A stretch of 64,000 nt of DNA from an uncultured Alphaproteobacteria bacterium (GCA_902531755.1 CACAFI010000002.1:12321-76320); one strand, 5' to 3'. Shown: positions 1 through 64,000, numbered from the stretch's first letter. The notes: generated from the letters alone by a model not told the origin. Made by a program: numbers and translations.

Positions 1-1554
1 GCTCAACTCACCAGAGACGTCCCAATAAATTGCTCTTCTACCCGCTAATCCCGCAATGAACCCTGCACTATTTATAGTGAAACAAATACTCAAATCCGCG
101 GCAAAACAACTAGGAACCATTCTTGAGTATTTTGTAGAAACAATACACCTACCACATGACATAAGTTGATTTAAATCACTGGAGATTAATTCATCTTGTT
201 TTATTTTCTCAAAAGCTGCACCTTTTGATTGAATTATAATTCCATAGTCCGACTGATTTCGTATATATTTGAATATCCATCTATAAAACAAAAGAACTTC
301 GTTAGTCGTTGAGTCAATTTCTGTATGGCTGTGTGTACTATCCAGTATTGTGAAAACAGAAGTAACTTCCGAAGGGAAATTCTTCCTAATATTCTGAGCA
401 CTTCTGATATCTGCAGGAAGGATATTTTCTCCGCATATTAATCCCGTTTGAACCATGTAATCATACTTATAATTATGGCAGTTAAAATACCCGTCATTAT
501 AATCTCCCCAGGAGAACACCAAATCTGCAAATCCTACATTAAAATAAGAAATTGGGTAGTGATCAACTGACCAATGATTCCAAATAAAAATGCCTTCCTC
601 TTTTTTAACTGCTAATGCTAAACAAAGAGGGAGTGGCCAACATTCTTGATGCTGATGAACAACCTTTACATTATATTTTTTTATTATGCTTCTGTACCAT
701 TCAACAACGAAAACCAAATAAAGTTGTATTAAATACAAAGTTAATCCATTTCCCTTGAGTGTTCCTTGCATTTTTACTCTTAAAAACATTTTGAGAAGAT
801 TAATTATACTTACCTTACTTCTAAATCTCCCATTAAGGTTCACCCATGGAAATTTATGTTTTTCAATAATCTTTACATTATCTTCTGAAAACTTATCATC
901 TTTTCTTTCAAAGTATAGAACTACCCGACCTCCGTCCAATCCTGTAGAAGGATACCAAAAAAGGTGCCCCGCATGAGGGTATCTACTGAAAATATTTGAT
1001 ATATACAGAGCAAATATTTTACTTCTTTTATCATTAGCACCAATGTTTGTACTTTGTGGAAATATATGTGTATAGCCCAACAAGAGATCAAAAATTGCTT
1101 TGGCAACCAATAAGAATGGTAGAAAAACTTCCATTAAATTTATCGTTCGTGATACCGTCAAATGTTTCACTTTTGGCATATTTGAAAGCCAAATCTTAAA
1201 AATAGGGAAAGTATCGAGATAAATTGTTACCTTTTTCTGGACAGGCATACTATTTACGAAATTTCTCATTAAAAAATATAAATCTGTTTTATGTCTTATT
1301 CTCGTTAGGTACCAAGAATGGATAATTCTGCTCCAGAAGTCCTCTTTCTCAAAATAACCATTTATTTTAAGTTCCTTATCAGAAAGATACGACTTTACTA
1401 ATTGCCAGTTCAGTTCTTCCGTTGTGTAACGAATAGCCGAACCAGTTTCATCTACTCTATTGATAGATCCTAGATCGATTTGCTCCAAAAGACTTGAGCA
1501 TAAGCCAAAAGAGTTCAGAAGTTTTCTAGCAAGTGTAGAACTGTAAATGTACAT
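1..1554 (-). CDS. Hypothetical polysaccharide-island protein, 3' end beyond window (possible GT-B/capsule-synthesis-like enzyme)
   Basis: Absent from the supplied ORF track because it has no stop inside the window. I reverse-complemented and translated 1554->1 codon by codon. ATG at 1554..1552 (MYIYSSTLARKLLNSF...) stays open for 518 codons (...RYPHAGHLFWYPSTGLDGGRVVLYFERK...FSWGDYNDGYFNCHNYKYDYMVQTG...FIAGLAGRRAIYWDVSGELS). No diagnostic motif recognised. Confidence 0.55.
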   Translation of the reverse strand, partial: MYIYSSTLARKLLNSFGLCSSLLEQIDLGSINRVDETGSAIRYTTEELNWQLVKSYLSDKELKINGYFEKEDFWSRIIHSWYLTRIRHKTDLYFLMRNFVNSMPVQKKVTIYLDTFPIFKIWLSNMPKVKHLTVSRTINLMEVFLPFLLVAKAIFDLLLGYTHIFPQSTNIGANDKRSKIFALYISNIFSRYPHAGHLFWYPSTGLDGGRVVLYFERKDDKFSEDNVKIIEKHKFPWVNLNGRFRSKVSIINLLKMFLRVKMQGTLKGNGLTLYLIQLYLVFVVEWYRSIIKKYNVKVVHQHQECWPLPLCLALAVKKEEGIFIWNHWSVDHYPISYFNVGFADLVFSWGDYNDGYFNCHNYKYDYMVQTGLICGENILPADIRSAQNIRKNFPSEVTSVFTILDSTHSHTEIDSTTNEVLLFYRWIFKYIRNQSDYGIIIQSKGAAFEKIKQDELISSDLNQLMSCGRCIVSTKYSRMVPSCFAADLSICFTINSAGFIAGLAGRRAIYWDVSGELS

Positions 1555-1661
1555 AATTTGCAAATTGGGGTCCTTAAACTTAAAGAAAAAAACAAAAAGC
1601 AAGCGCCAGAGATTTATTTTCTCCCAAATTAAAATATCTCTGTACTTTTTTTTAGACAAAG

Positions 1662-4331
1662 CTAAAGAGCTAATTTTGGAATTGGAGCTATCGCCGGGGA
1701 CAAACCCCTCTCAACCAACATATCGCAGACGTTGAGTAAAAAATAATCTCTATACCTAGCAGAGATAACTTGCACTCCTAAGGGAAGGTCATCAGGTCCA
1801 AGAAAAGCGGGCAAATTTACACTTGGGACATAGCAAAGAGACCAAATTAAACTAGGGTCTATTTTTTCTCGAATGTTAGGCCCTTTCTGAGCAATCTCTG
1901 CTGTTGAGTTAGATACCATAATGTCATACTGAAATAACAGCTTATTTAATATTGCAGCGAGGTTAGCTTGCTTACCTAGTGCCGTTCGGTATTGATCGGC
2001 ACTTATCTGGTTCCCTCGATCTATCATTGCTCTTGTAGTATCACTAATTAGTTTACTTTGATTTTTATGCTCTGCCTTAAAATAGTACGAGATGGATTTA
2101 TCATAGATAATTGAATGTATCAAATGCGCTTCTTCAAATTCGCTTGGCAACCTTATTTCTTCTACATTATGCCCAAGAAAAGAACATTTATTCACAAAGT
2201 TTTGTAGCTTATTTTTGGTATAATCAGCCATTTCATTCCAGGCATGTGTTACTGGAACAGCTATTTTTAGAGAATTTTTCTTTAACATTTGATTGGTTTT
2301 ATTTTCTAAATAACGATTAACAAAAGGATAATTTTTTCCTCTTACTCTTATCGTATCTAAAGCCATTCTTAAATCATTTACTTCTAATCCCATAAATGTA
2401 ATGTGATCCAAAGTATCTGCGGTCTTAAGCACTCCTGTTCTTGGGATTATACCAAATGAAGGCTTCATACCGTATATTCCAACATAACTCGAGGGTCTAA
2501 TAGTCGAGCCTGCTGTCTGTGAACCCAAAGATACCGGCGCCATTCGAGTGGCAACTGCAACTGCAGAACCACTAGAGGATGTTCCAGGTGAACGAGTTAG
2601 ATCATAAGGATTTTTAGTTAAACCAGGGTGATCTATTGCAAATTCTGCGGTCACAGTTTTACCTAAAATGATTGACCCCTCAAGCCTCAGTTTATTTACA
2701 CATCTGGCATCATTACCTGGACAAAATCCTTTCCAAGATTTACTACCCATCTGAGTTGGATAATCTGCAGTATTGAATATATCTTTAATTGCAAATGGAA
2801 GACCACTGATATCACCTGTAAATTTATTTCGCATATTTGCATAATCAAGAAGTTTGGCTTGTAATAACGAATTTTCGAAATCATACTCAACCCATGCATT
2901 TACAGACTCTTCAACTTTTTTGTATTGTGAGTAATACGATCTTACAAGAGCTTCGATCGATATGGTTTTGCTATTAATTTTCTTTACAATCTGTGTAGCT
3001 GTTAGTTCATGAAGTTTCTGGGAACCATCGTTTTCTTGATATTTTCTACTGTCATAGTTTCTCAAAATCTTTTTTGCTTCGTGGTTCATCAAACCAAAGT
3101 TTGGAAAAACTCTAGGTGCTTGAAGGCCTAAATGTCTTCTATTTTCACGATTTATTGGAGACTTAGGATCAAGTATTTTTTGAATGGAATCATTCACGGG
3201 ACGATCCGAATCTATTGTCATATCGTCGGTAGCAGGTAAATTTCTTTTTGCGGCATCTTCTCTTTGAGCTTCCAAAACAGCTATAAATTTATCTTCCGTT
3301 ATCCCTGTTATTTTAGAATAATAACTCAAAATCTTTGGCTTAACGGGGTCTGTCTGTTTTTGAATTTCATTAGCCTCTTCAACAGTCATTAGTCCTGCTC
3401 TTACATCTTGCATGGCAAAATCTGTCCCTCTACCAAAACCTCTTTTTATATATTTTGCATAATCATGTACTCCAGGCATGATGCACTCAACACTCTTATA
3501 TTGTTTATAGGTTCCCTCAACATCCTCTTCTTTCCAATCTAAATAGTCTCTAACAAACTCCGTTTGCCTTTCAGCATCCCAAAAAATAAAATCTCCTAGA
3601 AAAATTCTTTTAAGCCCAACTGCCTCTATTTCCTCTTTTGTAGGAGACTTAAAAGGTGCTAGATCTTTTTTTGATATATCTGCACAAAGCATCTCTTCTG
3701 GTTTAACTTTAGCCGACATTTGCAAAAAATAATCTATTGAGAAATCTGGGTTGTCCAAGTAGGTAGCTTTACCCGAATTTTCAGCAACTGACTCACCATA
3801 GATCAATAAAGGTATTTTAAACTTACAAGCAATATTTAATGGGAAAGCCTCAACCCCAGTGTGGCAATGCCAGCAAGCATCACCTATTTTATACAATGAC
3901 TCCCTTGCTAACTTATTAACAAGGCCTCGTTTTGGAGTAAATTCTAGATGATCAACATTTGTCTTTTCTAAGATATTTTGAAGGTTGTATCTTCCCGTTT
4001 CTGTAAACCAATTATGACTAAAGGTTACCGCTAAAGGTTTTAGGTCATAGATCTCCGTGAGAAGATATAACTGAAAAGCGCTATCTTTCCCTCCAGAGAT
4101 CGGAACTATACAGTCGTAATTATCGCCAGCATAAGTTTTATATTTATCTAATATTTTTCTTAGGTTTTTTTCACGGGTATCCCATGAGATCTTCATCTTC
4201 TGTTCTGAGGACCTGCAAGCCTTACACAAACCAAGCTTATCAAAATCAATATTCTCACTAGTTTCGGGATAACCACACCTTACACAAGTTATCATACCTT
4301 TAAACATTTGATCCTCTACTTCCATAATCAA
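1662..4331 (-). CDS. Fusion protein: N-acetyl-sugar amidotransferase (PP-loop ATPase, WbpG/PseA-like) + amidase-signature (GatA-like) domain
   Basis: The N-terminus has a Zn-ribbon (CVRCGYP...CKAC) and a PP-loop (VPISGGKDSAF), typical of the LPS N-acetyl sugar amidotransferase family. The C-terminal ~480 aa carry the amidase signature (AIKDIF..., PGTSSSGSAVAVA...GSQTAGSTIRPSSYVGIYGMKPSFG). The ORF start is TTG at 4331, overlapping the upstream TGA; ATG at 4325 is an equally plausible start. Confidence 0.85.
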   Translation of the reverse strand: MIMEVEDQMFKGMITCVRCGYPETSENIDFDKLGLCKACRSSEQKMKISWDTREKNLRKILDKYKTYAGDNYDCIVPISGGKDSAFQLYLLTEIYDLKPLAVTFSHNWFTETGRYNLQNILEKTNVDHLEFTPKRGLVNKLARESLYKIGDACWHCHTGVEAFPLNIACKFKIPLLIYGESVAENSGKATYLDNPDFSIDYFLQMSAKVKPEEMLCADISKKDLAPFKSPTKEEIEAVGLKRIFLGDFIFWDAERQTEFVRDYLDWKEEDVEGTYKQYKSVECIMPGVHDYAKYIKRGFGRGTDFAMQDVRAGLMTVEEANEIQKQTDPVKPKILSYYSKITGITEDKFIAVLEAQREDAAKRNLPATDDMTIDSDRPVNDSIQKILDPKSPINRENRRHLGLQAPRVFPNFGLMNHEAKKILRNYDSRKYQENDGSQKLHELTATQIVKKINSKTISIEALVRSYYSQYKKVEESVNAWVEYDFENSLLQAKLLDYANMRNKFTGDISGLPFAIKDIFNTADYPTQMGSKSWKGFCPGNDARCVNKLRLEGSIILGKTVTAEFAIDHPGLTKNPYDLTRSPGTSSSGSAVAVATRMAPVSLGSQTAGSTIRPSSYVGIYGMKPSFGIIPRTGVLKTADTLDHITFMGLEVNDLRMALDTIRVRGKNYPFVNRYLENKTNQMLKKNSLKIAVPVTHAWNEMADYTKNKLQNFVNKCSFLGHNVEEIRLPSEFEEAHLIHSIIYDKSISYYFKAEHKNQSKLISDTTRAMIDRGNQISADQYRTALGKQANLAAILNKLLFQYDIMVSNSTAEIAQKGPNIREKIDPSLIWSLCYVPSVNLPAFLGPDDLPLGVQVISARYRDYFLLNVCDMLVERGLSPAIAPIPKLAL

Positions 4332-5032
4332 CTAATCCTTTTCGCGATGGCTTCAGCAACCTCAAAATCCAATGGTGTATCGATATTGACTTGAAACTCA
4401 TCGTTAATAATCAGGAAACCACAACTATCTGGATTCACTAACTGCCTATTTTTCTGAAGAAGCGCTGTCTTCGTTACATAAACTGAACCGTTGGGTTTAT
4501 AAATACTAGGGAACTCTTGTCGTTCCATATTGAAAACATTAGAGGATTTTTCATACTCAAAAACTGTACATAATTTTTTTTTGTCTAATTTAAACATCCA
4601 CCAAGGAGGATATTCCTGCTTTGTTATTGTAATTAAACTGTCAAACTTATCCGAAGTAAACTTTTTGATGGCTTTATCAATATGTTCAGCTTGCCTAAAA
4701 GGAACAGTGGGTTGCAGCAACACTATAATATCGTAAATTATACCATCAATTTTCTCTATCTCCTTAATAGCATGCATAAGTATTTCTGGCGTATGGGTTT
4801 TATCACCTGCTAATTCTTTTGGGCGTTCGAAAGGAACATCGACGCCAAAACTTTTACCAACTTCTGCTATTTTTTTATCTTCAGTGGAAAGAATAAGTCG
4901 GTCTATAAGCCTACTTTTTTTTGCCTCAATAATAGTCCAGGCCAGCAGAGGCTTTCCCGACAACATCTTCGTGTTTTTTTGTGGCACACCCTTTGATCCT
5001 GCTCTAGCTGGTATTACTCCAAGTATTTTCAA
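4328..5032 (-). CDS. Acylneuraminate (nonulosonate) cytidylyltransferase, CMP-NulO synthetase family
   Basis: N-terminal MKILGVIPARAGSKGVPQKN is the CTP_transf_3 (NeuA/PseF/LegF) signature. Size is 234 aa. Confidence 0.85.
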   Translation of the reverse strand: MKILGVIPARAGSKGVPQKNTKMLSGKPLLAWTIIEAKKSRLIDRLILSTEDKKIAEVGKSFGVDVPFERPKELAGDKTHTPEILMHAIKEIEKIDGIIYDIIVLLQPTVPFRQAEHIDKAIKKFTSDKFDSLITITKQEYPPWWMFKLDKKKLCTVFEYEKSSNVFNMERQEFPSIYKPNGSVYVTKTALLQKNRQLVNPDSCGFLIINDEFQVNIDTPLDFEVAEAIAKRIS

Positions 5033-5125
5033 TCCCGATCCTTTATTTTGACAGCTTGTGTAAAAATCAAAGTTAGTTTTTTATGCAAAAGTGACTTTAG
5101 TGCTACTACAAATATGAGTTTACTT

Positions 5126-6148
5126 TCAAGAGTTAATTGACACTACTGTTTTGTTATCAGATGACCTAACCAAAGCATCTAGTATCCTATAAGACTCCAA
5201 CCCGTGTTTAGCTGAAAGTGGATGTTCTAAACCATCATATTCAGCATCTGCCAATTCTTCGGCAATTTTTGTGAAAAGTGTTTTATTATTTCTAGGTTTA
5301 AAAATTTTCTTTTTATCTAAACTATACGATAGAGTTGAGGTAGATGGGGTTTTCGTTTTAAATAACTCGAGCACATTTCCGTTATCAGATACCCTTATTT
5401 TTCCCTTTCGGCATAAAATCTCCATTTCAAAGTAGGTGAATGCTGTTAGTGCCGTATTTATAAAATTACCAATAATTCCGTTTTTAAATGCAATTTGAGC
5501 ATTGACTCTGGGATCCTCAATTGTGTAGTTATCTGAGTATGGTAGACTTTGCACTGTTTCTTCCTCTAATGTGGCTTTAACCCAATCGACATCACCGAAG
5601 ATTTTTCTTAAAAGGTCTATCATATGAATCCCAACTGCATGAAGTCCAGAACTACACCAAGCATTTACAGTTATTGCATCTCCTTCCAAATCACTTTGAA
5701 AAATCTTTTCCAATTTCATGTATATTTCAGTTAGGCGCCTGTTATTGATATAAAATAACACTTCGTTTTCTCTACAAACTCTTACCATCTCTTCCGCACT
5801 TTGTAATGAATTTGCAATAGGCTTTTCGCAAAAAATCATTTTTGGTCTATTTATATGCTGAGCAACAGTTTGCACTATTTCGCTATTGAATTCATAAGGC
5901 ACTGCTATTGAAACCAATTCTGGTTTTATGTCTGATAGAGCTTTCCCAATATCTTGGTATCTTCCTTTTATTCCAAATTTATTTGCAAATGTCTCAGAAG
6001 CTTCTTGTTGGATATCATACACGCCTTTTACATCAAATGCTGGATTTGATAAATAGGCTCCAATGTGGGAACAAGGTTTCTTTCTAAATGGGTCATCCTC
6101 ATTTAACCCAGCAATTCTGCCGCATCCGATTATCAAAACATTTTTCAT
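5126..6148 (-). CDS. Gfo/Idh/MocA family NAD(P)-dependent oxidoreductase
   Basis: Rossmann N-terminus MKNVLIIGCGRIAG and an internal EKP motif (FCEKPIA). ATGA overlap with the upstream GNAT gene. Confidence 0.8.
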   Translation of the reverse strand: MKNVLIIGCGRIAGLNEDDPFRKKPCSHIGAYLSNPAFDVKGVYDIQQEASETFANKFGIKGRYQDIGKALSDIKPELVSIAVPYEFNSEIVQTVAQHINRPKMIFCEKPIANSLQSAEEMVRVCRENEVLFYINNRRLTEIYMKLEKIFQSDLEGDAITVNAWCSSGLHAVGIHMIDLLRKIFGDVDWVKATLEEETVQSLPYSDNYTIEDPRVNAQIAFKNGIIGNFINTALTAFTYFEMEILCRKGKIRVSDNGNVLELFKTKTPSTSTLSYSLDKKKIFKPRNNKTLFTKIAEELADAEYDGLEHPLSAKHGLESYRILDALVRSSDNKTVVSINS

Positions 6149-6729
6149 AAGTTTCTTTTAGCTTTAACTTGTTTCCAATTAAATTTTGTCAACTGCAATA
6201 GATACCTATCGAAGAAGTCCCCATTCTTAGTCACATCTTTTCTAAGAAACGTTTTTTCTTTGAAGCCACATTTTTCTGCTATTTTCAAAGATGGTAAGTT
6301 TTCTCTAAAAATTTTTGTATGTATTTTTTTCAACTTTAAGTCATTAAAGGCGTAATCTGTTAAGAGAAACCATGCTTCAGTTCCCATCCCTCGACCCCAA
6401 TAATCTTCTTCCCCTATAATGATCCCAAACTGTGCAGAACCTTTAGCCCAATCTATTTTGTGTAGCGCTGTAGTCCCTACATGGGAGCTACTTTTTATGT
6501 CGCAAATTGCTAAAGCTATATCAGTTTTGGAGGAATTTATTTCTTCAAAGAATGCAACTTGTTTAGCAGCAGTATTTTCTGAATCGCCTTTCGCCATATA
6601 CTTAGTGACATTTTTGTTGTTGAGCCATCGCCACCAATTTCCTACAGCATCTTTTTTTTTCAGCGATCGTAAAAAAACTTTTTTTCCTAAAATATAAATA
6701 TCAGTCTTGGTATGAGGCTCATTTTTCAT
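6145..6729 (-). CDS. GNAT family N-acetyltransferase (RimJ/RimL-like; possible PseH-type sugar N-acetyltransferase)
   Basis: GNAT core WGRGMGTEA...LKKIHTKIFRENLPSLKIAEKCGFKE. Size is 194 aa. Confidence 0.75.
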   Translation of the reverse strand: MKNEPHTKTDIYILGKKVFLRSLKKKDAVGNWWRWLNNKNVTKYMAKGDSENTAAKQVAFFEEINSSKTDIALAICDIKSSSHVGTTALHKIDWAKGSAQFGIIIGEEDYWGRGMGTEAWFLLTDYAFNDLKLKKIHTKIFRENLPSLKIAEKCGFKEKTFLRKDVTKNGDFFDRYLLQLTKFNWKQVKAKRNL

Positions 6730-8589
6730 TTAGGTGTCTATCAACTCTCTAAACCATAATTCCAAATTTAAATACTGAAAAATGTGGAAACTTGTTATTG
6801 GGTTTTCTTGATCACAAAATTTATTATATTCTTTAATCACTTCTTTTTGATTAAAGATACCCCTTTGTCCAAATGACTTTGATGAAAAAATGTCATTGAC
6901 CCAGCCCTTTAGTTCACTTTTCAACCAACTTCTTTGAGGATCAACCACACTTCGTTTTGGTCGTTGTAAAATTTCTTTGGGAAGTAGTTCTTCACTTGCT
7001 TTACGCATAAAATAGCGCTGTTGATTATTAAAAACCCTCGCTTCCTCTGAAGTGCAAAAAGAAAATTCGACTATTCTATGGTCAAGAATTGGCACTCTAG
7101 TTTCTCGTCCAACAGCCATGGAACCTCTATCTGCATATCTCAGCACTCTTGGAAGATTATGATAAAATAAATCAATGTATTGAGCGTTAAGCAAATGAGA
7201 ATCAAATGGACGTGGAAACGTCACTCGCTTAGGTACTTCATAACTATTAAAATACTTACTGAAGCATTTTCTTTTAATAAAAGATATTCCGTCCTGCGTT
7301 GAGGAACCAATTCTTGTAATAGCACCAATAACATTGAAAAGTTTTTTTAATCTATCCTTCTCATCAATTTGATATAAGTCCATGTATTTAAGCATGCTAT
7401 CAAAAGCAGGACCAGTTCCTTCTCTCATTATAACATCCATTAGATTTGCCATAAGATAATATTCAAATCCTGCCCCAACATGGTCACCGCCATGCCCCTC
7501 TAACACAACTGTAGATCCGGAAGGTGCATATTCTTCATAAAGTTTATGAGCAGCGAGAACTCTAAGTGAAGTCACAGGCATTTCTTCATTAAACAAAACT
7601 TTACTAAATAAATCTGGTACTTCAGAAGAACTTAGTTTAGATACTTTCTGCTCTAATCCCAACCATTGAGCGACCTCTGACGCATAATCTGCTTCCCCAG
7701 CTTCACCCGTTTCAAAATCATAAGTATACGCCTCAAGACCTTGGACTGAATTGTTTTTTACCAATTGGGCAGCCAATATTGACGAGTCGATACCTCCACT
7801 CAAGAAAACTCCAACAGGAACGTCACTTCTCACTCTCAATTTTATTGAGTCCTCTAAAAGATTTTTATACGCTTCGATTGCTTCTACTGTGTTTATTTTA
7901 TCTCGTTCTTTTACTATCGTAATTAAGTCCCAATATTTATTTAGTGTTCTATTTCCGTAAAAGTCAATTTCCATGTAATGCCCTGGAACCAGGCTCATAA
8001 TACCATCAAAAAAGGTTTGGTCCGAATGATCAATCAAGCCCCACTGAAGAAAATCTGATATAACGCTATAATTTGGTTTTTTTGGGTAATTGGCAGAAAA
8101 TAATGCCTTGATTTCTGAGGCAAAATAAAAACGCCCTTCATTATATCCAAAATACAACGGCTTAATTCCTATCCTGTCTCTTGCTAGAAACAAAACTCGT
8201 TTTTTCTTATCCCAAATAGCAAAAGCGAACATTCCATTAAATAACTTTAAACAGTTACTTCCATGCTCGATATAAGCATGTAACATCGTTTCTGTATCAG
8301 TTTGAGAAATCCAGTTTTTATTCTTAAGTTTTTTTCTGATTTCCGGCCAATTATAAATTTCTCCATTAAATGTTATGACATAATTTTTATCAGGCGATAC
8401 CATGGGTTGGTTTCCAGCTTTAGTCAAATCGAAGATCGATAGTCTTCGATGGCCTAATGCAATGACATCATCAGAATATGTCCCCTGACCATTAGGTCCC
8501 CTGTGTGCCATACTTTCAACCATAGATTTTACTCGCCATTCATCTACGGGCCTGGACTTGAAATCGAATATTCCTGCAATACCACACAT
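6730..8589 (-). CDS. Asparagine synthase (glutamine-hydrolysing) family amidotransferase, AsnB/WbpS-like
   Basis: N-terminal nucleophile MCGIAGIF and PP-loop FLSGGIDSS. Size is 619 aa. Confidence 0.85.
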   Translation of the reverse strand: MCGIAGIFDFKSRPVDEWRVKSMVESMAHRGPNGQGTYSDDVIALGHRRLSIFDLTKAGNQPMVSPDKNYVITFNGEIYNWPEIRKKLKNKNWISQTDTETMLHAYIEHGSNCLKLFNGMFAFAIWDKKKRVLFLARDRIGIKPLYFGYNEGRFYFASEIKALFSANYPKKPNYSVISDFLQWGLIDHSDQTFFDGIMSLVPGHYMEIDFYGNRTLNKYWDLITIVKERDKINTVEAIEAYKNLLEDSIKLRVRSDVPVGVFLSGGIDSSILAAQLVKNNSVQGLEAYTYDFETGEAGEADYASEVAQWLGLEQKVSKLSSSEVPDLFSKVLFNEEMPVTSLRVLAAHKLYEEYAPSGSTVVLEGHGGDHVGAGFEYYLMANLMDVIMREGTGPAFDSMLKYMDLYQIDEKDRLKKLFNVIGAITRIGSSTQDGISFIKRKCFSKYFNSYEVPKRVTFPRPFDSHLLNAQYIDLFYHNLPRVLRYADRGSMAVGRETRVPILDHRIVEFSFCTSEEARVFNNQQRYFMRKASEELLPKEILQRPKRSVVDPQRSWLKSELKGWVNDIFSSKSFGQRGIFNQKEVIKEYNKFCDQENPITSFHIFQYLNLELWFRELIDT

Positions 8590-8652
8590 TTAAGTAACTC
8601 GTTCTAGAAAGTTGTAGACTAAAAATATTAAGAAAACTGAAGACTGCATTGC

Positions 8653-9699
8653 TTACTTGGTTGCTAAAACTCTTATGCCGCCATCACCAAACTTCAATTT
8701 TACGTCTTTATCATCTGGAAACATACTAACGTCAATATCGAATAATTCTGAGCTCTTCATAACCTGTATGTTATTGAAGCCCATATTTCTAAGACGTCTT
8801 TCATTTTCTTCAAATGATATAAAGTGATATTTTGCGTAAAAAATATCCATCCACAAATGTATATCAGGAATATTCAATTTTTTTATAATTTCAAAAGTAT
8901 CCCGGAAAGGAATGCCCACAAATGATTTCTGAATAATATCCCAAACGTCATGATAAATACCGCCACTTCCTTCTACATATAGCCAAAACTTCCCTCCAGG
9001 CTTTAAAACCCTGTATATTTCTTGAAGAGCTTTTCCAGGATTATCTAGATGATGAAGAACGCCATTACACGTTGCAAAATCAAAATACTCCTCCGTGAAA
9101 CTTAAATTATAAGCGTTTTGAACCGAAAAATTGGTATCTTTTATTTTCATTTCGACTGCCAATTTTTTAGCAAACTCAATGGATTTCTGTCCGGGGTCAA
9201 TACCCCAAACTTTTGCCCCAAGGCTTGCCATACAAAAACTAAACCTACCTGTACCACAACCAATATCAATACACTTTTTTCCAGTGAAAAACTTTCTATC
9301 CAGATTGTTGAGTTTTAGCCTTCCTTTTATCACATCGATCCATTTTTTATAATTATTTAAAGGATCTGATAACGTTAGCGTTCTCCAAGTATCGTTAAAA
9401 AGCTCGATATGCAGGTCATCTCGTGCGTCTCCCTCTTTTTGGGCACTAAAATTTTCAGTTTCGGAGTCATTCAAGTGTATAGACGCGATAAAGTGGTTCA
9501 TGATATCTAAATAAGAATTTTGTCTATCAAATATTTTTTTTATGTAGATGTTAGGGTCCGAGTTGGTAAAAATGTTATTATCTATTTCACGTTGTAAAGA
9601 TATCGTAGAAATTATGCGTACTGCTAGTGAAAGCCCTGACTTTTTAAAGGTTCTTAACTTTTCTTCATAAGTTTCTATATATTTTTTCGTATCTACCAT
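8653..9699 (-). CDS. Class I SAM-dependent methyltransferase with ~150-aa N-terminal extension
   Basis: Motif I CIDIGCGTGRFS and post-I/II regions (VLHHLDNPGKALQEIYRVLKPGG). Confidence 0.8.
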   Translation of the reverse strand: MVDTKKYIETYEEKLRTFKKSGLSLAVRIISTISLQREIDNNIFTNSDPNIYIKKIFDRQNSYLDIMNHFIASIHLNDSETENFSAQKEGDARDDLHIELFNDTWRTLTLSDPLNNYKKWIDVIKGRLKLNNLDRKFFTGKKCIDIGCGTGRFSFCMASLGAKVWGIDPGQKSIEFAKKLAVEMKIKDTNFSVQNAYNLSFTEEYFDFATCNGVLHHLDNPGKALQEIYRVLKPGGKFWLYVEGSGGIYHDVWDIIQKSFVGIPFRDTFEIIKKLNIPDIHLWMDIFYAKYHFISFEENERRLRNMGFNNIQVMKSSELFDIDVSMFPDDKDVKLKFGDGGIRVLATK

Positions 9700-9765
9700 T
9701 TTTCTAAACTACACTCTTATCTTAATTATTTAAATATCTGATTTATCTCTCCGTCAAAATAAGAA

Positions 9766-10938
9766 TCAAATATTTTTATGATTTTTTCTTATCAAAATAG
9801 TGATTATCCAGAATCTGGATTGTAAATAAAAAATCGGCGAGAGTAACAGTTTATCTAGCCTAAGGATATATCTTAAAGTGATAACTATCAATGGGTTAAG
9901 TTTCCAAAGATACAACATTAAGACACCTTTAGGCTTGTGAGTTTTTTTCATAATCGACAACTCTCCTTTTAATGGTAGAAACAGTGTTTTCATGTCAAAA
10001 GAGTTTTTGCCGAAGCAATTATAAGAATAACTCTCAATATACTTTCCAAAAAAATATTCAATCAATTTCTTTTCATTAAATGAAATTTCTGATTTCCAGC
10101 GATTTATTACTTCTAAGGATTTTCCTTGCACAGGTTTGCCGGATGAACTATTTCCCAACCAGGGGTGACCACCAAGAGTACTTTCATTCAAACACGGCTT
10201 AAAAGATATTTTCAGCCAGTCTGCAAGACTACTAACTGTAGTCTCATAGTCTGAATGCAAGTCTTCATTTTTCAACCGAAACCATTTTTCTTTTTTTCTC
10301 ACAAAAGAAAATCTTTCAATTTGTTGATAATCGAGTTTTAAATCTTTAATAGCTTTTATTAAGAGGTTGGAATATCCCAATCGTCTTCTTTGAACAAAAT
10401 TACCATTAGAATTAAGAATTTGTTTTTTTATTGACATAAAATTTGCCCTGGGATCTCTTACGATTTCTATAAATTTAGAATTTTGAAAGTCTTTTGCTAA
10501 TTGGTTTAACATTGTCGCTCTTCCTGGAAACTCGATAATTACCTTTATTTTATTAAGATCCTGTCCGATGGTTATTCCATATGCTTCATGCAACGCATAG
10601 AAAACATTCAATTTTGATAGTCCGTCTCTCTTCAGTAAGCTTTTGAAAGATTTCTTATATTGTTCAATGTCGCAATTGGAAAATTTTTCTGTTCCCGATT
10701 GCACTCCATAGAGAATTCCTGTTTTGAAGTTTGAGATTTTTGTTTTAGTTGTCCAAACATAAACCATTTCATCAAGGCTCAGATCTCTTCCCTCACAAAG
10801 ATATTCCCAATTAATACTGAACTTCAATTCCATAGGTAGCATGAGTATTTCTGGATGAGAGTCGAGGATGCTTTGGACAAATCCACCACCAGCTCTTCCT
10901 GGACAAATCAAAAAACCTATTGGCAAAGATTTTAGCAA
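9766..10938 (-). CDS. Sulfotransferase-fold protein with hydrophobic C-terminal tail (divergent 5'-PSB loop)
   Basis: The N-terminal loop CPGRAGGGFVQSILDSHPEI sits where the PAPS 5'-phosphosulfate loop is expected. A 3'-phosphate motif IEIVRDPRANFMS is present. The C-terminal ~50 aa are hydrophobic. TTG start. Paralog of 32528..33688. Confidence 0.65.
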   Translation of the reverse strand: MLKSLPIGFLICPGRAGGGFVQSILDSHPEILMLPMELKFSINWEYLCEGRDLSLDEMVYVWTTKTKISNFKTGILYGVQSGTEKFSNCDIEQYKKSFKSLLKRDGLSKLNVFYALHEAYGITIGQDLNKIKVIIEFPGRATMLNQLAKDFQNSKFIEIVRDPRANFMSIKKQILNSNGNFVQRRRLGYSNLLIKAIKDLKLDYQQIERFSFVRKKEKWFRLKNEDLHSDYETTVSSLADWLKISFKPCLNESTLGGHPWLGNSSSGKPVQGKSLEVINRWKSEISFNEKKLIEYFFGKYIESYSYNCFGKNSFDMKTLFLPLKGELSIMKKTHKPKGVLMLYLWKLNPLIVITLRYILRLDKLLLSPIFYLQSRFWIITILIRKNHKNI

Positions 10939-10945
10939 TCTGCCG

Positions 10946-11671
10946 CTACCATAGTCTTTTCAAAGAGGAGTAATAAGACAAATCACTCTCACTATCCACT
11001 TCATACCAAGAATCCCCAATGGGTATTGCGGATATGGTAATACCTGCATTTAGTAGCCTTCTTAAAAGAGTAGTAATATCCATTCCCATTTTTTCTTCAA
11101 AAGAAAATTCGTTTATAATACTCAAAATTTCTTGCCACCCAATAGGCTCAATCTTGAATAACCCCATGAATTGACCCTCTATTTCCTTCAAATTCTTAGG
11201 TTTTCTTCCTATATCTGTAAGAAGTCCTTGAGAATTAATTTTAAAACTTTCAGCGTCAGATAATGGGTTAGTAAATCTTTTTGACCAAAGAGAGAACCAG
11301 TTTTTATCATAGGCCATTCCAATTGGGTCTTTTAGGATTTTTAATCTTTTGACGGCATCGCGGGAATATACAATATCCGAATAACTTATAATGCATGAAT
11401 ACTTTTCCAGCCAGTCCCTAGCAGTTAATAAAGAAGCCAAGATATTTGAGTTTTGCCAATTGCTATTTACAAAATATCGTAAATCTTCGGAAAACATTTG
11501 CCTTTTGTATCCGGTAACAATTGCGATTTCCTTAATTCCGGCACCTCGAAGCGAACTTAATTGCCAGTCAATTAATCTTTTCCCATGTAGTTCTATAAAG
11601 CATTTAGGTTGATTTATAGTGAGGTCTCGCATCCTACTACCTCGACCTGCTGCAAGTATAATAGCTTTCAT
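10946..11671 (-). CDS. Nucleotidyltransferase (cytidylyltransferase family; Cj1416-like candidate CTP:phosphoglutamine cytidylyltransferase)
   Basis: MKAIILAAGRGSRM...QPKCF NTP-transferase signature. Size is 241 aa. ATGA overlap with the upstream GATase gene. Confidence 0.75.
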   Translation of the reverse strand: MKAIILAAGRGSRMRDLTINQPKCFIELHGKRLIDWQLSSLRGAGIKEIAIVTGYKRQMFSEDLRYFVNSNWQNSNILASLLTARDWLEKYSCIISYSDIVYSRDAVKRLKILKDPIGMAYDKNWFSLWSKRFTNPLSDAESFKINSQGLLTDIGRKPKNLKEIEGQFMGLFKIEPIGWQEILSIINEFSFEEKMGMDITTLLRRLLNAGITISAIPIGDSWYEVDSESDLSYYSSLKRLW

Positions 11672-12288
11672 GCTTGACCATTAAACACAGAATTTAATCT
11701 TTCAATATCATACCTTCTAAATGTTTTAAAACGTTCCGGATGCCACATCCATCCTTCCCATGGTAAACTTTTATGCTCAATTGCTTCAATACAGCCATCG
11801 TTAGCACTGGCGAGTAAATTATAGTCATTTGGCATTTTTTTAAATGCAAACTTGTGAAAACTATTTACAACCCCCGATATTCGCCCAGTAACTTCGTGAA
11901 CTTTATTTGAATGATCATTAATTGGTTCCAGTACACCGCCACTCCTTGTTCCCAAAACTTGCATTCCCCTGCAAATTCCTAAAACAGGTAAATTACCTTT
12001 TTCTGCAAAATCTAAAAGCCAATTTTCGTTATCATCCCTTTCCTTGTTTTCTAATAAATCGTTCCCTCCAGAAAGAATAAATGCTGATAGGTCCAATTCC
12101 CTAACCCAACCGATTAACTCTTCCTGACGTTTACTGGTGTCTGAATTCATACTGAGTTTGTTTGGTATCGGTATTGGTAAAAAGCCAGATGTTTTTATAA
12201 AAGCGATTAATTTCTGATCTAAAGCATCTCGATATTCAGAACGATTTGGTTTGAAATCTATTCTCTGACTGACGCCAACCCGTCTCAA
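11668..12288 (-). CDS. Class I glutamine amidotransferase / peptidase C26 fold hydrolase (Cj1417-like candidate gamma-glutamyl-CDP-amidate hydrolase)
   Basis: Nucleophile elbow GICRGMQVL and WMWHPE His-Glu motif. The track ORF extends to 12348, 64 nt into the upstream gene. A TTG at 12288..12286 overlaps the upstream TGA (TTGA) and precedes the conserved RVGVSQR N-terminus, so I place the start there. Confidence 0.75.
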   Translation of the reverse strand: MRRVGVSQRIDFKPNRSEYRDALDQKLIAFIKTSGFLPIPIPNKLSMNSDTSKRQEELIGWVRELDLSAFILSGGNDLLENKERDDNENWLLDFAEKGNLPVLGICRGMQVLGTRSGGVLEPINDHSNKVHEVTGRISGVVNSFHKFAFKKMPNDYNLLASANDGCIEAIEHKSLPWEGWMWHPERFKTFRRYDIERLNSVFNGQA

Positions 12289-14600
12289 GCAAGGATCTCC
12301 ACTTTTCTGCTCGCACAGTCGATATGTAATTTTTGAGCATTCGACCAAAGATTATACAACGCTTCTCCGGCGCCGATTACAGCTGGTAACCCTAACTCTC
12401 CCGCTCTGATAGCCATATGAGAATTTGCGCCTCCCCAAGCAGTTATCAAGCCAGAAATAGGAAAGGAAAACAGCCAGTCAAAGCCTGGGTCTGCATTTTC
12501 AATACATACGATAGAACCTGACAGTTGCTCATGAGAAATGTTATTTAAGACACTAGCAGTGACTTGTTTTTGAGTAATAAAGTTTGGAACAGTATTTGGC
12601 CAATCAAAGGCCCAAACGTCTTCTGGTTTTACTATTAGTGGTGGTAATACTGTCTTTAAAGAATCTAAATAATTTTTTTTTCCTTCATCAATACTTCGAG
12701 ATAATATGTTTTTAATATTGGTTGCTGAAACATGAAGTTCTTTAAATATTTGAATATCACAATACGCAAGATCTTCGCGTGAATATCCATAAATCTCTCC
12801 AAATTTTTGGATATAGGATATTGCATCTGAAAGATTTCGCGTAAATTTAAATTTGGCTAACTCTCTTAATTCAATACCAGTTTTTATAAATTCTATTAAT
12901 CCCTGTGGATCAAGTTCGAGCCTATGAAACTTTATAAGTTCCTCAATTTCCTTTATTTGCCGTGAATTTGGAGCGAACGGACTTGATTTCTTGGCATTAG
13001 CTGGTTTCAAATCCCAGTTAAAGTAGAGTTCAGGTGACTCGTCATAACGTGGAGATGTTATATCATATGTTCCAGGTCTCAAATGACCGTAATGGGAAAG
13101 AAAATCTTGTTTATTTAGGCGAGTTCGGTCAGTAGCCATCTGGCTGTTAATGTTGACAAGACCCGTCATAAAAGCATCGAAGTCTTCTTTAGAGAAAACG
13201 TTTTTTGCTAATAAAGAATGAAGAAATTGTACGGCGATAAAGCCTACTCTTGCAAGTCCCGCAAAAGGCAAGGTACCGTATCGTTTCGTATCTTCTAGCA
13301 ACCAATAAATTTTCTCCAGACAATCCATATTTGATTGGTTTATAATTTTTCTTCTTTTCTCCAAAACATTAAGCTTTTTGGAGTCATTGAGCCACAATCC
13401 ATCTTTAGGATCTACAATCCTTTTTGTAAGTTTCCTTAAACTATCGGCTATCAAAACCAATTCTGAACTTGAAAAACCATCCTTTTTAAGCTCATCCAAA
13501 CGATCCTGTAAATCTAACGTATAACAAGAAAAAACAATATCAAACTCTATCTTATCATGAAGGTAGGGTTCTTTTAATAACCTATCAATATAATAATCGA
13601 TAAGACGTGCTGCTAAACCTTCATCTAAGGAAGCTGGAATAAATGAATTAAAGGACACGCGGACATCGATATAGGGTAATCCAAAAAAATGAGGCATCAA
13701 CGGAAAGCTTCTTAGATTGCGATATCCATAATTATGCCGTTGATATGCCCAAATTGAGTCAGTTACTAATTCTCGATAAAGAGAAAGAGCCAAAGGTTTT
13801 GGACGAATACCTACTATTTCTGCAGGATTCCAATCGGGCATCACACCATAAACAGTCCTTTTTCCCATTAAAAAAGGATGGGCTTGCATATTTTTAGATA
13901 GTTTTTGTTCTAATTGTAGGAGTCTTATTTTTTGTTCACTTTCCGTTTCAGGTTTTTTACCCAAGTAGAGTGGTCTAACTTGTAACAACCAGAGATCTTC
14001 TATCTCATTATTGAAGGTGGATGCAAATTCAACATCTAGTGGTTTATTAATAAAGATCTGCAAGAGTTCTTCAATAAGGTCTATAACTTGACCATGAACC
14101 TTTGGAATATTCTTAGTACATTTTGCAGCTTGTTGCCACATTTTACTATCTTGTCCGCCAGTAACAATTGCTGTATTATTTCCCTCAGACCAATTTATTA
14201 ACCTGTATGGCGTGCAAGTGTTCGGATCATGAGAAAAAGCAACACCTGAGCGTATGACATTTGTTAACATTCTCTGAACTAAAATTTGACTTTTATCTTC
14301 TTTTCCTTTGTAGCTTGCTATTACCTTTTCAATAGCCAAATTTAATTCGTTAAGGCGTAGGTTTGGAATAGACAAAAACTCACCGGCAGCTGAGTGCCCT
14401 TCTTGATCTTCAGTACAACAACTGGAACGTACTATCAATGGAAAGTCACCTAAATTTTTCTCAATCATTTTTAAACAAGCTATCGGATCAATTCGCCAAT
14501 CATCTACTGAAAAAAATACAAATTCAGGAATCGTTGCTTTTCTAACGATCTTTTTTAATTTATTAAGAGTGATAGCTTTAGTAGAAAATATTTGCGACAT
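12285..14600 (-). CDS. ATP-grasp (PPDK_N-type) + C-terminal phosphohistidine swivel-domain kinase lacking a PEP/pyruvate TIM barrel (Cj1418-like candidate L-glutamine kinase)
   Basis: N-terminal LIVRSSCCTEDQEGHSAAGEF. The mobile-domain motif GGANSHMAIRAGELGLPAVIG lies ~44 aa from the C-terminus. Size is 771 aa. Confidence 0.75.
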   Translation of the reverse strand: MSQIFSTKAITLNKLKKIVRKATIPEFVFFSVDDWRIDPIACLKMIEKNLGDFPLIVRSSCCTEDQEGHSAAGEFLSIPNLRLNELNLAIEKVIASYKGKEDKSQILVQRMLTNVIRSGVAFSHDPNTCTPYRLINWSEGNNTAIVTGGQDSKMWQQAAKCTKNIPKVHGQVIDLIEELLQIFINKPLDVEFASTFNNEIEDLWLLQVRPLYLGKKPETESEQKIRLLQLEQKLSKNMQAHPFLMGKRTVYGVMPDWNPAEIVGIRPKPLALSLYRELVTDSIWAYQRHNYGYRNLRSFPLMPHFFGLPYIDVRVSFNSFIPASLDEGLAARLIDYYIDRLLKEPYLHDKIEFDIVFSCYTLDLQDRLDELKKDGFSSSELVLIADSLRKLTKRIVDPKDGLWLNDSKKLNVLEKRRKIINQSNMDCLEKIYWLLEDTKRYGTLPFAGLARVGFIAVQFLHSLLAKNVFSKEDFDAFMTGLVNINSQMATDRTRLNKQDFLSHYGHLRPGTYDITSPRYDESPELYFNWDLKPANAKKSSPFAPNSRQIKEIEELIKFHRLELDPQGLIEFIKTGIELRELAKFKFTRNLSDAISYIQKFGEIYGYSREDLAYCDIQIFKELHVSATNIKNILSRSIDEGKKNYLDSLKTVLPPLIVKPEDVWAFDWPNTVPNFITQKQVTASVLNNISHEQLSGSIVCIENADPGFDWLFSFPISGLITAWGGANSHMAIRAGELGLPAVIGAGEALYNLWSNAQKLHIDCASRKVEILA

Positions 14601-14606
14601 GGAAAA

Positions 14607-15389
14607 TTAATCCTTGCGTTTTGCAGACCAAGCTCTTGTTAGATAGATTGCTTCAATAGTTTTTTTTGAAGAAACTTTGCTCTTTACAAAATCTAAAAAC
14701 TCATTAAATTTCTTTGGCCCTAATTGCCTCTGAAGATCATTTACTGAACGCCAAGCTCCCATATAGCGAGCAGGACTCATAGAAATAGTATGCCTACCCT
14801 CCAAATACACCACATCCTCAAAATATGGCGAAGACCAAAGCAGTTCTGTCAGATTTTCTGTAATACCTGATCTACCAGAAGACACCCTTTTAATATCAGG
14901 TTTCAAATTTTTAAGAAAGGCCTCTATCTCTAAAAATAATGGATTGCTCTCAACAAGTCGTGGATTCCATAATGCTGTAAAATAACCACCAGATTTTAGA
15001 AGGCGGTGAAACTCCTTTGTTGCTTGACCAAAATTTGCCCAATGAAAAGCAGAGGCCATCGTTATCCAATCAACCGAACTACTTTCCAGACTTATCTCTT
15101 CAGCTTTACCAGACTGCCATTCTATAGACATATCTCTACTGTCCAACTTTCCTCGCTGTAGCATTTCCTCATTAGGTTCTATTGCTTTAGCAGACTTTAC
15201 CCCACTCTGGTAGACCATACGTGTCCAAATGCCTGTTCCTGCACCTACATCTAGAAAATCAATGTCGTATGTATTTTTGTTCAAAAGACCAAACAATCCT
15301 CTTAATACAGACGGGCTATAATCGGGCCTATGTTCTGAGTAATCTTTTGATAAACCGCTAAAATCACCTGCTTTTATTATCTTAGTCAT
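14607..15389 (-). CDS. Class I SAM-dependent methyltransferase (Cj1419/Cj1420-like position)
   Basis: Motif I FLDVGAGTGIWT, then LLKSGGYF. Size is 260 aa. Confidence 0.8.
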   Translation of the reverse strand: MTKIIKAGDFSGLSKDYSEHRPDYSPSVLRGLFGLLNKNTYDIDFLDVGAGTGIWTRMVYQSGVKSAKAIEPNEEMLQRGKLDSRDMSIEWQSGKAEEISLESSSVDWITMASAFHWANFGQATKEFHRLLKSGGYFTALWNPRLVESNPLFLEIEAFLKNLKPDIKRVSSGRSGITENLTELLWSSPYFEDVVYLEGRHTISMSPARYMGAWRSVNDLQRQLGPKKFNEFLDFVKSKVSSKKTIEAIYLTRAWSAKRKD

Positions 15390-15399
15390 ATAATTTATT

Positions 15400-15960
15400 T
15401 TAACTCAATTTATTCATTAAATCGAAAGCAATATCAAATGCCTTCCGGTCTGGATGATAGTTAACCACCCAGTCCGGGGAAAAAGGCTCATCGACATCTA
15501 AATCAAGGCCGGCCACATTTTTTAATTCGCCGCTATTATAGCTACTATAGATTTGTTTTGAGTCTCTCCTTTGAAGTATGTCTAATGGAACATGTAGATA
15601 TACTTCAAAGTAGCTTTTTAGGTTCTTTCTATTCCAAATGTGTACCTCCTTAAAAAGTGAAATAGTTGCAATAACAACTATAAATCCCTGCTTAACCAGA
15701 AGCCGACCTACTTTGCTATATTGAAAAGCTAATTTAATCCGCTCATTCTTAGTATAACTACCCGCTTTTTCATGATCTAATCGCAAAATTTCTCTTAGGT
15801 CATCACCATCCAACAAAACTGCCTTCAAACCTTTTTTTTCCAACAGTGAAATAAAGTTCCTAGCAACGGTGGACTTACCTGAACCAGAAAGTCCTGTGAT
15901 CCATATTAACTTTTTTTTTAACACTTTATTTAGGCCTTCCAAATTTAACCGAACTTTCAT
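15400..15960 (-). CDS. APS-kinase-fold P-loop kinase, divergent (Cj1415-like candidate CDP-amidate 3'-kinase; alternatively CysC)
   Basis: LIWITGLSGSGKSTVA Walker A and VLLDGDDLR. The following region differs from the canonical CysC pattern retained by the second copy at 36789. Confidence 0.7.
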   Translation of the reverse strand: MKVRLNLEGLNKVLKKKLIWITGLSGSGKSTVARNFISLLEKKGLKAVLLDGDDLREILRLDHEKAGSYTKNERIKLAFQYSKVGRLLVKQGFIVVIATISLFKEVHIWNRKNLKSYFEVYLHVPLDILQRRDSKQIYSSYNSGELKNVAGLDLDVDEPFSPDWVVNYHPDRKAFDIAFDLMNKLS

Positions 15961-16020
15961 AGAGGAAAAAATGCTTTTTGAGAAGTGTATCTAATGTGTA
16001 TGACCCCAAAAAAAAATTAA

Positions 16021-16983
16021 TCATAATGCTGACTTATACCAAGAGACTGTTGTTTTTAACCCCTGAAGAAAATTATCTTCTTTTATATATCCCAGTGACC
16101 TAATCTTTGAGATGTCAGGGCAACGTCTAGTAGTTCCGCCCGATTTAAGAGTAGTTTGGCGGCAACTGACGTCTATATCTAATATTCGCGCTATTTCCTT
16201 TATAAGGCTTTTTATAGTAATTTCCTTATCAATTCCTATATGGTAGATTTCGCCTTTTGAACCTTTATCATACAGTGCAACCAATTGGTCTATTGCATCC
16301 TCTATGAAACAAAAAGCTCTCGTTTCTTCCCCAGAGCCCTGTATTTCAATTTCTGCATGTTTCAAACTCCACTTTTCTGAGGCTATGCGGAGCTTACTAA
16401 CAATCTCAGGGATAACATGCTCATTTCCCATATTAGGACCAAAAATATTATGAGGCCTAAAAATTATTTCACGAATATTTTTATTCCGAAGATAATTTAA
16501 TGTAAGTAACTCGCTGATCAATTTGCCTCCCGCGTAACTGAACCTCGGATTTAATACATTTGGTATTATGGCTCTTTCGTTTTCAGAGGTTGGAATATTC
16601 TCTGGTTGTTGATACACCTCAGAGGAGGAAGCCAGAATGTATGTACCAACTTTATGTTTTTCTGCGGCCTCCAGCGAATTCAATGCACCCTTTAAACCAA
16701 CATCGAGTACGAGTTCTGGTTTTTCATAAAAATATTTTGTGCCATTTATGAACGCGAGATGAAAAATCGTATCGCAGCCTGCTGCCGCATTTATAACGGT
16801 CTCCTTATCCCTGATATCACCCTCTAGATACTCTATTCTTGAGAAAATAGAATTTAAACGGCTTATACTTCCGCGATATCCATTATCTAATACAATAACT
16901 TCGTGACCCAAACCTACTAAACGCGTTACGAGGGCACTCCCTAGGAACCCTGCTCCACCGGTGACTAAAATCCTCTCAACCAA
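16021..16983 (-). CDS. NAD-dependent epimerase/dehydratase (extended SDR)
   Basis: ILVTGGAGFLGSALV Rossmann motif and catalytic YAGGK (YxxxK). TTG start 7 nt after an AAGGAG. Confidence 0.85.
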   Translation of the reverse strand: MVERILVTGGAGFLGSALVTRLVGLGHEVIVLDNGYRGSISRLNSIFSRIEYLEGDIRDKETVINAAAGCDTIFHLAFINGTKYFYEKPELVLDVGLKGALNSLEAAEKHKVGTYILASSSEVYQQPENIPTSENERAIIPNVLNPRFSYAGGKLISELLTLNYLRNKNIREIIFRPHNIFGPNMGNEHVIPEIVSKLRIASEKWSLKHAEIEIQGSGEETRAFCFIEDAIDQLVALYDKGSKGEIYHIGIDKEITIKSLIKEIARILDIDVSCRQTTLKSGGTTRRCPDISKIRSLGYIKEDNFLQGLKTTVSWYKSAL

Positions 16984-17010
16984 ACTGTTGCTCCTTATTA
17001 TTAAATACCA

Positions 17011-18738
17011 TCATAACTTTAGTCCGCCGCCAACTGCTAAATAATGTATCCCAGAAATACTCTCAACATCTTGGTGTGAGAACATATTCCAACCATCATA
17101 AAATAAAGCAGGCTTGTTCATTGTTTCTAACAGACTATTAATGTTAAGATTTGTGTAGGAACTATGGTTGTTCATAATAAAAACTATGGAAGAGGACCTA
17201 AACCCATCTTCTATATTACAAGGTTTAACACCAACATTTTCTAAGTCATTTTTACTAACTACTGGATCATAACCCCAAATATTCTCAGCCTTTTGTTTCC
17301 TAAGATAGTCAAGAAACCATAAAGTAGTTGAGTCTCTAAGATCTGAAGTTACTGGGTTACCTTTGAACGCAAAACCAACAATAAAGATCTTTTCCTTGAC
17401 AAGATTTTTGTCCACACTTTTCAAAACAACGTGACATCTGTCAAAGATTTTTTTTGGGGCAGATTCGTTTATTTTTCTAGCAGCAGAAGTCACTTCACAC
17501 TGGAGTCCCACTTTAGCAAAATTATCGATGAGTATATATGGATCTTTACTTAAACAAGGGCCGCCAACTCCAGGCGAGGGTAAGGGGATTCTATTACGAT
17601 CGTACCCTATATTCACTTTATTCACGAGTTCCTTAAGGTTTAATCCCAATTTTTCAGCAAAATTCGCCATTTGATTAGCATATCCAAACATTGCATCTCT
17701 GTAAGTATTATCCAATAATTTACACATTTCGGCGGACTCAAGTGAACCAACATCAATAACAGTGTGTGTATTTTCATTGAAAAACCTAATACTTAGTTGA
17801 CGACTTGCATGATCAACTCCCCCCACTATTTGTGGAAGTTCTCTTAACTCTGTAAGTGCTCTACCTTCTGCAGTTCTTTCTGGGCAATAAGAGACAAAAA
17901 ACTCTTTTCCTGCCTTTAAACCGGATATTTGTTCAAGAATTGGTATAACTATCTCTCTTGTACATCCAACAGGTACTGTTGATCGTAGTATAACTAAATC
18001 ATCTAATTTCAATTTATTAGCAATAACCTTTACGGCATTTTTTATATATTCAGTATCTGGCTTTTTCGAATCTGGTAAAATAGGTGTGCCAACTGTTATT
18101 ATGTAAATATCAGCCAAAATTTCATCGGCAAAATAGGTTGGCTTAAGTGAATTATTTACATGCGCATTAACAAGATTCTCTAGCCCATCTTCATAAAATG
18201 GAATTTCTTTATCTTTAAGTTTATTTACTAACTCTTTATTCTTATCAAAACCCGTCACATTGAACCCATTTTCCGCTAATATGACGGCTAGAGTTAGACC
18301 TACATATCCAAGTCCCAATATCGCAACTGATCGTTGCCTTATATTGTTTGCACCCCCTTCTTTTAATCGAGAAATACCTATTAGTTTATTCTCGATATTT
18401 ACCACTGGAATAACGGTTACCCACTTGCTCAAATGTTCAAAAGCTTTCTCAGGATTGGTATCTCTGACAACTAAGGGATCTTTGTTATGAACATCTAATA
18501 TTGAATCGGTTAGGTTTTTCCCGTTAATAATTGCTCGTCTTATGTCTCCATCACTTACAACGCGTATTAAAGTTCCCTTTTTATTAATTACCAAACATAA
18601 GCGTTCTTTACCTTTTTCAATAACTTGCATTGAACTAACAATGGTAGATTTTTCTGAAACACAAAGGTGCTCGAATTTTTTATCTACTTGTATAAGTGAC
18701 TTTTTTTCGGGGCTTTTCTTTTTTTCCAACTCTTTCAT
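17011..18738 (-). CDS. CBS-pair domain fused to nucleotide-sugar dehydrogenase (UDP-ManNAc/GlcNAc dehydrogenase-like)
   Basis: The N-terminal ~135 aa are CBS-like (VVSDGDIRRAI..., IPVVNIENKLIGISRLKEG). They are followed by VAILGLGYVGLTLAVILAENGFNVTGFD and the GGPCLSKDP catalytic region. The track ORF starts at GTG 18756; ATG at 18738 has a better AAGGA spacing. Confidence 0.8.
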   Translation of the reverse strand: MKELEKKKSPEKKSLIQVDKKFEHLCVSEKSTIVSSMQVIEKGKERLCLVINKKGTLIRVVSDGDIRRAIINGKNLTDSILDVHNKDPLVVRDTNPEKAFEHLSKWVTVIPVVNIENKLIGISRLKEGGANNIRQRSVAILGLGYVGLTLAVILAENGFNVTGFDKNKELVNKLKDKEIPFYEDGLENLVNAHVNNSLKPTYFADEILADIYIITVGTPILPDSKKPDTEYIKNAVKVIANKLKLDDLVILRSTVPVGCTREIVIPILEQISGLKAGKEFFVSYCPERTAEGRALTELRELPQIVGGVDHASRQLSIRFFNENTHTVIDVGSLESAEMCKLLDNTYRDAMFGYANQMANFAEKLGLNLKELVNKVNIGYDRNRIPLPSPGVGGPCLSKDPYILIDNFAKVGLQCEVTSAARKINESAPKKIFDRCHVVLKSVDKNLVKEKIFIVGFAFKGNPVTSDLRDSTTLWFLDYLRKQKAENIWGYDPVVSKNDLENVGVKPCNIEDGFRSSSIVFIMNNHSSYTNLNINSLLETMNKPALFYDGWNMFSHQDVESISGIHYLAVGGGLKL

Positions 18739-18900
18739 TTTTGTCCTTGATGACACATTTCAATAAACGTAACCAATATAAAGTGTCTCTTTGCCAGGAA
18801 TAAAATAGGCACCGATTACAAAAAAACTTTTATACTTCATAATCAAAATTCATTAATCTAATTGCCAAGAATTAATTCACTTTTAAACCAATACAAATTT

Positions 18901-19539
18901 TTATTTACCTATCATTATTGGTTTAGCTGGAACGCCCACTTGCGTCTGATTTTTTTCTATTATGCTCTTAACAACAGTCGCACCAGCTCCTATTCTCGTC
19001 CCTTGTGCCAGTGTTTTCTTCTCGACAATTGTCGCATTTGAACCGATAAATACTTTGTCTAAAACTTCACATCTTCCACAAATAATTGCTCCTGGTGCAA
19101 CCTCGCAGAAATTGCCGATTGAAGTTTCATGTTCGATATTTGCGTAGCTGTTGATGATATTAAAATCACCTATCTCTACTTCAGGTCCGATATTAGCAAA
19201 AGGACCAATAAAATTACCGCGTCCAATTTTTGCCGATTTATCAATAAGAGCACTATTATGAATAATATTAATAGTCTCAAAAGATCTTAACGTAGAATCT
19301 AATCTAAGCTCATATCGAAGCCTACCATCTCCAACAGCGATAAAAATGTAAGTATCAGAAGCTTTATATCTGGAAAGTAAACTAATAGAGCCTAAAATAG
19401 GCACGCCTAATATTGTTTCGTTGAGACCCTTATATCCAAGGTCCAAAATTCCCAAAATATTCCACAAGCCTAAACTCTTTGCGGTAGAGATCACTGGTCT
19501 CGAGTGCCCACCGGCACCGATGATTAGCAATGAACTCAA
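18901..19539 (-). CDS. Sugar N/O-acetyltransferase, NeuD/PglD family (left-handed beta-helix)
   Basis: N-terminal LLIIGAGGHSRPVI and C-terminal hexapeptide repeats (IGDFNIINSYANIEHETSIGNFCEVAPGAII). TTG start overlapping the upstream TGA. Confidence 0.8.
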   Translation of the reverse strand: MSSLLIIGAGGHSRPVISTAKSLGLWNILGILDLGYKGLNETILGVPILGSISLLSRYKASDTYIFIAVGDGRLRYELRLDSTLRSFETINIIHNSALIDKSAKIGRGNFIGPFANIGPEVEIGDFNIINSYANIEHETSIGNFCEVAPGAIICGRCEVLDKVFIGSNATIVEKKTLAQGTRIGAGATVVKSIIEKNQTQVGVPAKPIMIGK

Positions 19540-20648
19540 AGGACACCCTCTTCAGACATAAATTTTTTCAGAAGGTTAACTACACAACTCCGTTCTTCTT
19601 GTTTCATCTCTGCCCAAATTGGTATATCAACAAATGTTTGAAAGCATTTTATAGCCTCCTTAAACTCATTCGCTTTCAATCCAAACTTCTTGAAATAAAA
19701 TGGCTGGATATGGATTGGAGGAAAAGATAAACGAGTCTCAATTTGATTTTTCTCAAAATATTTTAATAAGCAATCTCTCCTTTCCGGACTTAAATTTATA
19801 GAATAATTATACCAGCTAGGTCTCCCAACATAAGATGGGACATAAGGTGTCCGAATCCCATCTATTTTTCCGATTTCTTTAGAATAAAAGTTAGCGATAG
19901 AAACTTTTTTCTCCAATATTGTGTCAATACGCTTAAGTTGTTCTACGCCTAAGGCAGCTAAAATATCAGTCATTCTGTAATTATTACCAAGTAATGTATG
20001 GTTGTATCTACCTTCCTGCCCTTGATTTCTTATTATTTTTAGTTTTTTAAATAATTCGTGGTCATTCGTAGTAACTATCCCACCCTCACCTGTAGTTATA
20101 TTCTTGTTTGCAAAAAAACTAAAAGAATGAGCAGTAGCTTGAGAACCGACAAAGCTTCCTTTATATATGGAGCCATAAGACTCTGCGCTGTCAGATATAA
20201 AAGGAATACCTGTTTCTGAACCCAATTCTTTGAAAGCATCAAAATCTACGGGCAGGCCCTTCATATCCACTGTCATAATTGCTTTTGTATTCGAACTTAT
20301 TTTTTCTCTTACACTTTCTACTGTGACGTTATATGTCAAAGGATCATTATCACAAAAAACAGGTGTGGCCCCTTGATAAAGAACGACATTAGCCGACGAT
20401 ATATAGGTCAATGTTGGGATAATTACTTCATCTCCAGGACCAATATCAAGTGCCATAAGTATAGCATGCAAGGTTGAAGTTCCATTATTCATAGCAATCG
20501 AATATCTGGACCCAGTATATTCACAAACCATATTTTCAAACTCTTGTACTTTTTTACCCATACTAATCCAACCAGACTTCACAACGTCATAAACCGCTCT
20601 TGCTTCTTCTTCTTTTATAACTGGAGATGCTACTGGAATATATTTCAT
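19536..20648 (-). CDS. DegT/DnrJ/EryC1/StrS family PLP-dependent sugar aminotransferase (PseC/PglE/LegC-like)
   Basis: 370 aa, with SFFANKNITTGEGG around the PLP-lysine and family-typical N-terminal region. Confidence 0.85.
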   Translation of the reverse strand: MKYIPVASPVIKEEEARAVYDVVKSGWISMGKKVQEFENMVCEYTGSRYSIAMNNGTSTLHAILMALDIGPGDEVIIPTLTYISSANVVLYQGATPVFCDNDPLTYNVTVESVREKISSNTKAIMTVDMKGLPVDFDAFKELGSETGIPFISDSAESYGSIYKGSFVGSQATAHSFSFFANKNITTGEGGIVTTNDHELFKKLKIIRNQGQEGRYNHTLLGNNYRMTDILAALGVEQLKRIDTILEKKVSIANFYSKEIGKIDGIRTPYVPSYVGRPSWYNYSINLSPERRDCLLKYFEKNQIETRLSFPPIHIQPFYFKKFGLKANEFKEAIKCFQTFVDIPIWAEMKQEERSCVVNLLKKFMSEEGVL

Positions 20649-20845
20649 TCTATATTATTTTATTTTCCTAATTTTATCGCATGCGCAGAAAATTTAACAA
20701 AGAAACAATCCAAAGAAATTTAAAGATATCCGCTATTCAAGCCCTAGACACTACTTTATAAATCTTTTGACTTCTTTTATATGGCTTTTTTAATATAACT
20801 TTTCTACTTATTTATACTACTATTTTCCAATTTTAAGATCTCTAG

Positions 20846-21742
20846 CTAGGAAATTGCTTCGTTTACCAAATAAACACTATGCTTTAACTCTTCTAAATTT
20901 GAATTTCTTGCTTCTATACAGTAAATCCTTTCTGCGTTATTTTCGAGTTTAGTTTGCTCAATTAATTTTATAGCATTCAACTGCCAACTTTTTTCTTTAA
21001 TAGCCAGATGTTCATCCAAGATACCGTTATTTTCTGATAGATGTACTTCGAAAACTCTATCGGCAAATGCCTCAAGATATTTATATAGAAATAATTCACG
21101 ATTAAAATCTCTAATTTTACTAGAAACATTCAAATGACCCAAATCTAGAAGAAGACCTACTCCCTTTGGGGTCTGCATCATAAACTCACATATCTCGTCA
21201 AAAGTACAACACAATGAATGATTATTATCTGGCTCTGGAAATAAATTCTCTACAAGTAATTTTACTCGCCTTCTTTTAAATTGGCTTGCAAAGTTAGAAA
21301 TAAACATGACGGCATTATCAAGCGCATTGGAATATGAACTTACTTTATTCGTAAATACAAAATTGCCTTTCTCAACTCTCGTTGCTTGGGATAAGTATCC
21401 AGGGTGAAGCCCATAAAGTGGAGAACTAATTAAACAAGATAATTCCAAAGCATTTGTCACTAATGTTTTAGCCCTTTGAATATCAATTTTATCATGTGAT
21501 GCTATATTCAATATAAATTCGTTTTTGGGTGCAGGAAAATAGTTATGTAATGTTATTTCACACCCTAAGTTTCGAAACCTAACTAAGGTCTCTTTAAGTT
21601 CTTCTATTGACTGGTATTGATGAGGAGCGGAAACCTCTATTCTTTTCACACCAATTTCTAAACACTGTTTAAAGGCTGAAGACACGGAAGTGTTTTGGAA
21701 ACAACTTGTTGAAAGATAGCAAGTCAAGTAATCAAATTTCAA
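20846..21742 (-). CDS. Sugar phosphate isomerase/epimerase (xylose isomerase-like TIM barrel)
   Basis: LLDLGHLN and FEVHLSENNGILDEHL metal-site motifs. The TTG start overlaps the upstream gene by 11 nt; an alternative TTG lies at 21727. Confidence 0.7.
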   Translation of the reverse strand: MKFDYLTCYLSTSCFQNTSVSSAFKQCLEIGVKRIEVSAPHQYQSIEELKETLVRFRNLGCEITLHNYFPAPKNEFILNIASHDKIDIQRAKTLVTNALELSCLISSPLYGLHPGYLSQATRVEKGNFVFTNKVSSYSNALDNAVMFISNFASQFKRRRVKLLVENLFPEPDNNHSLCCTFDEICEFMMQTPKGVGLLLDLGHLNVSSKIRDFNRELFLYKYLEAFADRVFEVHLSENNGILDEHLAIKEKSWQLNAIKLIEQTKLENNAERIYCIEARNSNLEELKHSVYLVNEAIS

Positions 21743-22727
21743 TTAGTGATTTAGTCTCTACAGATTTATAAGCTGCTAGTATTAATTCCATAGTCTCTAT
21801 GCCATCTTGTAAAGAAGCCAAGGGACTTTCGGATCCTTTACAACATCTTATGAAATGCTTCAACTCGTCTATATAGTTGAGGTTAAAATCTGAAGAAAAT
21901 TTTTGGTACACAGAGGTTATTTTCTTTTCTGAACAGTAATGTGTTACTTTATTATCACCTGAATTCCAATATATATTGCCTTTTTCTCCCTTTATTTCCA
22001 GTTCCTTTTTGTGATCACGTCCAAACATATCAGTGTGAATAGATGCTACAATTCCATTTTTTAAAGTTACAGTTAATTCAGAGAAATCATCTGAATTAAC
22101 CTCTAGGCTACTTAGATTACCATTAAGAGCATAAACACTTTTGAATCCACCAAATAAAAAATGTATAAGATCCATTATATGGCTTTGGTCTAATATCGAA
22201 CCTCCTCCTTGCTTCTTCTCTGCCATATAAAAAGATCTATAATCTTCGTAAGGATGCCAATCTGGTAGATATTCTGAGAACTCACCTCTCACAAAAAGAA
22301 CCTTTCCAACAGCTTGATTTTTTATTAGTTCCTTGACTTTCAACGTTAAGGGAGAGAAGCGAAAAATATAAGCCATTAACACAACTACATTATTTTTTTC
22401 TATAGTGTCTTTAAACTTATCAATGTCCTCCAGGTTATCCGCTAACGGCTTTTCCATCAATATATGAATGCCTTTTTGCGCCAGTGTTATTCCTTGGCTT
22501 ATATGCAAATTGGTTGGAGAGCATATTATCCCTGCATCAAAACTTCCTGAAACCAATGCTGTTTCTAGATTTGAATATGTAGCTTTTACACCAATATTTG
22601 TTACCTCCTGCAATCTATCTTCACGAGGATCAACTGCAGTTATTTCTGAGGGGCTTACTCCAATAGAAATTAAATTTCGAATGTGCCTCTTTCCAATCGA
22701 TCCAGCTCCAATACAGATAAACTTCAT
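21732..22727 (-). CDS. Gfo/Idh/MocA family oxidoreductase
   Basis: MKFICIGAGSIGKRH Rossmann motif and the EKP motif MEKPLA. Confidence 0.8.
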   Translation of the reverse strand: MKFICIGAGSIGKRHIRNLISIGVSPSEITAVDPREDRLQEVTNIGVKATYSNLETALVSGSFDAGIICSPTNLHISQGITLAQKGIHILMEKPLADNLEDIDKFKDTIEKNNVVVLMAYIFRFSPLTLKVKELIKNQAVGKVLFVRGEFSEYLPDWHPYEDYRSFYMAEKKQGGGSILDQSHIMDLIHFLFGGFKSVYALNGNLSSLEVNSDDFSELTVTLKNGIVASIHTDMFGRDHKKELEIKGEKGNIYWNSGDNKVTHYCSEKKITSVYQKFSSDFNLNYIDELKHFIRCCKGSESPLASLQDGIETMELILAAYKSVETKSLIEI

Positions 22728-22754
22728 GTCAAAATCTCCTTTTAATAATAATTT

Positions 22755-23807
22755 TTAAACACTAAGAAAGTCATCCAAAGATAATGGTGTTCCTTCTCCT
22801 ATTGGTCTCGACAATTTTTTTCCGACAAGCATTGGTAGAAAAGAAGGAGGCAATCCATTGCCAGGTCTCATTACTTTTACTAACGCCTCATGAAACTTTT
22901 CTCCTTCTTTTATATCTCTAGATGCTATCAAACTTCGTCTTAAGACCTTTGACGTATTCTCTTCTTCCTTAGTTTGGAATTTGAGATACGAGCCTAACGC
23001 TAATTTACACTCCCTCAGATCAAATATGAGCGCTTTAAGTTCAGATGGTTCTAACGAAGCTTTCTGGTCTATTCCGGGCAACTTTCTTGACAAGGTAAAG
23101 TGTTTCTCAATAGCGACTGCTCCCAGAGCAATAGCTGCAATGGAGGTTGTGTTTGTAGGAGTGTGATCCGAAAGACCAACGGGGACGTCAAAAACTCTTT
23201 GATATGTATTAAGCACCCGCAAGTTTGCGTTTTCGGGCTTCGATGGGTAGTTAGAGGTACATTGAAATAAAAGGAGAGGAGATTTAGAGCGTTGGAATAT
23301 TTTAACAGCCTCAATCACCTCGTTAAAGCTTGCCATACCCGACGAGAGTAGAACAGGCAGTTTACTATCTGCTAATTCCTCTAAAAATGGAATATTGGTT
23401 AAATTACAAGAGCTAACCTTTATAGCTTCGAGTTTAAGAGAAATAAGATCTCTAAGACTCCAAACTTCAAAAGGCGTTGATAGAAAGTCAATTTTTTCTT
23501 TTTTACAGTAATCAAAAAGATCCGAAGTTTGCTCCAAAGTTATTTCGCAACTCTTTATTATCTCTTTCTGGCTCTTATCCGAAAACTGATCCTGTTTTTG
23601 ATAGTCAGCTTTACCTGCACTTGGTGAAATATACTTATCTACGGAAAAGCTTTGTAACTTTACGCAATCAGCTCCACTCTCTTTTGCAGCATCAATCATT
23701 TCTTTAGCTAAGTGTATATCACCGTTATGGTTTATACCTATTTCTGCGATAACATATGGATTAGTGCTTTTTAAAATTTTATCTATCATATTCTTCCCAT
23801 TATTCAT
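22755..23807 (-). CDS. neuB: N-acylneuraminate/nonulosonate synthase (NeuB/PseI/LegI family) with C-terminal SAF domain
   Basis: IAEIGINHNGDIHLAKEMIDAAKESGADCVKLQ, GLSDHT, and a C-terminal SAF-like LIASRDIKEGEKF. Confidence 0.9.
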   Translation of the reverse strand: MNNGKNMIDKILKSTNPYVIAEIGINHNGDIHLAKEMIDAAKESGADCVKLQSFSVDKYISPSAGKADYQKQDQFSDKSQKEIIKSCEITLEQTSDLFDYCKKEKIDFLSTPFEVWSLRDLISLKLEAIKVSSCNLTNIPFLEELADSKLPVLLSSGMASFNEVIEAVKIFQRSKSPLLLFQCTSNYPSKPENANLRVLNTYQRVFDVPVGLSDHTPTNTTSIAAIALGAVAIEKHFTLSRKLPGIDQKASLEPSELKALIFDLRECKLALGSYLKFQTKEEENTSKVLRRSLIASRDIKEGEKFHEALVKVMRPGNGLPPSFLPMLVGKKLSRPIGEGTPLSLDDFLSV

Positions 23808-23956
23808 TTATCAATTTCCAATGTAATAAATTTATTTTTCAACTTGCTTGTGGTTTTTTGATATTAACTAACTTTACCAGTCGGCCGTTTAAAAAATTTA
23901 TAAACCTCGTCCTTTCTAAGCCCATTTTTCATCATAAGTAAATATATTAACAAAAT

Positions 23957-25744
23957 TTAAACGATTTTCTTTATTTCCAAAATTTCACTATATTTACCTA
24001 TCCTCACAATTTTCCCATCTTCAATCTCTATAATTGAATCACACCCATTTAACGTACTCAGCCTGTGAGCAATAATCACAATAGTGATTTTGTCATAAAC
24101 TTTAGAAATTTGTTCCATAACTTGATATTCCGTTTTATTATCAAGTGAACTAGTTGCCTCATCAAAAATAATAATACCTGCATTCTTATAAAGCGCTCTG
24201 GCAATTCCAATCCTTTGTCTTTGACCACCAGATAGCCTAATACCTCTTTCCCCAACGATCGTCTTATAACGATCAGGCATTGACTCAATCGTTTCTGATA
24301 TTTGAGCTCGCAGTGCTACCTCTTTTATTAAGTCATGGTCAATCTTATCTTCTGGCACTCCGAACGCTATATTTTCTTCAACAGTAGTATCGGATAAATA
24401 AATGAATTGAGGTACATGTGCTATGTTTTTTTGCCAGGCACGCATAGTCTTTTTATCGATTTTATTTCCGTCAACTTTTAGTACCCCGCAAGTTGGACTT
24501 AAAAGACCCATAATAATATCAAGCAAAGTACTTTTTCCGCTTCCTGTAGTACCGATAATTCCTAATTTTGTCCCCTTCGGGATAGTTAAATTAATCTTAT
24601 TTAAAACATTGGGTAGCCCTTCTTTATATTTAAAGTCAATGTTCTCAAGGTCTATAGACTTCTTGAAGCTTAAAGGCTCAACTTTTTCGTTTGCAAGGTC
24701 TGGTAGAGTTTGTTGTAAAAGTTCCACGACATCTTTTAGAGAAGCATAACTTCCTATTAAACTAGACCAAGAAAAATAAATTTGTTGTACGGCGGGAAGC
24801 ATACGTTGTGCACCAAATGCTAACGTTCCGAGAACGGGAATTACAGAATTACTCCCCTCAGCTCGGTTAACAAGTAAAAATGCCAAGACTGATATAAGAA
24901 CCATGCCAATCGCCTCTATTACAAATCGGGGAGACGCCGATATAAATCCGTTTACGCTTTGGGCACTTGAAGTTGATCGAATGGCCTGATTATAAATTTT
25001 GCAATAAACCTCTTGGCTACCATCAATCAATACATCCCGAATTCCACCTAAACCCTCCTGTAATGTTTTCACTACTCTATCGGTCTCCCTCGCTATGATT
25101 TTGCTATTATTTCTAAGACGTTTTCTGATGATTTTTACAATAACTAGATAAACAGATCCGAAAGCTATTAATGCTGAAAAAGCTACAAATGGGTCTATTA
25201 ATATTAAAGCCGACATTATCGAAATAAGAATAACACCAGAGGTTATAATGTTTACTAATGGGAGTATACAATTACCAACAGCGCTATCTGTTTTATTATA
25301 TGCGGTATTTATTATACTGCTACTGTTTCGAGACACGTGAAAAGAGTATGGTTGATATAAAGTATGACGATAAACTTTTTCACTCAAATCTGCACCTGCA
25401 GCATATACCGCTCTGAGATTTACCCAAGTCTGAAAAAGTCTCATCCCTCCTGCAAAAATTGCCGCCAAACCGAAAGAAATGGCTAACGGTAGCAATATTT
25501 CTTCAGGACTATTAATATCTAAAAATAGAAAAATTGGTTTTAGTGATGCTCTAGAAAAGATTAAATTGGGATCTGTTAAAGCAGTCAAAAAGGGAATTAA
25601 AGCACCGATACTCAATAGTTCTGAAAATGACGTGAAAATCGTCAAAATTAAAACAAGTAAAAAGTGAACCTTTCTACGCTTAGTTAAGCTTTTCCATATC
25701 TGGTTAATTAAGTAAATTAAAGTTTGTTGAGATTTATTTTTCAT
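23957..25744 (-). CDS. ABC exporter, fused permease/ATPase (MsbA-like)
   Basis: Six-TM N-terminal half, Walker A GTTGSGKST, signature LSGGQRQR, Walker B IIIFDEATS. Confidence 0.9.
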   Translation of the reverse strand: MKNKSQQTLIYLINQIWKSLTKRRKVHFLLVLILTIFTSFSELLSIGALIPFLTALTDPNLIFSRASLKPIFLFLDINSPEEILLPLAISFGLAAIFAGGMRLFQTWVNLRAVYAAGADLSEKVYRHTLYQPYSFHVSRNSSSIINTAYNKTDSAVGNCILPLVNIITSGVILISIMSALILIDPFVAFSALIAFGSVYLVIVKIIRKRLRNNSKIIARETDRVVKTLQEGLGGIRDVLIDGSQEVYCKIYNQAIRSTSSAQSVNGFISASPRFVIEAIGMVLISVLAFLLVNRAEGSNSVIPVLGTLAFGAQRMLPAVQQIYFSWSSLIGSYASLKDVVELLQQTLPDLANEKVEPLSFKKSIDLENIDFKYKEGLPNVLNKINLTIPKGTKLGIIGTTGSGKSTLLDIIMGLLSPTCGVLKVDGNKIDKKTMRAWQKNIAHVPQFIYLSDTTVEENIAFGVPEDKIDHDLIKEVALRAQISETIESMPDRYKTIVGERGIRLSGGQRQRIGIARALYKNAGIIIFDEATSSLDNKTEYQVMEQISKVYDKITIVIIAHRLSTLNGCDSIIEIEDGKIVRIGKYSEILEIKKIV

Positions 25745-25794
25745 TTTTTTTGTTCTACAAACCTTCCCGACAAAGGTCTTCTAAATTTACTTAT

Positions 25795-26868
25795 CTACAT
25801 TTGCAGGTTATTTATGTACCAAGGTATTGACTCTTTCAAGCCTTCATCAAGATCCTTTTGAGGATTATAACCAAGTAATCTTTTTGCTTTCTCTATGTTT
25901 GCAAGAGAATTTCTTACGTCACCAGCTCTGAAATCGGAATAAACAGGTTTTTGTACATACTCTATTTTGCCTTGCCTGAGAGTGTTTTTTATTTTATGGA
26001 ACAATTGATTTAGAGAGGTCTGCGTTCCTTTGGCAACATTGAATACTTCATTTTCCAATCCTACTTTTTCTGATGTAGCCGCTAAGATATTAGCCTGAAT
26101 GGCATTTTCTACATAACAAAAATCTCTAGTAGTTTCTCCATCCCCATAAATACTAACAGCATCCCCATTTAGAATTTTCTTTGTCCATTTTGGTATGACT
26201 GCAGCATAGCCTCCCCCAGGATCTTGTCTTTTCCCAAAGACATTAAAATATCGAAGTCCAATTAATTTTAGTCCAAAATGCCTCGCAAAATTGCTTGCAT
26301 ATAATTCGTTTACATATTTACTAACGGCGTAGGGAGATAGAGGTGACCCGATCTTATATTCAACCTTTGGCATGCTAACGGAGTCACCATAAACAGAGCT
26401 ACTGGACGCATATACAAAAGATTTTACTTTAGAGTCACGGGCAGCCGTAAGAAGGTTTAGAAACCCCTCAACATTAGACTTATTTGTATTAATAGGATCT
26501 TCAATGCTGCGAGGAACCGACCCTAATGCTGCTTGATGCAAAACAAAATCAACATCTTTTTGATTTGAATAAGAATTCTCTTCATCCATTTCGCTACCAC
26601 CTCTCCATTTCATCGAAGCGTAGCAATCCTCAATTCTACAGATGTCTCCTTCGATAAAATGGAAATTTTTCCAGAAACTAGCCCCTACTACTTTCCTTAC
26701 ATCATTTAAATTTTTTTTGTAGCCAGTTGAAAAATTATCAATGCCTATAACACGCTGATTTAACTCTAATAATACCTCTAATAAATTGCTTCCAATAAAA
26801 CCAGCAACGCCTGTCACTAGCCAAGTCGCTGGCTTTTCTTCCAATTTCTTTTTTATTTTAAGATACAT
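25795..26868 (-). CDS. NAD-dependent UDP-sugar 4-epimerase, WbpP/TviC-like
   Basis: WLVTGVAGFIGSNLLE and YAVSK catalytic motif. Immediately downstream of a WbpO/TviB-like dehydrogenase. Confidence 0.8.
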   Translation of the reverse strand: MYLKIKKKLEEKPATWLVTGVAGFIGSNLLEVLLELNQRVIGIDNFSTGYKKNLNDVRKVVGASFWKNFHFIEGDICRIEDCYASMKWRGGSEMDEENSYSNQKDVDFVLHQAALGSVPRSIEDPINTNKSNVEGFLNLLTAARDSKVKSFVYASSSSVYGDSVSMPKVEYKIGSPLSPYAVSKYVNELYASNFARHFGLKLIGLRYFNVFGKRQDPGGGYAAVIPKWTKKILNGDAVSIYGDGETTRDFCYVENAIQANILAATSEKVGLENEVFNVAKGTQTSLNQLFHKIKNTLRQGKIEYVQKPVYSDFRAGDVRNSLANIEKAKRLLGYNPQKDLDEGLKESIPWYINNLQM

Positions 26869-26876
26869 TGGTTATC

Positions 26877-28166
26877 TTAAAGTCGAAGATCTGTTTCGTG
26901 TCGGGTAAATGTCCATTTCAGATCATATAAGACATGATTTTGTTTACCAAGGCTTCTAATTTTATTTAATCCCATTTCCTTAAATTGGTCATGAGCTACT
27001 GCTATTATTATTCCATCGTAAATTTTATCCTGAAAATTTTCGATAAGATCAATATCACATTCTCTTTTTGCTTCTTCTGGTGTTACCATAGGATCATAGA
27101 CATCCACTTGGCATTGCTCTTTACAAAGCTCCAAAAAAATATTTATTACTTGCGTATTTCTTAAGTCGGGGCAATTTTCTTTAAAGGTAAGCCCCATTAT
27201 CAATAGGTTTGCACCTTTAATTTTAATTTTCCGATGGGTCATTTCACCAATTAATTGAGCAACTACATATTTAGCCATGTTATCATTAAGCCTTCGTCCG
27301 GCCAGTATAATGTCAGGCACATAACCAGATCTTGAAGCTTTATATGAAAGATAATAAGGGTCAACTCCAATACAATGCCCCCCTACTAACCCCGGCTTAT
27401 AAGGCTGGAAATTCCACTTACTCTCAGCAGCTTTCAATACTGCTTGGGTATCAATTCCTAATTTATTAAATATAATAGCCAGCTCATTAGTGAGTGCTAT
27501 ATTTAAATCTCTTTGAGTGTTCTCAATAACTTTTGCTGCTTCAGCTATTCGTATACTGCTTGCCATATGTGTGCCTGCGACTATTATTTCATTATATAGA
27601 GCATCAACTAATATAGATATGTCAGGCGTTGAACCAGAGGTCACTTTTTTTATTGCCGTTAGTCTATGCTCTTTATCCCCTGGATTAATTCTCTCTGGAC
27701 TATAACCACAATAAAATTCTTCGTTGTACTTTAAACCAGAATATTTTTCAAGAATTGGTACGCATTCTTCCTCTGTTGCCCCGGGATACACAGTAGACTC
27801 ATAAATAACCAAATCTCCTTGATTTAGAATGCCACCGATTATTTCACTAGCTTTAAAAAGCATAGTCATATCAGGGTTCTTTTCAATATCTATGGGAGTT
27901 GGAACTGTTATGATGTAACAGTTTAAATTTTTAAGCTTTTCCAATGAAGTGGTGAAAGACAGATACTCTGCTTGCTTTAATTCATAATCGGAGACCTCAA
28001 GGGTCTTATCTTCGCCTGAAATAAGCTGTGCAATCCTCGCTTCATTAATGTCGAAGCCAACTACGGCCCGTTTTTTTCCAAACTCAACAGCGAGAGGTAA
28101 CCCAACGTAACCCAAACCGATAACACCAATCCGTAAATCTGCTTTATTTAGAATTGGTATACTCAA
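26877..28166 (-). CDS. UDP-N-acetyl-D-glucosamine (nucleotide sugar) 6-dehydrogenase, WbpO/TviB-like
   Basis: [18 protein letters not shown] and the GGHCIGVDP catalytic Cys region. TTG start. Confidence 0.85.
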
Positions 28167-28195
28167 AAATTTTCCAATTGCTTATACTTTTAATA

Positions 28196-29623
28196 TCAAA
28201 TACGGGAATAATTATCTTCATATCTTATAATATCGTCTTCTCCTAAATATATTCCCGTCTGCACTTCAATGAGTATCATTTGAACCTTGCCTGGATTCTC
28301 TAGCCTATGTTTCTTGCCTAGCGGAATATAAACTGACTCACCTTCTGATAGTAATTGGACATTCTTCTCTACCGTAACCTTTGCGGTTCCCTCTACAACA
28401 ACCCAGTGCTCAGAGCGGTGATGATGGCTTTGAAGACTTAGAGCTGCTCCGGATTTAACCATAATTCGTTTTACTTGAAACCTAGTTCCTATTGTAAGTT
28501 GTTCAAACCAACCCCATGGCCTATGGTGCTTGGGAAAAACTTCAGATTGGGAAATGTTTTTATGTTTGAGGCTTTGGACAATCATTCTTATATCTTGAGA
28601 ATTATCTTTATTAGCTACCAAGACAGCATCTGGCATAGCCACTGCAATTATGTTTTCTAAACCTAGACCAACAATCTCTTGGTTTTCATTTTCCGAGCGT
28701 AAGAGACTATTAATGCACTGGATGGCATGTGCATTTGAAGAAAGCGCAACCCCATTTTTATCTCGATCCATCTTTTCCCATACCGAGTCCCAACCGCCTA
28801 AATCAGACCAAGTTCCACTGAAAGGTACAGCAACTACGTTGGGTGCCTTTTCCATAATAGCGTAATCAATACTTATATTTTGACAAATTGACCAAGCCTC
28901 TGATTGTAATCTGTAAAAACCTAAATCTTTAACACCATTAGTTACGGAGTCAGAAACTGGTTCAATTAAGTTAACGCAGTGATTCTCAAAGGCTTTGATG
29001 ATATCTTTGGAGCGAAACATAAACATTCCTGAATTCCATAGAAAATTTGATTTTTCAAACATTTTCTCTGCAATTTTTTTCTCAGGCTTTTCTATAAACT
29101 TATCTACCTTAAGGGCACTTCTTTGAGTTATTGTAGATGTTTCTAAATATCCGTAACCTGTCTCCGCCCTAGTTGGCGAAATACCAAAAGTAACTAAATT
29201 TCCTCTTTGAACCTCTTCGGCTCCTATCGATATACATTCATGAAGTTTCTCAACTTCACTTATTTTATGATCTGATGGAGATATGAACAGTATAGATTCT
29301 GTATCTGATTCATAAGCATATAGACTAGCCGCTAATATTGCAGGGCCGGTGTTGCGAACACTTGGTTCAATCAAAATTGGCCCCGGATTTATCCCTATTT
29401 CAAGCAACTGCTCGGTTACAATAAACCTATAGTCTGAATTTGTTAAAACTATATGAGGCAAAAACTTTAGCTCTTTTCCAGCGGATAATCTTAAGGCAGC
29501 CTGTTGAAATAAAGAATTAGAACCAATCAGATTTGAAAATTGCTTAGGGTAAGATTTTCTCGAGAGAGGCCATAATCTTGATCCTGCACCCCCTGCTAAT
29601 AAAACGGGTATAATTGGTTTCAA
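28196..29623 (-). CDS. manC: Mannose-1-phosphate guanylyltransferase / mannose-6-phosphate isomerase (bifunctional type II PMI-GMP)
   Basis: PVLLAGGAGSRLWPLSR N-terminus and a C-terminal cupin (QSHHHRSEHWVVVEGTA). TTG start overlapping the galU TGA. Confidence 0.9.
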   Translation of the reverse strand: MKPIIPVLLAGGAGSRLWPLSRKSYPKQFSNLIGSNSLFQQAALRLSAGKELKFLPHIVLTNSDYRFIVTEQLLEIGINPGPILIEPSVRNTGPAILAASLYAYESDTESILFISPSDHKISEVEKLHECISIGAEEVQRGNLVTFGISPTRAETGYGYLETSTITQRSALKVDKFIEKPEKKIAEKMFEKSNFLWNSGMFMFRSKDIIKAFENHCVNLIEPVSDSVTNGVKDLGFYRLQSEAWSICQNISIDYAIMEKAPNVVAVPFSGTWSDLGGWDSVWEKMDRDKNGVALSSNAHAIQCINSLLRSENENQEIVGLGLENIIAVAMPDAVLVANKDNSQDIRMIVQSLKHKNISQSEVFPKHHRPWGWFEQLTIGTRFQVKRIMVKSGAALSLQSHHHRSEHWVVVEGTAKVTVEKNVQLLSEGESVYIPLGKKHRLENPGKVQMILIEVQTGIYLGEDDIIRYEDNYSRI

Positions 29624-30450
29624 CTTGATTTCTTCCTTTTTTTATACTCATACTCAATTGCTCTCATATATCCATCTACAGAGCCACAATCGAATCTTTG
29701 TCCTTGAATTTTGATTGACTCAATAGTCTCACTTTTTGCAAGTTGATGAATTGCATCTGCTAACTGAATTTCCTCACCTTTTTTTGCATTTATTTTTTTT
29801 AATATTTCAAAAATCTTTGGAGGCAACACATATCTACCAACAGAGGCAAGATCTGATGGTGCACTTTCAAAATCTGGCTTTTCTATTAATCCTAAAACTA
29901 TATTTGTTTTTACTTTTGGTACCACAACTCCATATTTTGAGATCTCTTTTCCAGTTATTGGTAAAACAGATATCTGAGCGTTCCCACTTTGGTGATATCT
30001 GTGTACTAAACTTTTCATCATGCCACTCTTAGAGCCTGTTAAAAAATCATCTGCCAATAAGACTGCAAAAGGTTCGCTTCCTACAGTTCTTTCAGCACAT
30101 AGTATTGCATGCCCAAGACCCAACTGCCTAGCTTGCCGAACGAAAATACACTCAACACCTGCAGGCAAAATATTATGAACCTTCTCTAATTGAGCGAACT
30201 GACCTTTTTCAGTTAAAGTATTCTCCAATTCACTATTTGCATCAAAATGATCTTCAATAGCTCTCTTATTTCTTCCAGTCACAAATATTAAAGTATCAAT
30301 TCCCGCTTCCACAGCCTCTTCAGCGGCATACTGGATCAAAGGTTTGTCCACTATGGGCAGAAGCTCTTTGGGCATTGCTTTTGTTGCTGGCAGAAATCGA
30401 GTTCCAAGACCAGCGACTGGAAAAACCGCTTTCTTAACTTGTTTCTTCAC
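29620..30450 (-). CDS. galU: UTP-glucose-1-phosphate uridylyltransferase
   Basis: AVFPVAGLGTRFLPATKAMPKELLPIVDKPLIQY is the GalU signature. GTG start. Confidence 0.9.
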   Translation of the reverse strand: MKKQVKKAVFPVAGLGTRFLPATKAMPKELLPIVDKPLIQYAAEEAVEAGIDTLIFVTGRNKRAIEDHFDANSELENTLTEKGQFAQLEKVHNILPAGVECIFVRQARQLGLGHAILCAERTVGSEPFAVLLADDFLTGSKSGMMKSLVHRYHQSGNAQISVLPITGKEISKYGVVVPKVKTNIVLGLIEKPDFESAPSDLASVGRYVLPPKIFEILKKINAKKGEEIQLADAIHQLAKSETIESIKIQGQRFDCGSVDGYMRAIEYEYKKRKKSS

Positions 30451-30576
30451 TTTTTTTACAGTTTAATATTTCTTTCAATCTTAATCCAACATTCGCCATT
30501 ATAACAGGCTCAAAAATTTTCGATACTAGTAAAACGCTTGCGATTTAAATGGAATATTTAGTTGCAGGCGAATAAA

Positions 30577-31956
30577 TCACTGATCAAATTCGTTTATTAA
30601 TTTTGATATCATTTTGAGCCTAGTCTCTACGATTTGATAAGACTCATTAGACTCGATATTTAATCTAATAAGGGGCTCAGTATTTGATTTACGAATATTA
30701 AATCGCCAGTTTTCAAAAGAAAAACTAACTCCATCTATCTTTTCGACGACTGAAACTGGGCTAAATTTTTCGGTTATCGAGGTCAATATTTTATCTGGGT
30801 TAGCTACCTCAAAGTTTATTTCCCCACTACTTGGAAATTTTGCAATTCTTTCATTAATCAGACCTCCTAAAGTCTTATCACTTTTACCAAGAAAATCCAA
30901 CATAAGCAAAAAAGCAATCATACCGCTATCACAATAATAAAAGTCTCTAAAATAGTGATGAGCAGAAATTTCACCGCCATAAATCGCATCGTATTTTCGC
31001 ATTAAAGCTTTAAAATGAGAGTGCCCCGTCTTTGATAAAATTCCAATTCCTCTATTATTCTTTATTATATCCTCAGTATTCCAAATAACTCTTGGATCAT
31101 AAATTATAGTAGAATCCTTATCCTTCAAAAGAAAAGCTTCTGCCAGCAGTCCGACCACGTACTCCCCCGGCACGAACTTACCATCTTTATCAAAGAAAAA
31201 ACACCTATCAAAATCACCGTCAAAGGCAACACCAAAATCTGCTTTTTTCTGTTTCACTAAATTACCTGTTAACTCCTGATTTTCCTTCAGCAAAGGATTA
31301 GGAATGCCCTTTGGGAAATTTGGATCAGGTTGATTCAAAAATTCATAAAATATTATTTTTCTATTTTTGAAATGTAGCTTTTTTATAATTTTACCCAGAG
31401 TAGGTCCCGCTGCACCGTTGCCACAATTAACGACTACTTTTAATGGTTTTGAAAAGTCTAAATCTACGAAACTAAGTACTTTATCCACATATTTACTCCT
31501 CGCTTCTTGAGATATATTTTTATACCCTCCCTTTTTCCTATCTAGCCAAATGCCATGTTCTGATAAATCTCTGATTTTCAAAAGTTCAATTTCATTATCT
31601 AGTGGAGCTGCTCCATACTTAACCATCTTTAGCCCGTTATATTCTAGGGGATTATGAGAGGCGGTTACTTCAATACCAGCGCACGCTGAAAATTGATTTA
31701 CTGCTGAGTACATTTCTTCAGTACCTGCCATTCCAATTTCTAATACATCTGAACCAGCATCCATCACACCCTGCGATGCAGTTTCTGCAAAACTTTTGGA
31801 AGTTTGTCGTGCATCAAAACCGACGACGATTTTCTTCGCCTCTAAATATTGAGCTAAGGATCTTGAAACCCTGTATACAACATCCTCGTCAAATCCTTTT
31901 CCAATGATACCTCTTACATCATAAGCTTTAAAACATTTAATCTCTCTGAAATTCAT
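30577..31956 (-). CDS. Phosphomannomutase/phosphoglucomutase
   Basis: Active-site TASHNP, metal loop AFDGDFDR and sugar loop GGEISAH. Confidence 0.9.
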   Translation of the reverse strand: MNFREIKCFKAYDVRGIIGKGFDEDVVYRVSRSLAQYLEAKKIVVGFDARQTSKSFAETASQGVMDAGSDVLEIGMAGTEEMYSAVNQFSACAGIEVTASHNPLEYNGLKMVKYGAAPLDNEIELLKIRDLSEHGIWLDRKKGGYKNISQEARSKYVDKVLSFVDLDFSKPLKVVVNCGNGAAGPTLGKIIKKLHFKNRKIIFYEFLNQPDPNFPKGIPNPLLKENQELTGNLVKQKKADFGVAFDGDFDRCFFFDKDGKFVPGEYVVGLLAEAFLLKDKDSTIIYDPRVIWNTEDIIKNNRGIGILSKTGHSHFKALMRKYDAIYGGEISAHHYFRDFYYCDSGMIAFLLMLDFLGKSDKTLGGLINERIAKFPSSGEINFEVANPDKILTSITEKFSPVSVVEKIDGVSFSFENWRFNIRKSNTEPLIRLNIESNESYQIVETRLKMISKLINEFDQ

Positions 31957-31978
31957 TGTTTGTATAAATTTATTTTAT

Positions 31979-32335
31979 TTAAGATTTGATTTTGGTTGAC
32001 AACTTAGTTTCTCTTTCCAATGCATCTATCTCTTTTCGAAGTTCCTCAAATTCCCTTTTTTTCCTTTTAATGAATCCAATGGTTAAGACGCTTTTTTCTC
32101 TGATACCTTTAGGTGTTAGAAGGTAAACGTACTGTTTTTTTGTTTTACTGGATTTAAAATTATCTAGCTTGACAAATCCTTTTTCGATCAAAGCCATTAA
32201 TATATAGTATGCATACCCATTCGAAACACCGAGTTTTTCAGCTATTTTCCTCGTAGACAACTCGGGCCTTGTGCTAATCAAATGTAATAACCTAAAGCTG
32301 GCATCTGCCAATCTTTTTTCTTTTTGGCTAACCAA
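31979..32335 (-). CDS. MarR-family EPS-associated winged-helix transcriptional regulator
   Basis: 118 aa with LLHLISTRPELSTRKIAEKLGVSNGYAYYILMALIEKGFV HTH and a C-terminal coiled coil. TTG start 7 nt after GGAG. Confidence 0.75.
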   Translation of the reverse strand: MVSQKEKRLADASFRLLHLISTRPELSTRKIAEKLGVSNGYAYYILMALIEKGFVKLDNFKSSKTKKQYVYLLTPKGIREKSVLTIGFIKRKKREFEELRKEIDALERETKLSTKIKS

Positions 32336-32346
32336 TAGTGATCTCC

Positions 32347-32358
32347 AAAGCTACCGCA
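32347..32358 (-). promoter_or_regulatory. ops-like element (TGCGGTAGCTTT on the coding strand) in the leader upstream of the MarR-like gene
   Basis: The minus-strand sequence reads CCGGTGCGGTAGCTTTGGAGATCACTATTG. The core GCGGTAG matches positions 2-8 of the enterobacterial ops consensus GGCGGTAGnnTG, and position 11 (T) also matches. An RfaH-like protein is encoded at 37476. Confidence 0.3.
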
Positions 32359-32527
32359 CCGGCTCCCTTTTTAGAAAGCCGTATTCTGGAAAAAAATTAA
32401 AAATCAGAACAATCATGAGGTTGCTCATTTTTGAACACTATATTATTAGTCATTTTTCGGCAAGAAAAATTAAAGAAGTAAGATGCCACTTAATATGAAG
32501 TTTTTAATAGGACTGTAATGAACGAGA

Positions 32528-33688
32528 CTAAAATGTATATCTGTTTGAAAGCAAGTAAAATATAAGCCTTCCTCTATTAATCGGATACATGAGCAGATTG
32601 TTGATAGTATATACAAAAAATTTCATAAAAAACCAAAATGAAAGACCTCTCTTACCAAATCTAGATCGCTTTAGTGCCTCTTTATGAGGAAGAATTTCTC
32701 CTTTCCAAGGTAGAAAGCAAGCAAATAGAGCCAATATTTTATTTGAAAATGACTTAGGGAAGACACCTTTATACCCTAAGGCGTTCATGCTATTCTCAAA
32801 TAAAAACTCTATCATTCTAATTTCAGAAGAAGACATTTGAGTTCTCCAGCGAAAAGCAATTTCAGGGTTTATTCCAGTTATACCAGTGTCATTAAATGCA
32901 CTACTCGAAATGCTTGGCTTACCAATTCTAGTGGTTTTGAGCAGATTTTTGTTGAACTCCACGCCCAACCAGCGACATAGACTTGAAATGGTTCTTTTTG
33001 GGGCAGTCAAAATCTCCTCATGCTTTACAATCTTTAGCCTATCTTTAAAAGTTTTTTGATTTCGATGAAGCATTTTCATATTTGTCACCATATAGTCGTT
33101 CAGAATATGAAAAAATACGTTTCTTATTGTCCCGGAAATTGGGTTCATGGTACCCAGAGCTTGTCTATAATATTCCTTAAGAGAGTGAATGTTAGACCTA
33201 TGATCTTTTAAGATGTGAATAAATCGAGCTTCTGGAAAATCTTTAATTATAAAGCTCGTATAGTCACTATAGTAACCATCAGCAACAATTATTTTAAGTT
33301 TTTGGAAATCCTTTTTTAGAACTTTTGCGAAAGCGTAATAAATGGCAATTCGTGTGTTACGAGAGCAAACATGATTTTTGGATAAATATTGCCTGAAAAA
33401 CTTTTCATATAATTTCCAATTTATCATGGAGTAATCTTGTCTAGCACCCATATTTATAAAATAATCTTGCTTAAAGTTGACGATTTTTGAGGAGTAAAGA
33501 ACCTTATCGACTACATCATCAATGCTACTTTCATTATTAAGTTTGTTCTGGATCCAAACGGAACTAAATTTATCATTGAATGGCAGAACAACTATTTCGT
33601 CGTGATTGTCTAACAGAGTCCTCAATAAATCTGAACCGGATCTACCAGCCCCTTGCAAAAAAACTATAGGAAGTTGTTCAAATCTCAT
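32528..33688 (-). CDS. Sulfotransferase family protein with hydrophobic C-terminal tail
   Basis: Canonical-like 5'-PSB loop LQGAGRSGSDLLRTLLDNHDEI and 3'-phosphate region IHILKDHRSNIHS. Paralog of 9766..10938. Confidence 0.7.
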   Translation of the reverse strand: MRFEQLPIVFLQGAGRSGSDLLRTLLDNHDEIVVLPFNDKFSSVWIQNKLNNESSIDDVVDKVLYSSKIVNFKQDYFINMGARQDYSMINWKLYEKFFRQYLSKNHVCSRNTRIAIYYAFAKVLKKDFQKLKIIVADGYYSDYTSFIIKDFPEARFIHILKDHRSNIHSLKEYYRQALGTMNPISGTIRNVFFHILNDYMVTNMKMLHRNQKTFKDRLKIVKHEEILTAPKRTISSLCRWLGVEFNKNLLKTTRIGKPSISSSAFNDTGITGINPEIAFRWRTQMSSSEIRMIEFLFENSMNALGYKGVFPKSFSNKILALFACFLPWKGEILPHKEALKRSRFGKRGLSFWFFMKFFVYTINNLLMYPINRGRLIFYLLSNRYTF

Positions 33689-33939
33689 TTATTTTTGGAA
33701 TGCAAATCTTATCTTTTTTATACATCCAATGATATTATTTAAGTACATTATTATCAACAATTTATAATCTTTTTCAAGTGCCCTCAAAAGGGCGGACTCT
33801 ATCAAAACTTTTTTAAATTTTGTAACGATATTGAATTAGGCGTTTAATATGTGCGTAATATGAATTATAAAAGATTTTAGTTTTAAATCTTATAACTATT
33901 TTTTACTGAAGGTAATGCGATTATTCAGGTGGTAAAATC

Positions 33940-35010
33940 ATGACGACCTTGAAACTAAAATCTGAGCAGTTTTTGGATTGCTTAAACATTGCGGGGGGGT
34001 TGTTTAATCCTTTAGACGGGTTCATGTCATGTAAGGAAATTAATAGTGTATTGAATGACCTCTATTTGTTAAATGGTTCGCCATGGACAATTCCTATATC
34101 TCTAGACGTCCCTTATGAAATTTACTTCCGAAAAAGTCAGATAGATATTATGTCGCTTGAATTTGATCACAAGGGTGTTGGTAGTTTAGAGGTAGATGGT
34201 TTTTATGAGTTAGATCAACAAGCTTACATAAAAGCTCTTTATGGAACAGAAGATGAAGAACACCCCGGTGTAAAACAAGAAATGACAAAATCAAAATACA
34301 GGGTTGCTGGCAAGATTAAAATAAATGAAAAGGTTATGCGAAACTATATCGAGTCTGCTGAGATAATAAAATCTCAATTGAAGGGGAAAGGATGGGACTC
34401 AATAGTTGGGTTCCAGACAAGAAATCCTATCCATAGAGCGCACGAATATCTTCAAAGAACTGTTTTGGAGCTTTTTGATGGATTGTTTATAAATCCCTTA
34501 ACTGGATGGAAGAAGAAAGGTGACTTTACTGAAAAAGCAGTGCTAAACGGTTATGAAGCGATGATAGAGAATTATTATTCTGGATTAAATGTCTTTATGA
34601 AACCTCTTAGAACCTCTATGAAATATGCAGGGCCTAAAGAAGCAATACATCATGCGATACTAAGAAAGAACATTGGTTGCACTCACTTTATAGTAGGTAG
34701 AGATCATGCTGGGGTGTCAAACTATTATGGAGATTATGAAGCCCACTCGTTGATTAATAAATTAAAAATGAACGGATATAATATAGGCATTAAAATACTT
34801 TTAATGAAGGAACCAGTTTATTGTAATTTTTGTGGACATGTGGTTACAGAAAACTCTTGTTCACATGAATCTAAATATAAGGAAAAAATAAGTGGAACCC
34901 AAATAAGACTTTTGTTAAAACGAGGCGAAATGCCTCCAGCCAGATTCATGAGAGAAGAAGTATCGAAGGCTGTAATGAGCTTAGGCAAAAATATATTTAT
35001 AAACTCATGA
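33940..35010 (+). CDS. sat: Sulfate adenylyltransferase (ATP sulfurylase, single-subunit Sat type)
   Basis: QTRNPIHRAHEYL and VGRDHAGV motifs. Size is 356 aa. Confidence 0.9.
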   Translation: MTTLKLKSEQFLDCLNIAGGLFNPLDGFMSCKEINSVLNDLYLLNGSPWTIPISLDVPYEIYFRKSQIDIMSLEFDHKGVGSLEVDGFYELDQQAYIKALYGTEDEEHPGVKQEMTKSKYRVAGKIKINEKVMRNYIESAEIIKSQLKGKGWDSIVGFQTRNPIHRAHEYLQRTVLELFDGLFINPLTGWKKKGDFTEKAVLNGYEAMIENYYSGLNVFMKPLRTSMKYAGPKEAIHHAILRKNIGCTHFIVGRDHAGVSNYYGDYEAHSLINKLKMNGYNIGIKILLMKEPVYCNFCGHVVTENSCSHESKYKEKISGTQIRLLLKRGEMPPARFMREEVSKAVMSLGKNIFINS

Positions 35011-35020
35011 AAGGATTTCA

Positions 35021-35965
35021 ATGGAAAAGATAATTGCAACTGTAGGGCCATCTCTTTTAAACCAATATCCGATAAATAAAGTATATTCAGATGATTTAAT
35101 TTTCCGCGTAAATGGTGCACATGGAAGCATATCTCATATAAAAGAGTATATAGAAAAAATAAGAAGAGAGAGAAAAGATGCATTAATTCTTATGGATTTG
35201 CCAGGCAATAAAATCAGAACAAATAATATAAACGAACCTATAAAACTAAAAGTTGGAGAACCATTTGAATTAAATTTCCAACAGACCAACTTTGCTAACT
35301 TTTTTAAATATATTAAGAAAGGAGACAAAGTTTGGGCAAATGACTCGACTTATGAATTTGAAGTTATGAAAGTAAATCAAGAGCATGAAATTATTACCTT
35401 TCTTTCTAAATCCGAAGGTCTTCTTCTAAACAATAAAGGAATGCATGTGAGGGGAATTCATAAGGATATTCCCTTCCTTTTTGATAAAGACATCAAACTT
35501 ATTGAATTAGCAAATAAGATGGATTTACAATTTATCGGTCTATCGTTTGTTAGAAACTTGAAAGATATAAAAAGTGCTAAAGAGCTTGTTAACCAGAATG
35601 TACAAATTATTACAAAGGTTGAGACGAAGGCTGCCGTTGAGAATCTTAACGAAATTTTAAATAATACCGACTTTATATTAATTGACAGAGGAGACCTATC
35701 AACTGAAGTAGGTCTGGAAAATATACCGTCTTACCAGAAGCATATCTTAAGTATAGCTAAGGTGCACGGAGTAAAAACATTTTTGGCAACACAATTTCTT
35801 AAAAATATGGAACACAACCCTGTCCCATCGATACCAGAGATAATAGATTTATATAACACCATTACAGAGGGTATTTATGGCATTCAACTGTCTGAAGAAA
35901 CTGCTGTCGGCAAGCATCCCTATAGCTGTATACAACTCGTAAGAAACATGTTAAAAAAAACCTAG
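35021..35965 (+). CDS. Pyruvate kinase-like protein, A+B domains only (no C-terminal regulatory domain)
   Basis: PK motifs are present: FRVNGAHG, MDLPGNKIRT, KVETKAAVENL, IDRGDLSTEVG, ATQFLKNM, SEETAVGKHP. The PTRAE motif is altered to PSIPE, and the protein ends ~25 aa after GKHP. Confidence 0.75.
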   Translation: MEKIIATVGPSLLNQYPINKVYSDDLIFRVNGAHGSISHIKEYIEKIRRERKDALILMDLPGNKIRTNNINEPIKLKVGEPFELNFQQTNFANFFKYIKKGDKVWANDSTYEFEVMKVNQEHEIITFLSKSEGLLLNNKGMHVRGIHKDIPFLFDKDIKLIELANKMDLQFIGLSFVRNLKDIKSAKELVNQNVQIITKVETKAAVENLNEILNNTDFILIDRGDLSTEVGLENIPSYQKHILSIAKVHGVKTFLATQFLKNMEHNPVPSIPEIIDLYNTITEGIYGIQLSEETAVGKHPYSCIQLVRNMLKKT

Positions 35966-36078
35966 TTTTATAAGAGCAGAGTGAGAAATAAAACTTTAAA
36001 AATTATGTTGTTCTTTCGGTGAGTGTGCTTGAAGAAAATTAATAATATTTTTAAAAAAAGAAAAAGGATCTATCTGAT

Positions 36079-36792
36079 TTGGAGCTTTTACTTTACACCA
36101 CTATTGTAATAGTTTGCTTTGTTCAATCCATATTTGGAGTAGGAGTACTTTTATTAGGAACACCAACATTACTTATATTAGGTTATTCTTTTGTTGAGAC
36201 ACTGTCTCATTTGTTACCATTGTCACTTTTAATTAACTGCCTTCAGATCTATAACAATGGAAAAATAGTAGATTGGAACTTCATCAAACTTCTTCTTTTT
36301 TTCTCCATTCCCTCGACTGGTATTTGTCTGTATCTATCCTTATATTTTAGTTTTGATATTAGCCTAATTTTAGGCATATTTATGGTGATGTTAGCTCTAA
36401 AAAATACCACTCAAAAAATTGAAAAAGTTTTCAGTTTTTTGTTAAAAAAAGATATTGCTGTATTCACTTTCTTAGGGGTAATTCATGGCTTTACTAATTT
36501 GGGTGGCTCGATATTATCCATGAAGATTTTTATCCTTGATTATGATAAAGATATGAAAAGGGCAACAATGGCTACCGCATATTTTTTATTAGCAATAATC
36601 CAACTTTCTATCATTTTTTTAACGCAGCAGAGACTCAAATTTGACCCTACTTTTCTTCTGTTAGGAATAGCAACTTTTATTGTAACAGAACAATTTGTTT
36701 TCAAAAATCTTAGCCTGAAGCTCTTTGATAAGCTTTTTGCATATATAATTTTGATATTTGGTCTAAGCTTAATTATCAAGAGTGTCATATGA
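36079..36792 (+). CDS. TSUP (TauE/SafE) family membrane transporter
   Basis: 237 aa, ~7-8 hydrophobic helices with an internal repeat (GVGVLLLGTP / FTNLGGSIL). TTG start. Confidence 0.7.
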   Translation: MELLLYTTIVIVCFVQSIFGVGVLLLGTPTLLILGYSFVETLSHLLPLSLLINCLQIYNNGKIVDWNFIKLLLFFSIPSTGICLYLSLYFSFDISLILGIFMVMLALKNTTQKIEKVFSFLLKKDIAVFTFLGVIHGFTNLGGSILSMKIFILDYDKDMKRATMATAYFLLAIIQLSIIFLTQQRLKFDPTFLLLGIATFIVTEQFVFKNLSLKLFDKLFAYIILIFGLSLIIKSVI

Positions 36793-37310
36793 TCATCTGG
36801 CTAATTGGAATTTCTGGATCAGGAAAATCTACGTTGGGCAATTTGTTGTTTTCACAAATATCTAAAACGGGAAATAAAGTTCGGTTGATTGATGGCGATA
36901 TCGTTAGAGATTTTTTTAACAATGATCTTGGTTATTCTAGAAAAGCTAGAGAAGAAAATATAAAAAGAATAATCTATGGTGCTTATCTATTAGAAAACGA
37001 AAATATTATCACCATTGTGTGCAACATCTCACCTTTTCAAAAACTAAGATACTTCTGCAGGAATAACTTTAAACAATATATAGAGATTTATTTAGAAAAA
37101 GATTATGAAACAGCAAAAATAAATGATTTTAAGGGTGTCTATAAAAATAACAAGATCTTGTCCAACGATATAGTGGGACGTGATATAATGTTTGAAGATC
37201 CAGTTACTTGCGACTTAAGAATTTCAACAGATAATTGCACTATTGAGCATGCGATGAAGCAAATAACTGAATTTCTTAATAATAATACCGACCTAGAGAT
37301 AAAAAGCTAA
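36789..37310 (+). CDS. cysC: Adenylyl-sulfate (APS) kinase
   Basis: IWLIGISGSGKSTLG, LIDGDIVR and LGYSRKAREENIKRI match the CysC pattern. ATGA overlap with the TSUP gene, in an operon with sat. Confidence 0.8.
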   Translation: MIIWLIGISGSGKSTLGNLLFSQISKTGNKVRLIDGDIVRDFFNNDLGYSRKAREENIKRIIYGAYLLENENIITIVCNISPFQKLRYFCRNNFKQYIEIYLEKDYETAKINDFKGVYKNNKILSNDIVGRDIMFEDPVTCDLRISTDNCTIEHAMKQITEFLNNNTDLEIKS

Positions 37311-37475
37311 ACCAGTTTCGAAACAAATCAATTCTTCTTACGCTCTTTAAAAAGACTATAGCAATAAAAACAGTTGTATTTTTATTTTGAGATGTTTGCC
37401 ATAAAATGATGACAACGGATTTTAGTGATGATAAGTATGATTTATAACTAATAATATAATGTTTGGAACTTAAAT

Positions 37476-37988
37476 TTGGAAAGCTGTAACGGCCATAACT
37501 GGTTTGTAGCACAATATAAGCCCAACTCATTTTTTATAGCAACGAAAAATCTCGAGAGACAAGGTTGTACAACATTTATGCCACTAGTGGAGTTAACTAG
37601 TAGGAAAAAGACAAGTTTCTTGACGGAGAAAAAGCCCTTATTCCCAGGGTATATATTCATTTCATTTGATGAAAAGAAATTCCACTGGTCGGCAATCAAC
37701 AATACATTAGGCTTGAGCAGATTATTAGTTATGGATAATCATCCACAAATTGTACCAAAATCTTTCATTCAATCTCTAAAGGCTAGGTGTGATAACAACG
37801 GGAAACTGTTAAAAAAACCATCTATCGAAATCGGCTCTAGAGTTGAGGTAATAAAAGGGCCATTCTCTAAGGTCATCGGAGCAATTGAAACAATACACCC
37901 TGAAAAACGGCTTTCGTTCCTATTTGAAATTCTAGGAAGACAAACAAAAATAACGCTACCTAAGTCTGATGTGATGAATATAACTTAG
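37476..37988 (+). CDS. rfaH: RfaH-like specialised NusG paralog (transcription antiterminator)
   Basis: Aligns by eye along its whole length with E. coli RfaH: WFVAQYKPNS, NLERQG, KKPLFPGYIFISFD, INNTLGLSRLL, IVPKSFI. The KOW region is IGSRVEVIKGPFSKVIGAI. TTG start. Confidence 0.8.
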   Translation: MESCNGHNWFVAQYKPNSFFIATKNLERQGCTTFMPLVELTSRKKTSFLTEKKPLFPGYIFISFDEKKFHWSAINNTLGLSRLLVMDNHPQIVPKSFIQSLKARCDNNGKLLKKPSIEIGSRVEVIKGPFSKVIGAIETIHPEKRLSFLFEILGRQTKITLPKSDVMNIT

Positions 37989-38644
37989 TAACCTTAGTTC
38001 TATATGAGACGGCATTTATATTTTAGCTGTTGTGATCTTGGACAAGATTAAACGCTTCAATAGATTTGTTTTTCATATTTCTGATAGCGCGTTCAGACTT
38101 GCATGGTAGAAATTGAGAAATAAATCAGGAGTGCTAGATTTATCGTTTCATAGTCTTCAATATAGCTATATTCTGTCTTTCAAGCGATATGGAACAGTGC
38201 CAGAAGTTATTGTATTTCGTTATAGCCATTATTACGCTATTTGCAAATTTCACATAAGAGATAATATAACCAATGGCACTATGTTGCTAAATGAAGCATT
38301 AAGCAATACCAAAAATATAAGCTGCACCCCGACAATATTTTTAGCTGTTTTTTTGAAATTCCTCTAACTCCTTTTGATATTCACTTTTCTCTGCTTCATC
38401 GTTCAAGAACTTTGCTAACACCAAAGGTTACAGCCCAGTAAACAATTCAATAATAAAAAAATTAAAGGACCTTTTTTTTCCTTTTTTAATTATCAGAGTC
38501 CTATAAAATTATACTTCCAAGAGCAGATCTGTCTTAGGCAACCACAATTTGGTCACAAAAAAAGAAAAATGGTTGAACCTGAGACATTAAAACAGAGTGC
38601 CGTTGCATCCGTATATGTGGCATAGATCATTAATTCAAATTAAG

Positions 38645-38721
<77 letters not shown>

Positions 38722-38760
38722 AGTAGATTAATTACATTAAGTTGTGTTGTTTGTCCAATC

Positions 38761-39798
38761 TTAATTATTTCTCAAAATGATATTCAAGGGGGTTTTATCC
38801 CTTTCTCTTACCAACTCAAAACTACCACCCTTTGTCCACCCCCATATCATATTTCTTGCTTCATCTTTTTCAAAAAGTTTTACCATTTTATTGAGAATAT
38901 TTCTCTTTATAGATTTAGAGCAGGGTAAAAAATCAATCAATATCTTTCCACCTATTCCTAATATTCGGATCAAGTAATATATCTCATCACATGCTTTAGA
39001 ATTCAATTCATCTGCACTTATACTTAGTACTTTCCCCGAATTCACATCAATAGTATAAAAAGAATCTGTTTGCTCGAGGATTAGGTATGATCCCTCACCA
39101 AAAAACACTTTCTTTCTTGTGAGTTTTTCTAATAAATCCCAAATTCCAAGTCTTTCAAATATCCCCCTTTCCTCCTTTACAAAGTACAGAGACCAATCAA
39201 ATCTTTTAGCAGAAATACATCTTGCAAATCCATCATGAAACTCATTTCCCTTATTTAGCGAATTTATCATTTCATCTTTCGTTTCAAGTATCAGCTTTAG
39301 ATTTTCTTCAATTCCTTTTAAATCAAGTTGACAAATAGCCGATCTGCAAAGAACAAAAATGTTGGAATGTCTTTTTAAAATGAATTCAATAAGATGGGTA
39401 GCTTTCTCTTTATCAACGCTTTTTGGAGTTTTTTTTGAAAAAGAGATGCCTCTTTTACCCAATTGAAGCACAAAATATTTTGAGATCAGCTTCAATTGAT
39501 CCGTAAACGTTTGAGCCTTTTCTGAATCAAAATAAACTTTAGACAGTACATTCACAACTTTCCCCTGATCATATTGATTTTTAGATTTAAGAAACCCTTC
39601 TTCTCCACTTGGCAAGGATATAAAATATCCTCCACGATTTGGTAATTTTCTTAATACTTTTGCTTTTACAAAGGTGTTAGGTGGATAGAAGCGTGCATTA
39701 ATTGGTGGATCAATAAATACGTCTATTACCATACCCTTGTCATATATGATAACAGCATCACCTTGTCCGAATTTATCAATAAATATTTCTGCAGTCAT
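38761..39798 (-). CDS. Ribonuclease E/G family protein (short RNase G-like)
   Basis: The N-terminus MTAEIFID matches the E. coli RNase G MTAELLVN. An S1-like segment (AKVLRKLPNRGGYFISLP) and the IDVNSGK catalytic motif are present. The track ORF begins 12 codons earlier, at 39834. Confidence 0.75.
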   Translation of the reverse strand: MTAEIFIDKFGQGDAVIIYDKGMVIDVFIDPPINARFYPPNTFVKAKVLRKLPNRGGYFISLPSGEEGFLKSKNQYDQGKVVNVLSKVYFDSEKAQTFTDQLKLISKYFVLQLGKRGISFSKKTPKSVDKEKATHLIEFILKRHSNIFVLCRSAICQLDLKGIEENLKLILETKDEMINSLNKGNEFHDGFARCISAKRFDWSLYFVKEERGIFERLGIWDLLEKLTRKKVFFGEGSYLILEQTDSFYTIDVNSGKVLSISADELNSKACDEIYYLIRILGIGGKILIDFLPCSKSIKRNILNKMVKLFEKDEARNMIWGWTKGGSFELVRERDKTPLNIILRNN

Positions 39799-40363
39799 TT
39801 TTTCTAGAATAAAAACCCATTGTTCTGAGAACATTGATTAATTTTGGCAAGGGGAGCCCGACAACGTTGGAAAAGCATCCAGAAATAAAGGGGAAAAAAC
39901 TTAACGCTCTTCCCTGAATGCTATATGAACCAGCTTTCCCAAGCCACTCTTCACCTGTTAAATATTCATCAATTTCCTGATCCGAAATTGTTTTCATCTT
40001 GAGCTGAGTTATGACCGTTTCATTTCGAAATAAACCCTGATGTCTTACACAGAAAGATGTATAGACATTATGTCGCCTACCTGACAACCTCCTTAAATGA
40101 GTTTTTGCTAAATCTCTATTGTTAGTCTTATCCAAAACTTCCCTACCCATCGACACTATAGTATCTGCTGTTATAAGGTAGGAGTCTCCTACTAAACCTA
40201 GAGCCATTGACTTCTCTATAGCCATTCTCTTTACATAGCAAAGTGGCAATTCCTTTTTTTTTTTGTTTTCATCGATTTTAGGCGACAGAATTTCGTCTGG
40301 GATAAGTCCAATAGAATAAAGCAAACCTTTTCTAGCCACGCTACTTGAACCAAGTACTAGCAA
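39776..40363 (-). CDS. maf: Maf-like nucleoside triphosphate pyrophosphatase
   Basis: LVLGSSSVARKGLL N-terminus and GKAGSYSIQG motif. TTG start 1 nt after the infA stop. Confidence 0.85.
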   Translation of the reverse strand: MLVLGSSSVARKGLLYSIGLIPDEILSPKIDENKKKKELPLCYVKRMAIEKSMALGLVGDSYLITADTIVSMGREVLDKTNNRDLAKTHLRRLSGRRHNVYTSFCVRHQGLFRNETVITQLKMKTISDQEIDEYLTGEEWLGKAGSYSIQGRALSFFPFISGCFSNVVGLPLPKLINVLRTMGFYSRKNDCRNIY

Positions 40364-40364
40364 A

Positions 40365-40583
40365 TTACTTATATCTATAGTTTATTCTGCCTTTGGTAAG
40401 GTCATAGGGCGTCATCTCCACCTGAACTTTATCACCAGCTAAAACTCTAATTCTATTTTTCCTCATCTTACCAGCTGTATGTGCAATTATTTCATGTCCA
40501 TTTTCCAACTCGACCCTGAAAGTCGCGTTTGGTAGTAATTCTTTGACGAGGCCTGGAAATTCAAGCATTTCTTCTTTTGCCAT
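40365..40583 (-). CDS. infA: Translation initiation factor IF-1
   Basis: [72 protein letters not shown] is a full 72-aa IF-1. The track ORF (to 40649) adds a spurious 22-aa extension. Confidence 0.95.
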
Positions 40584-40645
40584 ATATAAAACCCTTTCGT
40601 ATGCGTTTTTATATTTTTTTTTAAAAAAAATAAAGATTTTTTTAT

Positions 40646-41101
40646 TCAAATCAAAAAATTATGAAACCTTGTTAATATTTTCTCGTAAATTACATCTCTT
40701 GTTTGCCTGTAAGATTTAATTGTTCCATTTATATCATGATCATTTTTCTTTGGCTCGTCGATTTTCCAGTTTTCAATTTCTAAACTACAAAATTTCGAAA
40801 ACCTCTCTACCTCTATCAATGACTGTTTTGTCATAGGAATAATTAAATCAAAACCACCAACGAAGCCTCCTTGACTCTCTACCTCGGCAAGAGATCTAAC
40901 CCTATGCTGATTAAGCTTCACATCGATTTCATTACATACTCTTACTGTAAAACCATCTATCTCAACTGAGTCAAAAACTCCGGCTGACTGTACAAATATT
41001 CTATTCCCAATCAACTTTTTAAAAATTCCCTCAGCCATGGGAGATCTGATTGAGTTGAAATCACAACAAAAAAGCACTGATTGAATAAATTTATTTTTCA
41101 C
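40646..41101 (-). CDS. Low-molecular-weight phosphotyrosine phosphatase / ArsC-like family protein
   Basis: Active-site CX5R(S) loop [20 protein letters not shown] start. Confidence 0.8.
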
Positions 41102-41572
41102 TTAAGATCTCTCATACGTGAGCACATACACCAATGTGAATATTCGTCGGGCAGTCTCCATATCGGTTTTCACTCTTCCCTCTAATCTTTCCATTATAAC
41201 ACGAGCACCCTCATTATGAATTCCTTTGCGACCCATATCTATGGCTTCGATTTTATCTAATGGTAGTTGTTTAACCGCATTAAAATAGCTTTCACAAATC
41301 GTAGAATAGTCATTTATTATTTGTCTCAGTGGTGTTAGAGAAAGAAAAAAAGTTTTTAATATTTCGTCTTTTTCAGAGTTTACCTCTAAAACAAGGGAGT
41401 TGCCCTTTGAGGAGATATTTAAAACAAAAAAATTTAACGATTCAAATCCTACAAGTTGAAAAAAATTACTATGCTTTAAATCATAGATAGCGAGGTTTTG
41501 TTCTTGGAGCACTTCAGGGGTTGGCAGATTGAAATCATCCTGCTTAATATTTATTGAGGTTAGTTTTGGCAT
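41102..41572 (-). CDS. UPF0262 family protein
   Basis: 156 aa. It occupies the conserved position between hisD and the LMW phosphatase, as in many alphaproteobacteria. The family assignment comes from synteny and general sequence character only. Confidence 0.6.
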   Translation of the reverse strand: MPKLTSINIKQDDFNLPTPEVLQEQNLAIYDLKHSNFFQLVGFESLNFFVLNISSKGNSLVLEVNSEKDEILKTFFLSLTPLRQIINDYSTICESYFNAVKQLPLDKIEAIDMGRKGIHNEGARVIMERLEGRVKTDMETARRIFTLVYVLTYERS

Positions 41573-41582
41573 TGATTTTTTT

Positions 41583-42878
41583 TTAAAGATCTTTAAGCCT
41601 TTCTGATATCGAAAGGGAATGTGCTTGAAGGCCCTCTGAGTCAGCTAATCTGACAACTGATGACCCAAGCTTTTTAAATCCATTTTTGTTAACTTTAGTA
41701 ACAGATACTCTCTTAAGAAAATCAAAAACTGATAACGCCGATGAAAACTTCGCTGTTCCAGCTGTAGGTAGTATATGGTTCGAACCCGTGATATAGTCTC
41801 CCATAGCTTCAGGAGACCAGTAGCCTAAAAAGACTGATCCAGCGTTTTTTATAAGACCTAGTTGTTTTTTAGCCTCTGAAAAACAAAGTTGCAAATGTTC
41901 TGGAGCAATTATGTTAGCAATCTCAATTCCCTTTTTGAAATTGGGAACGATAACAATAGCACCAAAATTTTTCCAACTAGATCTAGCAATTTCTTTTCTT
42001 TTTAGCTTTGTCAGATAATTATCAATTTCTCTTCCTACCTCTAATGCATATTCTCGATCATTAGTAATTAGAATAGATTGAGCGTTTTCATCATGCTCTG
42101 CTTGCGATAACAAATCTATTGCCGCAATTTTCTTTGGCATACTTTTATCACAAATAAGCAAAACTTCTGACGGTCCAGCAACCGAGTCTATGCCAACTTT
42201 ACCAAAAACTTGCCTTTTTGCTTCTGCAACATACTCATTACCTGGTCCAGTAATTTTATTGACTTTTTGTATAGCTTCCGTACCAAAAGCTAGTGCAGCT
42301 ATAGCTTGAGCTCCTCCCAATCGTAATATTTGAGTAACATTCAAGCGATAGGAGGCATATAATGTTAATGGATTATAAATACCGTTTGGGCTAGGCGACA
42401 CCAAAATAATGTCTTCGACTCCAGCTACCCGTGCAGGAGAAAGATTCATAATGGCTGAAGATGGGTATGACGCTTTACCGCCAGGTACATAAACGCCAAC
42501 ACGGTCAATAGGCCTCCATACCCATCCTAGTTCAATACCTAATTGATCCTTCCAATTGACATTTGAGGGCATTTGCTTTTGGTGATATTCTAAAATGCGA
42601 TTGATAGATAGATCGATTGCCTCTCTATCTTGTTTTTTACATTTATCTATACTGTCCAGAATATCGGATGACTTAAAAAATATTCCTGACTTTCTTAAAT
42701 CAAGCTTATCAAATTTTTTAGTATATTCAAATAAAGCCTGGTCTCCTCTAGTTTTAACGTCAGCAATTATTTTTCTCACTGAGTCACTAATGTCAGTTTT
42801 TGCGTAGCCTCTCGCCTTTAAAAAATTTCGAAACTCAGTCGAAAACTTTGCATCATCAGAAAAGAAAATATTAGACAT
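41583..42878 (-). CDS. hisD: Histidinol dehydrogenase
   Basis: 431 aa with GPGNEYVAEAKRQVFG, QAEHDENA and HILPTAGTAKFSSALSV motifs. Confidence 0.95.
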   Translation of the reverse strand: MSNIFFSDDAKFSTEFRNFLKARGYAKTDISDSVRKIIADVKTRGDQALFEYTKKFDKLDLRKSGIFFKSSDILDSIDKCKKQDREAIDLSINRILEYHQKQMPSNVNWKDQLGIELGWVWRPIDRVGVYVPGGKASYPSSAIMNLSPARVAGVEDIILVSPSPNGIYNPLTLYASYRLNVTQILRLGGAQAIAALAFGTEAIQKVNKITGPGNEYVAEAKRQVFGKVGIDSVAGPSEVLLICDKSMPKKIAAIDLLSQAEHDENAQSILITNDREYALEVGREIDNYLTKLKRKEIARSSWKNFGAIVIVPNFKKGIEIANIIAPEHLQLCFSEAKKQLGLIKNAGSVFLGYWSPEAMGDYITGSNHILPTAGTAKFSSALSVFDFLKRVSVTKVNKNGFKKLGSSVVRLADSEGLQAHSLSISERLKDL

Positions 42879-42879
42879 T

Positions 42880-44145
42880 CTAAAGCCTTTTTATGACTGC
42901 GCCACAAGCAGTGAGTTTTTCAATAATATTTTCATATCCTCTGTCTATATGATGAATTTTATCAATTACAGTGTTTCCATTAGCAACCAACCCAGCCAAA
43001 ACCATTGAAACGGAGGCACGAAGATCTGTTGCTTGGACTGGCGCTCCCTTTAATTGATCGACTCCCGATATAATAGCTTTTCGTCCATCTATTTTAATAT
43101 TAGCGCCCATTCTTATAAGTTCAGGCACATGCATAAATCGATTTTCAAAAATTTTTTCTTCAATATTCGACACTCCGTTTGCGATTGATAATAAGGCCAT
43201 CATTTGAGCCTGAAGATCTGTTGGAAAGCCGGGAAAGGGTTCGGTCACGATGTTAGTACAATTGATTACGTTGCTTTTTAATCTTTTTACCCTCAAATGA
43301 TCAGAAGCTTGAGTCACCTCAACACCTACTTCATGAAGCTTATTAATGAAGGCCTCAAGAAGAGCGATATTACCGCCAGTTAACTTGATTTCTCCGTCAG
43401 AGATCGCCGCAGCGATTATATAGGTGCCAAGTTCAATTCTATCCATAACCACTTCATGTGTCGTTTCTCTGAGGTTAGTTACGCCCTCTATAATAATAGT
43501 GTTTTCTCCCTCACCTTCAATTTCACAACCCATTGATTTTAAACACTTACACAAATCAATAATCTCTGGTTCTCTAGCTGCATTTACTAATTCAGTTGTT
43601 CCTTTAGCAAGAACGGCTGCCATTATCGTATTTGCTGTTGCGCCAACTGACACAAATGGAAACTTTATTTTACATCCTTTCAACGAACCTGCTACCATTC
43701 CTTTTACGTATCCTTTGTCAATTGAAAAGCGTGCACCAAGCGCTTCCAACGCCATGAGGTGCATATCCACCGGTCTTGCGCCTATGGCACACCCTCCTGG
43801 AAGTGCAACTATTCCTTGACCAAACCTAGTTAATAAAGGACCTAAAACAAGAATAGACGCCCTCATTTTTTTTACTATATTGTAATCTGCCAGAAACAAC
43901 CCTTCTCTTAATAATTTGATTTTAATCGTTTTTTTTAAGTTGTGAAATGAAGCCTCACAACCGAGGCTTTCTAGTAACTCCTTCATTGTGTGAACATCGG
44001 ATAAAAGCGGGACATTATTCAAACTTAATGCTTGATCGCTGAGTAAAGAAAGTGGCATTAGAGTTAAACACGAGTTTTTCGCGCCAGCAATGGGTATACT
44101 CCCGGATAGCTTTTTTCCACCTTCAATGAAAATTTTCTCTTTCAA
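42880..44145 (-). CDS. murA: UDP-N-acetylglucosamine 1-carboxyvinyltransferase
   Basis: IAGAKNS N-terminus, LPGGCAIGARPVDMH active-site Cys loop. 421 aa, TTG start. Confidence 0.95.
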   Translation of the reverse strand: MKEKIFIEGGKKLSGSIPIAGAKNSCLTLMPLSLLSDQALSLNNVPLLSDVHTMKELLESLGCEASFHNLKKTIKIKLLREGLFLADYNIVKKMRASILVLGPLLTRFGQGIVALPGGCAIGARPVDMHLMALEALGARFSIDKGYVKGMVAGSLKGCKIKFPFVSVGATANTIMAAVLAKGTTELVNAAREPEIIDLCKCLKSMGCEIEGEGENTIIIEGVTNLRETTHEVVMDRIELGTYIIAAAISDGEIKLTGGNIALLEAFINKLHEVGVEVTQASDHLRVKRLKSNVINCTNIVTEPFPGFPTDLQAQMMALLSIANGVSNIEEKIFENRFMHVPELIRMGANIKIDGRKAIISGVDQLKGAPVQATDLRASVSMVLAGLVANGNTVIDKIHHIDRGYENIIEKLTACGAVIKRL

Positions 44146-44156
44146 ATGAACCCCAG

Positions 44157-44282
44157 CTAATCTAATTTTTTTTTTACTTTTCTTAATTTAATATTTCTTT
44201 TCAAGGCATCTGCCAACTTTTCTTCCCGAGTTTTCTTTTTTGTTTTTTTACCATTTTTTATATCAACTCGCGAATTCGACAT
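44157..44282 (-). CDS. Small lysine-rich hypothetical protein (41 aa) upstream of murA
   Basis: Below the ORF-track size cut-off. Manual translation gives MSNSRVDIKNGKKTKKKTREEKLADALKRNIKLRKVKKKLD*. It ends 11 nt before the murA start. No RBS check or homology search was possible. Confidence 0.3.
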   Translation of the reverse strand: MSNSRVDIKNGKKTKKKTREEKLADALKRNIKLRKVKKKLD

Positions 44283-44356
44283 TGAATACAACCTTTTACT
44301 TTACAGAAATGATTTAACTATATAATACAACTTAAAAAAAAACTAAAGAGTTACTT

Positions 44357-44431
44357 GCTGCCGTAGCTCAGGGGTAGAGCACTCCCTTGGTAAGGGAGAG
44401 GCCGAGAGTTCAAATCTCTCCGGCAGCACCA
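44357..44431 (+). tRNA. tRNA-Thr (GGT)
   Basis: GCTGCCGTAGCTCAGGGGTAGAGCACTCCCTTGGTAAGGGAGAGGCCGAGAGTTCAAATCTCTCCGGCAGCACCA. Anticodon arm is CTCCC-TTGGTAA-GGGAG. CCA is encoded. Confidence 0.95.
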
Positions 44432-44664
44432 GCCTTTAAAGATTCTATAGAGATTTACAACAAATAAAATCAAATGCTAACATTTTATATACGACAGAAA
44501 AATTAATCTCCATAAACTCAGATATTCTTTGAAAAAGTTTTTAAAATGAGGCAGAGATTTATTTATGCAGGTAGAGCTAGAAATCAAAGTTCAGATGTTG
44601 TGTTTGCGTAACGGTTTCGATTTAATGATTGTAAAGGAAATTTGAAAATGAAAGATTATCAAAT

Positions 44665-45687
44665 ATGAATAATGTTTTACTCGATGAACTAATTAGAGAT
44701 GAAAAAAAAATTGATAAAACCCTATACTCATCAGGTCCTTATTGGGAATATAAAAATAAAAGATCAATTTTAGAAATCAAAAAATTTGGTTTAAGAGATT
44801 TTAGAGGCATGTCTTCTGGTGTAGCTACGTCTTTTTCAGATAACATAGTTGCAAACCTAAAAATGGAGTTCAATGAGGCTGATTTTAGAGGACATTTGAT
44901 AAAGATAGTTTCATCTTTACCCATATTCAAATCTGTATTTAATGCTCAACTTAATATTACGACAAAATACGCAAATTCTTATTTGGAAAATAAGGCAATA
45001 GTGTATAAAAATAATGTTGGTGTAAGAAACCTTTTAAAAAAATATCAATTTAATAATACAACTAACTTTGGGTGCTTAACCAAATTTGAATATTTTAATA
45101 ATGATTATTCCTGTCACTACCTAGACCTTGCTCATAGGATCTCTGTGTTGTCTAAAAGCTTTAAATTTGAAGAAATTACAAGCTTTTTTGAAATAGGTGG
45201 CGGTTTTGGCGCGAATATACACTTTTTGCTTACAAATTTTCCAAACATAAAAAAAGTACTTTATTTAGATATCGTTCCAAATATTTATGTTGGAACAGAA
45301 TATTTGAGACATTTCTATAAAAACCAAGTTATTGATTATTCTCAATTAAGAAATCTTGAGGAAATAAGATTTACAGAAAATAATGAGCTTGAGATTTTGT
45401 GCGTTCCCCCGTGGTTAATAGAGAAGGTTAATGTAAAAGTAGACCATTTTCATAATGCGGCGAGCTTTGTGGAAATGCCAAAGGTTGTGATATTAAATTA
45501 CATTAAATTTGTCAAAAAATTCAGAACTAAAGGAATATCGCTTATTTCTTATGATAAGTTTGACCCAAACACTACTTTTAATCCAGAAAAAATAAATGAT
45601 CTATTCGATAAAAAGTTAAAAGTCTCTTGGAATAAGAACCTAATAGAAGATTACAATAGAAATTCTATTTATTTACTTTCTAAATAA
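44665..45687 (+). CDS. Putative sugar O-methyltransferase family protein
   Basis: 340 aa. The N-terminal SGPYWEYKNK and the central FFEIGGGFGANIHFLL SAM-binding-like motif resemble the putative sugar O-methyltransferase family found in glycan clusters. Confidence 0.6.
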   Translation: MNNVLLDELIRDEKKIDKTLYSSGPYWEYKNKRSILEIKKFGLRDFRGMSSGVATSFSDNIVANLKMEFNEADFRGHLIKIVSSLPIFKSVFNAQLNITTKYANSYLENKAIVYKNNVGVRNLLKKYQFNNTTNFGCLTKFEYFNNDYSCHYLDLAHRISVLSKSFKFEEITSFFEIGGGFGANIHFLLTNFPNIKKVLYLDIVPNIYVGTEYLRHFYKNQVIDYSQLRNLEEIRFTENNELEILCVPPWLIEKVNVKVDHFHNAASFVEMPKVVILNYIKFVKKFRTKGISLISYDKFDPNTTFNPEKINDLFDKKLKVSWNKNLIEDYNRNSIYLLSK

Positions 45688-45760
45688 ATAAGAAGTTAGA
45701 CCAATAGTATCAATTACTTCTAATACTTTTCCTGACTAATTTATTCAAATTTAGAATATA

Positions 45761-45808
45761 CCCTTAGTAATGGAGAGATCCAGAGTTCAAAGCTCTCCAG
45801 CAGCACCA
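45761..45808 (+). repeat. Degenerate direct repeat of the 3' 48 nt of tRNA-Thr (att-like scar)
   Basis: CCCTTAGTAATGGAGAGATCCAGAGTTCAAAGCTCTCCAGCAGCACCA versus tRNA positions 44384..44431, CCCTTGGTAAGGGAGAGGCCGAGAGTTCAAATCTCTCCGGCAGCACCA. 41 of 48 positions are identical, in the same orientation. Confidence 0.8.
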
Positions 45809-45956
45809 CTTATTAAAGGTTAGGTAAAATATTAATTTGTTTGAAAAACCGATCTTGTAAAATTTTAGCTTATTTTAAATCAAAAATTTTTGAAAATTTA
45901 ATTAAAGGATAGGGGCATATTTCTATACAACTTAGAGACCGACAGTAAATAATTAC

Positions 45957-46985
45957 CTACTTTCTACACGCTATTGTTATCTGGTTGCCAAAACCCATAT
46001 TCCTAATCTTGGAAGCCCCTAACACTCTTAAAATCAGTATCAAAACTTTGAATATTCTTATAAAAAAAATTGATGTAACAATTCTTCTTAAGAGATTTTG
46101 TAATTTAGTTCGCTTAAATTGACTGTTTGAATATTTATCAAAGTACTCGAGTGACGGATGCATTCCATCTAATAAAACTGCCGGATGAAATTTTGACTCT
46201 TTAATATCAGAAATATATTTAAATCCAGCTAACTTTAATGCATTTCGTATCGACGCATGTGTCCAATAGTTCAAGCATGGAGGTGCGAAATAATAATGCA
46301 ATAGATCGTTCTTTTTTACACAATATCCTTCAAAATTTGGATCAGACAATACAAAAACTCCCTCTTTAGAAAGATAGTTACGAACTTCCTCAAATATTTT
46401 CACTGGCTCCGGTAATAAACACGCAACATAATTCATCCAAATAACATCGAATTTATCACTTTCTGGTATACTTTTCATATTTACATAAGTAGGAACCCCA
46501 TAGTTGTCACTTACAATTTTCCTCAGATCTGGGTTTATTTCAACTGAACAGGCTTTCCAACCTAAAGACAGGGCAGCACCAATCATTTGCCCAGTACCAC
46601 TACCAAAATCTAAAAAATTCAATGGCTTTTTTAAATCGATGTAATTTTTTAACTCCCTATGTAAAAATCTTTTATCACTATTCAATTCTTTATTTTTTTG
46701 TGTAGCGCTAGAAACATCATATTTACGACTCCTGTCATCAAATCTACCTAGGTTGGATTTACCTGTAGGAAGTAGTCCACAAAAACTTAGCCCACACTCT
46801 AAACATTTTAAAACAGGAAATATATCGACTTTACCCCTCTCTAAAGTTTTACTATCATTACATACTGGGCATTGTCTTTTCTTAAATGCTTTCTTATCGA
46901 TTATTTTTCCTGATTGGAAATCACGAATAGTGTCTATTCCAGGTATTTTTACTACTAAATCAGAGTTTTTTTTTGCAAGTCTCAA
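45957..46985 (-). CDS. Class I SAM-dependent methyltransferase with N-terminal zinc-ribbon and hydrophobic C-terminus
   Basis: CPVCNDS...CLECGLSF zinc ribbon, motif I FLDFGSGTGQ, C-terminal IVTSIFFIRIFKVLILILRVL. TTG start. Confidence 0.75.
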   Translation of the reverse strand: MRLAKKNSDLVVKIPGIDTIRDFQSGKIIDKKAFKKRQCPVCNDSKTLERGKVDIFPVLKCLECGLSFCGLLPTGKSNLGRFDDRSRKYDVSSATQKNKELNSDKRFLHRELKNYIDLKKPLNFLDFGSGTGQMIGAALSLGWKACSVEINPDLRKIVSDNYGVPTYVNMKSIPESDKFDVIWMNYVACLLPEPVKIFEEVRNYLSKEGVFVLSDPNFEGYCVKKNDLLHYYFAPPCLNYWTHASIRNALKLAGFKYISDIKESKFHPAVLLDGMHPSLEYFDKYSNSQFKRTKLQNLLRRIVTSIFFIRIFKVLILILRVLGASKIRNMGFGNQITIACRK

Positions 46986-47352
46986 ATAGTTGCTCTCTCT
47001 AAACAGATTACAATTACAAGTTCGCTCTTTGGCACATTAAACATTTATTAAACTTTAAATATATAGCTTAGTTTTATAATACCCTCAACTTGTGCTCCTA
47101 TCATATTAAATGACGCAGATCAAAAGATTTCTATATCATGACGTAAGAGTGAACTTTCTTTTCAAATTTTCTAAAAGCCTTGTTCAATCATACCGCATAA
47201 AAGCAACGTGATTTATTAAAAAGCCTCACCTTTATCAAAATCAAATAAACATATAGGTTTTCTGTAAAAACTCGTAAAAAGATAAAAAACATTCAAGTAA
47301 TCTATCAATATTATTTCCATAGAAACGGCATAGAAACTGCATAAACAAAAGC

Positions 47353-47616
47353 ATGAAAAAAATTTCATTCATTATTGCTCTAGGTGTTTTAATTTCTTCT
47401 TGTACTAATAAAGAAATTTCCAAAGATATTAACAAGTTGGCTAATGAGGATTACTATCTTGGATTGCCTGGCTCTTCATTATTCTACAGAACGACTTCTC
47501 TAGAAACACAAGAAAAATACCATTATTCACAGTGCAAAAAAAAGATTTCAAGGAAAGACAAGTTGAGGATCGAGAGTTGTGTTAGCTCCTATTGGTTAAA
47601 AGCAAAGAGTTTGTAA
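47353..47616 (+). CDS. Small lipoprotein, function unknown
   Basis: Signal peptide with lipobox MKKISFIIALGVLISSC. Confidence 0.6.
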   Translation: MKKISFIIALGVLISSCTNKEISKDINKLANEDYYLGLPGSSLFYRTTSLETQEKYHYSQCKKKISRKDKLRIESCVSSYWLKAKSL

Positions 47617-47705
47617 GAAAAAAAGTTACAGTTTTTGCTATAATTTTAATTATTTTCGTCGAAATATATTGTTAGTGATTAAATTTAGCTTTCGAGATTA
47701 ATTTT

Positions 47706-49763
47706 ATGAAGAGAATAGACAATATATTTCTCTGGTATTTGCTGTTAGCATTACCTTTTTTGTTATTTTCTTTAGTTCTTCAAACACCTATAAATGCCCA
47801 AGAGGGTTCTTACTCTGAAAAAGCACAAAAAGTGTTAGATACTTATGATGCTGACGACCTAGATGTGTTTAAATTTTCAATAAATGATATTCTGAATGCC
47901 GTAGGAGATAATGTCGAAAATTCTAATGGGGATCCTACAATATTTGGACGGACGGATTATGGCAGTGAGTTTTTACTCGAAAATGAATTGAACACCTCAT
48001 CCTCAATTGAAATACCAGCATTCGTAATTGAAGATTTAGCAGAAAACCCGGTAGGTGATTACTTTCCACTCATTAGAAACGGAGCCATAGACTTATCAAT
48101 TGACTTCAAAGATTTGTATGACACTATAAATGGCCAGGCAATCACTCCTGAGATGGGTTTTGTAAAGCTCATGGAAACTGGCTCAAACCGATACACTAAC
48201 CTCATTGATGGAGATATTGTAGAATTTATTGTTCGACCATCAGCCTCATACTTTCAAAGTCATAATAGTGACACTTTATTCTTTATTGATAGACCAATTC
48301 CTGGAAACCCAGTAGTTAATTTATCACCCGGGGAAGAGGCAGTTACTTTACCGAGTGGTGAAGTAAAAATATATGTTACATCAGTCTATGTCCCTGCCCA
48401 AGCATCAAGGTTTGAACCAACCCAAATTGTAATGCCAGTATTAGCTGATGGCGACTATAATTATGAAATAGAGCCTGGTCCAGCCGAGACATTTTCTGAT
48501 GAAGTACAGGTTGTTGCAATACCAGACGAAGAAGCAGAAATTTTATCTAAAAAAGTGAAAGAAATAAAAAAAAAGAAAGCGAATCCATCCAATCGAAAAG
48601 ACGATGATAATCCTCCAGCTTTGGACCCGAGAATAGAGGCAATCATAAAATTAGAAATATTGCTTAAGAATGTCCAAAAAAGTCCAAACAAGTTGTTATT
48701 AGAAACGAAGAAAAATATTAAAAAAGAATTTCCAAATATGTCTAATGCGTTAATCAATTTAATCATAAATACAGCAACTACTGATGAAAAATTTAGCTTA
48801 ATGAGAAACCCGAAGAAATTTCTGGATAATGAGTTTTCTAAAATAAGTAACCCGCTAAAATTGAACTTAATTTTCGGCACTGATTTATCTCAGAATGAAC
48901 TAACAAAAATCTATAATCTTATTATTTTTAAATTCTCTACGGAGCTAACTAACTTGGGCTTTGATATACAAAAAAATCAGAAAATTAATTATTCTGTTGA
49001 TATAACAAATGTTGATCAAGTGCTCGAGCAAATCCAATTACAGGAAGACATAATGGCCACTATATCTTTACTTGCGCCAGATAGATACAATCAAGCCTTA
49101 TCCAATCTGCTAATTGACCCCATAAAAGTAAATCCAAATTCTTCTAACGCACTTTTTATGTCTAGCAAAAACCAAAGAGTTTTAGATCAAATCAAACGCA
49201 TTTCAGAAGTTATTAATTTCATCAATAATTCATCTAGCACGATCACGATAAGTGAAGATTTGCTAGACAATAGTATTCCTATAGTCGAGATAAATGTTAG
49301 TAAGGGTGAGCGCATAGCTAAGGCGTTAGAAAAAAAATATACCGAAGACAGGCGTCTGAACAGAAACTTTCAATCTCGGTCCTTAAGCTATAAACTTGAG
49401 AAATTGAACTTTGAGCTCATTCCAGAAAATAAAGTTTCAGCCCATCCTGCGTCACCACCTTTATTAGGAGAATTTCCAAATATAACCGATCAAGAGCTTC
49501 AATTGGTAGCTGAAACGACAGAAGCAACTAATAATATTTTAAACGATAGTATCAAAAGAATGCTAAAGGAGTTGGGAGATCTTTCAATGAGTGACGACAC
49601 TAGAACGTTTGTTTTATCAGAGAAAGACGGATATCTGCAGGACCAATTATCTTCTGCAAAAAAACAAGATATGGTTTTAAGTAACGCATTATTGTCAGCC
49701 AAGAGATTACAAGAAATAGAAGACATTAGAGCCATATTTGAAATACTAGGAATTGGCTCCTAA
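47706..49763 (+). CDS. Large secreted hypothetical protein (685 aa)
   Basis: N-terminal signal peptide (LLLALPFLLFSLVLQTPINAQE). The N-terminal half is acidic and Asn/Ser-rich, followed by a KKKK-PPALDP linker and a helical C-terminal half. No recognisable catalytic motif. Confidence 0.6.
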   Translation: MKRIDNIFLWYLLLALPFLLFSLVLQTPINAQEGSYSEKAQKVLDTYDADDLDVFKFSINDILNAVGDNVENSNGDPTIFGRTDYGSEFLLENELNTSSSIEIPAFVIEDLAENPVGDYFPLIRNGAIDLSIDFKDLYDTINGQAITPEMGFVKLMETGSNRYTNLIDGDIVEFIVRPSASYFQSHNSDTLFFIDRPIPGNPVVNLSPGEEAVTLPSGEVKIYVTSVYVPAQASRFEPTQIVMPVLADGDYNYEIEPGPAETFSDEVQVVAIPDEEAEILSKKVKEIKKKKANPSNRKDDDNPPALDPRIEAIIKLEILLKNVQKSPNKLLLETKKNIKKEFPNMSNALINLIINTATTDEKFSLMRNPKKFLDNEFSKISNPLKLNLIFGTDLSQNELTKIYNLIIFKFSTELTNLGFDIQKNQKINYSVDITNVDQVLEQIQLQEDIMATISLLAPDRYNQALSNLLIDPIKVNPNSSNALFMSSKNQRVLDQIKRISEVINFINNSSSTITISEDLLDNSIPIVEINVSKGERIAKALEKKYTEDRRLNRNFQSRSLSYKLEKLNFELIPENKVSAHPASPPLLGEFPNITDQELQLVAETTEATNNILNDSIKRMLKELGDLSMSDDTRTFVLSEKDGYLQDQLSSAKKQDMVLSNALLSAKRLQEIEDIRAIFEILGIGS

Positions 49764-49765
49764 AT

Positions 49766-51652
49766 TCAATCCCATTTAAAAATAAACTTGTCTAATACTC
49801 TACCAATCTCCTTTGTATCATTTGCATTGTTTTTGGTGATAATAGCAGTCAAGCCTCTTTTAGGATGGTCTATAACCTGTTCGACCTTTGCGGTAAGATC
49901 AGCCTTTTCTAACGCTTCGTTATAAACTCTGGTTATTGCTCTTTTTCTAAGTTCTGGTTTAAAAATCTTACCTATAGGTGTCTTTGGCATTTCGTCTACC
50001 AGCTCTAGATGTTTAGGGACTGCTGCCTTCTCTCCGATGTTATCTTCAGCGTGTTTAATTAGCTCACTAACTGTGACTTCTGATCCCTTGATAAGTTCTA
50101 CGTACGCACAGGGTAGTTCTCCAACCCGGGCGTCAGGCTGACCGATAACACCTGCCATAGCAACAGCTGGATGTGAAGCCAATGCCTCTTCGGCTAGTGC
50201 TGGGTCAATATTATGTCCACCTCGAATAATCAGGTCTTTTGCTCTACCAGTAATAAATAGGTACCCATCTTCATCAAGAAATCCCAAGTCTCCAGTTCGG
50301 AAAAAATCTTTTTTGTAATAAAGATCCTTATTTTTTTCTATATCAGTATATGTGTTTCCTGCAACAACACCAGGGTTAGCAACACATATCTCACCAGTCT
50401 CACCAGTCTTGCACTCCAATAGACTACCTTTCACATTTTCTTTAATGATTTTAATTTTTGTATAGGGTAGTGGAATTCCTACAGAACCAATCTTCCTTTC
50501 GCCTTCAATAGGGTTGACAGAAATATTGCATGTGGCTTCCGTCATACCGTAACCTTCTGTAATTTTTATACCCGTCGAAGACTCAAATTTTCTAAATAGC
50601 TCTACAGGCAACGGAGCAGACCCGCAAAGCGAGTACTTCAATGAAGACACATCTGCGTCTATTGGCCGTTGCATAAGCTCAGCAGCAGCAGTTGGTACTA
50701 TACTTAGGAAAGCAGGCTTCCATCTTTCTACAAGCTTCCAAAAATTGTCAAAAACACCATCTCCTCTATACCCCTGTGGCGTTAAAAATATAATGTGTGA
50801 TCCAGTAGCAAGCGAATTCATCAAATTTGGGTAAACTGCAAAAACATGAAACAACGGCAGAGGACATAAAACTGAATCTTTCTCACTCCAATCAGTCAGC
50901 ACTATATTAGTTACCCAACCTTGATACAGCATACCATTGAGTGTATGTTGAGCTAACTTTGGGGTTCCTGTTGTACCCCCTGTATGAAACATGGCAGCAG
51001 TTCTATCTTCATTATCGTCTTTGAACGATAAAGAGGTTCCCGATTGAGACGAAAGAAGATCGTCAAACGCAATTACAGTTGCAGAGTGCTTAGAAGCAAC
51101 CTTCGGTCTGATTAAAGGAGCTATCCAACTTTTTGGGAAGCTTAGGTATCTTACCAAGTCAACTTCGACAAGATGCGTCACATCAGGACATTGCTCTAGG
51201 GCCTCTGCAACCTTTTGCGCCACATCAGTTTTTGGAAGAGCTTTCATACTTACTACTACTTTCACACCAGCTAGATTAAGTATGCCCGCGATTTGCTTTG
51301 GTTCTAAAAGCGGGCTAATAGGTACCACGACTCCAGCGGCTGTACCTGCTACAAATGTCACTACTGCTTCGGTGCAAATTGGCAATATGTAAGCAATTTT
51401 ATGTTTTTGGGAAACACCAAGCGATTTAAATCCGTTTGCAGCCTGTGTCACCCGCGCTAATAATTGTCCCCAGTTTAGTGTTTCTGCCTTTGCTTTTGGG
51501 TCTGAGTCTAATTGAAAGGATACAGCCGGTTTGCCTTGATGTTTTGTTACTGTTCTGGAAAGCAAGGCATAAACGCTTTTTGCATCAAGTCTTTTTTCAA
51601 AAGGCATTTCTGCTTCTATTTTTTCAGAGCTGGCTACAGTATCCCATTTCAT
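49766..51652 (-). CDS. Acyl-CoA synthetase (AMP-forming, ANL superfamily)
   Basis: AMP-binding motifs MFHTGGTTGTPK, EGYGMTE and TGDLGFLDEDGYLFITGRAKD. Confidence 0.9.
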   Translation of the reverse strand: MKWDTVASSEKIEAEMPFEKRLDAKSVYALLSRTVTKHQGKPAVSFQLDSDPKAKAETLNWGQLLARVTQAANGFKSLGVSQKHKIAYILPICTEAVVTFVAGTAAGVVVPISPLLEPKQIAGILNLAGVKVVVSMKALPKTDVAQKVAEALEQCPDVTHLVEVDLVRYLSFPKSWIAPLIRPKVASKHSATVIAFDDLLSSQSGTSLSFKDDNEDRTAAMFHTGGTTGTPKLAQHTLNGMLYQGWVTNIVLTDWSEKDSVLCPLPLFHVFAVYPNLMNSLATGSHIIFLTPQGYRGDGVFDNFWKLVERWKPAFLSIVPTAAAELMQRPIDADVSSLKYSLCGSAPLPVELFRKFESSTGIKITEGYGMTEATCNISVNPIEGERKIGSVGIPLPYTKIKIIKENVKGSLLECKTGETGEICVANPGVVAGNTYTDIEKNKDLYYKKDFFRTGDLGFLDEDGYLFITGRAKDLIIRGGHNIDPALAEEALASHPAVAMAGVIGQPDARVGELPCAYVELIKGSEVTVSELIKHAEDNIGEKAAVPKHLELVDEMPKTPIGKIFKPELRKRAITRVYNEALEKADLTAKVEQVIDHPKRGLTAIITKNNANDTKEIGRVLDKFIFKWD

Positions 51653-51723
51653 TATTTATCCCCCATGTTTTTTCTTATACCATAAGCTTCAAATCATATT
51701 GGTTTTAAAAAAAAGTTCAAGCA

Positions 51724-53514
51724 TTACAAGAGTTGAAGCTCAGCTAATTTTTTGTACTTTTTATTAGCTCTTATTAATTCTTTGTGAGAGCCCTCGTTCT
51801 CTACCCGTCCTTTCTCCAGAAAAAGTATCCTATCAGCATTTTTTACAGTTGAAAGACGATGAGCAATTACAATTATAGTTTTATTGCCAGAAATATTATC
51901 AATTGCTGTCTTTATTGCATTTTCTGATATGGCATCGAGAGAAGAGGTTGCTTCATCAAGAAGGAGAATTGGAGAGTCTCTTAATATAGCTCGTGCTATG
52001 GCTATCCTTTGTTTTTGCCCAACCGAGATTAATAATCCCCTCTCACCCAAAATGGTCTTGTATCCCTGAGGTAACTCCTTTATGAATTCTTCTGCACAGG
52101 CTAGTTTTGCTGCCTGTTCAACTTCTTCCAATGATGCGTTTACCCTTCCTATGCGAATATTTTCTATAACTGATTTAGAAAAAATAACAGGTTCTTGAGG
52201 CACATAGGCTATTTGTTGCCTCAAATGAATTTTAGATATCTTATCAATTTGGTAGGTATCGATTGAAATAGTCCCTTCAGTAGTATCATATAATCTCTGT
52301 ATTAATTGAAAGAAGGTCGTCTTCCCTGCCCCAGAGAGACCAACCAAAGCAACCTTTTCATTTTTGTGTATTGTGAGATTAGGAATATCCAAAGCAAGAA
52401 TTTCTTTTCTCATCGGATAAGAAAATTTTACCTTTTTAAAAGTAATAGATCCCTTTATTGGAGTTTTGACCAGAATGGGTTTACTGGGTTCTTCTACTGC
52501 ATCCAATGTATTTAAAATTTCTTCTATTCTATCCAAGGCACCTAAAAATTTGCTAATCTCCCCATAGGTTTCAGTTATTGCCCCAACACTTACCCCTACA
52601 ACCAAAGAATAAAGACAAAATTGCAGCAATTCACCTATCGAAAAACTACCTCTCTCAACGTCTTTAAGTCCTGACCAAACAACAAAAGAAATAGCTAAAA
52701 AAACTAAAATGATAATGAGAAAAATCATTGTGGATCTTGCCAAAACACGCGTTTTAGACTTAAGATAACTATCCTCAATAATATCTCTATATTCTTTTGT
52801 AGCATGCTGTTGATAACTGTTGGTTTGAATTGTTGTTGCCGCAAAAATATATTCAGATGCCAGCCCTGCACTATCGGCCAATTTATCTTGTGTTTGACGA
52901 GTTAATTTTCTTAAAAATCTTCCAAAGTATAGTAATGGAAAAATTATTATTGGTATAATGAGAAGAGAAAATGACGCCAACTTCATCGATGTAGAAAACA
53001 TTAGAACGATTCCTCCCAAGAAGAGTAATGTATTCCTTACAGCCAAAGATAGCGTGGAGCCAGCAACACTTTGAACAAGAGTCGTATCTGCATTCATCCT
53101 AGATACTAAATCACCAGTAAGCGTCTTCTCAAAGAAATTTGGGCTTAAATTTATAATTTGATCAAATAGTGCTTGCCTTAGATCAGAGACTAATCGTTCT
53201 CCAAGTAATGTTATCAGATAAAAACGAATAGCAGTTCCAAAGGCTGCAACTGCGACCAAAACACAACTGAAATATAGATATTTTTGTCCGGTTTCAATAT
53301 TAAACACATATCCGTCAACAATGTAACGTGCCATTATTGGAAGCGATAATGTTATAAGTACTGTCAGAAGAAGAAATATCAGGGCTCCCAATGCCCAAAA
53401 TGAGTGTGGTTTAAGAATTCGAAAAAATAGATTCTTCAACTGATATTTTTTTGGTTTTTGTAGGTTTTTATCTTTATTATTCACAGAATTTGATCTCAAC
53501 TTTGTTATATACAA
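51724..53514 (-). CDS. ABC transporter, fused permease/ATPase (ABCB/MsbA-like)
   Basis: TM half followed by Walker A GLSGAGKTT, signature ISVGQKQR and Walker B ILLLDEATS. The start is ambiguous, with several TTG/GTG candidates. Confidence 0.9.
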   Translation of the reverse strand: MYITKLRSNSVNNKDKNLQKPKKYQLKNLFFRILKPHSFWALGALIFLLLTVLITLSLPIMARYIVDGYVFNIETGQKYLYFSCVLVAVAAFGTAIRFYLITLLGERLVSDLRQALFDQIINLSPNFFEKTLTGDLVSRMNADTTLVQSVAGSTLSLAVRNTLLFLGGIVLMFSTSMKLASFSLLIIPIIIFPLLYFGRFLRKLTRQTQDKLADSAGLASEYIFAATTIQTNSYQQHATKEYRDIIEDSYLKSKTRVLARSTMIFLIIILVFLAISFVVWSGLKDVERGSFSIGELLQFCLYSLVVGVSVGAITETYGEISKFLGALDRIEEILNTLDAVEEPSKPILVKTPIKGSITFKKVKFSYPMRKEILALDIPNLTIHKNEKVALVGLSGAGKTTFFQLIQRLYDTTEGTISIDTYQIDKISKIHLRQQIAYVPQEPVIFSKSVIENIRIGRVNASLEEVEQAAKLACAEEFIKELPQGYKTILGERGLLISVGQKQRIAIARAILRDSPILLLDEATSSLDAISENAIKTAIDNISGNKTIIVIAHRLSTVKNADRILFLEKGRVENEGSHKELIRANKKYKKLAELQLL

Positions 53515-53699
53515 TTTCGAAGATTATTAATTTACTGGCAAGTTTCCTAAAATATTTCAAGTCAGCAGAAATATAACAACTTTCAAGGCTTCTTTCTTTA
53601 TGAAAAATAGTGAAATATTAATTAAATCCAAGATAATTTTATATTGTAATTATTATTTTCATTGTATGGAATTAAAAGTCATGATTTTCTTGAGATAAT

Positions 53700-54857
53700 A
53701 TGGAAAATAAGCCAACCCACAACATTGATGTTTCAAAGTTTAAACGCAACCCATACCCAGACCTACAGGAAATGCGTTCTGTTAATCCTATCTGCTTTGT
53801 TCCCCAACTTAATGCAACAATGATTTGTGATAGAGACTCAATCTATGAATGTGAAAAGAATATAAATGTGTTTTCTTCGGTTCAGCCTCAAGGACTTATG
53901 ACGATTTTAATGGGGCAAAATATGATGCGAAAAGATGGAAAAGACCATTCGAAGGAAAGAAGAACAATATTCAAAACCATTTCCCCAAAAACATCCCGAG
54001 ACCATTGGAGAGATAAGTTTGAGGCAATAGCAGATAATATAATCGATAAAATAAAAAAGCTAAAATCTGGGGATCTTCTGACATTATATGCCAAAGAGTT
54101 ATCTGCAGAATGTCTTAAATTAGTTACAGGCCTTACTAACATGACGGCGGCAGAAATGGATAGAGTGAGCCAGGGCATGATTGATGGCTGTTCTAATTAT
54201 ACTGGGGATAACGATATTGAGAAGTACTGTAATAACTGCACAGAAAGTATAGATTCACATATTAATGAAATAGTCGGCGATACGAACAGAAACTCTGATT
54301 TTTCAATGATTAGTACCATGCTAGAAGGCAATCTCAGCGCAGATCAGATTAGCGCCAATATCAAACTAGCAATTTCTGGAGGGCAAAATGAACCACGTGA
54401 TGCAATTGCTGGATGTATATGGGCCGCTTTAAACTTTGGACTAAAAGAACATTTACTTAAAAAGAAAAACTGGGATCAATTATTTAATGAATATTGCCGT
54501 TGGATGTCTCCCATAGGAATGTCTCCAAGAGAAATTGCGAAAGATTATTCATATAAGAATGCTTTCTTTAAAAAAGGGGATCGAGTATTCCTAATGTTTT
54601 CTTCTGCAAATAGGGATGAAAAAGTGTTTACTGATGCTGATGACTTCGTCTTAGAACGAGATTGTTCAAAATCAATACATTTTGGTGCGGGACCTCACTA
54701 TTGCGCGGGTGCATCAATTGCAAGCACTATGATAAGCTTAGTTGCTTTACCTAAATTATTCTTGGCATTGCCAAAAATCAGACTGGTTGAAAAAGAAAAG
54801 TATGATTTTGACGGCTGGGCTTTTAGAGGAATAACCTCTCTTGAATGTGCGTGGTAA
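53700..54857 (+). CDS. Cytochrome P450
   Basis: Heme-thiolate loop FGAGPHYCAGASIA, I-helix-like AISGGQNEPRD, EXXR-like region. Confidence 0.85.
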   Translation: MENKPTHNIDVSKFKRNPYPDLQEMRSVNPICFVPQLNATMICDRDSIYECEKNINVFSSVQPQGLMTILMGQNMMRKDGKDHSKERRTIFKTISPKTSRDHWRDKFEAIADNIIDKIKKLKSGDLLTLYAKELSAECLKLVTGLTNMTAAEMDRVSQGMIDGCSNYTGDNDIEKYCNNCTESIDSHINEIVGDTNRNSDFSMISTMLEGNLSADQISANIKLAISGGQNEPRDAIAGCIWAALNFGLKEHLLKKKNWDQLFNEYCRWMSPIGMSPREIAKDYSYKNAFFKKGDRVFLMFSSANRDEKVFTDADDFVLERDCSKSIHFGAGPHYCAGASIASTMISLVALPKLFLALPKIRLVEKEKYDFDGWAFRGITSLECAW

Positions 54858-55755
54858 TAGGTTGAGCAAAGAAATTGTATCTTCAAAAGACTCATATTTT
54901 CTAGGAGCACTATTCCTTTTTCTTGAAATAGTCGTGGGTACTTCAATTGTAGCGATTATAAAATACTTTTCGAGTGACGTTTCTCTTTCTGTTGTACTAA
55001 TGTTTAGATATTTATTCTGCCTACCTATATTGTTACTTGTGGGGCTGAAAATTGGTGGAATAGAGTACTTTAAAATAAAAAACAAAAAAATAATGTCTCT
55101 CCGAAGTATCGCAGGTTTACTAGGATTACTTTTTTGGTATCTATCTGTAATTCATTTAGACATAAGCAAAGCATTAGCTCTATCACAAGTAATGCCAATT
55201 TTTATTTGTATCCTTTCAATTTTTTTTCTTGGCGAAAAAGTTGGTGTGTTTAGATGGGCAGCTGTATTGCTGGGCTTATCGGGTGCAGTGGTAATAATTA
55301 ATCCAGACTCTCAAAATTGGTATAATATAGGTCTTCTTTATATTTTTTTTGGAACTCTTTTTGCGTCAATCATGTTTGTTGCACTAAGGAAGCTGGGTAT
55401 GACTGAAAACCCTATTGCGACAGCGTTTTGGTACAACTTATTTGGTTCAACCATATTCAGCATATATTGTATAGCAGCACTTACACTCGATGATCTCTCA
55501 CCTGAGATATGGACTATGCTGATTATTATTGGAGTAATGGCGAGCGCTCAGCAAATATTTATGGCTCTAAGCCATACCTATGCGTCAGCTTCCTCTCTTG
55601 CTCCTGTACATTATACTACGATTCCAATAGGGATACTTATTGGCTTATTAGTATTCAATGAAAAAATCGAGTTGAACTTTTTGATTGGCACTTTGTTTAT
55701 AGTTAGCTCTACTCTATTTATTTTCTATAGAGAAAGGAAAAAATCTACTGATTAG
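54841..55755 (+). CDS. DMT superfamily (EamA-like) transporter
   Basis: ~10 predicted TM helices with duplicated EamA halves. The TTG start overlaps the P450 by 17 nt; alternative starts are at 54847 and 54862. Confidence 0.75.
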   Translation: MNVRGNRLSKEIVSSKDSYFLGALFLFLEIVVGTSIVAIIKYFSSDVSLSVVLMFRYLFCLPILLLVGLKIGGIEYFKIKNKKIMSLRSIAGLLGLLFWYLSVIHLDISKALALSQVMPIFICILSIFFLGEKVGVFRWAAVLLGLSGAVVIINPDSQNWYNIGLLYIFFGTLFASIMFVALRKLGMTENPIATAFWYNLFGSTIFSIYCIAALTLDDLSPEIWTMLIIIGVMASAQQIFMALSHTYASASSLAPVHYTTIPIGILIGLLVFNEKIELNFLIGTLFIVSSTLFIFYRERKKSTD

Positions 55756-56596
55756 AAGACCTGTCTTTAGACCAGTCATAAGTTCCATCATCTCGCTCTT
55801 TGACCGCTTTTTTCCAACCATATTCTTCGGACATTTTTTTAAAATTTAATCCTTCACGAGAATGCCTAGAGATTCCATCAAAAAAAGTGGCAAATTTTTG
55901 ACTATTGAGTAATCCGGAAGACTCAATAGCCTGATTTATTAAAATTTTCTGCATAGCTAATTGGTTAAGAGGAACATTAGTCATGCGCATTGCGAAGCTG
56001 TCAACTTCATCATCAAGCTTTTCTTTTGAAACGGCTTTTAGTACCAGACCAAGTTTTTCTGCCTCAAAACCGGAAATTTTATCCCCAGTAAACAGCATTC
56101 TCTTAGCTTTTTCAGGACCAAGTCGATACATCCACATTGCGGTGGTCGGAGTACCCCAAACTCTGGTTGGCATATAACCTATTTTTGCATTATTTTCCAT
56201 AAAAATGAAATCACTGCAAAGAGCAATATCGGATCCTCCTGCTAAAGCGCCTATACCATGGATTTTACATATCACGGGTTTCAAACAATTAAATAATGAC
56301 ATAAAATGTTCGTTGTTTTCCCACATAAACCTGTAATCCTTTATAGGATCCCAAGGCATCTTTTGCGTTAAGGGATTGTCTTTCTCTTGAGCAAAAGCGT
56401 TCAAATCGTACCCCGCACAGAAGGCATCTCCTCTGCCAGCAAGAATTATCACGTGAACTTCGTCGTTTTCACCAACCTCCTTAACAGCTCTGGATAAAAG
56501 AGAGGGAAGCTCGGTATCTATTGCATTTAATACTTTAGGTCTGTTTAGGTATATACGCGCTATCTTACCATCTATTTCCAATTCAACTTTACTCAA
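55745..56596 (-). CDS. Enoyl-CoA hydratase/isomerase (crotonase) family protein
   Basis: IARIYLNRPKVLNAID, AFCAGYDL oxyanion-hole region and GIGALAGGSDIALCSD. TTG start. Confidence 0.85.
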   Translation of the reverse strand: MSKVELEIDGKIARIYLNRPKVLNAIDTELPSLLSRAVKEVGENDEVHVIILAGRGDAFCAGYDLNAFAQEKDNPLTQKMPWDPIKDYRFMWENNEHFMSLFNCLKPVICKIHGIGALAGGSDIALCSDFIFMENNAKIGYMPTRVWGTPTTAMWMYRLGPEKAKRMLFTGDKISGFEAEKLGLVLKAVSKEKLDDEVDSFAMRMTNVPLNQLAMQKILINQAIESSGLLNSQKFATFFDGISRHSREGLNFKKMSEEYGWKKAVKERDDGTYDWSKDRSSNQ

Positions 56597-56616
56597 TTAT
56601 TTAACTCAGTAAATAT

Positions 56617-56690
56617 TGGAGCGGGTGATGGGAATCGAACCCACGTATTCAGCTTGGAAGGCTGCTGCTCTACCATTGAGCTACACCCGC
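56617..56690 (-). tRNA. tRNA-Gly (TCC)
   Basis: Reverse complement is GCGGGTGTAGCTCAATGGTAGAGCAGCAGCCTTCCAAGCTGAATACGTGGGTTCGATTCCCATCACCCGCTCCA. The anticodon loop is CTTCCAA. Confidence 0.95.
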
Positions 56691-56695
56691 GTTAG

Positions 56696-57355
56696 TTAAA
56701 ACTTATACAGAATGCCCGCATAAGTCGTGTTACCCTTTAAAACAACGGCTGTACCGGCTGCATTTTTGGTTTCTGCCGATTTATATCCAAGGTTCAGACC
56801 TAAGTTTGATGTTAGATCATATACAAATCTTGCATCCATTGTAGTAGCTTTTTGTTTTCTATCCTCGGTCTTATAGCTAAGTATCAAACTACTTCCCTGT
56901 GTAACATCTAATTTTACTTTTGTTCCATAGGTATAAAATTTTCCGTAATTATTTATATCACTTCCTGCATACACCTTTATACCCAAGGAAGACGTGTAAA
57001 GATTGTAAGAAACTCCTAGTGAAGTATCGGTTTCTTGCACGGTTGCAAGTTTGATTTGTGACCCTATTAAGTCAACACCAATATTAGGAAAGACCATATA
57101 TGTTATAGATCCTTCACTATTATTTAAAACTACATCATCAAATTTTCCGTCGCTAATACTTAAATTATAATTTAGAGATGGAGACAATTGACCATCTAGA
57201 TTGATGACTCCTCCGTCACCAGTATATTTGGTTCCTGAAATATCATAATTGAAAGAGCCATAGGATAATCCTACGCTAACACTGGTTTGTGAAAATGCTG
57301 TCGTCGTACCTAATAAAAATAAGATTAAAGTGAATAAAGGGTTTAATTTTCTCAT
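56696..57355 (-). CDS. Outer-membrane beta-barrel protein
   Basis: Signal peptide MRKLNPLFTLILFLLGTTTAFSQ, alternating beta-strand pattern, C-terminal aromatic signature GILYKF. ATG at 57355 lies 6 nt after GGAG; the track ORF begins 9 codons earlier. Confidence 0.75.
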   Translation of the reverse strand: MRKLNPLFTLILFLLGTTTAFSQTSVSVGLSYGSFNYDISGTKYTGDGGVINLDGQLSPSLNYNLSISDGKFDDVVLNNSEGSITYMVFPNIGVDLIGSQIKLATVQETDTSLGVSYNLYTSSLGIKVYAGSDINNYGKFYTYGTKVKLDVTQGSSLILSYKTEDRKQKATTMDARFVYDLTSNLGLNLGYKSAETKNAAGTAVVLKGNTTYAGILYKF

Positions 57356-57406
57356 AATGATCTCCGAGCTATCTATAAACATTCATATTAAAATTATAGT
57401 GTAACA

Positions 57407-58078
57407 TCAAGGTTTATCTTCATAAATACTGATTAAGTCTGCAAAGGTTTCTATTTTTAATGCAGCACTCTCGCCCCTTGCTAATTTATAAATACTGCCA
57501 TGGCCATATTCACAAAAAATAAAATCAACATTAGCATTTTTAGCTGCTTCTGCGTCCGTATTCGTATCTCCTACAAAAAAAACATCTTCAGGCTTTTTAT
57601 CCAGTCTATAAATTGCTTCTAAAAGAGGCATGGGATCTGGTTTGGCAATTCCGATAGTATCTGATCCAATGAAAGAACTTTTGAAGAAATCAATTAACCC
57701 TAATCTTTTCAATAGTTCTCGCGCATGTTTTTCTGGTTTGTTCGTGCAAAGCCCTAGTTTAACGCCCATTGATTGTAGTTCTATAAGAGTGTCGACAACA
57801 CCTACATAAATACTAGATTTATTGTCTAGTACTTTATCATAATTGCTAAGATATAAATTATAATAATCCTTAAGCAATTTATCGTTAAAATCAATACCCT
57901 CTTCTTGTAGTCCATAGCGTAATATTGCTCTTCCACCTTGAATTGCGGTTTGTAAGCCAACAAAGCCTTCAAGCCTTGTTGTCCAGCCCTGATTTTCAAA
58001 TACTAAATTTCCAGCATCAAGCATATCATGCTTTGTGTCTACCAGCGTCCCATCAAGATCAAATACTAAGGCTTTAAT
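57407..58078 (-). CDS. gph: HAD-IA phosphatase, phosphoglycolate phosphatase-like; probable non-canonical ATT start
   Basis: Motif II LGLCTNKPE and motif IV VGDTNTDAEAAKNA lie in the track ORF (57407..58024). Catalytic motif I (VFDLDGTLVDT) is in frame upstream of the first ATG. It is bounded by an in-frame TAA at 58088..58090, with ATT at 58078 lying 6 nt after AAGGA. Confidence 0.7.
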   Translation of the reverse strand: MKALVFDLDGTLVDTKHDMLDAGNLVFENQGWTTRLEGFVGLQTAIQGGRAILRYGLQEEGIDFNDKLLKDYYNLYLSNYDKVLDNKSSIYVGVVDTLIELQSMGVKLGLCTNKPEKHARELLKRLGLIDFFKSSFIGSDTIGIAKPDPMPLLEAIYRLDKKPEDVFFVGDTNTDAEAAKNANVDFIFCEYGHGSIYKLARGESAALKIETFADLISIYEDKP

Positions 58079-58139
58079 AACTTTTCCTTACATAATTAGA
58101 TTAAATGAAATAAGTTAAAGTGATGTTTAAACCATAAAG

Positions 58140-59492
58140 ATGTTAATGACTGTTTCAACTATAATTTTAGCAGCTGGCAAGGGCACTAGGATGAAAAGCC
58201 CCAGGCCAAAGATTCTTCACAAGATTGCCGGCAAGTACCTCATAGGCTTTTGTGTAGAGTTAGCCAAGAGAATTAAGTCCAAAGAGACCATTGTGGTTGT
58301 TGGCGAAGAACACAAAAAAGTTACTAAAAATGCTCTATCAGATAATGGGATAAAATTCTGTTTGCAAAAAAATCAACTCGGTACTGGAGATGCTGTCAAA
58401 ATAGCTATCAAAAATATGAGGATTAGATCGAAGTATATCCTTGTTCTATATGGAGATACTCCGTTTATTAAAACTAGCACAATTAAAAAAATGATATCAA
58501 AAGCTGAAAATGGTTTTGAACTTGTTTTCCTTGGTTTTCGATCACACACAAAAAATAGTTACGGAAAATTTAGACTTGGGCCCAAAGGTGCACTCTTAGA
58601 TATAATTGAAAAAAATAAGCCTGAGTATAGCTCCTCTGATTGTTTATCAAACTCTGGTATTCTTTTAGCTCAATCAAACATAATAGCTGATCTAATACAA
58701 AAAATAAAAAACGTTAATGCTAAGCAAGAGTATTATTTAACCGATATTGTGAAAATCGCAGCTGAACAAGGGTACACATCAACGTACGTTCGGTGTGAAG
58801 AGGATGAATGCATCGGGGTAAATTCTCAGCTGGAATTGTCGGTTGCGGAAAGAAAGTTTCAAGATAATTTCAGAAAAAAGCTGTTGGCATCCGGCGTGTC
58901 TATGCCATCTCCCGAAACCTGTTTCTTTTCATATGATACAATAATCAAAAGGGGATGCGTTATAGAGCCTTATGTCGTTTTCGGTACAGGTGTAAAAATT
59001 CAAAAATCTACTATCATAAGGTCTTACAGCTACATAGAGGGCACTCATATTGGACAGCGTTGCCAAATTGGTCCATTTGCTCGACTCCGGCCAGATACTC
59101 ATCTTTCAGACGAGGTGAAAGTGGGGAACTTTGTTGAGGTTAAAAATGCCACTTTAAATTCTGAAACTAAAGCTAATCATTTATCATACATAGGAGACGC
59201 AAAAGTTGGTACGAACACAAATATTGGCGCTGGAACTATTTTTTGTAACTATGATGGAAAAAATAAACATAGTACCGTTGTAGGTGATAATGTTTTTGTC
59301 GGTTCGAACACATCTCTTATTGCACCTTTGAAAATTGGTGATGCCTCAATAGTGGCGGCGGGATCTGCTATTAATAGAGATGTGCCAATTGAAAGCTTAG
59401 CAATAGCAAGACCTATACAGCAGAATAAAATTGGCTTAGGCAAAAAAATTATGCTTAAACTTCAGAAAGTTGCTGATAAAATGAAAACATGA
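58140..59492 (+). CDS. glmU: Bifunctional GlcNAc-1-phosphate uridyltransferase / glucosamine-1-phosphate acetyltransferase
   Basis: IILAAGKGTRMKS N-terminus and C-terminal hexapeptide-repeat domain. Size is 450 aa. Confidence 0.9.
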   Translation: MLMTVSTIILAAGKGTRMKSPRPKILHKIAGKYLIGFCVELAKRIKSKETIVVVGEEHKKVTKNALSDNGIKFCLQKNQLGTGDAVKIAIKNMRIRSKYILVLYGDTPFIKTSTIKKMISKAENGFELVFLGFRSHTKNSYGKFRLGPKGALLDIIEKNKPEYSSSDCLSNSGILLAQSNIIADLIQKIKNVNAKQEYYLTDIVKIAAEQGYTSTYVRCEEDECIGVNSQLELSVAERKFQDNFRKKLLASGVSMPSPETCFFSYDTIIKRGCVIEPYVVFGTGVKIQKSTIIRSYSYIEGTHIGQRCQIGPFARLRPDTHLSDEVKVGNFVEVKNATLNSETKANHLSYIGDAKVGTNTNIGAGTIFCNYDGKNKHSTVVGDNVFVGSNTSLIAPLKIGDASIVAAGSAINRDVPIESLAIARPIQQNKIGLGKKIMLKLQKVADKMKT

Positions 59493-60526
59493 CTAATCAA
59501 TTGAATAAATTATTCGAAAAAAGTAGCCTTGTCGACCCCTTTAACAGACATATAACTTATTTGAGATTATCGGTAACAGATCGGTGTGACTTGAGATGCA
59601 CCTATTGCATGCCCGAAAAGATGTCTTTTTTGAATAAAAAAGAAGTTCTTACTTTTGAGGAGATGTATAAGCTCTGCAGTGGATTTATACAGCTAGGTAT
59701 TAAAAAAATAAGAATAACGGGTGGAGAACCATTGGTCCGAAAAGGTATAATGGATTTCTTTGAAATGCTAAAGCCATATTTATCTTCGCATCTGGAAGAG
59801 CTGACTCTGACTACAAATGGCACACAATTGCATAAATATGCTGACCAACTTTATGCTAATGGGATTAGACGCATAAATGTATCTCTTGATACTCTAGACC
59901 CAAAAAAGTTCAAACAAATTACGAGGATTGGTAATCTCCAGGACGTTTTATTTGGGATTGAAGCAGCAAAAAATGCAAATCTAAAAATCAAAATTAATTT
60001 TGTTGCTTTAAAAAATATCAATGATGATGAAATAGACGACTTCATTAATTGGTGTATTAAAAAAGGTTTTGATCTTACGTTCATTGAAACTATGCCTATG
60101 GGAGATATTGGTAATGAGAATCGGCTGAGTCATTTTTTATCTCTAAATGAACTAAAAAAAGATATTTCGTCAAAATTTGAACTGGAAGATATTTCATTTT
60201 CTTCAGGAGGTCCCGCAAAATATAGTAAAATAAAAGGTAGCAACATTAAACTGGGTTTTATAACCCCTTTATCACATAACTTCTGTTCTAGTTGTAATCG
60301 AATAAGGGTCGATGCAACGGGTGTATTGCATCAATGTCTTGGTCAAAGCAACAATTTAGATTTTCGAAAAATACTTCGAGACCCAGATTCAACTGAAACT
60401 GATCTTATTGAAAACATCCGAAAATCAATAAAACAAAAACCAGAAAAACACTCCTTTTCCTATGACTTCTCAAATGAGCATATTGAAGGCAAGATGGATA
60501 GGCATATGAGCTTAACTGGAGGGTAA
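59489..60526 (+). CDS. moaA: GTP 3',8-cyclase (molybdenum cofactor biosynthesis radical SAM enzyme)
   Basis: LRLSVTDRCDLRCTYCMP radical-SAM cluster motif, C-terminal CSSCNRIRVDATG second cluster, terminal LTGG. ATGA overlap with glmU. Confidence 0.9.
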   Translation: MTNQLNKLFEKSSLVDPFNRHITYLRLSVTDRCDLRCTYCMPEKMSFLNKKEVLTFEEMYKLCSGFIQLGIKKIRITGGEPLVRKGIMDFFEMLKPYLSSHLEELTLTTNGTQLHKYADQLYANGIRRINVSLDTLDPKKFKQITRIGNLQDVLFGIEAAKNANLKIKINFVALKNINDDEIDDFINWCIKKGFDLTFIETMPMGDIGNENRLSHFLSLNELKKDISSKFELEDISFSSGGPAKYSKIKGSNIKLGFITPLSHNFCSSCNRIRVDATGVLHQCLGQSNNLDFRKILRDPDSTETDLIENIRKSIKQKPEKHSFSYDFSNEHIEGKMDRHMSLTGG

Positions 60527-60616
60527 CATCTAATTCTAAAATTGCATATTACACATTTGACAAAAATAGCTTGCACTTTTTTGTGTTAAGTTTAAAAGAC
60601 AGGGGCGAGATTATTC

Positions 60617-60693
60617 GGCGGAGTAGCTCAGGCGGTTAGAGCAGAGGAATCATAATCCTTGTGTCGGGGGTTCAAGTCCCTCCTCCGCTACCA
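60617..60693 (+). tRNA. tRNA with CAT anticodon (elongator tRNA-Met, or lysidine-modified tRNA-Ile2)
   Basis: GGCGGAGTAGCTCAGGCGGTTAGAGCAGAGGAATCATAATCCTTGTGTCGGGGGTTCAAGTCCCTCCTCCGCTACCA. The cloverleaf folds with anticodon loop ATCATAA. Met versus Ile2 identity cannot be decided by eye. Confidence 0.9.
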
Positions 60694-60914
60694 AGATCGG
60701 GAATGTTGGGTATTGTCGATTGCCAACCAGACAAGTGTTTTAAGGGGTCTCAGAAGTTCTTGTAGGTTTTGTAGGGTGCAGAGGTGGCAACGAATAGCAG
60801 AGAATCTGCTTTAAAACAGAGATCTCTGTTTTTGCAGAGTGTCAATTTTGTGGGTTTTTTCTACTATTGAAAGCGGATTGTCGAAAATAGCTCTAAATAT
60901 CTTGGCTCGAAACT

Positions 60915-61217
60915 TTAATAATTATTTACATCATCATCAGTAGTAGAAGCCTTTTTCCAAAATCTAACCAAGAGAAAAGATATTAACAATCCTAATAATG
61001 CCCAGAGCAACAAAATTTCGTACCATTTATCAAAGAAAAGAATGGATGGAAGAAACATATTCTTAAGAGCAAAAACGTAGCTACTTGTAACAAAACTACT
61101 CAAACCAAGTGGCAAGAAAAAAATAGCACTACCATCGAGTAATTCTAAAATCAAAAAAGCTATTCCAACAATTATCCAAGTTTGAAAAACAAAGATAAAT
61201 ATTAACAGGTAATCCAT
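60915..61217 (-). CDS. NfeD-like membrane protein
   Basis: Three hydrophobic helices, immediately downstream of an SPFH/band-7 gene (the classic NfeD-SPFH pairing). ATG at 61217 was chosen over the track start at 61250, which would overlap the SPFH gene. Confidence 0.6.
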   Translation of the reverse strand: MDYLLIFIFVFQTWIIVGIAFLILELLDGSAIFFLPLGLSSFVTSSYVFALKNMFLPSILFFDKWYEILLLWALLGLLISFLLVRFWKKASTTDDDVNNY

Positions 61218-61221
61218 CTCT

Positions 61222-62136
61222 TCATTTTTTCTCTTTTGGTAGCGTCTCAATCAAAGCCGAAAAGGCGCTGAATATTCCGCTAATATCGGAAGGCAAAACT
61301 AAGGTTTTTGTGTTTTGAGAAGCAGTAAGCTGCCCTATGGCATCAACTTGCCTTTTTGCTATTTCGAAATCAATGGCTGGTTTTCCATTATCTTTTATTG
61401 CTTTTGCAAGTAAAGCAGTTTGCTTTGCGTCAGCTGCGGCTTTTACCTCAATTGAATATGCTTCAGCCTCAGCAGCAACCTTTACTCCCTCTGCCTCCTT
61501 CTTTGCTTTATAAAATTCTGCATCTGCCTTTAATTGAATTGATTGTTTCTGACCTTCTGCTTCTGCAACTGTTGCTCTTCGGTTTCTCTCAGCATTCAAT
61601 TGCTGTCGCTGGGCATCCTTTGTTGCATCATCAACGATTACATCAGTGATTGACGTTCTAGTGATCTCGATGCCCCAAACTTCTGCCGAAGGGGAAAGGC
61701 TTCTAGCAATTTCTGCGTTCATTTGGTCTCGGCTTGATTGCAATTCGTCAAGTTCGAGCTTTCCTGCTGCGGACCTCACTACAGACGATGTTTCAGTATT
61801 TAGGGCCTGATCAATATTTGAAATTCTGTAGACGGACCTGGAAGCATCTATGACTCTGTAAAAAACACTAGTTTCTAGCTCTACTTCAACATTGTCCTTG
61901 GTTATTACAGAAATTTTCTGAGCTTCAAGTTGCCTTTCCAAGATATCAATCCTGTGGGCAACTTTATCGAGATAGGGCACAATAATTGATAGACCAGCAT
62001 TTAAAGTTCTGTAGTATTTTCCAAACCTTTCGACAACAAATACCTTCGATTGAGGTACCACTTTTACACCGAGATATATTGTTAAGATTATTAGAGCTAT
62101 AACAATCAGCGTTGTGATTGAGCCAATATTTTCCAT
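61222..62136 (-). CDS. SPFH domain / band 7 (stomatin-prohibitin-like) family protein
   Basis: N-terminal TM anchor, SPFH core (VVERFGKYYRTLNAGLSIIVPYLDKV...) and an Ala/Glu/Lys-rich coiled-coil C-terminus. Confidence 0.85.
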   Translation of the reverse strand: MENIGSITTLIVIALIILTIYLGVKVVPQSKVFVVERFGKYYRTLNAGLSIIVPYLDKVAHRIDILERQLEAQKISVITKDNVEVELETSVFYRVIDASRSVYRISNIDQALNTETSSVVRSAAGKLELDELQSSRDQMNAEIARSLSPSAEVWGIEITRTSITDVIVDDATKDAQRQQLNAERNRRATVAEAEGQKQSIQLKADAEFYKAKKEAEGVKVAAEAEAYSIEVKAAADAKQTALLAKAIKDNGKPAIDFEIAKRQVDAIGQLTASQNTKTLVLPSDISGIFSAFSALIETLPKEKK

Positions 62137-62621
62137 AATTCCACCTCTATACTTTCAGAACCTTATAAGTTCGTTCATCCGATATTAAATTATATCATCT
62201 TAGAGCTTATTTCAATAACTGGCATGAAACCTCTTAATAAAGGCGTAATAAAACTAAGAAATCAGCAGTTATCTCTATTGTTACTTTTTTCCCTATTGGG
62301 GATTGAAAAACAGAGTTATAACAGAGCTATGCATAAAAGTTATTGATTCAAATTCCTTATTTTTATACCACTGAGTACCTCCGCTACCAATAATTGTAGA
62401 TATCATATTTAATTTAATCAACTTACTAGTGAGTAATAGTACGCATATATTTATAAACAAAAGCTTAAACGTTGTCACGAAATCGTTGGAAATATTGACA
62501 AAGAATAAAGACGAGAGAAATTAGCTGTATTTATTTATTTCCCAAAACTTAGACCAGTTTTTTGAAATAAGTGAAAAAATGGTTAACGAAGTTAAGAATA
62601 TAAAAGATAGGTATCCAAAAA

Positions 62622-63065
62622 TTGGAAAGAAATGGTAGCCATGACGATGTTTTCAACTCTTTAGTAAAAAAGGTAATTAGCATGAAAGAAGAAGAAATTA
62701 TTGTCTCCCACTTGAGAGATCAAGCTTGGAGTCAAAATAAGGATCAAAGCAAATTTCAATGGAAGTATATGGTAGACAGCACCCAAATGAAAAGCCATGG
62801 TATTTCTTGCGGATTATTAGTTTTACCAACAGGAGAAGAGCTCCCTCTTCATCAACATTCACCTCAGGAAATATATATAATTAGACGAGGTGAAGGTCTT
62901 CTCCTCTCTTCTTTAAATACAAAGAAGGTTTTCAAAGACAGTTTTGTATATATTCCTAAAAATTTTTATCACGGGTTGAAAAATACTGGCAATGAAGATT
63001 TAGAGTTATTGTGGGTTTTCCCAACTGATTGTTGGGAAGAGGTAGAATATCTATTTGAAAAATAG
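62622..63065 (+). CDS. Cupin domain protein
   Basis: Cupin motifs LPLHQHSPQEIYIIRRGEG and PKNFYHGLKNTG. TTG start at 62622; ATG at 62682 is a plausible alternative. Confidence 0.7.
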   Translation: MERNGSHDDVFNSLVKKVISMKEEEIIVSHLRDQAWSQNKDQSKFQWKYMVDSTQMKSHGISCGLLVLPTGEELPLHQHSPQEIYIIRRGEGLLLSSLNTKKVFKDSFVYIPKNFYHGLKNTGNEDLELLWVFPTDCWEEVEYLFEK

Positions 63066-63113
63066 TAAATTAAAGACATACATTGAAGTAACTAGAAACA
63101 GAGAGCAATTTTT

Positions 63114-63401
63114 ATGGTCCGTCTAATTCTTCTAATAATTTTAATTTTATTTATAGTATGGATATTACGACCATTTTTAAGAACCGGTGCCAGAAACAAA
63201 AATAAAGACACAGTAGATAGAATTCTTGGTCCTGATCAGAGCAACTTTAGGCAAAAAAATACTGTTTTAATGATAATTACTGCTGTAGCTTTATTAGGCT
63301 TAGTTGTTTGGCTTTTACCGAAATTTGGAATTAATTTCTTTGCTTTATTACAAAAGATAATCCCCATAATATCTTCTCTGCGTGGTATTTTACCCTTTTA
63401 A
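63114..63401 (+). CDS. Small membrane protein, unknown function
   Basis: Two hydrophobic helices (LILLIILILFIVWIL; MIITAVALLGLVVWLL). Size is 95 aa. Confidence 0.45.
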   Translation: MVRLILLIILILFIVWILRPFLRTGARNKNKDTVDRILGPDQSNFRQKNTVLMIITAVALLGLVVWLLPKFGINFFALLQKIIPIISSLRGILPF

Positions 63402-63419
63402 AAAACGTTCTTGGATTAA

Positions 63420-63602
63420 CTACTTTTTGGGGCTTTTATTTTCAGCTTCAACTTGATCAATTATTTTTTCTATAACTAATGAGTCGGATACCGCTTCTGA
63501 TAAGAGTAAAATAACCCTAGCGTTTAACTGATGAATTTGTTGATCATCGAGATCTTGGTAAAGATTTACAAGTCGTGAGTAGAGTTCGTCGTTTAGTGCC
63601 AT
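63420..63602 (-). CDS. DUF2783-like small protein
   Basis: 60 aa (LYSRLVNLYQDLDDQQIHQLNARVILLLSE). It sits immediately downstream of an FAD-monooxygenase C-terminus, the usual context for this family. Confidence 0.5.
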   Translation of the reverse strand: MALNDELYSRLVNLYQDLDDQQIHQLNARVILLLSEAVSDSLVIEKIIDQVEAENKSPKK

Positions 63603-63632
63603 TTAAATTTATTTTCTCCAAAACCTCAATAT

Positions 63633-64000
63633 CTAAAGCATACATCTTTCCAATGTCTTGATATTTACCTCTTTAAATATTCCCACAATGTAACCATCCG
63701 GTCTGATAAGGTAATTTAAATCCACTGTGTATCTTTCTAAACCTTTACCTTCAAAATCTAAGAAATCCACATCTTGATTATTTTCTTCACCAACACTTAT
63801 TATGTTTAAATCGAAGGGAAACTCGATTTTCATTTTTGAAAATGAGAGCAAATTATAGCTGTTAGCAATCACATCAGTAAGAAATAATCGGTTTCCTTTC
63901 CTATCGAGAATTGGAAAGTCTATGTAGACAGATCCAAGCAGAGGATCATCCTTATACTCATTATCTAGCTTTAAACCACCTAACTTGAAAGGAACAGAGA
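63633..64000 (-). CDS. C-terminal part of an FAD-dependent aromatic-ring monooxygenase (MhpA/PheA-like), 5' end beyond window
   Basis: The frame stays open from the window edge (SVPFKLGGLKLDNEYKDDPLLGSVYIDFPILDRKGNRLFLTDVIANSY...). It contains the C-terminal thioredoxin-like domain motif LIRPDGYIVG. The track shows only the GTG-started 79-aa tail. Confidence 0.6.
   Translation of the reverse strand, partial: SVPFKLGGLKLDNEYKDDPLLGSVYIDFPILDRKGNRLFLTDVIANSYNLLSFSKMKIEFPFDLNIISVGEENNQDVDFLDFEGKGLERYTVDLNYLIRPDGYIVGIFKEVNIKTLERCML

Follow-up and report, generated by a model that had tools for sequence, protein, structure and literature searches.

The window, by which we mean the whole 64,000-nucleotide (64-kb) stretch of DNA analyzed, derives from an uncultured Alphaproteobacteria bacterium and carries at 33940-37310 a plus-strand operon of four genes, encoding an ATP sulfurylase (Sat), a short pyruvate kinase, a TauE/SafE (TSUP) permease and an APS-kinase-family protein (Table 1). 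Open reading frames (ORFs) were found where a preliminary description of the sequence had placed these genes and the divergent sulfotransferase gene, and their positions bear out the spacers given there of 10 nt, 113 nt and a 4-nt overlap. The gene identities proposed in that description were likewise recovered by Pfam (ATP-sulfurylase, PK barrel, TauE, APS_kinase and the divergent Sulfotransfer_3). In the window's 47 scanned ORFs, comprising its large non-nested ORFs and two shorter ones, no PAPS_reduct or sulfite-reductase domain was detected by Pfam, as had been claimed, and neither were CysQ/Inositol_P domains, aprAB or other sulfite-oxidising genes. A tblastn search of the window with CysQ and PAPS_reduct queries gave a best E value of 0.79. 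Comparison of the operon genes in the window with those of the related locus L005 gave dN/dS values of 0.13-0.17, so these genes are under purifying selection.

Table 1. Features at and around the operon, in window coordinates.
Feature	Position	Strand	Basis
ST2, second Sulfotransfer_3 paralog	9766..10938	-	PF13469, 40 bits
MarR-family EPS-associated regulator	31979..32335	-	TIGR04176 MarR_EPS, 123.7 bits (cutoff, 88)
Ops-like block GAGCCGGTGCGGTAGCT, conserved, preceding the MarR_EPS gene and long minus-strand glycan genes	32349..32365	-	Three-locus identity
ST1, Sulfotransfer_3 family, 386 aa, divergent from sat	32528..33688	-	PF13469, 60 bits
ST1-sat divergent intergenic region, 251 bp, presumed promoters	33689..33939	.	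Sequence read
sat, single-subunit ATP sulfurylase (PUA-like and catalytic domains), 356 aa	33940..35010	+	Pfam, NCBIfam, motifs
Short pyruvate kinase, A and B domains only, 314 aa	35021..35965	+	PF00224, AlphaFold, synteny
TauE/SafE (TSUP) permease, 237 aa, TTG start	36079..36792	+	PF01925 above cutoff
cysC, APS-kinase-family protein, 173 aa	36789..37310	+	PF01583, 111.5 bits; motifs
RfaH/NusG-paralog antiterminator-like gene, closing the plus-strand gene group	37476..37988	+	NusG N-terminal domain
tRNA-Phe, boundary of conserved core and variable glycan island	38645..38719	-	ARAGORN, Rfam

In Sat, the ATP-sulfurylase domain (PF01747, 255 bits) is preceded by a PUA_2 domain (PF14306, 103 bits). 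The protein scored 387 bits against NCBIfam NF003166, equal to the cutoff of that model, and 293.9 against TIGR00339, under its cutoff of 322.95. The translation contains both active-site motifs, QxRNPxHxxH as QTRNPIHRAH (FQTRNPIHRAHEYL) and GRDHAG as VGRDHAGV, matching the motifs quoted earlier (QTRNPIHRAHEYL and VGRDHAGV), and the sat product shares 83% identity with its L005 counterpart. The permease matched PF01925 with 55.3 bits (cutoff, 32.6) over residues 8-231, corresponding to profile positions 4-237 of 237, while no NCBIfam model gave a match. TSUP members include the Corynebacterium glutamicum sulfate transporter CysZ, but also sulfite and sulfonate exporters (PMC5840216). From this we infer sulfate import as a reasonable predicted role for the window's TSUP protein; the exporters within the family weigh against an importer reading.

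The label "canonical APS kinase" given to the last gene was slightly generous. The best solved relatives of CysC are indeed bona fide APS kinases (8a8h, 92.5 bits), and all 24 PDB matches at an E value of ≤1e-5 are APS kinases, the APS-kinase domains of PAPS synthases, or ATP sulfurylases with an APS-kinase-like domain, but its scores fall under the cutoffs of all the NCBIfam equivalogs (TIGR00455, 120 versus 138.7; NF002059, 125.5 versus 244; NF004041, 101.4 versus 127). The translation shows the P-loop GISGSGKST, IDGDIVR (DGD), NISP and FKGVYK (KG-x-Y). Because the window encodes a further APS-kinase-family paralog, one of the Campylobacter Cj1415 type, the assignment of APS as the predicted substrate of CysC rests on its adjacency to sat.

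The gene that the preliminary description had called pyruvate kinase-like and left unexplained proved to be the most informative gene of the operon. Its product matches the pyruvate kinase barrel (PF00224, 184 bits, profile positions 5-327 of 328) and stops at the barrel end, with no Pfam match to PK_C, the C-terminal regulatory/tetramer domain. In a Foldseek search with the AlphaFold (AF2) model (pLDDT, 90.3), the top PDB matches were all pyruvate kinases, with TM scores of 0.84-0.87 on the query and about 0.54 of the target covered. The protein nevertheless scores under every NCBIfam pyruvate kinase cutoff (NF004491, 239 versus 432; TIGR01064, 235 versus 306), so that none of these curated models fits it. 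A family search returned 1419 matches, the best 120 of which were each 314-326 aa long with PF00224 as the sole domain; proteins of this family, about 320 aa in length, share 54-62% identity across phyla from Campylobacterota to Planctomycetota. We found no description of a short pyruvate kinase linked to sat in the literature searched.

Alignment of 22 family members from several phyla (mean column identity, 71%) showed that R29, N31, H34, D59, K64, R66, K139, K199, E201, D225 and E293 are invariant, while S291 is Ser or Ala and the Thr of PTRAE is Thr or Ser. The catalytic Lys, the metal-binding Glu/Asp, and the Arg/Lys/Asn residues that bind PEP and nucleotide phosphate align to canonical pyruvate kinase motifs. 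Three motifs are specific to the family, NGAHG, PFLFxKD and P(T/S)IPE, of which the first and last replace the canonical NFSHG and PTRAE, and because of these substitutions a change of substrate is possible. As a best inference, the short kinase would regenerate ATP from ADP with PEP and so drive PAPS synthesis.

Metagenome loci for synteny counts were retrieved by the pyruvate kinase motifs alone. At 52 of the 55 loci with enough flank, sat lay directly upstream of the short kinase gene on the same strand, and cysC lay within 2.5 kb at 38 of 46. A CysQ-like gene was directly downstream at 26 of 61 loci, and a TauE gene was present at 13 of the 23 loci with wide flanks as well as at L001, L003, L171 and L172. 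Furthermore, natural fusions of the kinase to both partner enzymes were found, with PK::APS_kinase represented by six clusters at 50% identity and Sat::PK by a single one, and these suggest a physical coupling of the short kinase to Sat and APS kinase. Since the locus of the Sat::PK fusion (L168) adjoins sulfate-ABC-like genes and a PAPS_reduct-family gene, the partnership may serve sulfate activation generally and not sulfation alone. Related short kinases of the same branch are fused to MobA-like nucleotidyltransferases (PK::NTP_transf_3; P0258, P0275 and P0282), which points to other roles for these relatives. Sulfotransferase genes adjoin the cassette in Thalassomonas, in an NRPS cluster, and at L169, L170 and L171, and cassettes with such neighbors occur within glycan or NRPS clusters of unrelated phyla; no sulfotransferase Pfam domain was found within 8-9 kb of the cassette in Arcobacter, Sedimentisphaerales or L172.

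In the window, the gene divergent from sat encodes ST1, whose 5'-PSB loop (GAGRSGSDLL) aligns with GVPRSGTTLM of TPST2 and whose 3'-PB stretch (KDHRSNIHS) aligns with RDGRASVHS; both motifs also align with those of a PKS sulfotransferase domain (4gox). A protein with 79% identity occupies the same position in L005. Judged by these motifs, ST1 is likely a PAPS consumer. The second paralog, ST2, shares 28% identity with ST1 over its full length and may likewise draw on PAPS or a PAPS-like donor.

Several elements around the operon may bear on its expression. The RfaH-like protein has a NusG N-terminal domain (56.7 bits) and scored 108.9 against the RfaH model TIGR01955 (cutoff, 144.5), and its gene is found at the equivalent position in L005 and L006. 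The ops-like block ahead of the MarR_EPS gene does not differ among the window, L005 and L006, and the intergenic region around it has a mean column identity of 64%. A search with the ops pattern alone gave 17 matches versus 10.4 expected, which is not above chance. The block (GGTGCGGTAGCT), a putative ops site, lies upstream of the glycan genes. In the ST1-sat intergenic region, AGGTGG sits 8 nt before the sat ATG, and promoter-like matches were no commoner than in shuffled sequence.

The glycan genes form a strain-variable island. The same tRNA-Phe gene that marks its boundary follows rng in L005, L008 and L009. In L008, wzz and wza are the only genes past this tRNA before nuoA-D, and in the SAG relatives the segment likewise consists of wzz/wza alone, followed by nuo. 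ST1 and the sat-PK-TauE-cysC-rfaH group are kept in L005 and L006 at about 80% protein identity, and more distant syntenic relatives have neither the glycan island nor the operon. The premise that the host is SAR11-like was not supported. The GC content of the window is 0.349, versus 29.1% in Pelagibacter (bioRxiv 10.64898/2026.04.03.716430); the SAR11 glycan hypervariable region lies between the 23S and 5S rRNA genes (PMC11898729), whereas no rRNA genes were found in the window and its island adjoins tRNA-Phe; and the only labels of the syntenic relatives are "uncultured Alphaproteobacteria bacterium" and "Paracoccaceae bacterium," with none labeled Pelagibacterales.

We consider it probable that the four genes constitute a self-contained PAPS module for cell-surface glycan sulfation within a strain-variable polysaccharide island. 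The direct results of the analysis are the gene identities, the conservation of catalytic residues, the fold, the synteny across phyla, the fusions, the variability of the island and the purifying selection. A dedicated role of the operon in sulfation is well supported, and the earlier proposal that it supplies PAPS for this purpose, and not obviously for sulfur assimilation, agrees with the divergent ST1, the variable glycan island and the sulfotransferase neighbors in other phyla. The lack in the window's cassette of the CysQ-like PAP phosphatase seen in many metagenome cassettes counts against this explanation, as do the cassettes with no sulfotransferase domain nearby. In the proposed mechanism, the enzymatic activities, the transport direction, the acceptor and any physical coupling are all deduced from family membership and genomic context. 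Sulfate would be taken up, probably via the TSUP permease, and converted by Sat with ATP to APS and PPi; APS kinase would then convert APS to PAPS, releasing ADP. The short kinase would return this ADP to ATP, spending PEP, and by holding ADP low at APS kinase would pull the unfavorable sulfurylase equilibrium, for a net reaction of sulfate + ATP + PEP to PAPS + PPi + pyruvate. The PAPS would be spent by ST1 and possibly also by ST2, and the RfaH-like factor, the ops-like site and the MarR_EPS regulator probably tie expression to the long glycan operon.

Sat and CysC could instead serve ordinary assimilation, making PAPS for a PAPS reductase and a sulfite reductase whose genes lie elsewhere, with an incidental link to the glycan island. 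The data cover the 64-kb window, and a PAPS reductase elsewhere in the genome could also take PAPS; moreover, the Sat::PK fusion at L168 has sulfate-ABC-like transporter genes and a gene of the PAPS_reduct family as neighbors, and some relatives are labeled Paracoccaceae, among which sulfate assimilation is common. We nonetheless regard this reading as quite improbable, given that no PAPS_reduct or sulfite-reductase domain occurs in the 64 kb, that divergence from a sulfotransferase gene in an island missing from syntenic relatives is unexpected for housekeeping assimilation, and that in other phyla the cassette adjoins sulfotransferases in glycan or NRPS clusters, often together with a PAP phosphatase. 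Running Sat in reverse (APS + PPi to ATP + sulfate), with TauE exporting sulfite or sulfate, would make the operon a sulfite/sulfonate detoxification system. It would leave APS kinase, and the PAP phosphatase frequent in the cassettes, without a role, no aprAB or other sulfite-oxidising genes were found in the window, and the neighbors are sulfotransferase and glycan genes; this makes detoxification extremely improbable, although TauE is named for sulfite export (PMC5840216) and the idea follows a sat/aprAB proposal for marine heterotrophs. In pelagic SAR116, sat and aprAB have been read as sulfite oxidation (PMC8547437), and a Roseobacter survey instead takes sat/aprAB as dissimilatory sulfate reduction to sulfite, a potential left unclear there (PMC12661815).

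A different doubt concerns the short kinase alone, which might not recycle ADP; PEP could be used, or a phospho-enol or 2-phospho acid formed, in some other step, such as phosphorylation of a different acceptor or supply of a modified sugar substituent, with the remaining operon still making PAPS. The invariance of the residues that bind PEP, Mg2+ and nucleotide phosphate argues against this, and nucleotide recycling better fits a protein that is linked most tightly to Sat (52 of 55 loci) and to APS kinase, both with covalent fusions; pyruvate kinase and PEP are also the exact additives used in vitro to drive PAPS synthesis. We judge such other chemistry unlikely, with the family-specific changes in canonical motifs, the scores far under all curated cutoffs and the fusions of related kinases to MobA-like nucleotidyltransferases in its favor, together with the fact that a housekeeping pyruvate kinase is normally present in cells anyway.

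Beyond the PAPS module, we tentatively propose, at somewhat less than even confidence, that the sat-linked short kinases are a distinct, undescribed family that would act as the third catalytic component in a PAPS synthase driven by PEP, physically coupled to Sat and APS kinase, with ADP recycled in place and one adenylate used per PAPS. In the same proposal, the module would stand beside a parallel phosphoramidate-donor pathway, yielding a glycan whose sulfate and phosphoramidate are set by two paralogous sulfotransferase-fold enzymes. A built-in ATP regenerator, if real, would explain how an uphill, product-inhibited pathway is driven at high PAPS demand, and short kinases would be compact natural parts for enzymatic PAPS regeneration, a practical bottleneck for sulfated glycans and drugs. 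In marine microbiology, sulfated, and possibly phosphoramidated, surface glycans of abundant plankton matter both for recognition by phages and for the seawater pool of sulfated polysaccharide.

Surface-glycan sulfation with its own PAPS supply has precedents, and the operon alone is another example, from an uncultured marine alphaproteobacterium; the unexpected part is an undescribed short pyruvate kinase, which accompanies genes for sulfate activation across many phyla. Rhizobial NodP/NodQ, which act with NodH, are pathway-dedicated PAPS genes. Sulfonated-lanthipeptide clusters of Streptomyces carry CysCDN (PMC11143521). Both resemble the window in having a second, pathway-dedicated sulfate-activation set adjoining a PAPS-consuming sulfotransferase, but use CysD/CysN-type sulfurylases and have neither a pyruvate kinase nor a TSUP permease. 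The capsule cluster of Cobetia marina KMM 1449, for which a sulfated capsule was chemically verified, contains cysNC, cysD, cysQ, a sulfate permease and sulfotransferases (PMC11766843). As in the window, PAPS genes and their own sulfate transporter lie inside a surface-polysaccharide cluster beside sulfotransferases; however, Cobetia has a GTP-coupled CysD/CysN fused to CysC, another permease and CysQ, whereas the window has a single-subunit Sat, a TSUP permease and a short pyruvate kinase, with no CysQ.

Canonical pyruvate kinases (PykF/PykA and PKM) share the A and B fold and all of the catalytic and phosphate-binding residues with the short kinase, which differs from them in having no C-terminal allosteric/tetramerisation domain, in scoring under the curated cutoffs, in its own motifs and in its genomic partner, which is sat rather than glycolytic genes. 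Like many full-length enzymes, it has the cation-site motif form DLPGxK(I/V)R, and it resembles in particular the K+-independent canonical kinases, in which a Lys interpreted as an internal cation occupies the Glu117 position; PDB 7r6y is the E117K mutant of the rabbit enzyme. In the bifunctional PAPS synthases (Aquifex 2gks and human PAPSS1/2), PAPS-pathway enzymes are also fused or co-encoded, with intermediates or nucleotides handed on. These proteins join two pathway enzymes, whereas PK::APS-kinase and Sat::PK join a pathway enzyme to an ATP-regenerating one, and the window's Sat, pyruvate kinase and APS kinase are separate genes. Another parallel is the PAPS-generating mixture used in vitro, in which CysCDN is combined with pyruvate kinase, PEP and pyrophosphatase and the kinase with PEP recycles ADP (PMC11143521). 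The natural cassette has the same enzymes minus the pyrophosphatase, and a PEP-powered PAPS synthase, if confirmed, would be the natural counterpart of such engineered regeneration systems, which are laboratory designs with commercial full-length pyruvate kinase, whereas the combination in the cassette is encoded in the genome.

The four plus-strand open reading frames of the sat-PK-TauE-cysC operon and the divergent sulfotransferase gene beside it (ST1) were found exactly where the preliminary description had placed them, with the spacers that it gave (10 nt, 113 nt, and a 4-nt overlap). ATP sulfurylase (Sat) scored exactly at the cutoff of NCBIfam model NF003166. The cysC product had been called a canonical APS kinase; the Pfam domain is present, but the score falls under every NCBIfam APS-kinase cutoff (TIGR00455, 120 versus 138.7). 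A cytidine diphosphoramidate kinase of the Cj1415 type was considered for this protein and rejected, as it reached 101 bits with NF004041, a subfamily model that fits a paralog elsewhere in the window instead. In line with the earlier reading, a Pfam scan of 47 window ORFs revealed no PAPS-reductase or sulfite-reductase domain, and likewise no aprAB or CysQ domain, while CysQ and PAPS_reduct queries gave a best tblastn match of only E = 0.79 against the window.

Features of the window, listed from left to right
Feature	Position	Strand	Size and matches
WbuX-like amidotransferase::amidase fusion	1662-4331	-	889 aa
ST2, second Sulfotransfer_3 paralog	9766-10938	-	
Nucleotidyltransferase	10946-11671	-	
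Gamma-glutamyl-CDP-amidate-hydrolase-like amidotransferase	11668-12348	-	99 bits, below cutoff 250
PPDK_N and PEP-utilizer protein	12285-14600	-	NF004508, 953 bits
Methyltransferase	14607-15389	-	
APS-kinase paralog, PRK05541 subfamily	15400-15960	-	NF004041, 184.8 bits (cutoff 127)
ABC exporter	23957-25744	-	
MarR_EPS regulator	next minus-strand gene downstream of ST1	-	TIGR04176, 123.7 bits, above cutoff
Block GAGCCGGTGCGGTAGCT	32349-32365	-	17 nt
ST1	32528-33688	-	386 aa; Sulfotransfer_3, 60 bits
sat	33940-35010	+	356 aa; ATP-sulfurylase, 255 bits; PUA_2, 103 bits
Short PK	35021-35965	+	314 aa; PK barrel, 184 bits, profile positions 5-327 of 328
TauE (TSUP)	36079-36792	+	237 aa; TTG start; TauE, 55 bits (cutoff 32.6)
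cysC	36789-37310	+	173 aa; APS_kinase, 111 bits
RfaH/NusG paralog, fifth plus-strand gene	37476-37988	+	
tRNA-Phe	38645-38719		

ST1 carries a 5'-phosphosulfate loop (GAGRSGSDLL) and a 3'-phosphate motif (KDHRSNIHS), and these PAPS-site motifs align with those of tyrosylprotein sulfotransferase and of a PKS sulfotransferase domain. On these motifs, it is the obvious candidate to consume PAPS made by the operon. The TSUP protein would most simply be a sulfate importer, a direction of transport that we infer only; the family includes the CysZ sulfate transporter of C. glutamicum but sulfite exporters as well (PMC5840216).

The pyruvate-kinase-like protein of the operon (the short PK) lies far under all curated NCBIfam pyruvate-kinase cutoffs (239 versus 432; 235 versus 306), no curated NCBIfam model fits it, and Pfam detects no C-terminal PK domain. 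Its 21-bit, below-cutoff Pfam match to HpcH/HpaI-type aldolases was considered and rejected as an assignment, since the PK match spans the full length, the fold search retrieves pyruvate kinases and the kinase residues are conserved. An AlphaFold model built from a 22-member family alignment (mean column identity, 71%) was confident (pLDDT 90.3; pTM 0.89), and pyruvate kinases were its only matches in the PDB. TM scores reached 0.84-0.87 over the query, whereas the matches took in only ~0.54 of the targets; the short PK thus consists of the A and B domains and lacks the C domain.

To place residues, the 22-member alignment was set against solved pyruvate kinases. Invariant positions comprise R29, N31 and H34 (Arg, Asn and His of aRlNfSHG), D59 and R66 (Asp and Arg of lDtKGPEiR), K139 (the B-domain Lys), K199 and E201 (Lys and Glu of KIEn), and D225 (Asp of RGDLg); we take K199 to be the catalytic Lys and E201 and D225 to be metal ligands. 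In MLSgETa, E293 is invariant and S291 is conservatively Ser or Ala, while PTRAE has Thr or Ser at its Thr position. The position of Glu117 is occupied by an invariant Lys (K64, inside DLPGNK(V/I)R), the signature of K+-independent pyruvate kinases, which many full-length enzymes have as well.

Searching 5.8 billion proteins for relatives of the short PK gave 1419. The best 120 of these are all 314-326 aa long with the PK barrel domain only, and, three close relatives excepted, are 53-62% identical to the window protein; their hosts, which differ widely, include Arcobacter nitrofigilis, Malaciobacter, 'Candidatus Marinarcus', Thalassomonas viridans, and Sedimentisphaerales and other Planctomycetota. 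When the family profile was scored against 1.84 billion cluster representatives, 42 distinct short clusters (300-350 aa) appeared among its best 150 matches, concentrated in the highest ranks, ahead of most pyruvate kinases of ordinary size (450-480 aa).

The genomic partners of the short PK were scored by local tblastn in 80 metagenome loci that had been fetched by PK-family peptide motifs only. Among loci with enough flank, sat lay directly upstream of PK on the same strand in 52 of 55; two of the other three have a convergent sat immediately downstream and one has none. An APS-kinase gene was present within 2.5 kb upstream in 38/46, a CysQ-like inositol-phosphatase gene directly downstream in 26/61, and a TauE gene anywhere in the locus in 13/23. 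The commonest cassette order, TauE-cysC-sat-PK-cysQ, occurs in Arcobacter, Thalassomonas and metagenome locus L171, and the order of the window recurs in L088 and L172. Sulfotransferase genes flank several cassettes: a Sulfotransfer_2 gene in Thalassomonas, where the cassette lies within an NRPS cluster, a Sulfotransfer_3/1 gene immediately after PK in L170, and a Sulfotransfer_1 gene in L171. The most revealing evidence is natural gene fusion: among the nearest relatives of the PK, six 50%-identity clusters consist of PK::APS-kinase proteins (502-512 aa), and one is a 725-aa PUA_2-ATP-sulfurylase::PK protein. In L169, such a PK::APS-kinase fusion directly follows sat and a faint Sulfotransfer_3 match, in a glycan cluster.

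The equilibrium of ATP sulfurylase lies far on the substrate side, and formation of an enzyme-ADP-APS dead-end complex inhibits APS kinase. In the mechanism that we propose, Sat would yield APS and PPi, APS kinase would convert APS to PAPS and ADP, and the short PK would return ADP to ATP at the cost of PEP, keeping both steps moving; the 3'-phosphate of PAPS would thus be paid for by PEP rather than by a second ATP. Fusion to APS kinase, which produces ADP, and to Sat, which consumes ATP, supports a nucleotide hand-over of this kind, and the missing allosteric C domain fits an enzyme that would no longer need glycolytic regulation. Collectively, we lean slightly toward the short PK being a PEP-driven ADP-to-ATP recycler in PAPS synthesis. 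A laboratory PAPS-generating mixture, in which CysCDN is combined with pyruvate kinase, PEP and pyrophosphatase, is built in the same way, with pyruvate kinase and PEP alongside the sulfate-activating enzymes (PMC11143521, methods). Searches of a library of open-access full texts brought up no description of a pyruvate kinase in PAPS/sulfotransferase gene clusters; what they matched were in vitro coupling assays or papers on other subjects.

It is possible that the short PK has a different chemistry, given that motif variants peculiar to the family exist and that related short PKs are fused to MobA-like nucleotidyltransferases. These fusions of the same branch (P0258, P0275 and P0282; 571-585 aa) suggest a separate pathway in which a PK-type enzyme feeds nucleotidyl transfer. 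A Sat running in reverse for sulfite disposal is an unlikely reading: no aprAB partner was detected in the window, and the APS kinase would be left unexplained.

Ordinary sulfate assimilation, with the operon providing PAPS for a reductive pathway, is possible but less likely. The 725-aa Sat::PK fusion of metagenome locus L168 (1916-4093) lies beside glycosyltransferases, sulfate-ABC-like genes and a PAPS_reduct-family gene, a neighborhood which indicates that the PK partners with sulfate activation in general and may do so in assimilatory settings too. Against assimilation stand the location of the operon in a glycan island, its sulfotransferase neighbors and the frequent PAP phosphatase in the cassettes. 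From this gene context, we consider it quite probable that the operon serves specifically to provide PAPS for sulfation.

All genes from 1662 to 33688 lie on the minus strand and encode sugar-nucleotide and glycan-modifying enzymes: NeuB, DegT, PglD-like and PseF-like cytidylyltransferase proteins, UDP-sugar dehydrogenases and epimerases, ManC, GalU, phosphomannomutase, an asparagine-synthase-like amidotransferase, the unusual WbuX::amidase fusion, ST2 and a set of homologues of the Campylobacter phosphoramidate pathway. The large ORFs of this 32-kb region gave no match to glycosyltransferase, Wzx/Wzy or Wza/Wzz domains, the ABC exporter being all that turned up; the glycan assembly genes presumably sit outside the window, to its left. 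NeuB, CMP-transferase and DegT genes are also found in several sulfotransferase-flanked cassette clusters. The combination of a sat-PK cassette with NeuB, CMP-sugar cytidylyltransferase and DegT-type aminotransferase genes was observed in L170, L171, L172 and the window (4328-5032 and 22755-23807), and its recurrence raises the possibility that a glycan containing nonulosonic acid is the usual sulfation target.

Two metagenomic relative contigs, L005 and L006 (~80% protein identity), share with the window the order ST1, divergent sat-PK-TauE-cysC and RfaH-like gene, in a block bounded by phosphomannomutase/MarR genes and tRNA-Phe/rng. More distant single-cell genomes retain murA-hisD-UPF0262-LMW phosphatase-infA-maf-rng-tRNA-Phe, and past tRNA-Phe just two genes, for a Wzz/GNVR protein and a Wza-like exporter, precede nuoA-D. 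The sulfate-activation genes are therefore strain- or species-variable surface-glycan content and not core metabolism. The dN/dS of the operon genes between the window and L005 (0.13-0.17) indicates that they are maintained by selection. In the same comparison, dS was lower for island genes (33940-37988; 0.74-0.84) than for core hisD and murA (41583-44145; 1.18-1.37), estimates that are near saturation; this hints at an exchange of the island more recent than the divergence of the genomes.

The preliminary description had made an exclusive role of sulfate activation in glycan sulfation conditional on a SAR11-like genome, a premise that the data do not support. GC content is 0.349, alike in island and core, versus a mean of 29.1% in Pelagibacter genomes (bioRxiv 10.64898/2026.04.03.716430). 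In SAR11 the hypervariable glycan region lies between the 23S and 5S rRNA genes (PMC11898729); no rRNA gene was detected in the window, where the island abuts tRNA-Phe. For HisD, encoded in the conserved flank, all close matches are unnamed marine metagenome proteins. Against the species-representative genome collection, it best matches three tropical-ocean single-cell genomes (72-74% identity; next best, ~50%) that bear no label beyond 'uncultured Alphaproteobacteria bacterium'. Just one relative has a name, a MAG designated 'Paracoccaceae bacterium' (72%), whose contig has the gene order p450-EamA ... ABC-acyl-CoA ligase-murA-hisD-UPF0262-LMW phosphatase in common with the window. The source organism is a marine alphaproteobacterium, possibly of the Paracoccaceae.

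In the 192 nt that separate ST1 from the MarR_EPS gene, ahead of that gene and the long glycan operon, lies the block GAGCCGGTGCGGTAGCT, which is identical in the window, L005 and L006 in a spacer whose mean column identity is 64%. The block includes GCGGTAGC, the core of the enterobacterial ops element. Together with the neighboring RfaH-like gene, this ops-like block suggests antitermination control of the long glycan operon. In a plain pattern search with one mismatch allowed, matches to the E. coli ops core did not exceed chance (17 versus 10.4 expected), and the site is worth noting for the three-way conservation of this one site only, not for the pattern count. Consensus promoter and terminator scans of 31900-38800 were no better than shuffled sequence (38 versus 31 and 6 versus 3.3), and no transcription-unit claim is based on them.

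Separately, the genes at 10946-15960 (minus strand) resemble the O-methyl-phosphoramidate donor pathway of Campylobacter jejuni, and we equate them with Cj1415-Cj1418. Directly beside them lies ST2, a paralog 28% identical to ST1, which keeps the 3'-phosphate motif (RDPRANFMS) and has GRAGGG in place of GRSGS in the 5' loop. The altered loop, the retained motif and the gene neighbors prompt the idea, and purely an idea, that ST2 might transfer phosphoramidate from a PAPS-like 3'-phospho-CDP-amidate, not sulfate.

The island location and the sulfotransferase neighbors support the central proposal of the preliminary description, a dedicated PAPS supply for sulfation, but such an arrangement was already known. 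Pathway-dedicated PAPS genes adjoining sulfotransferases are established, rhizobial NodPQ being one case, and sulfotransferases in glycan islands of marine plankton are on record. The capsule cluster of Cobetia marina, whose sulfated capsule has been verified, carries cysNC, cysD, cysQ and a sulfate permease (PMC11766843), and Streptomyces sulfonated-lanthipeptide clusters carry CysCDN (PMC11143521). With these precedents, the operon is a further case of a known arrangement; what varies from the known systems is the single-subunit Sat, the TSUP permease and, above all, the short kinase.
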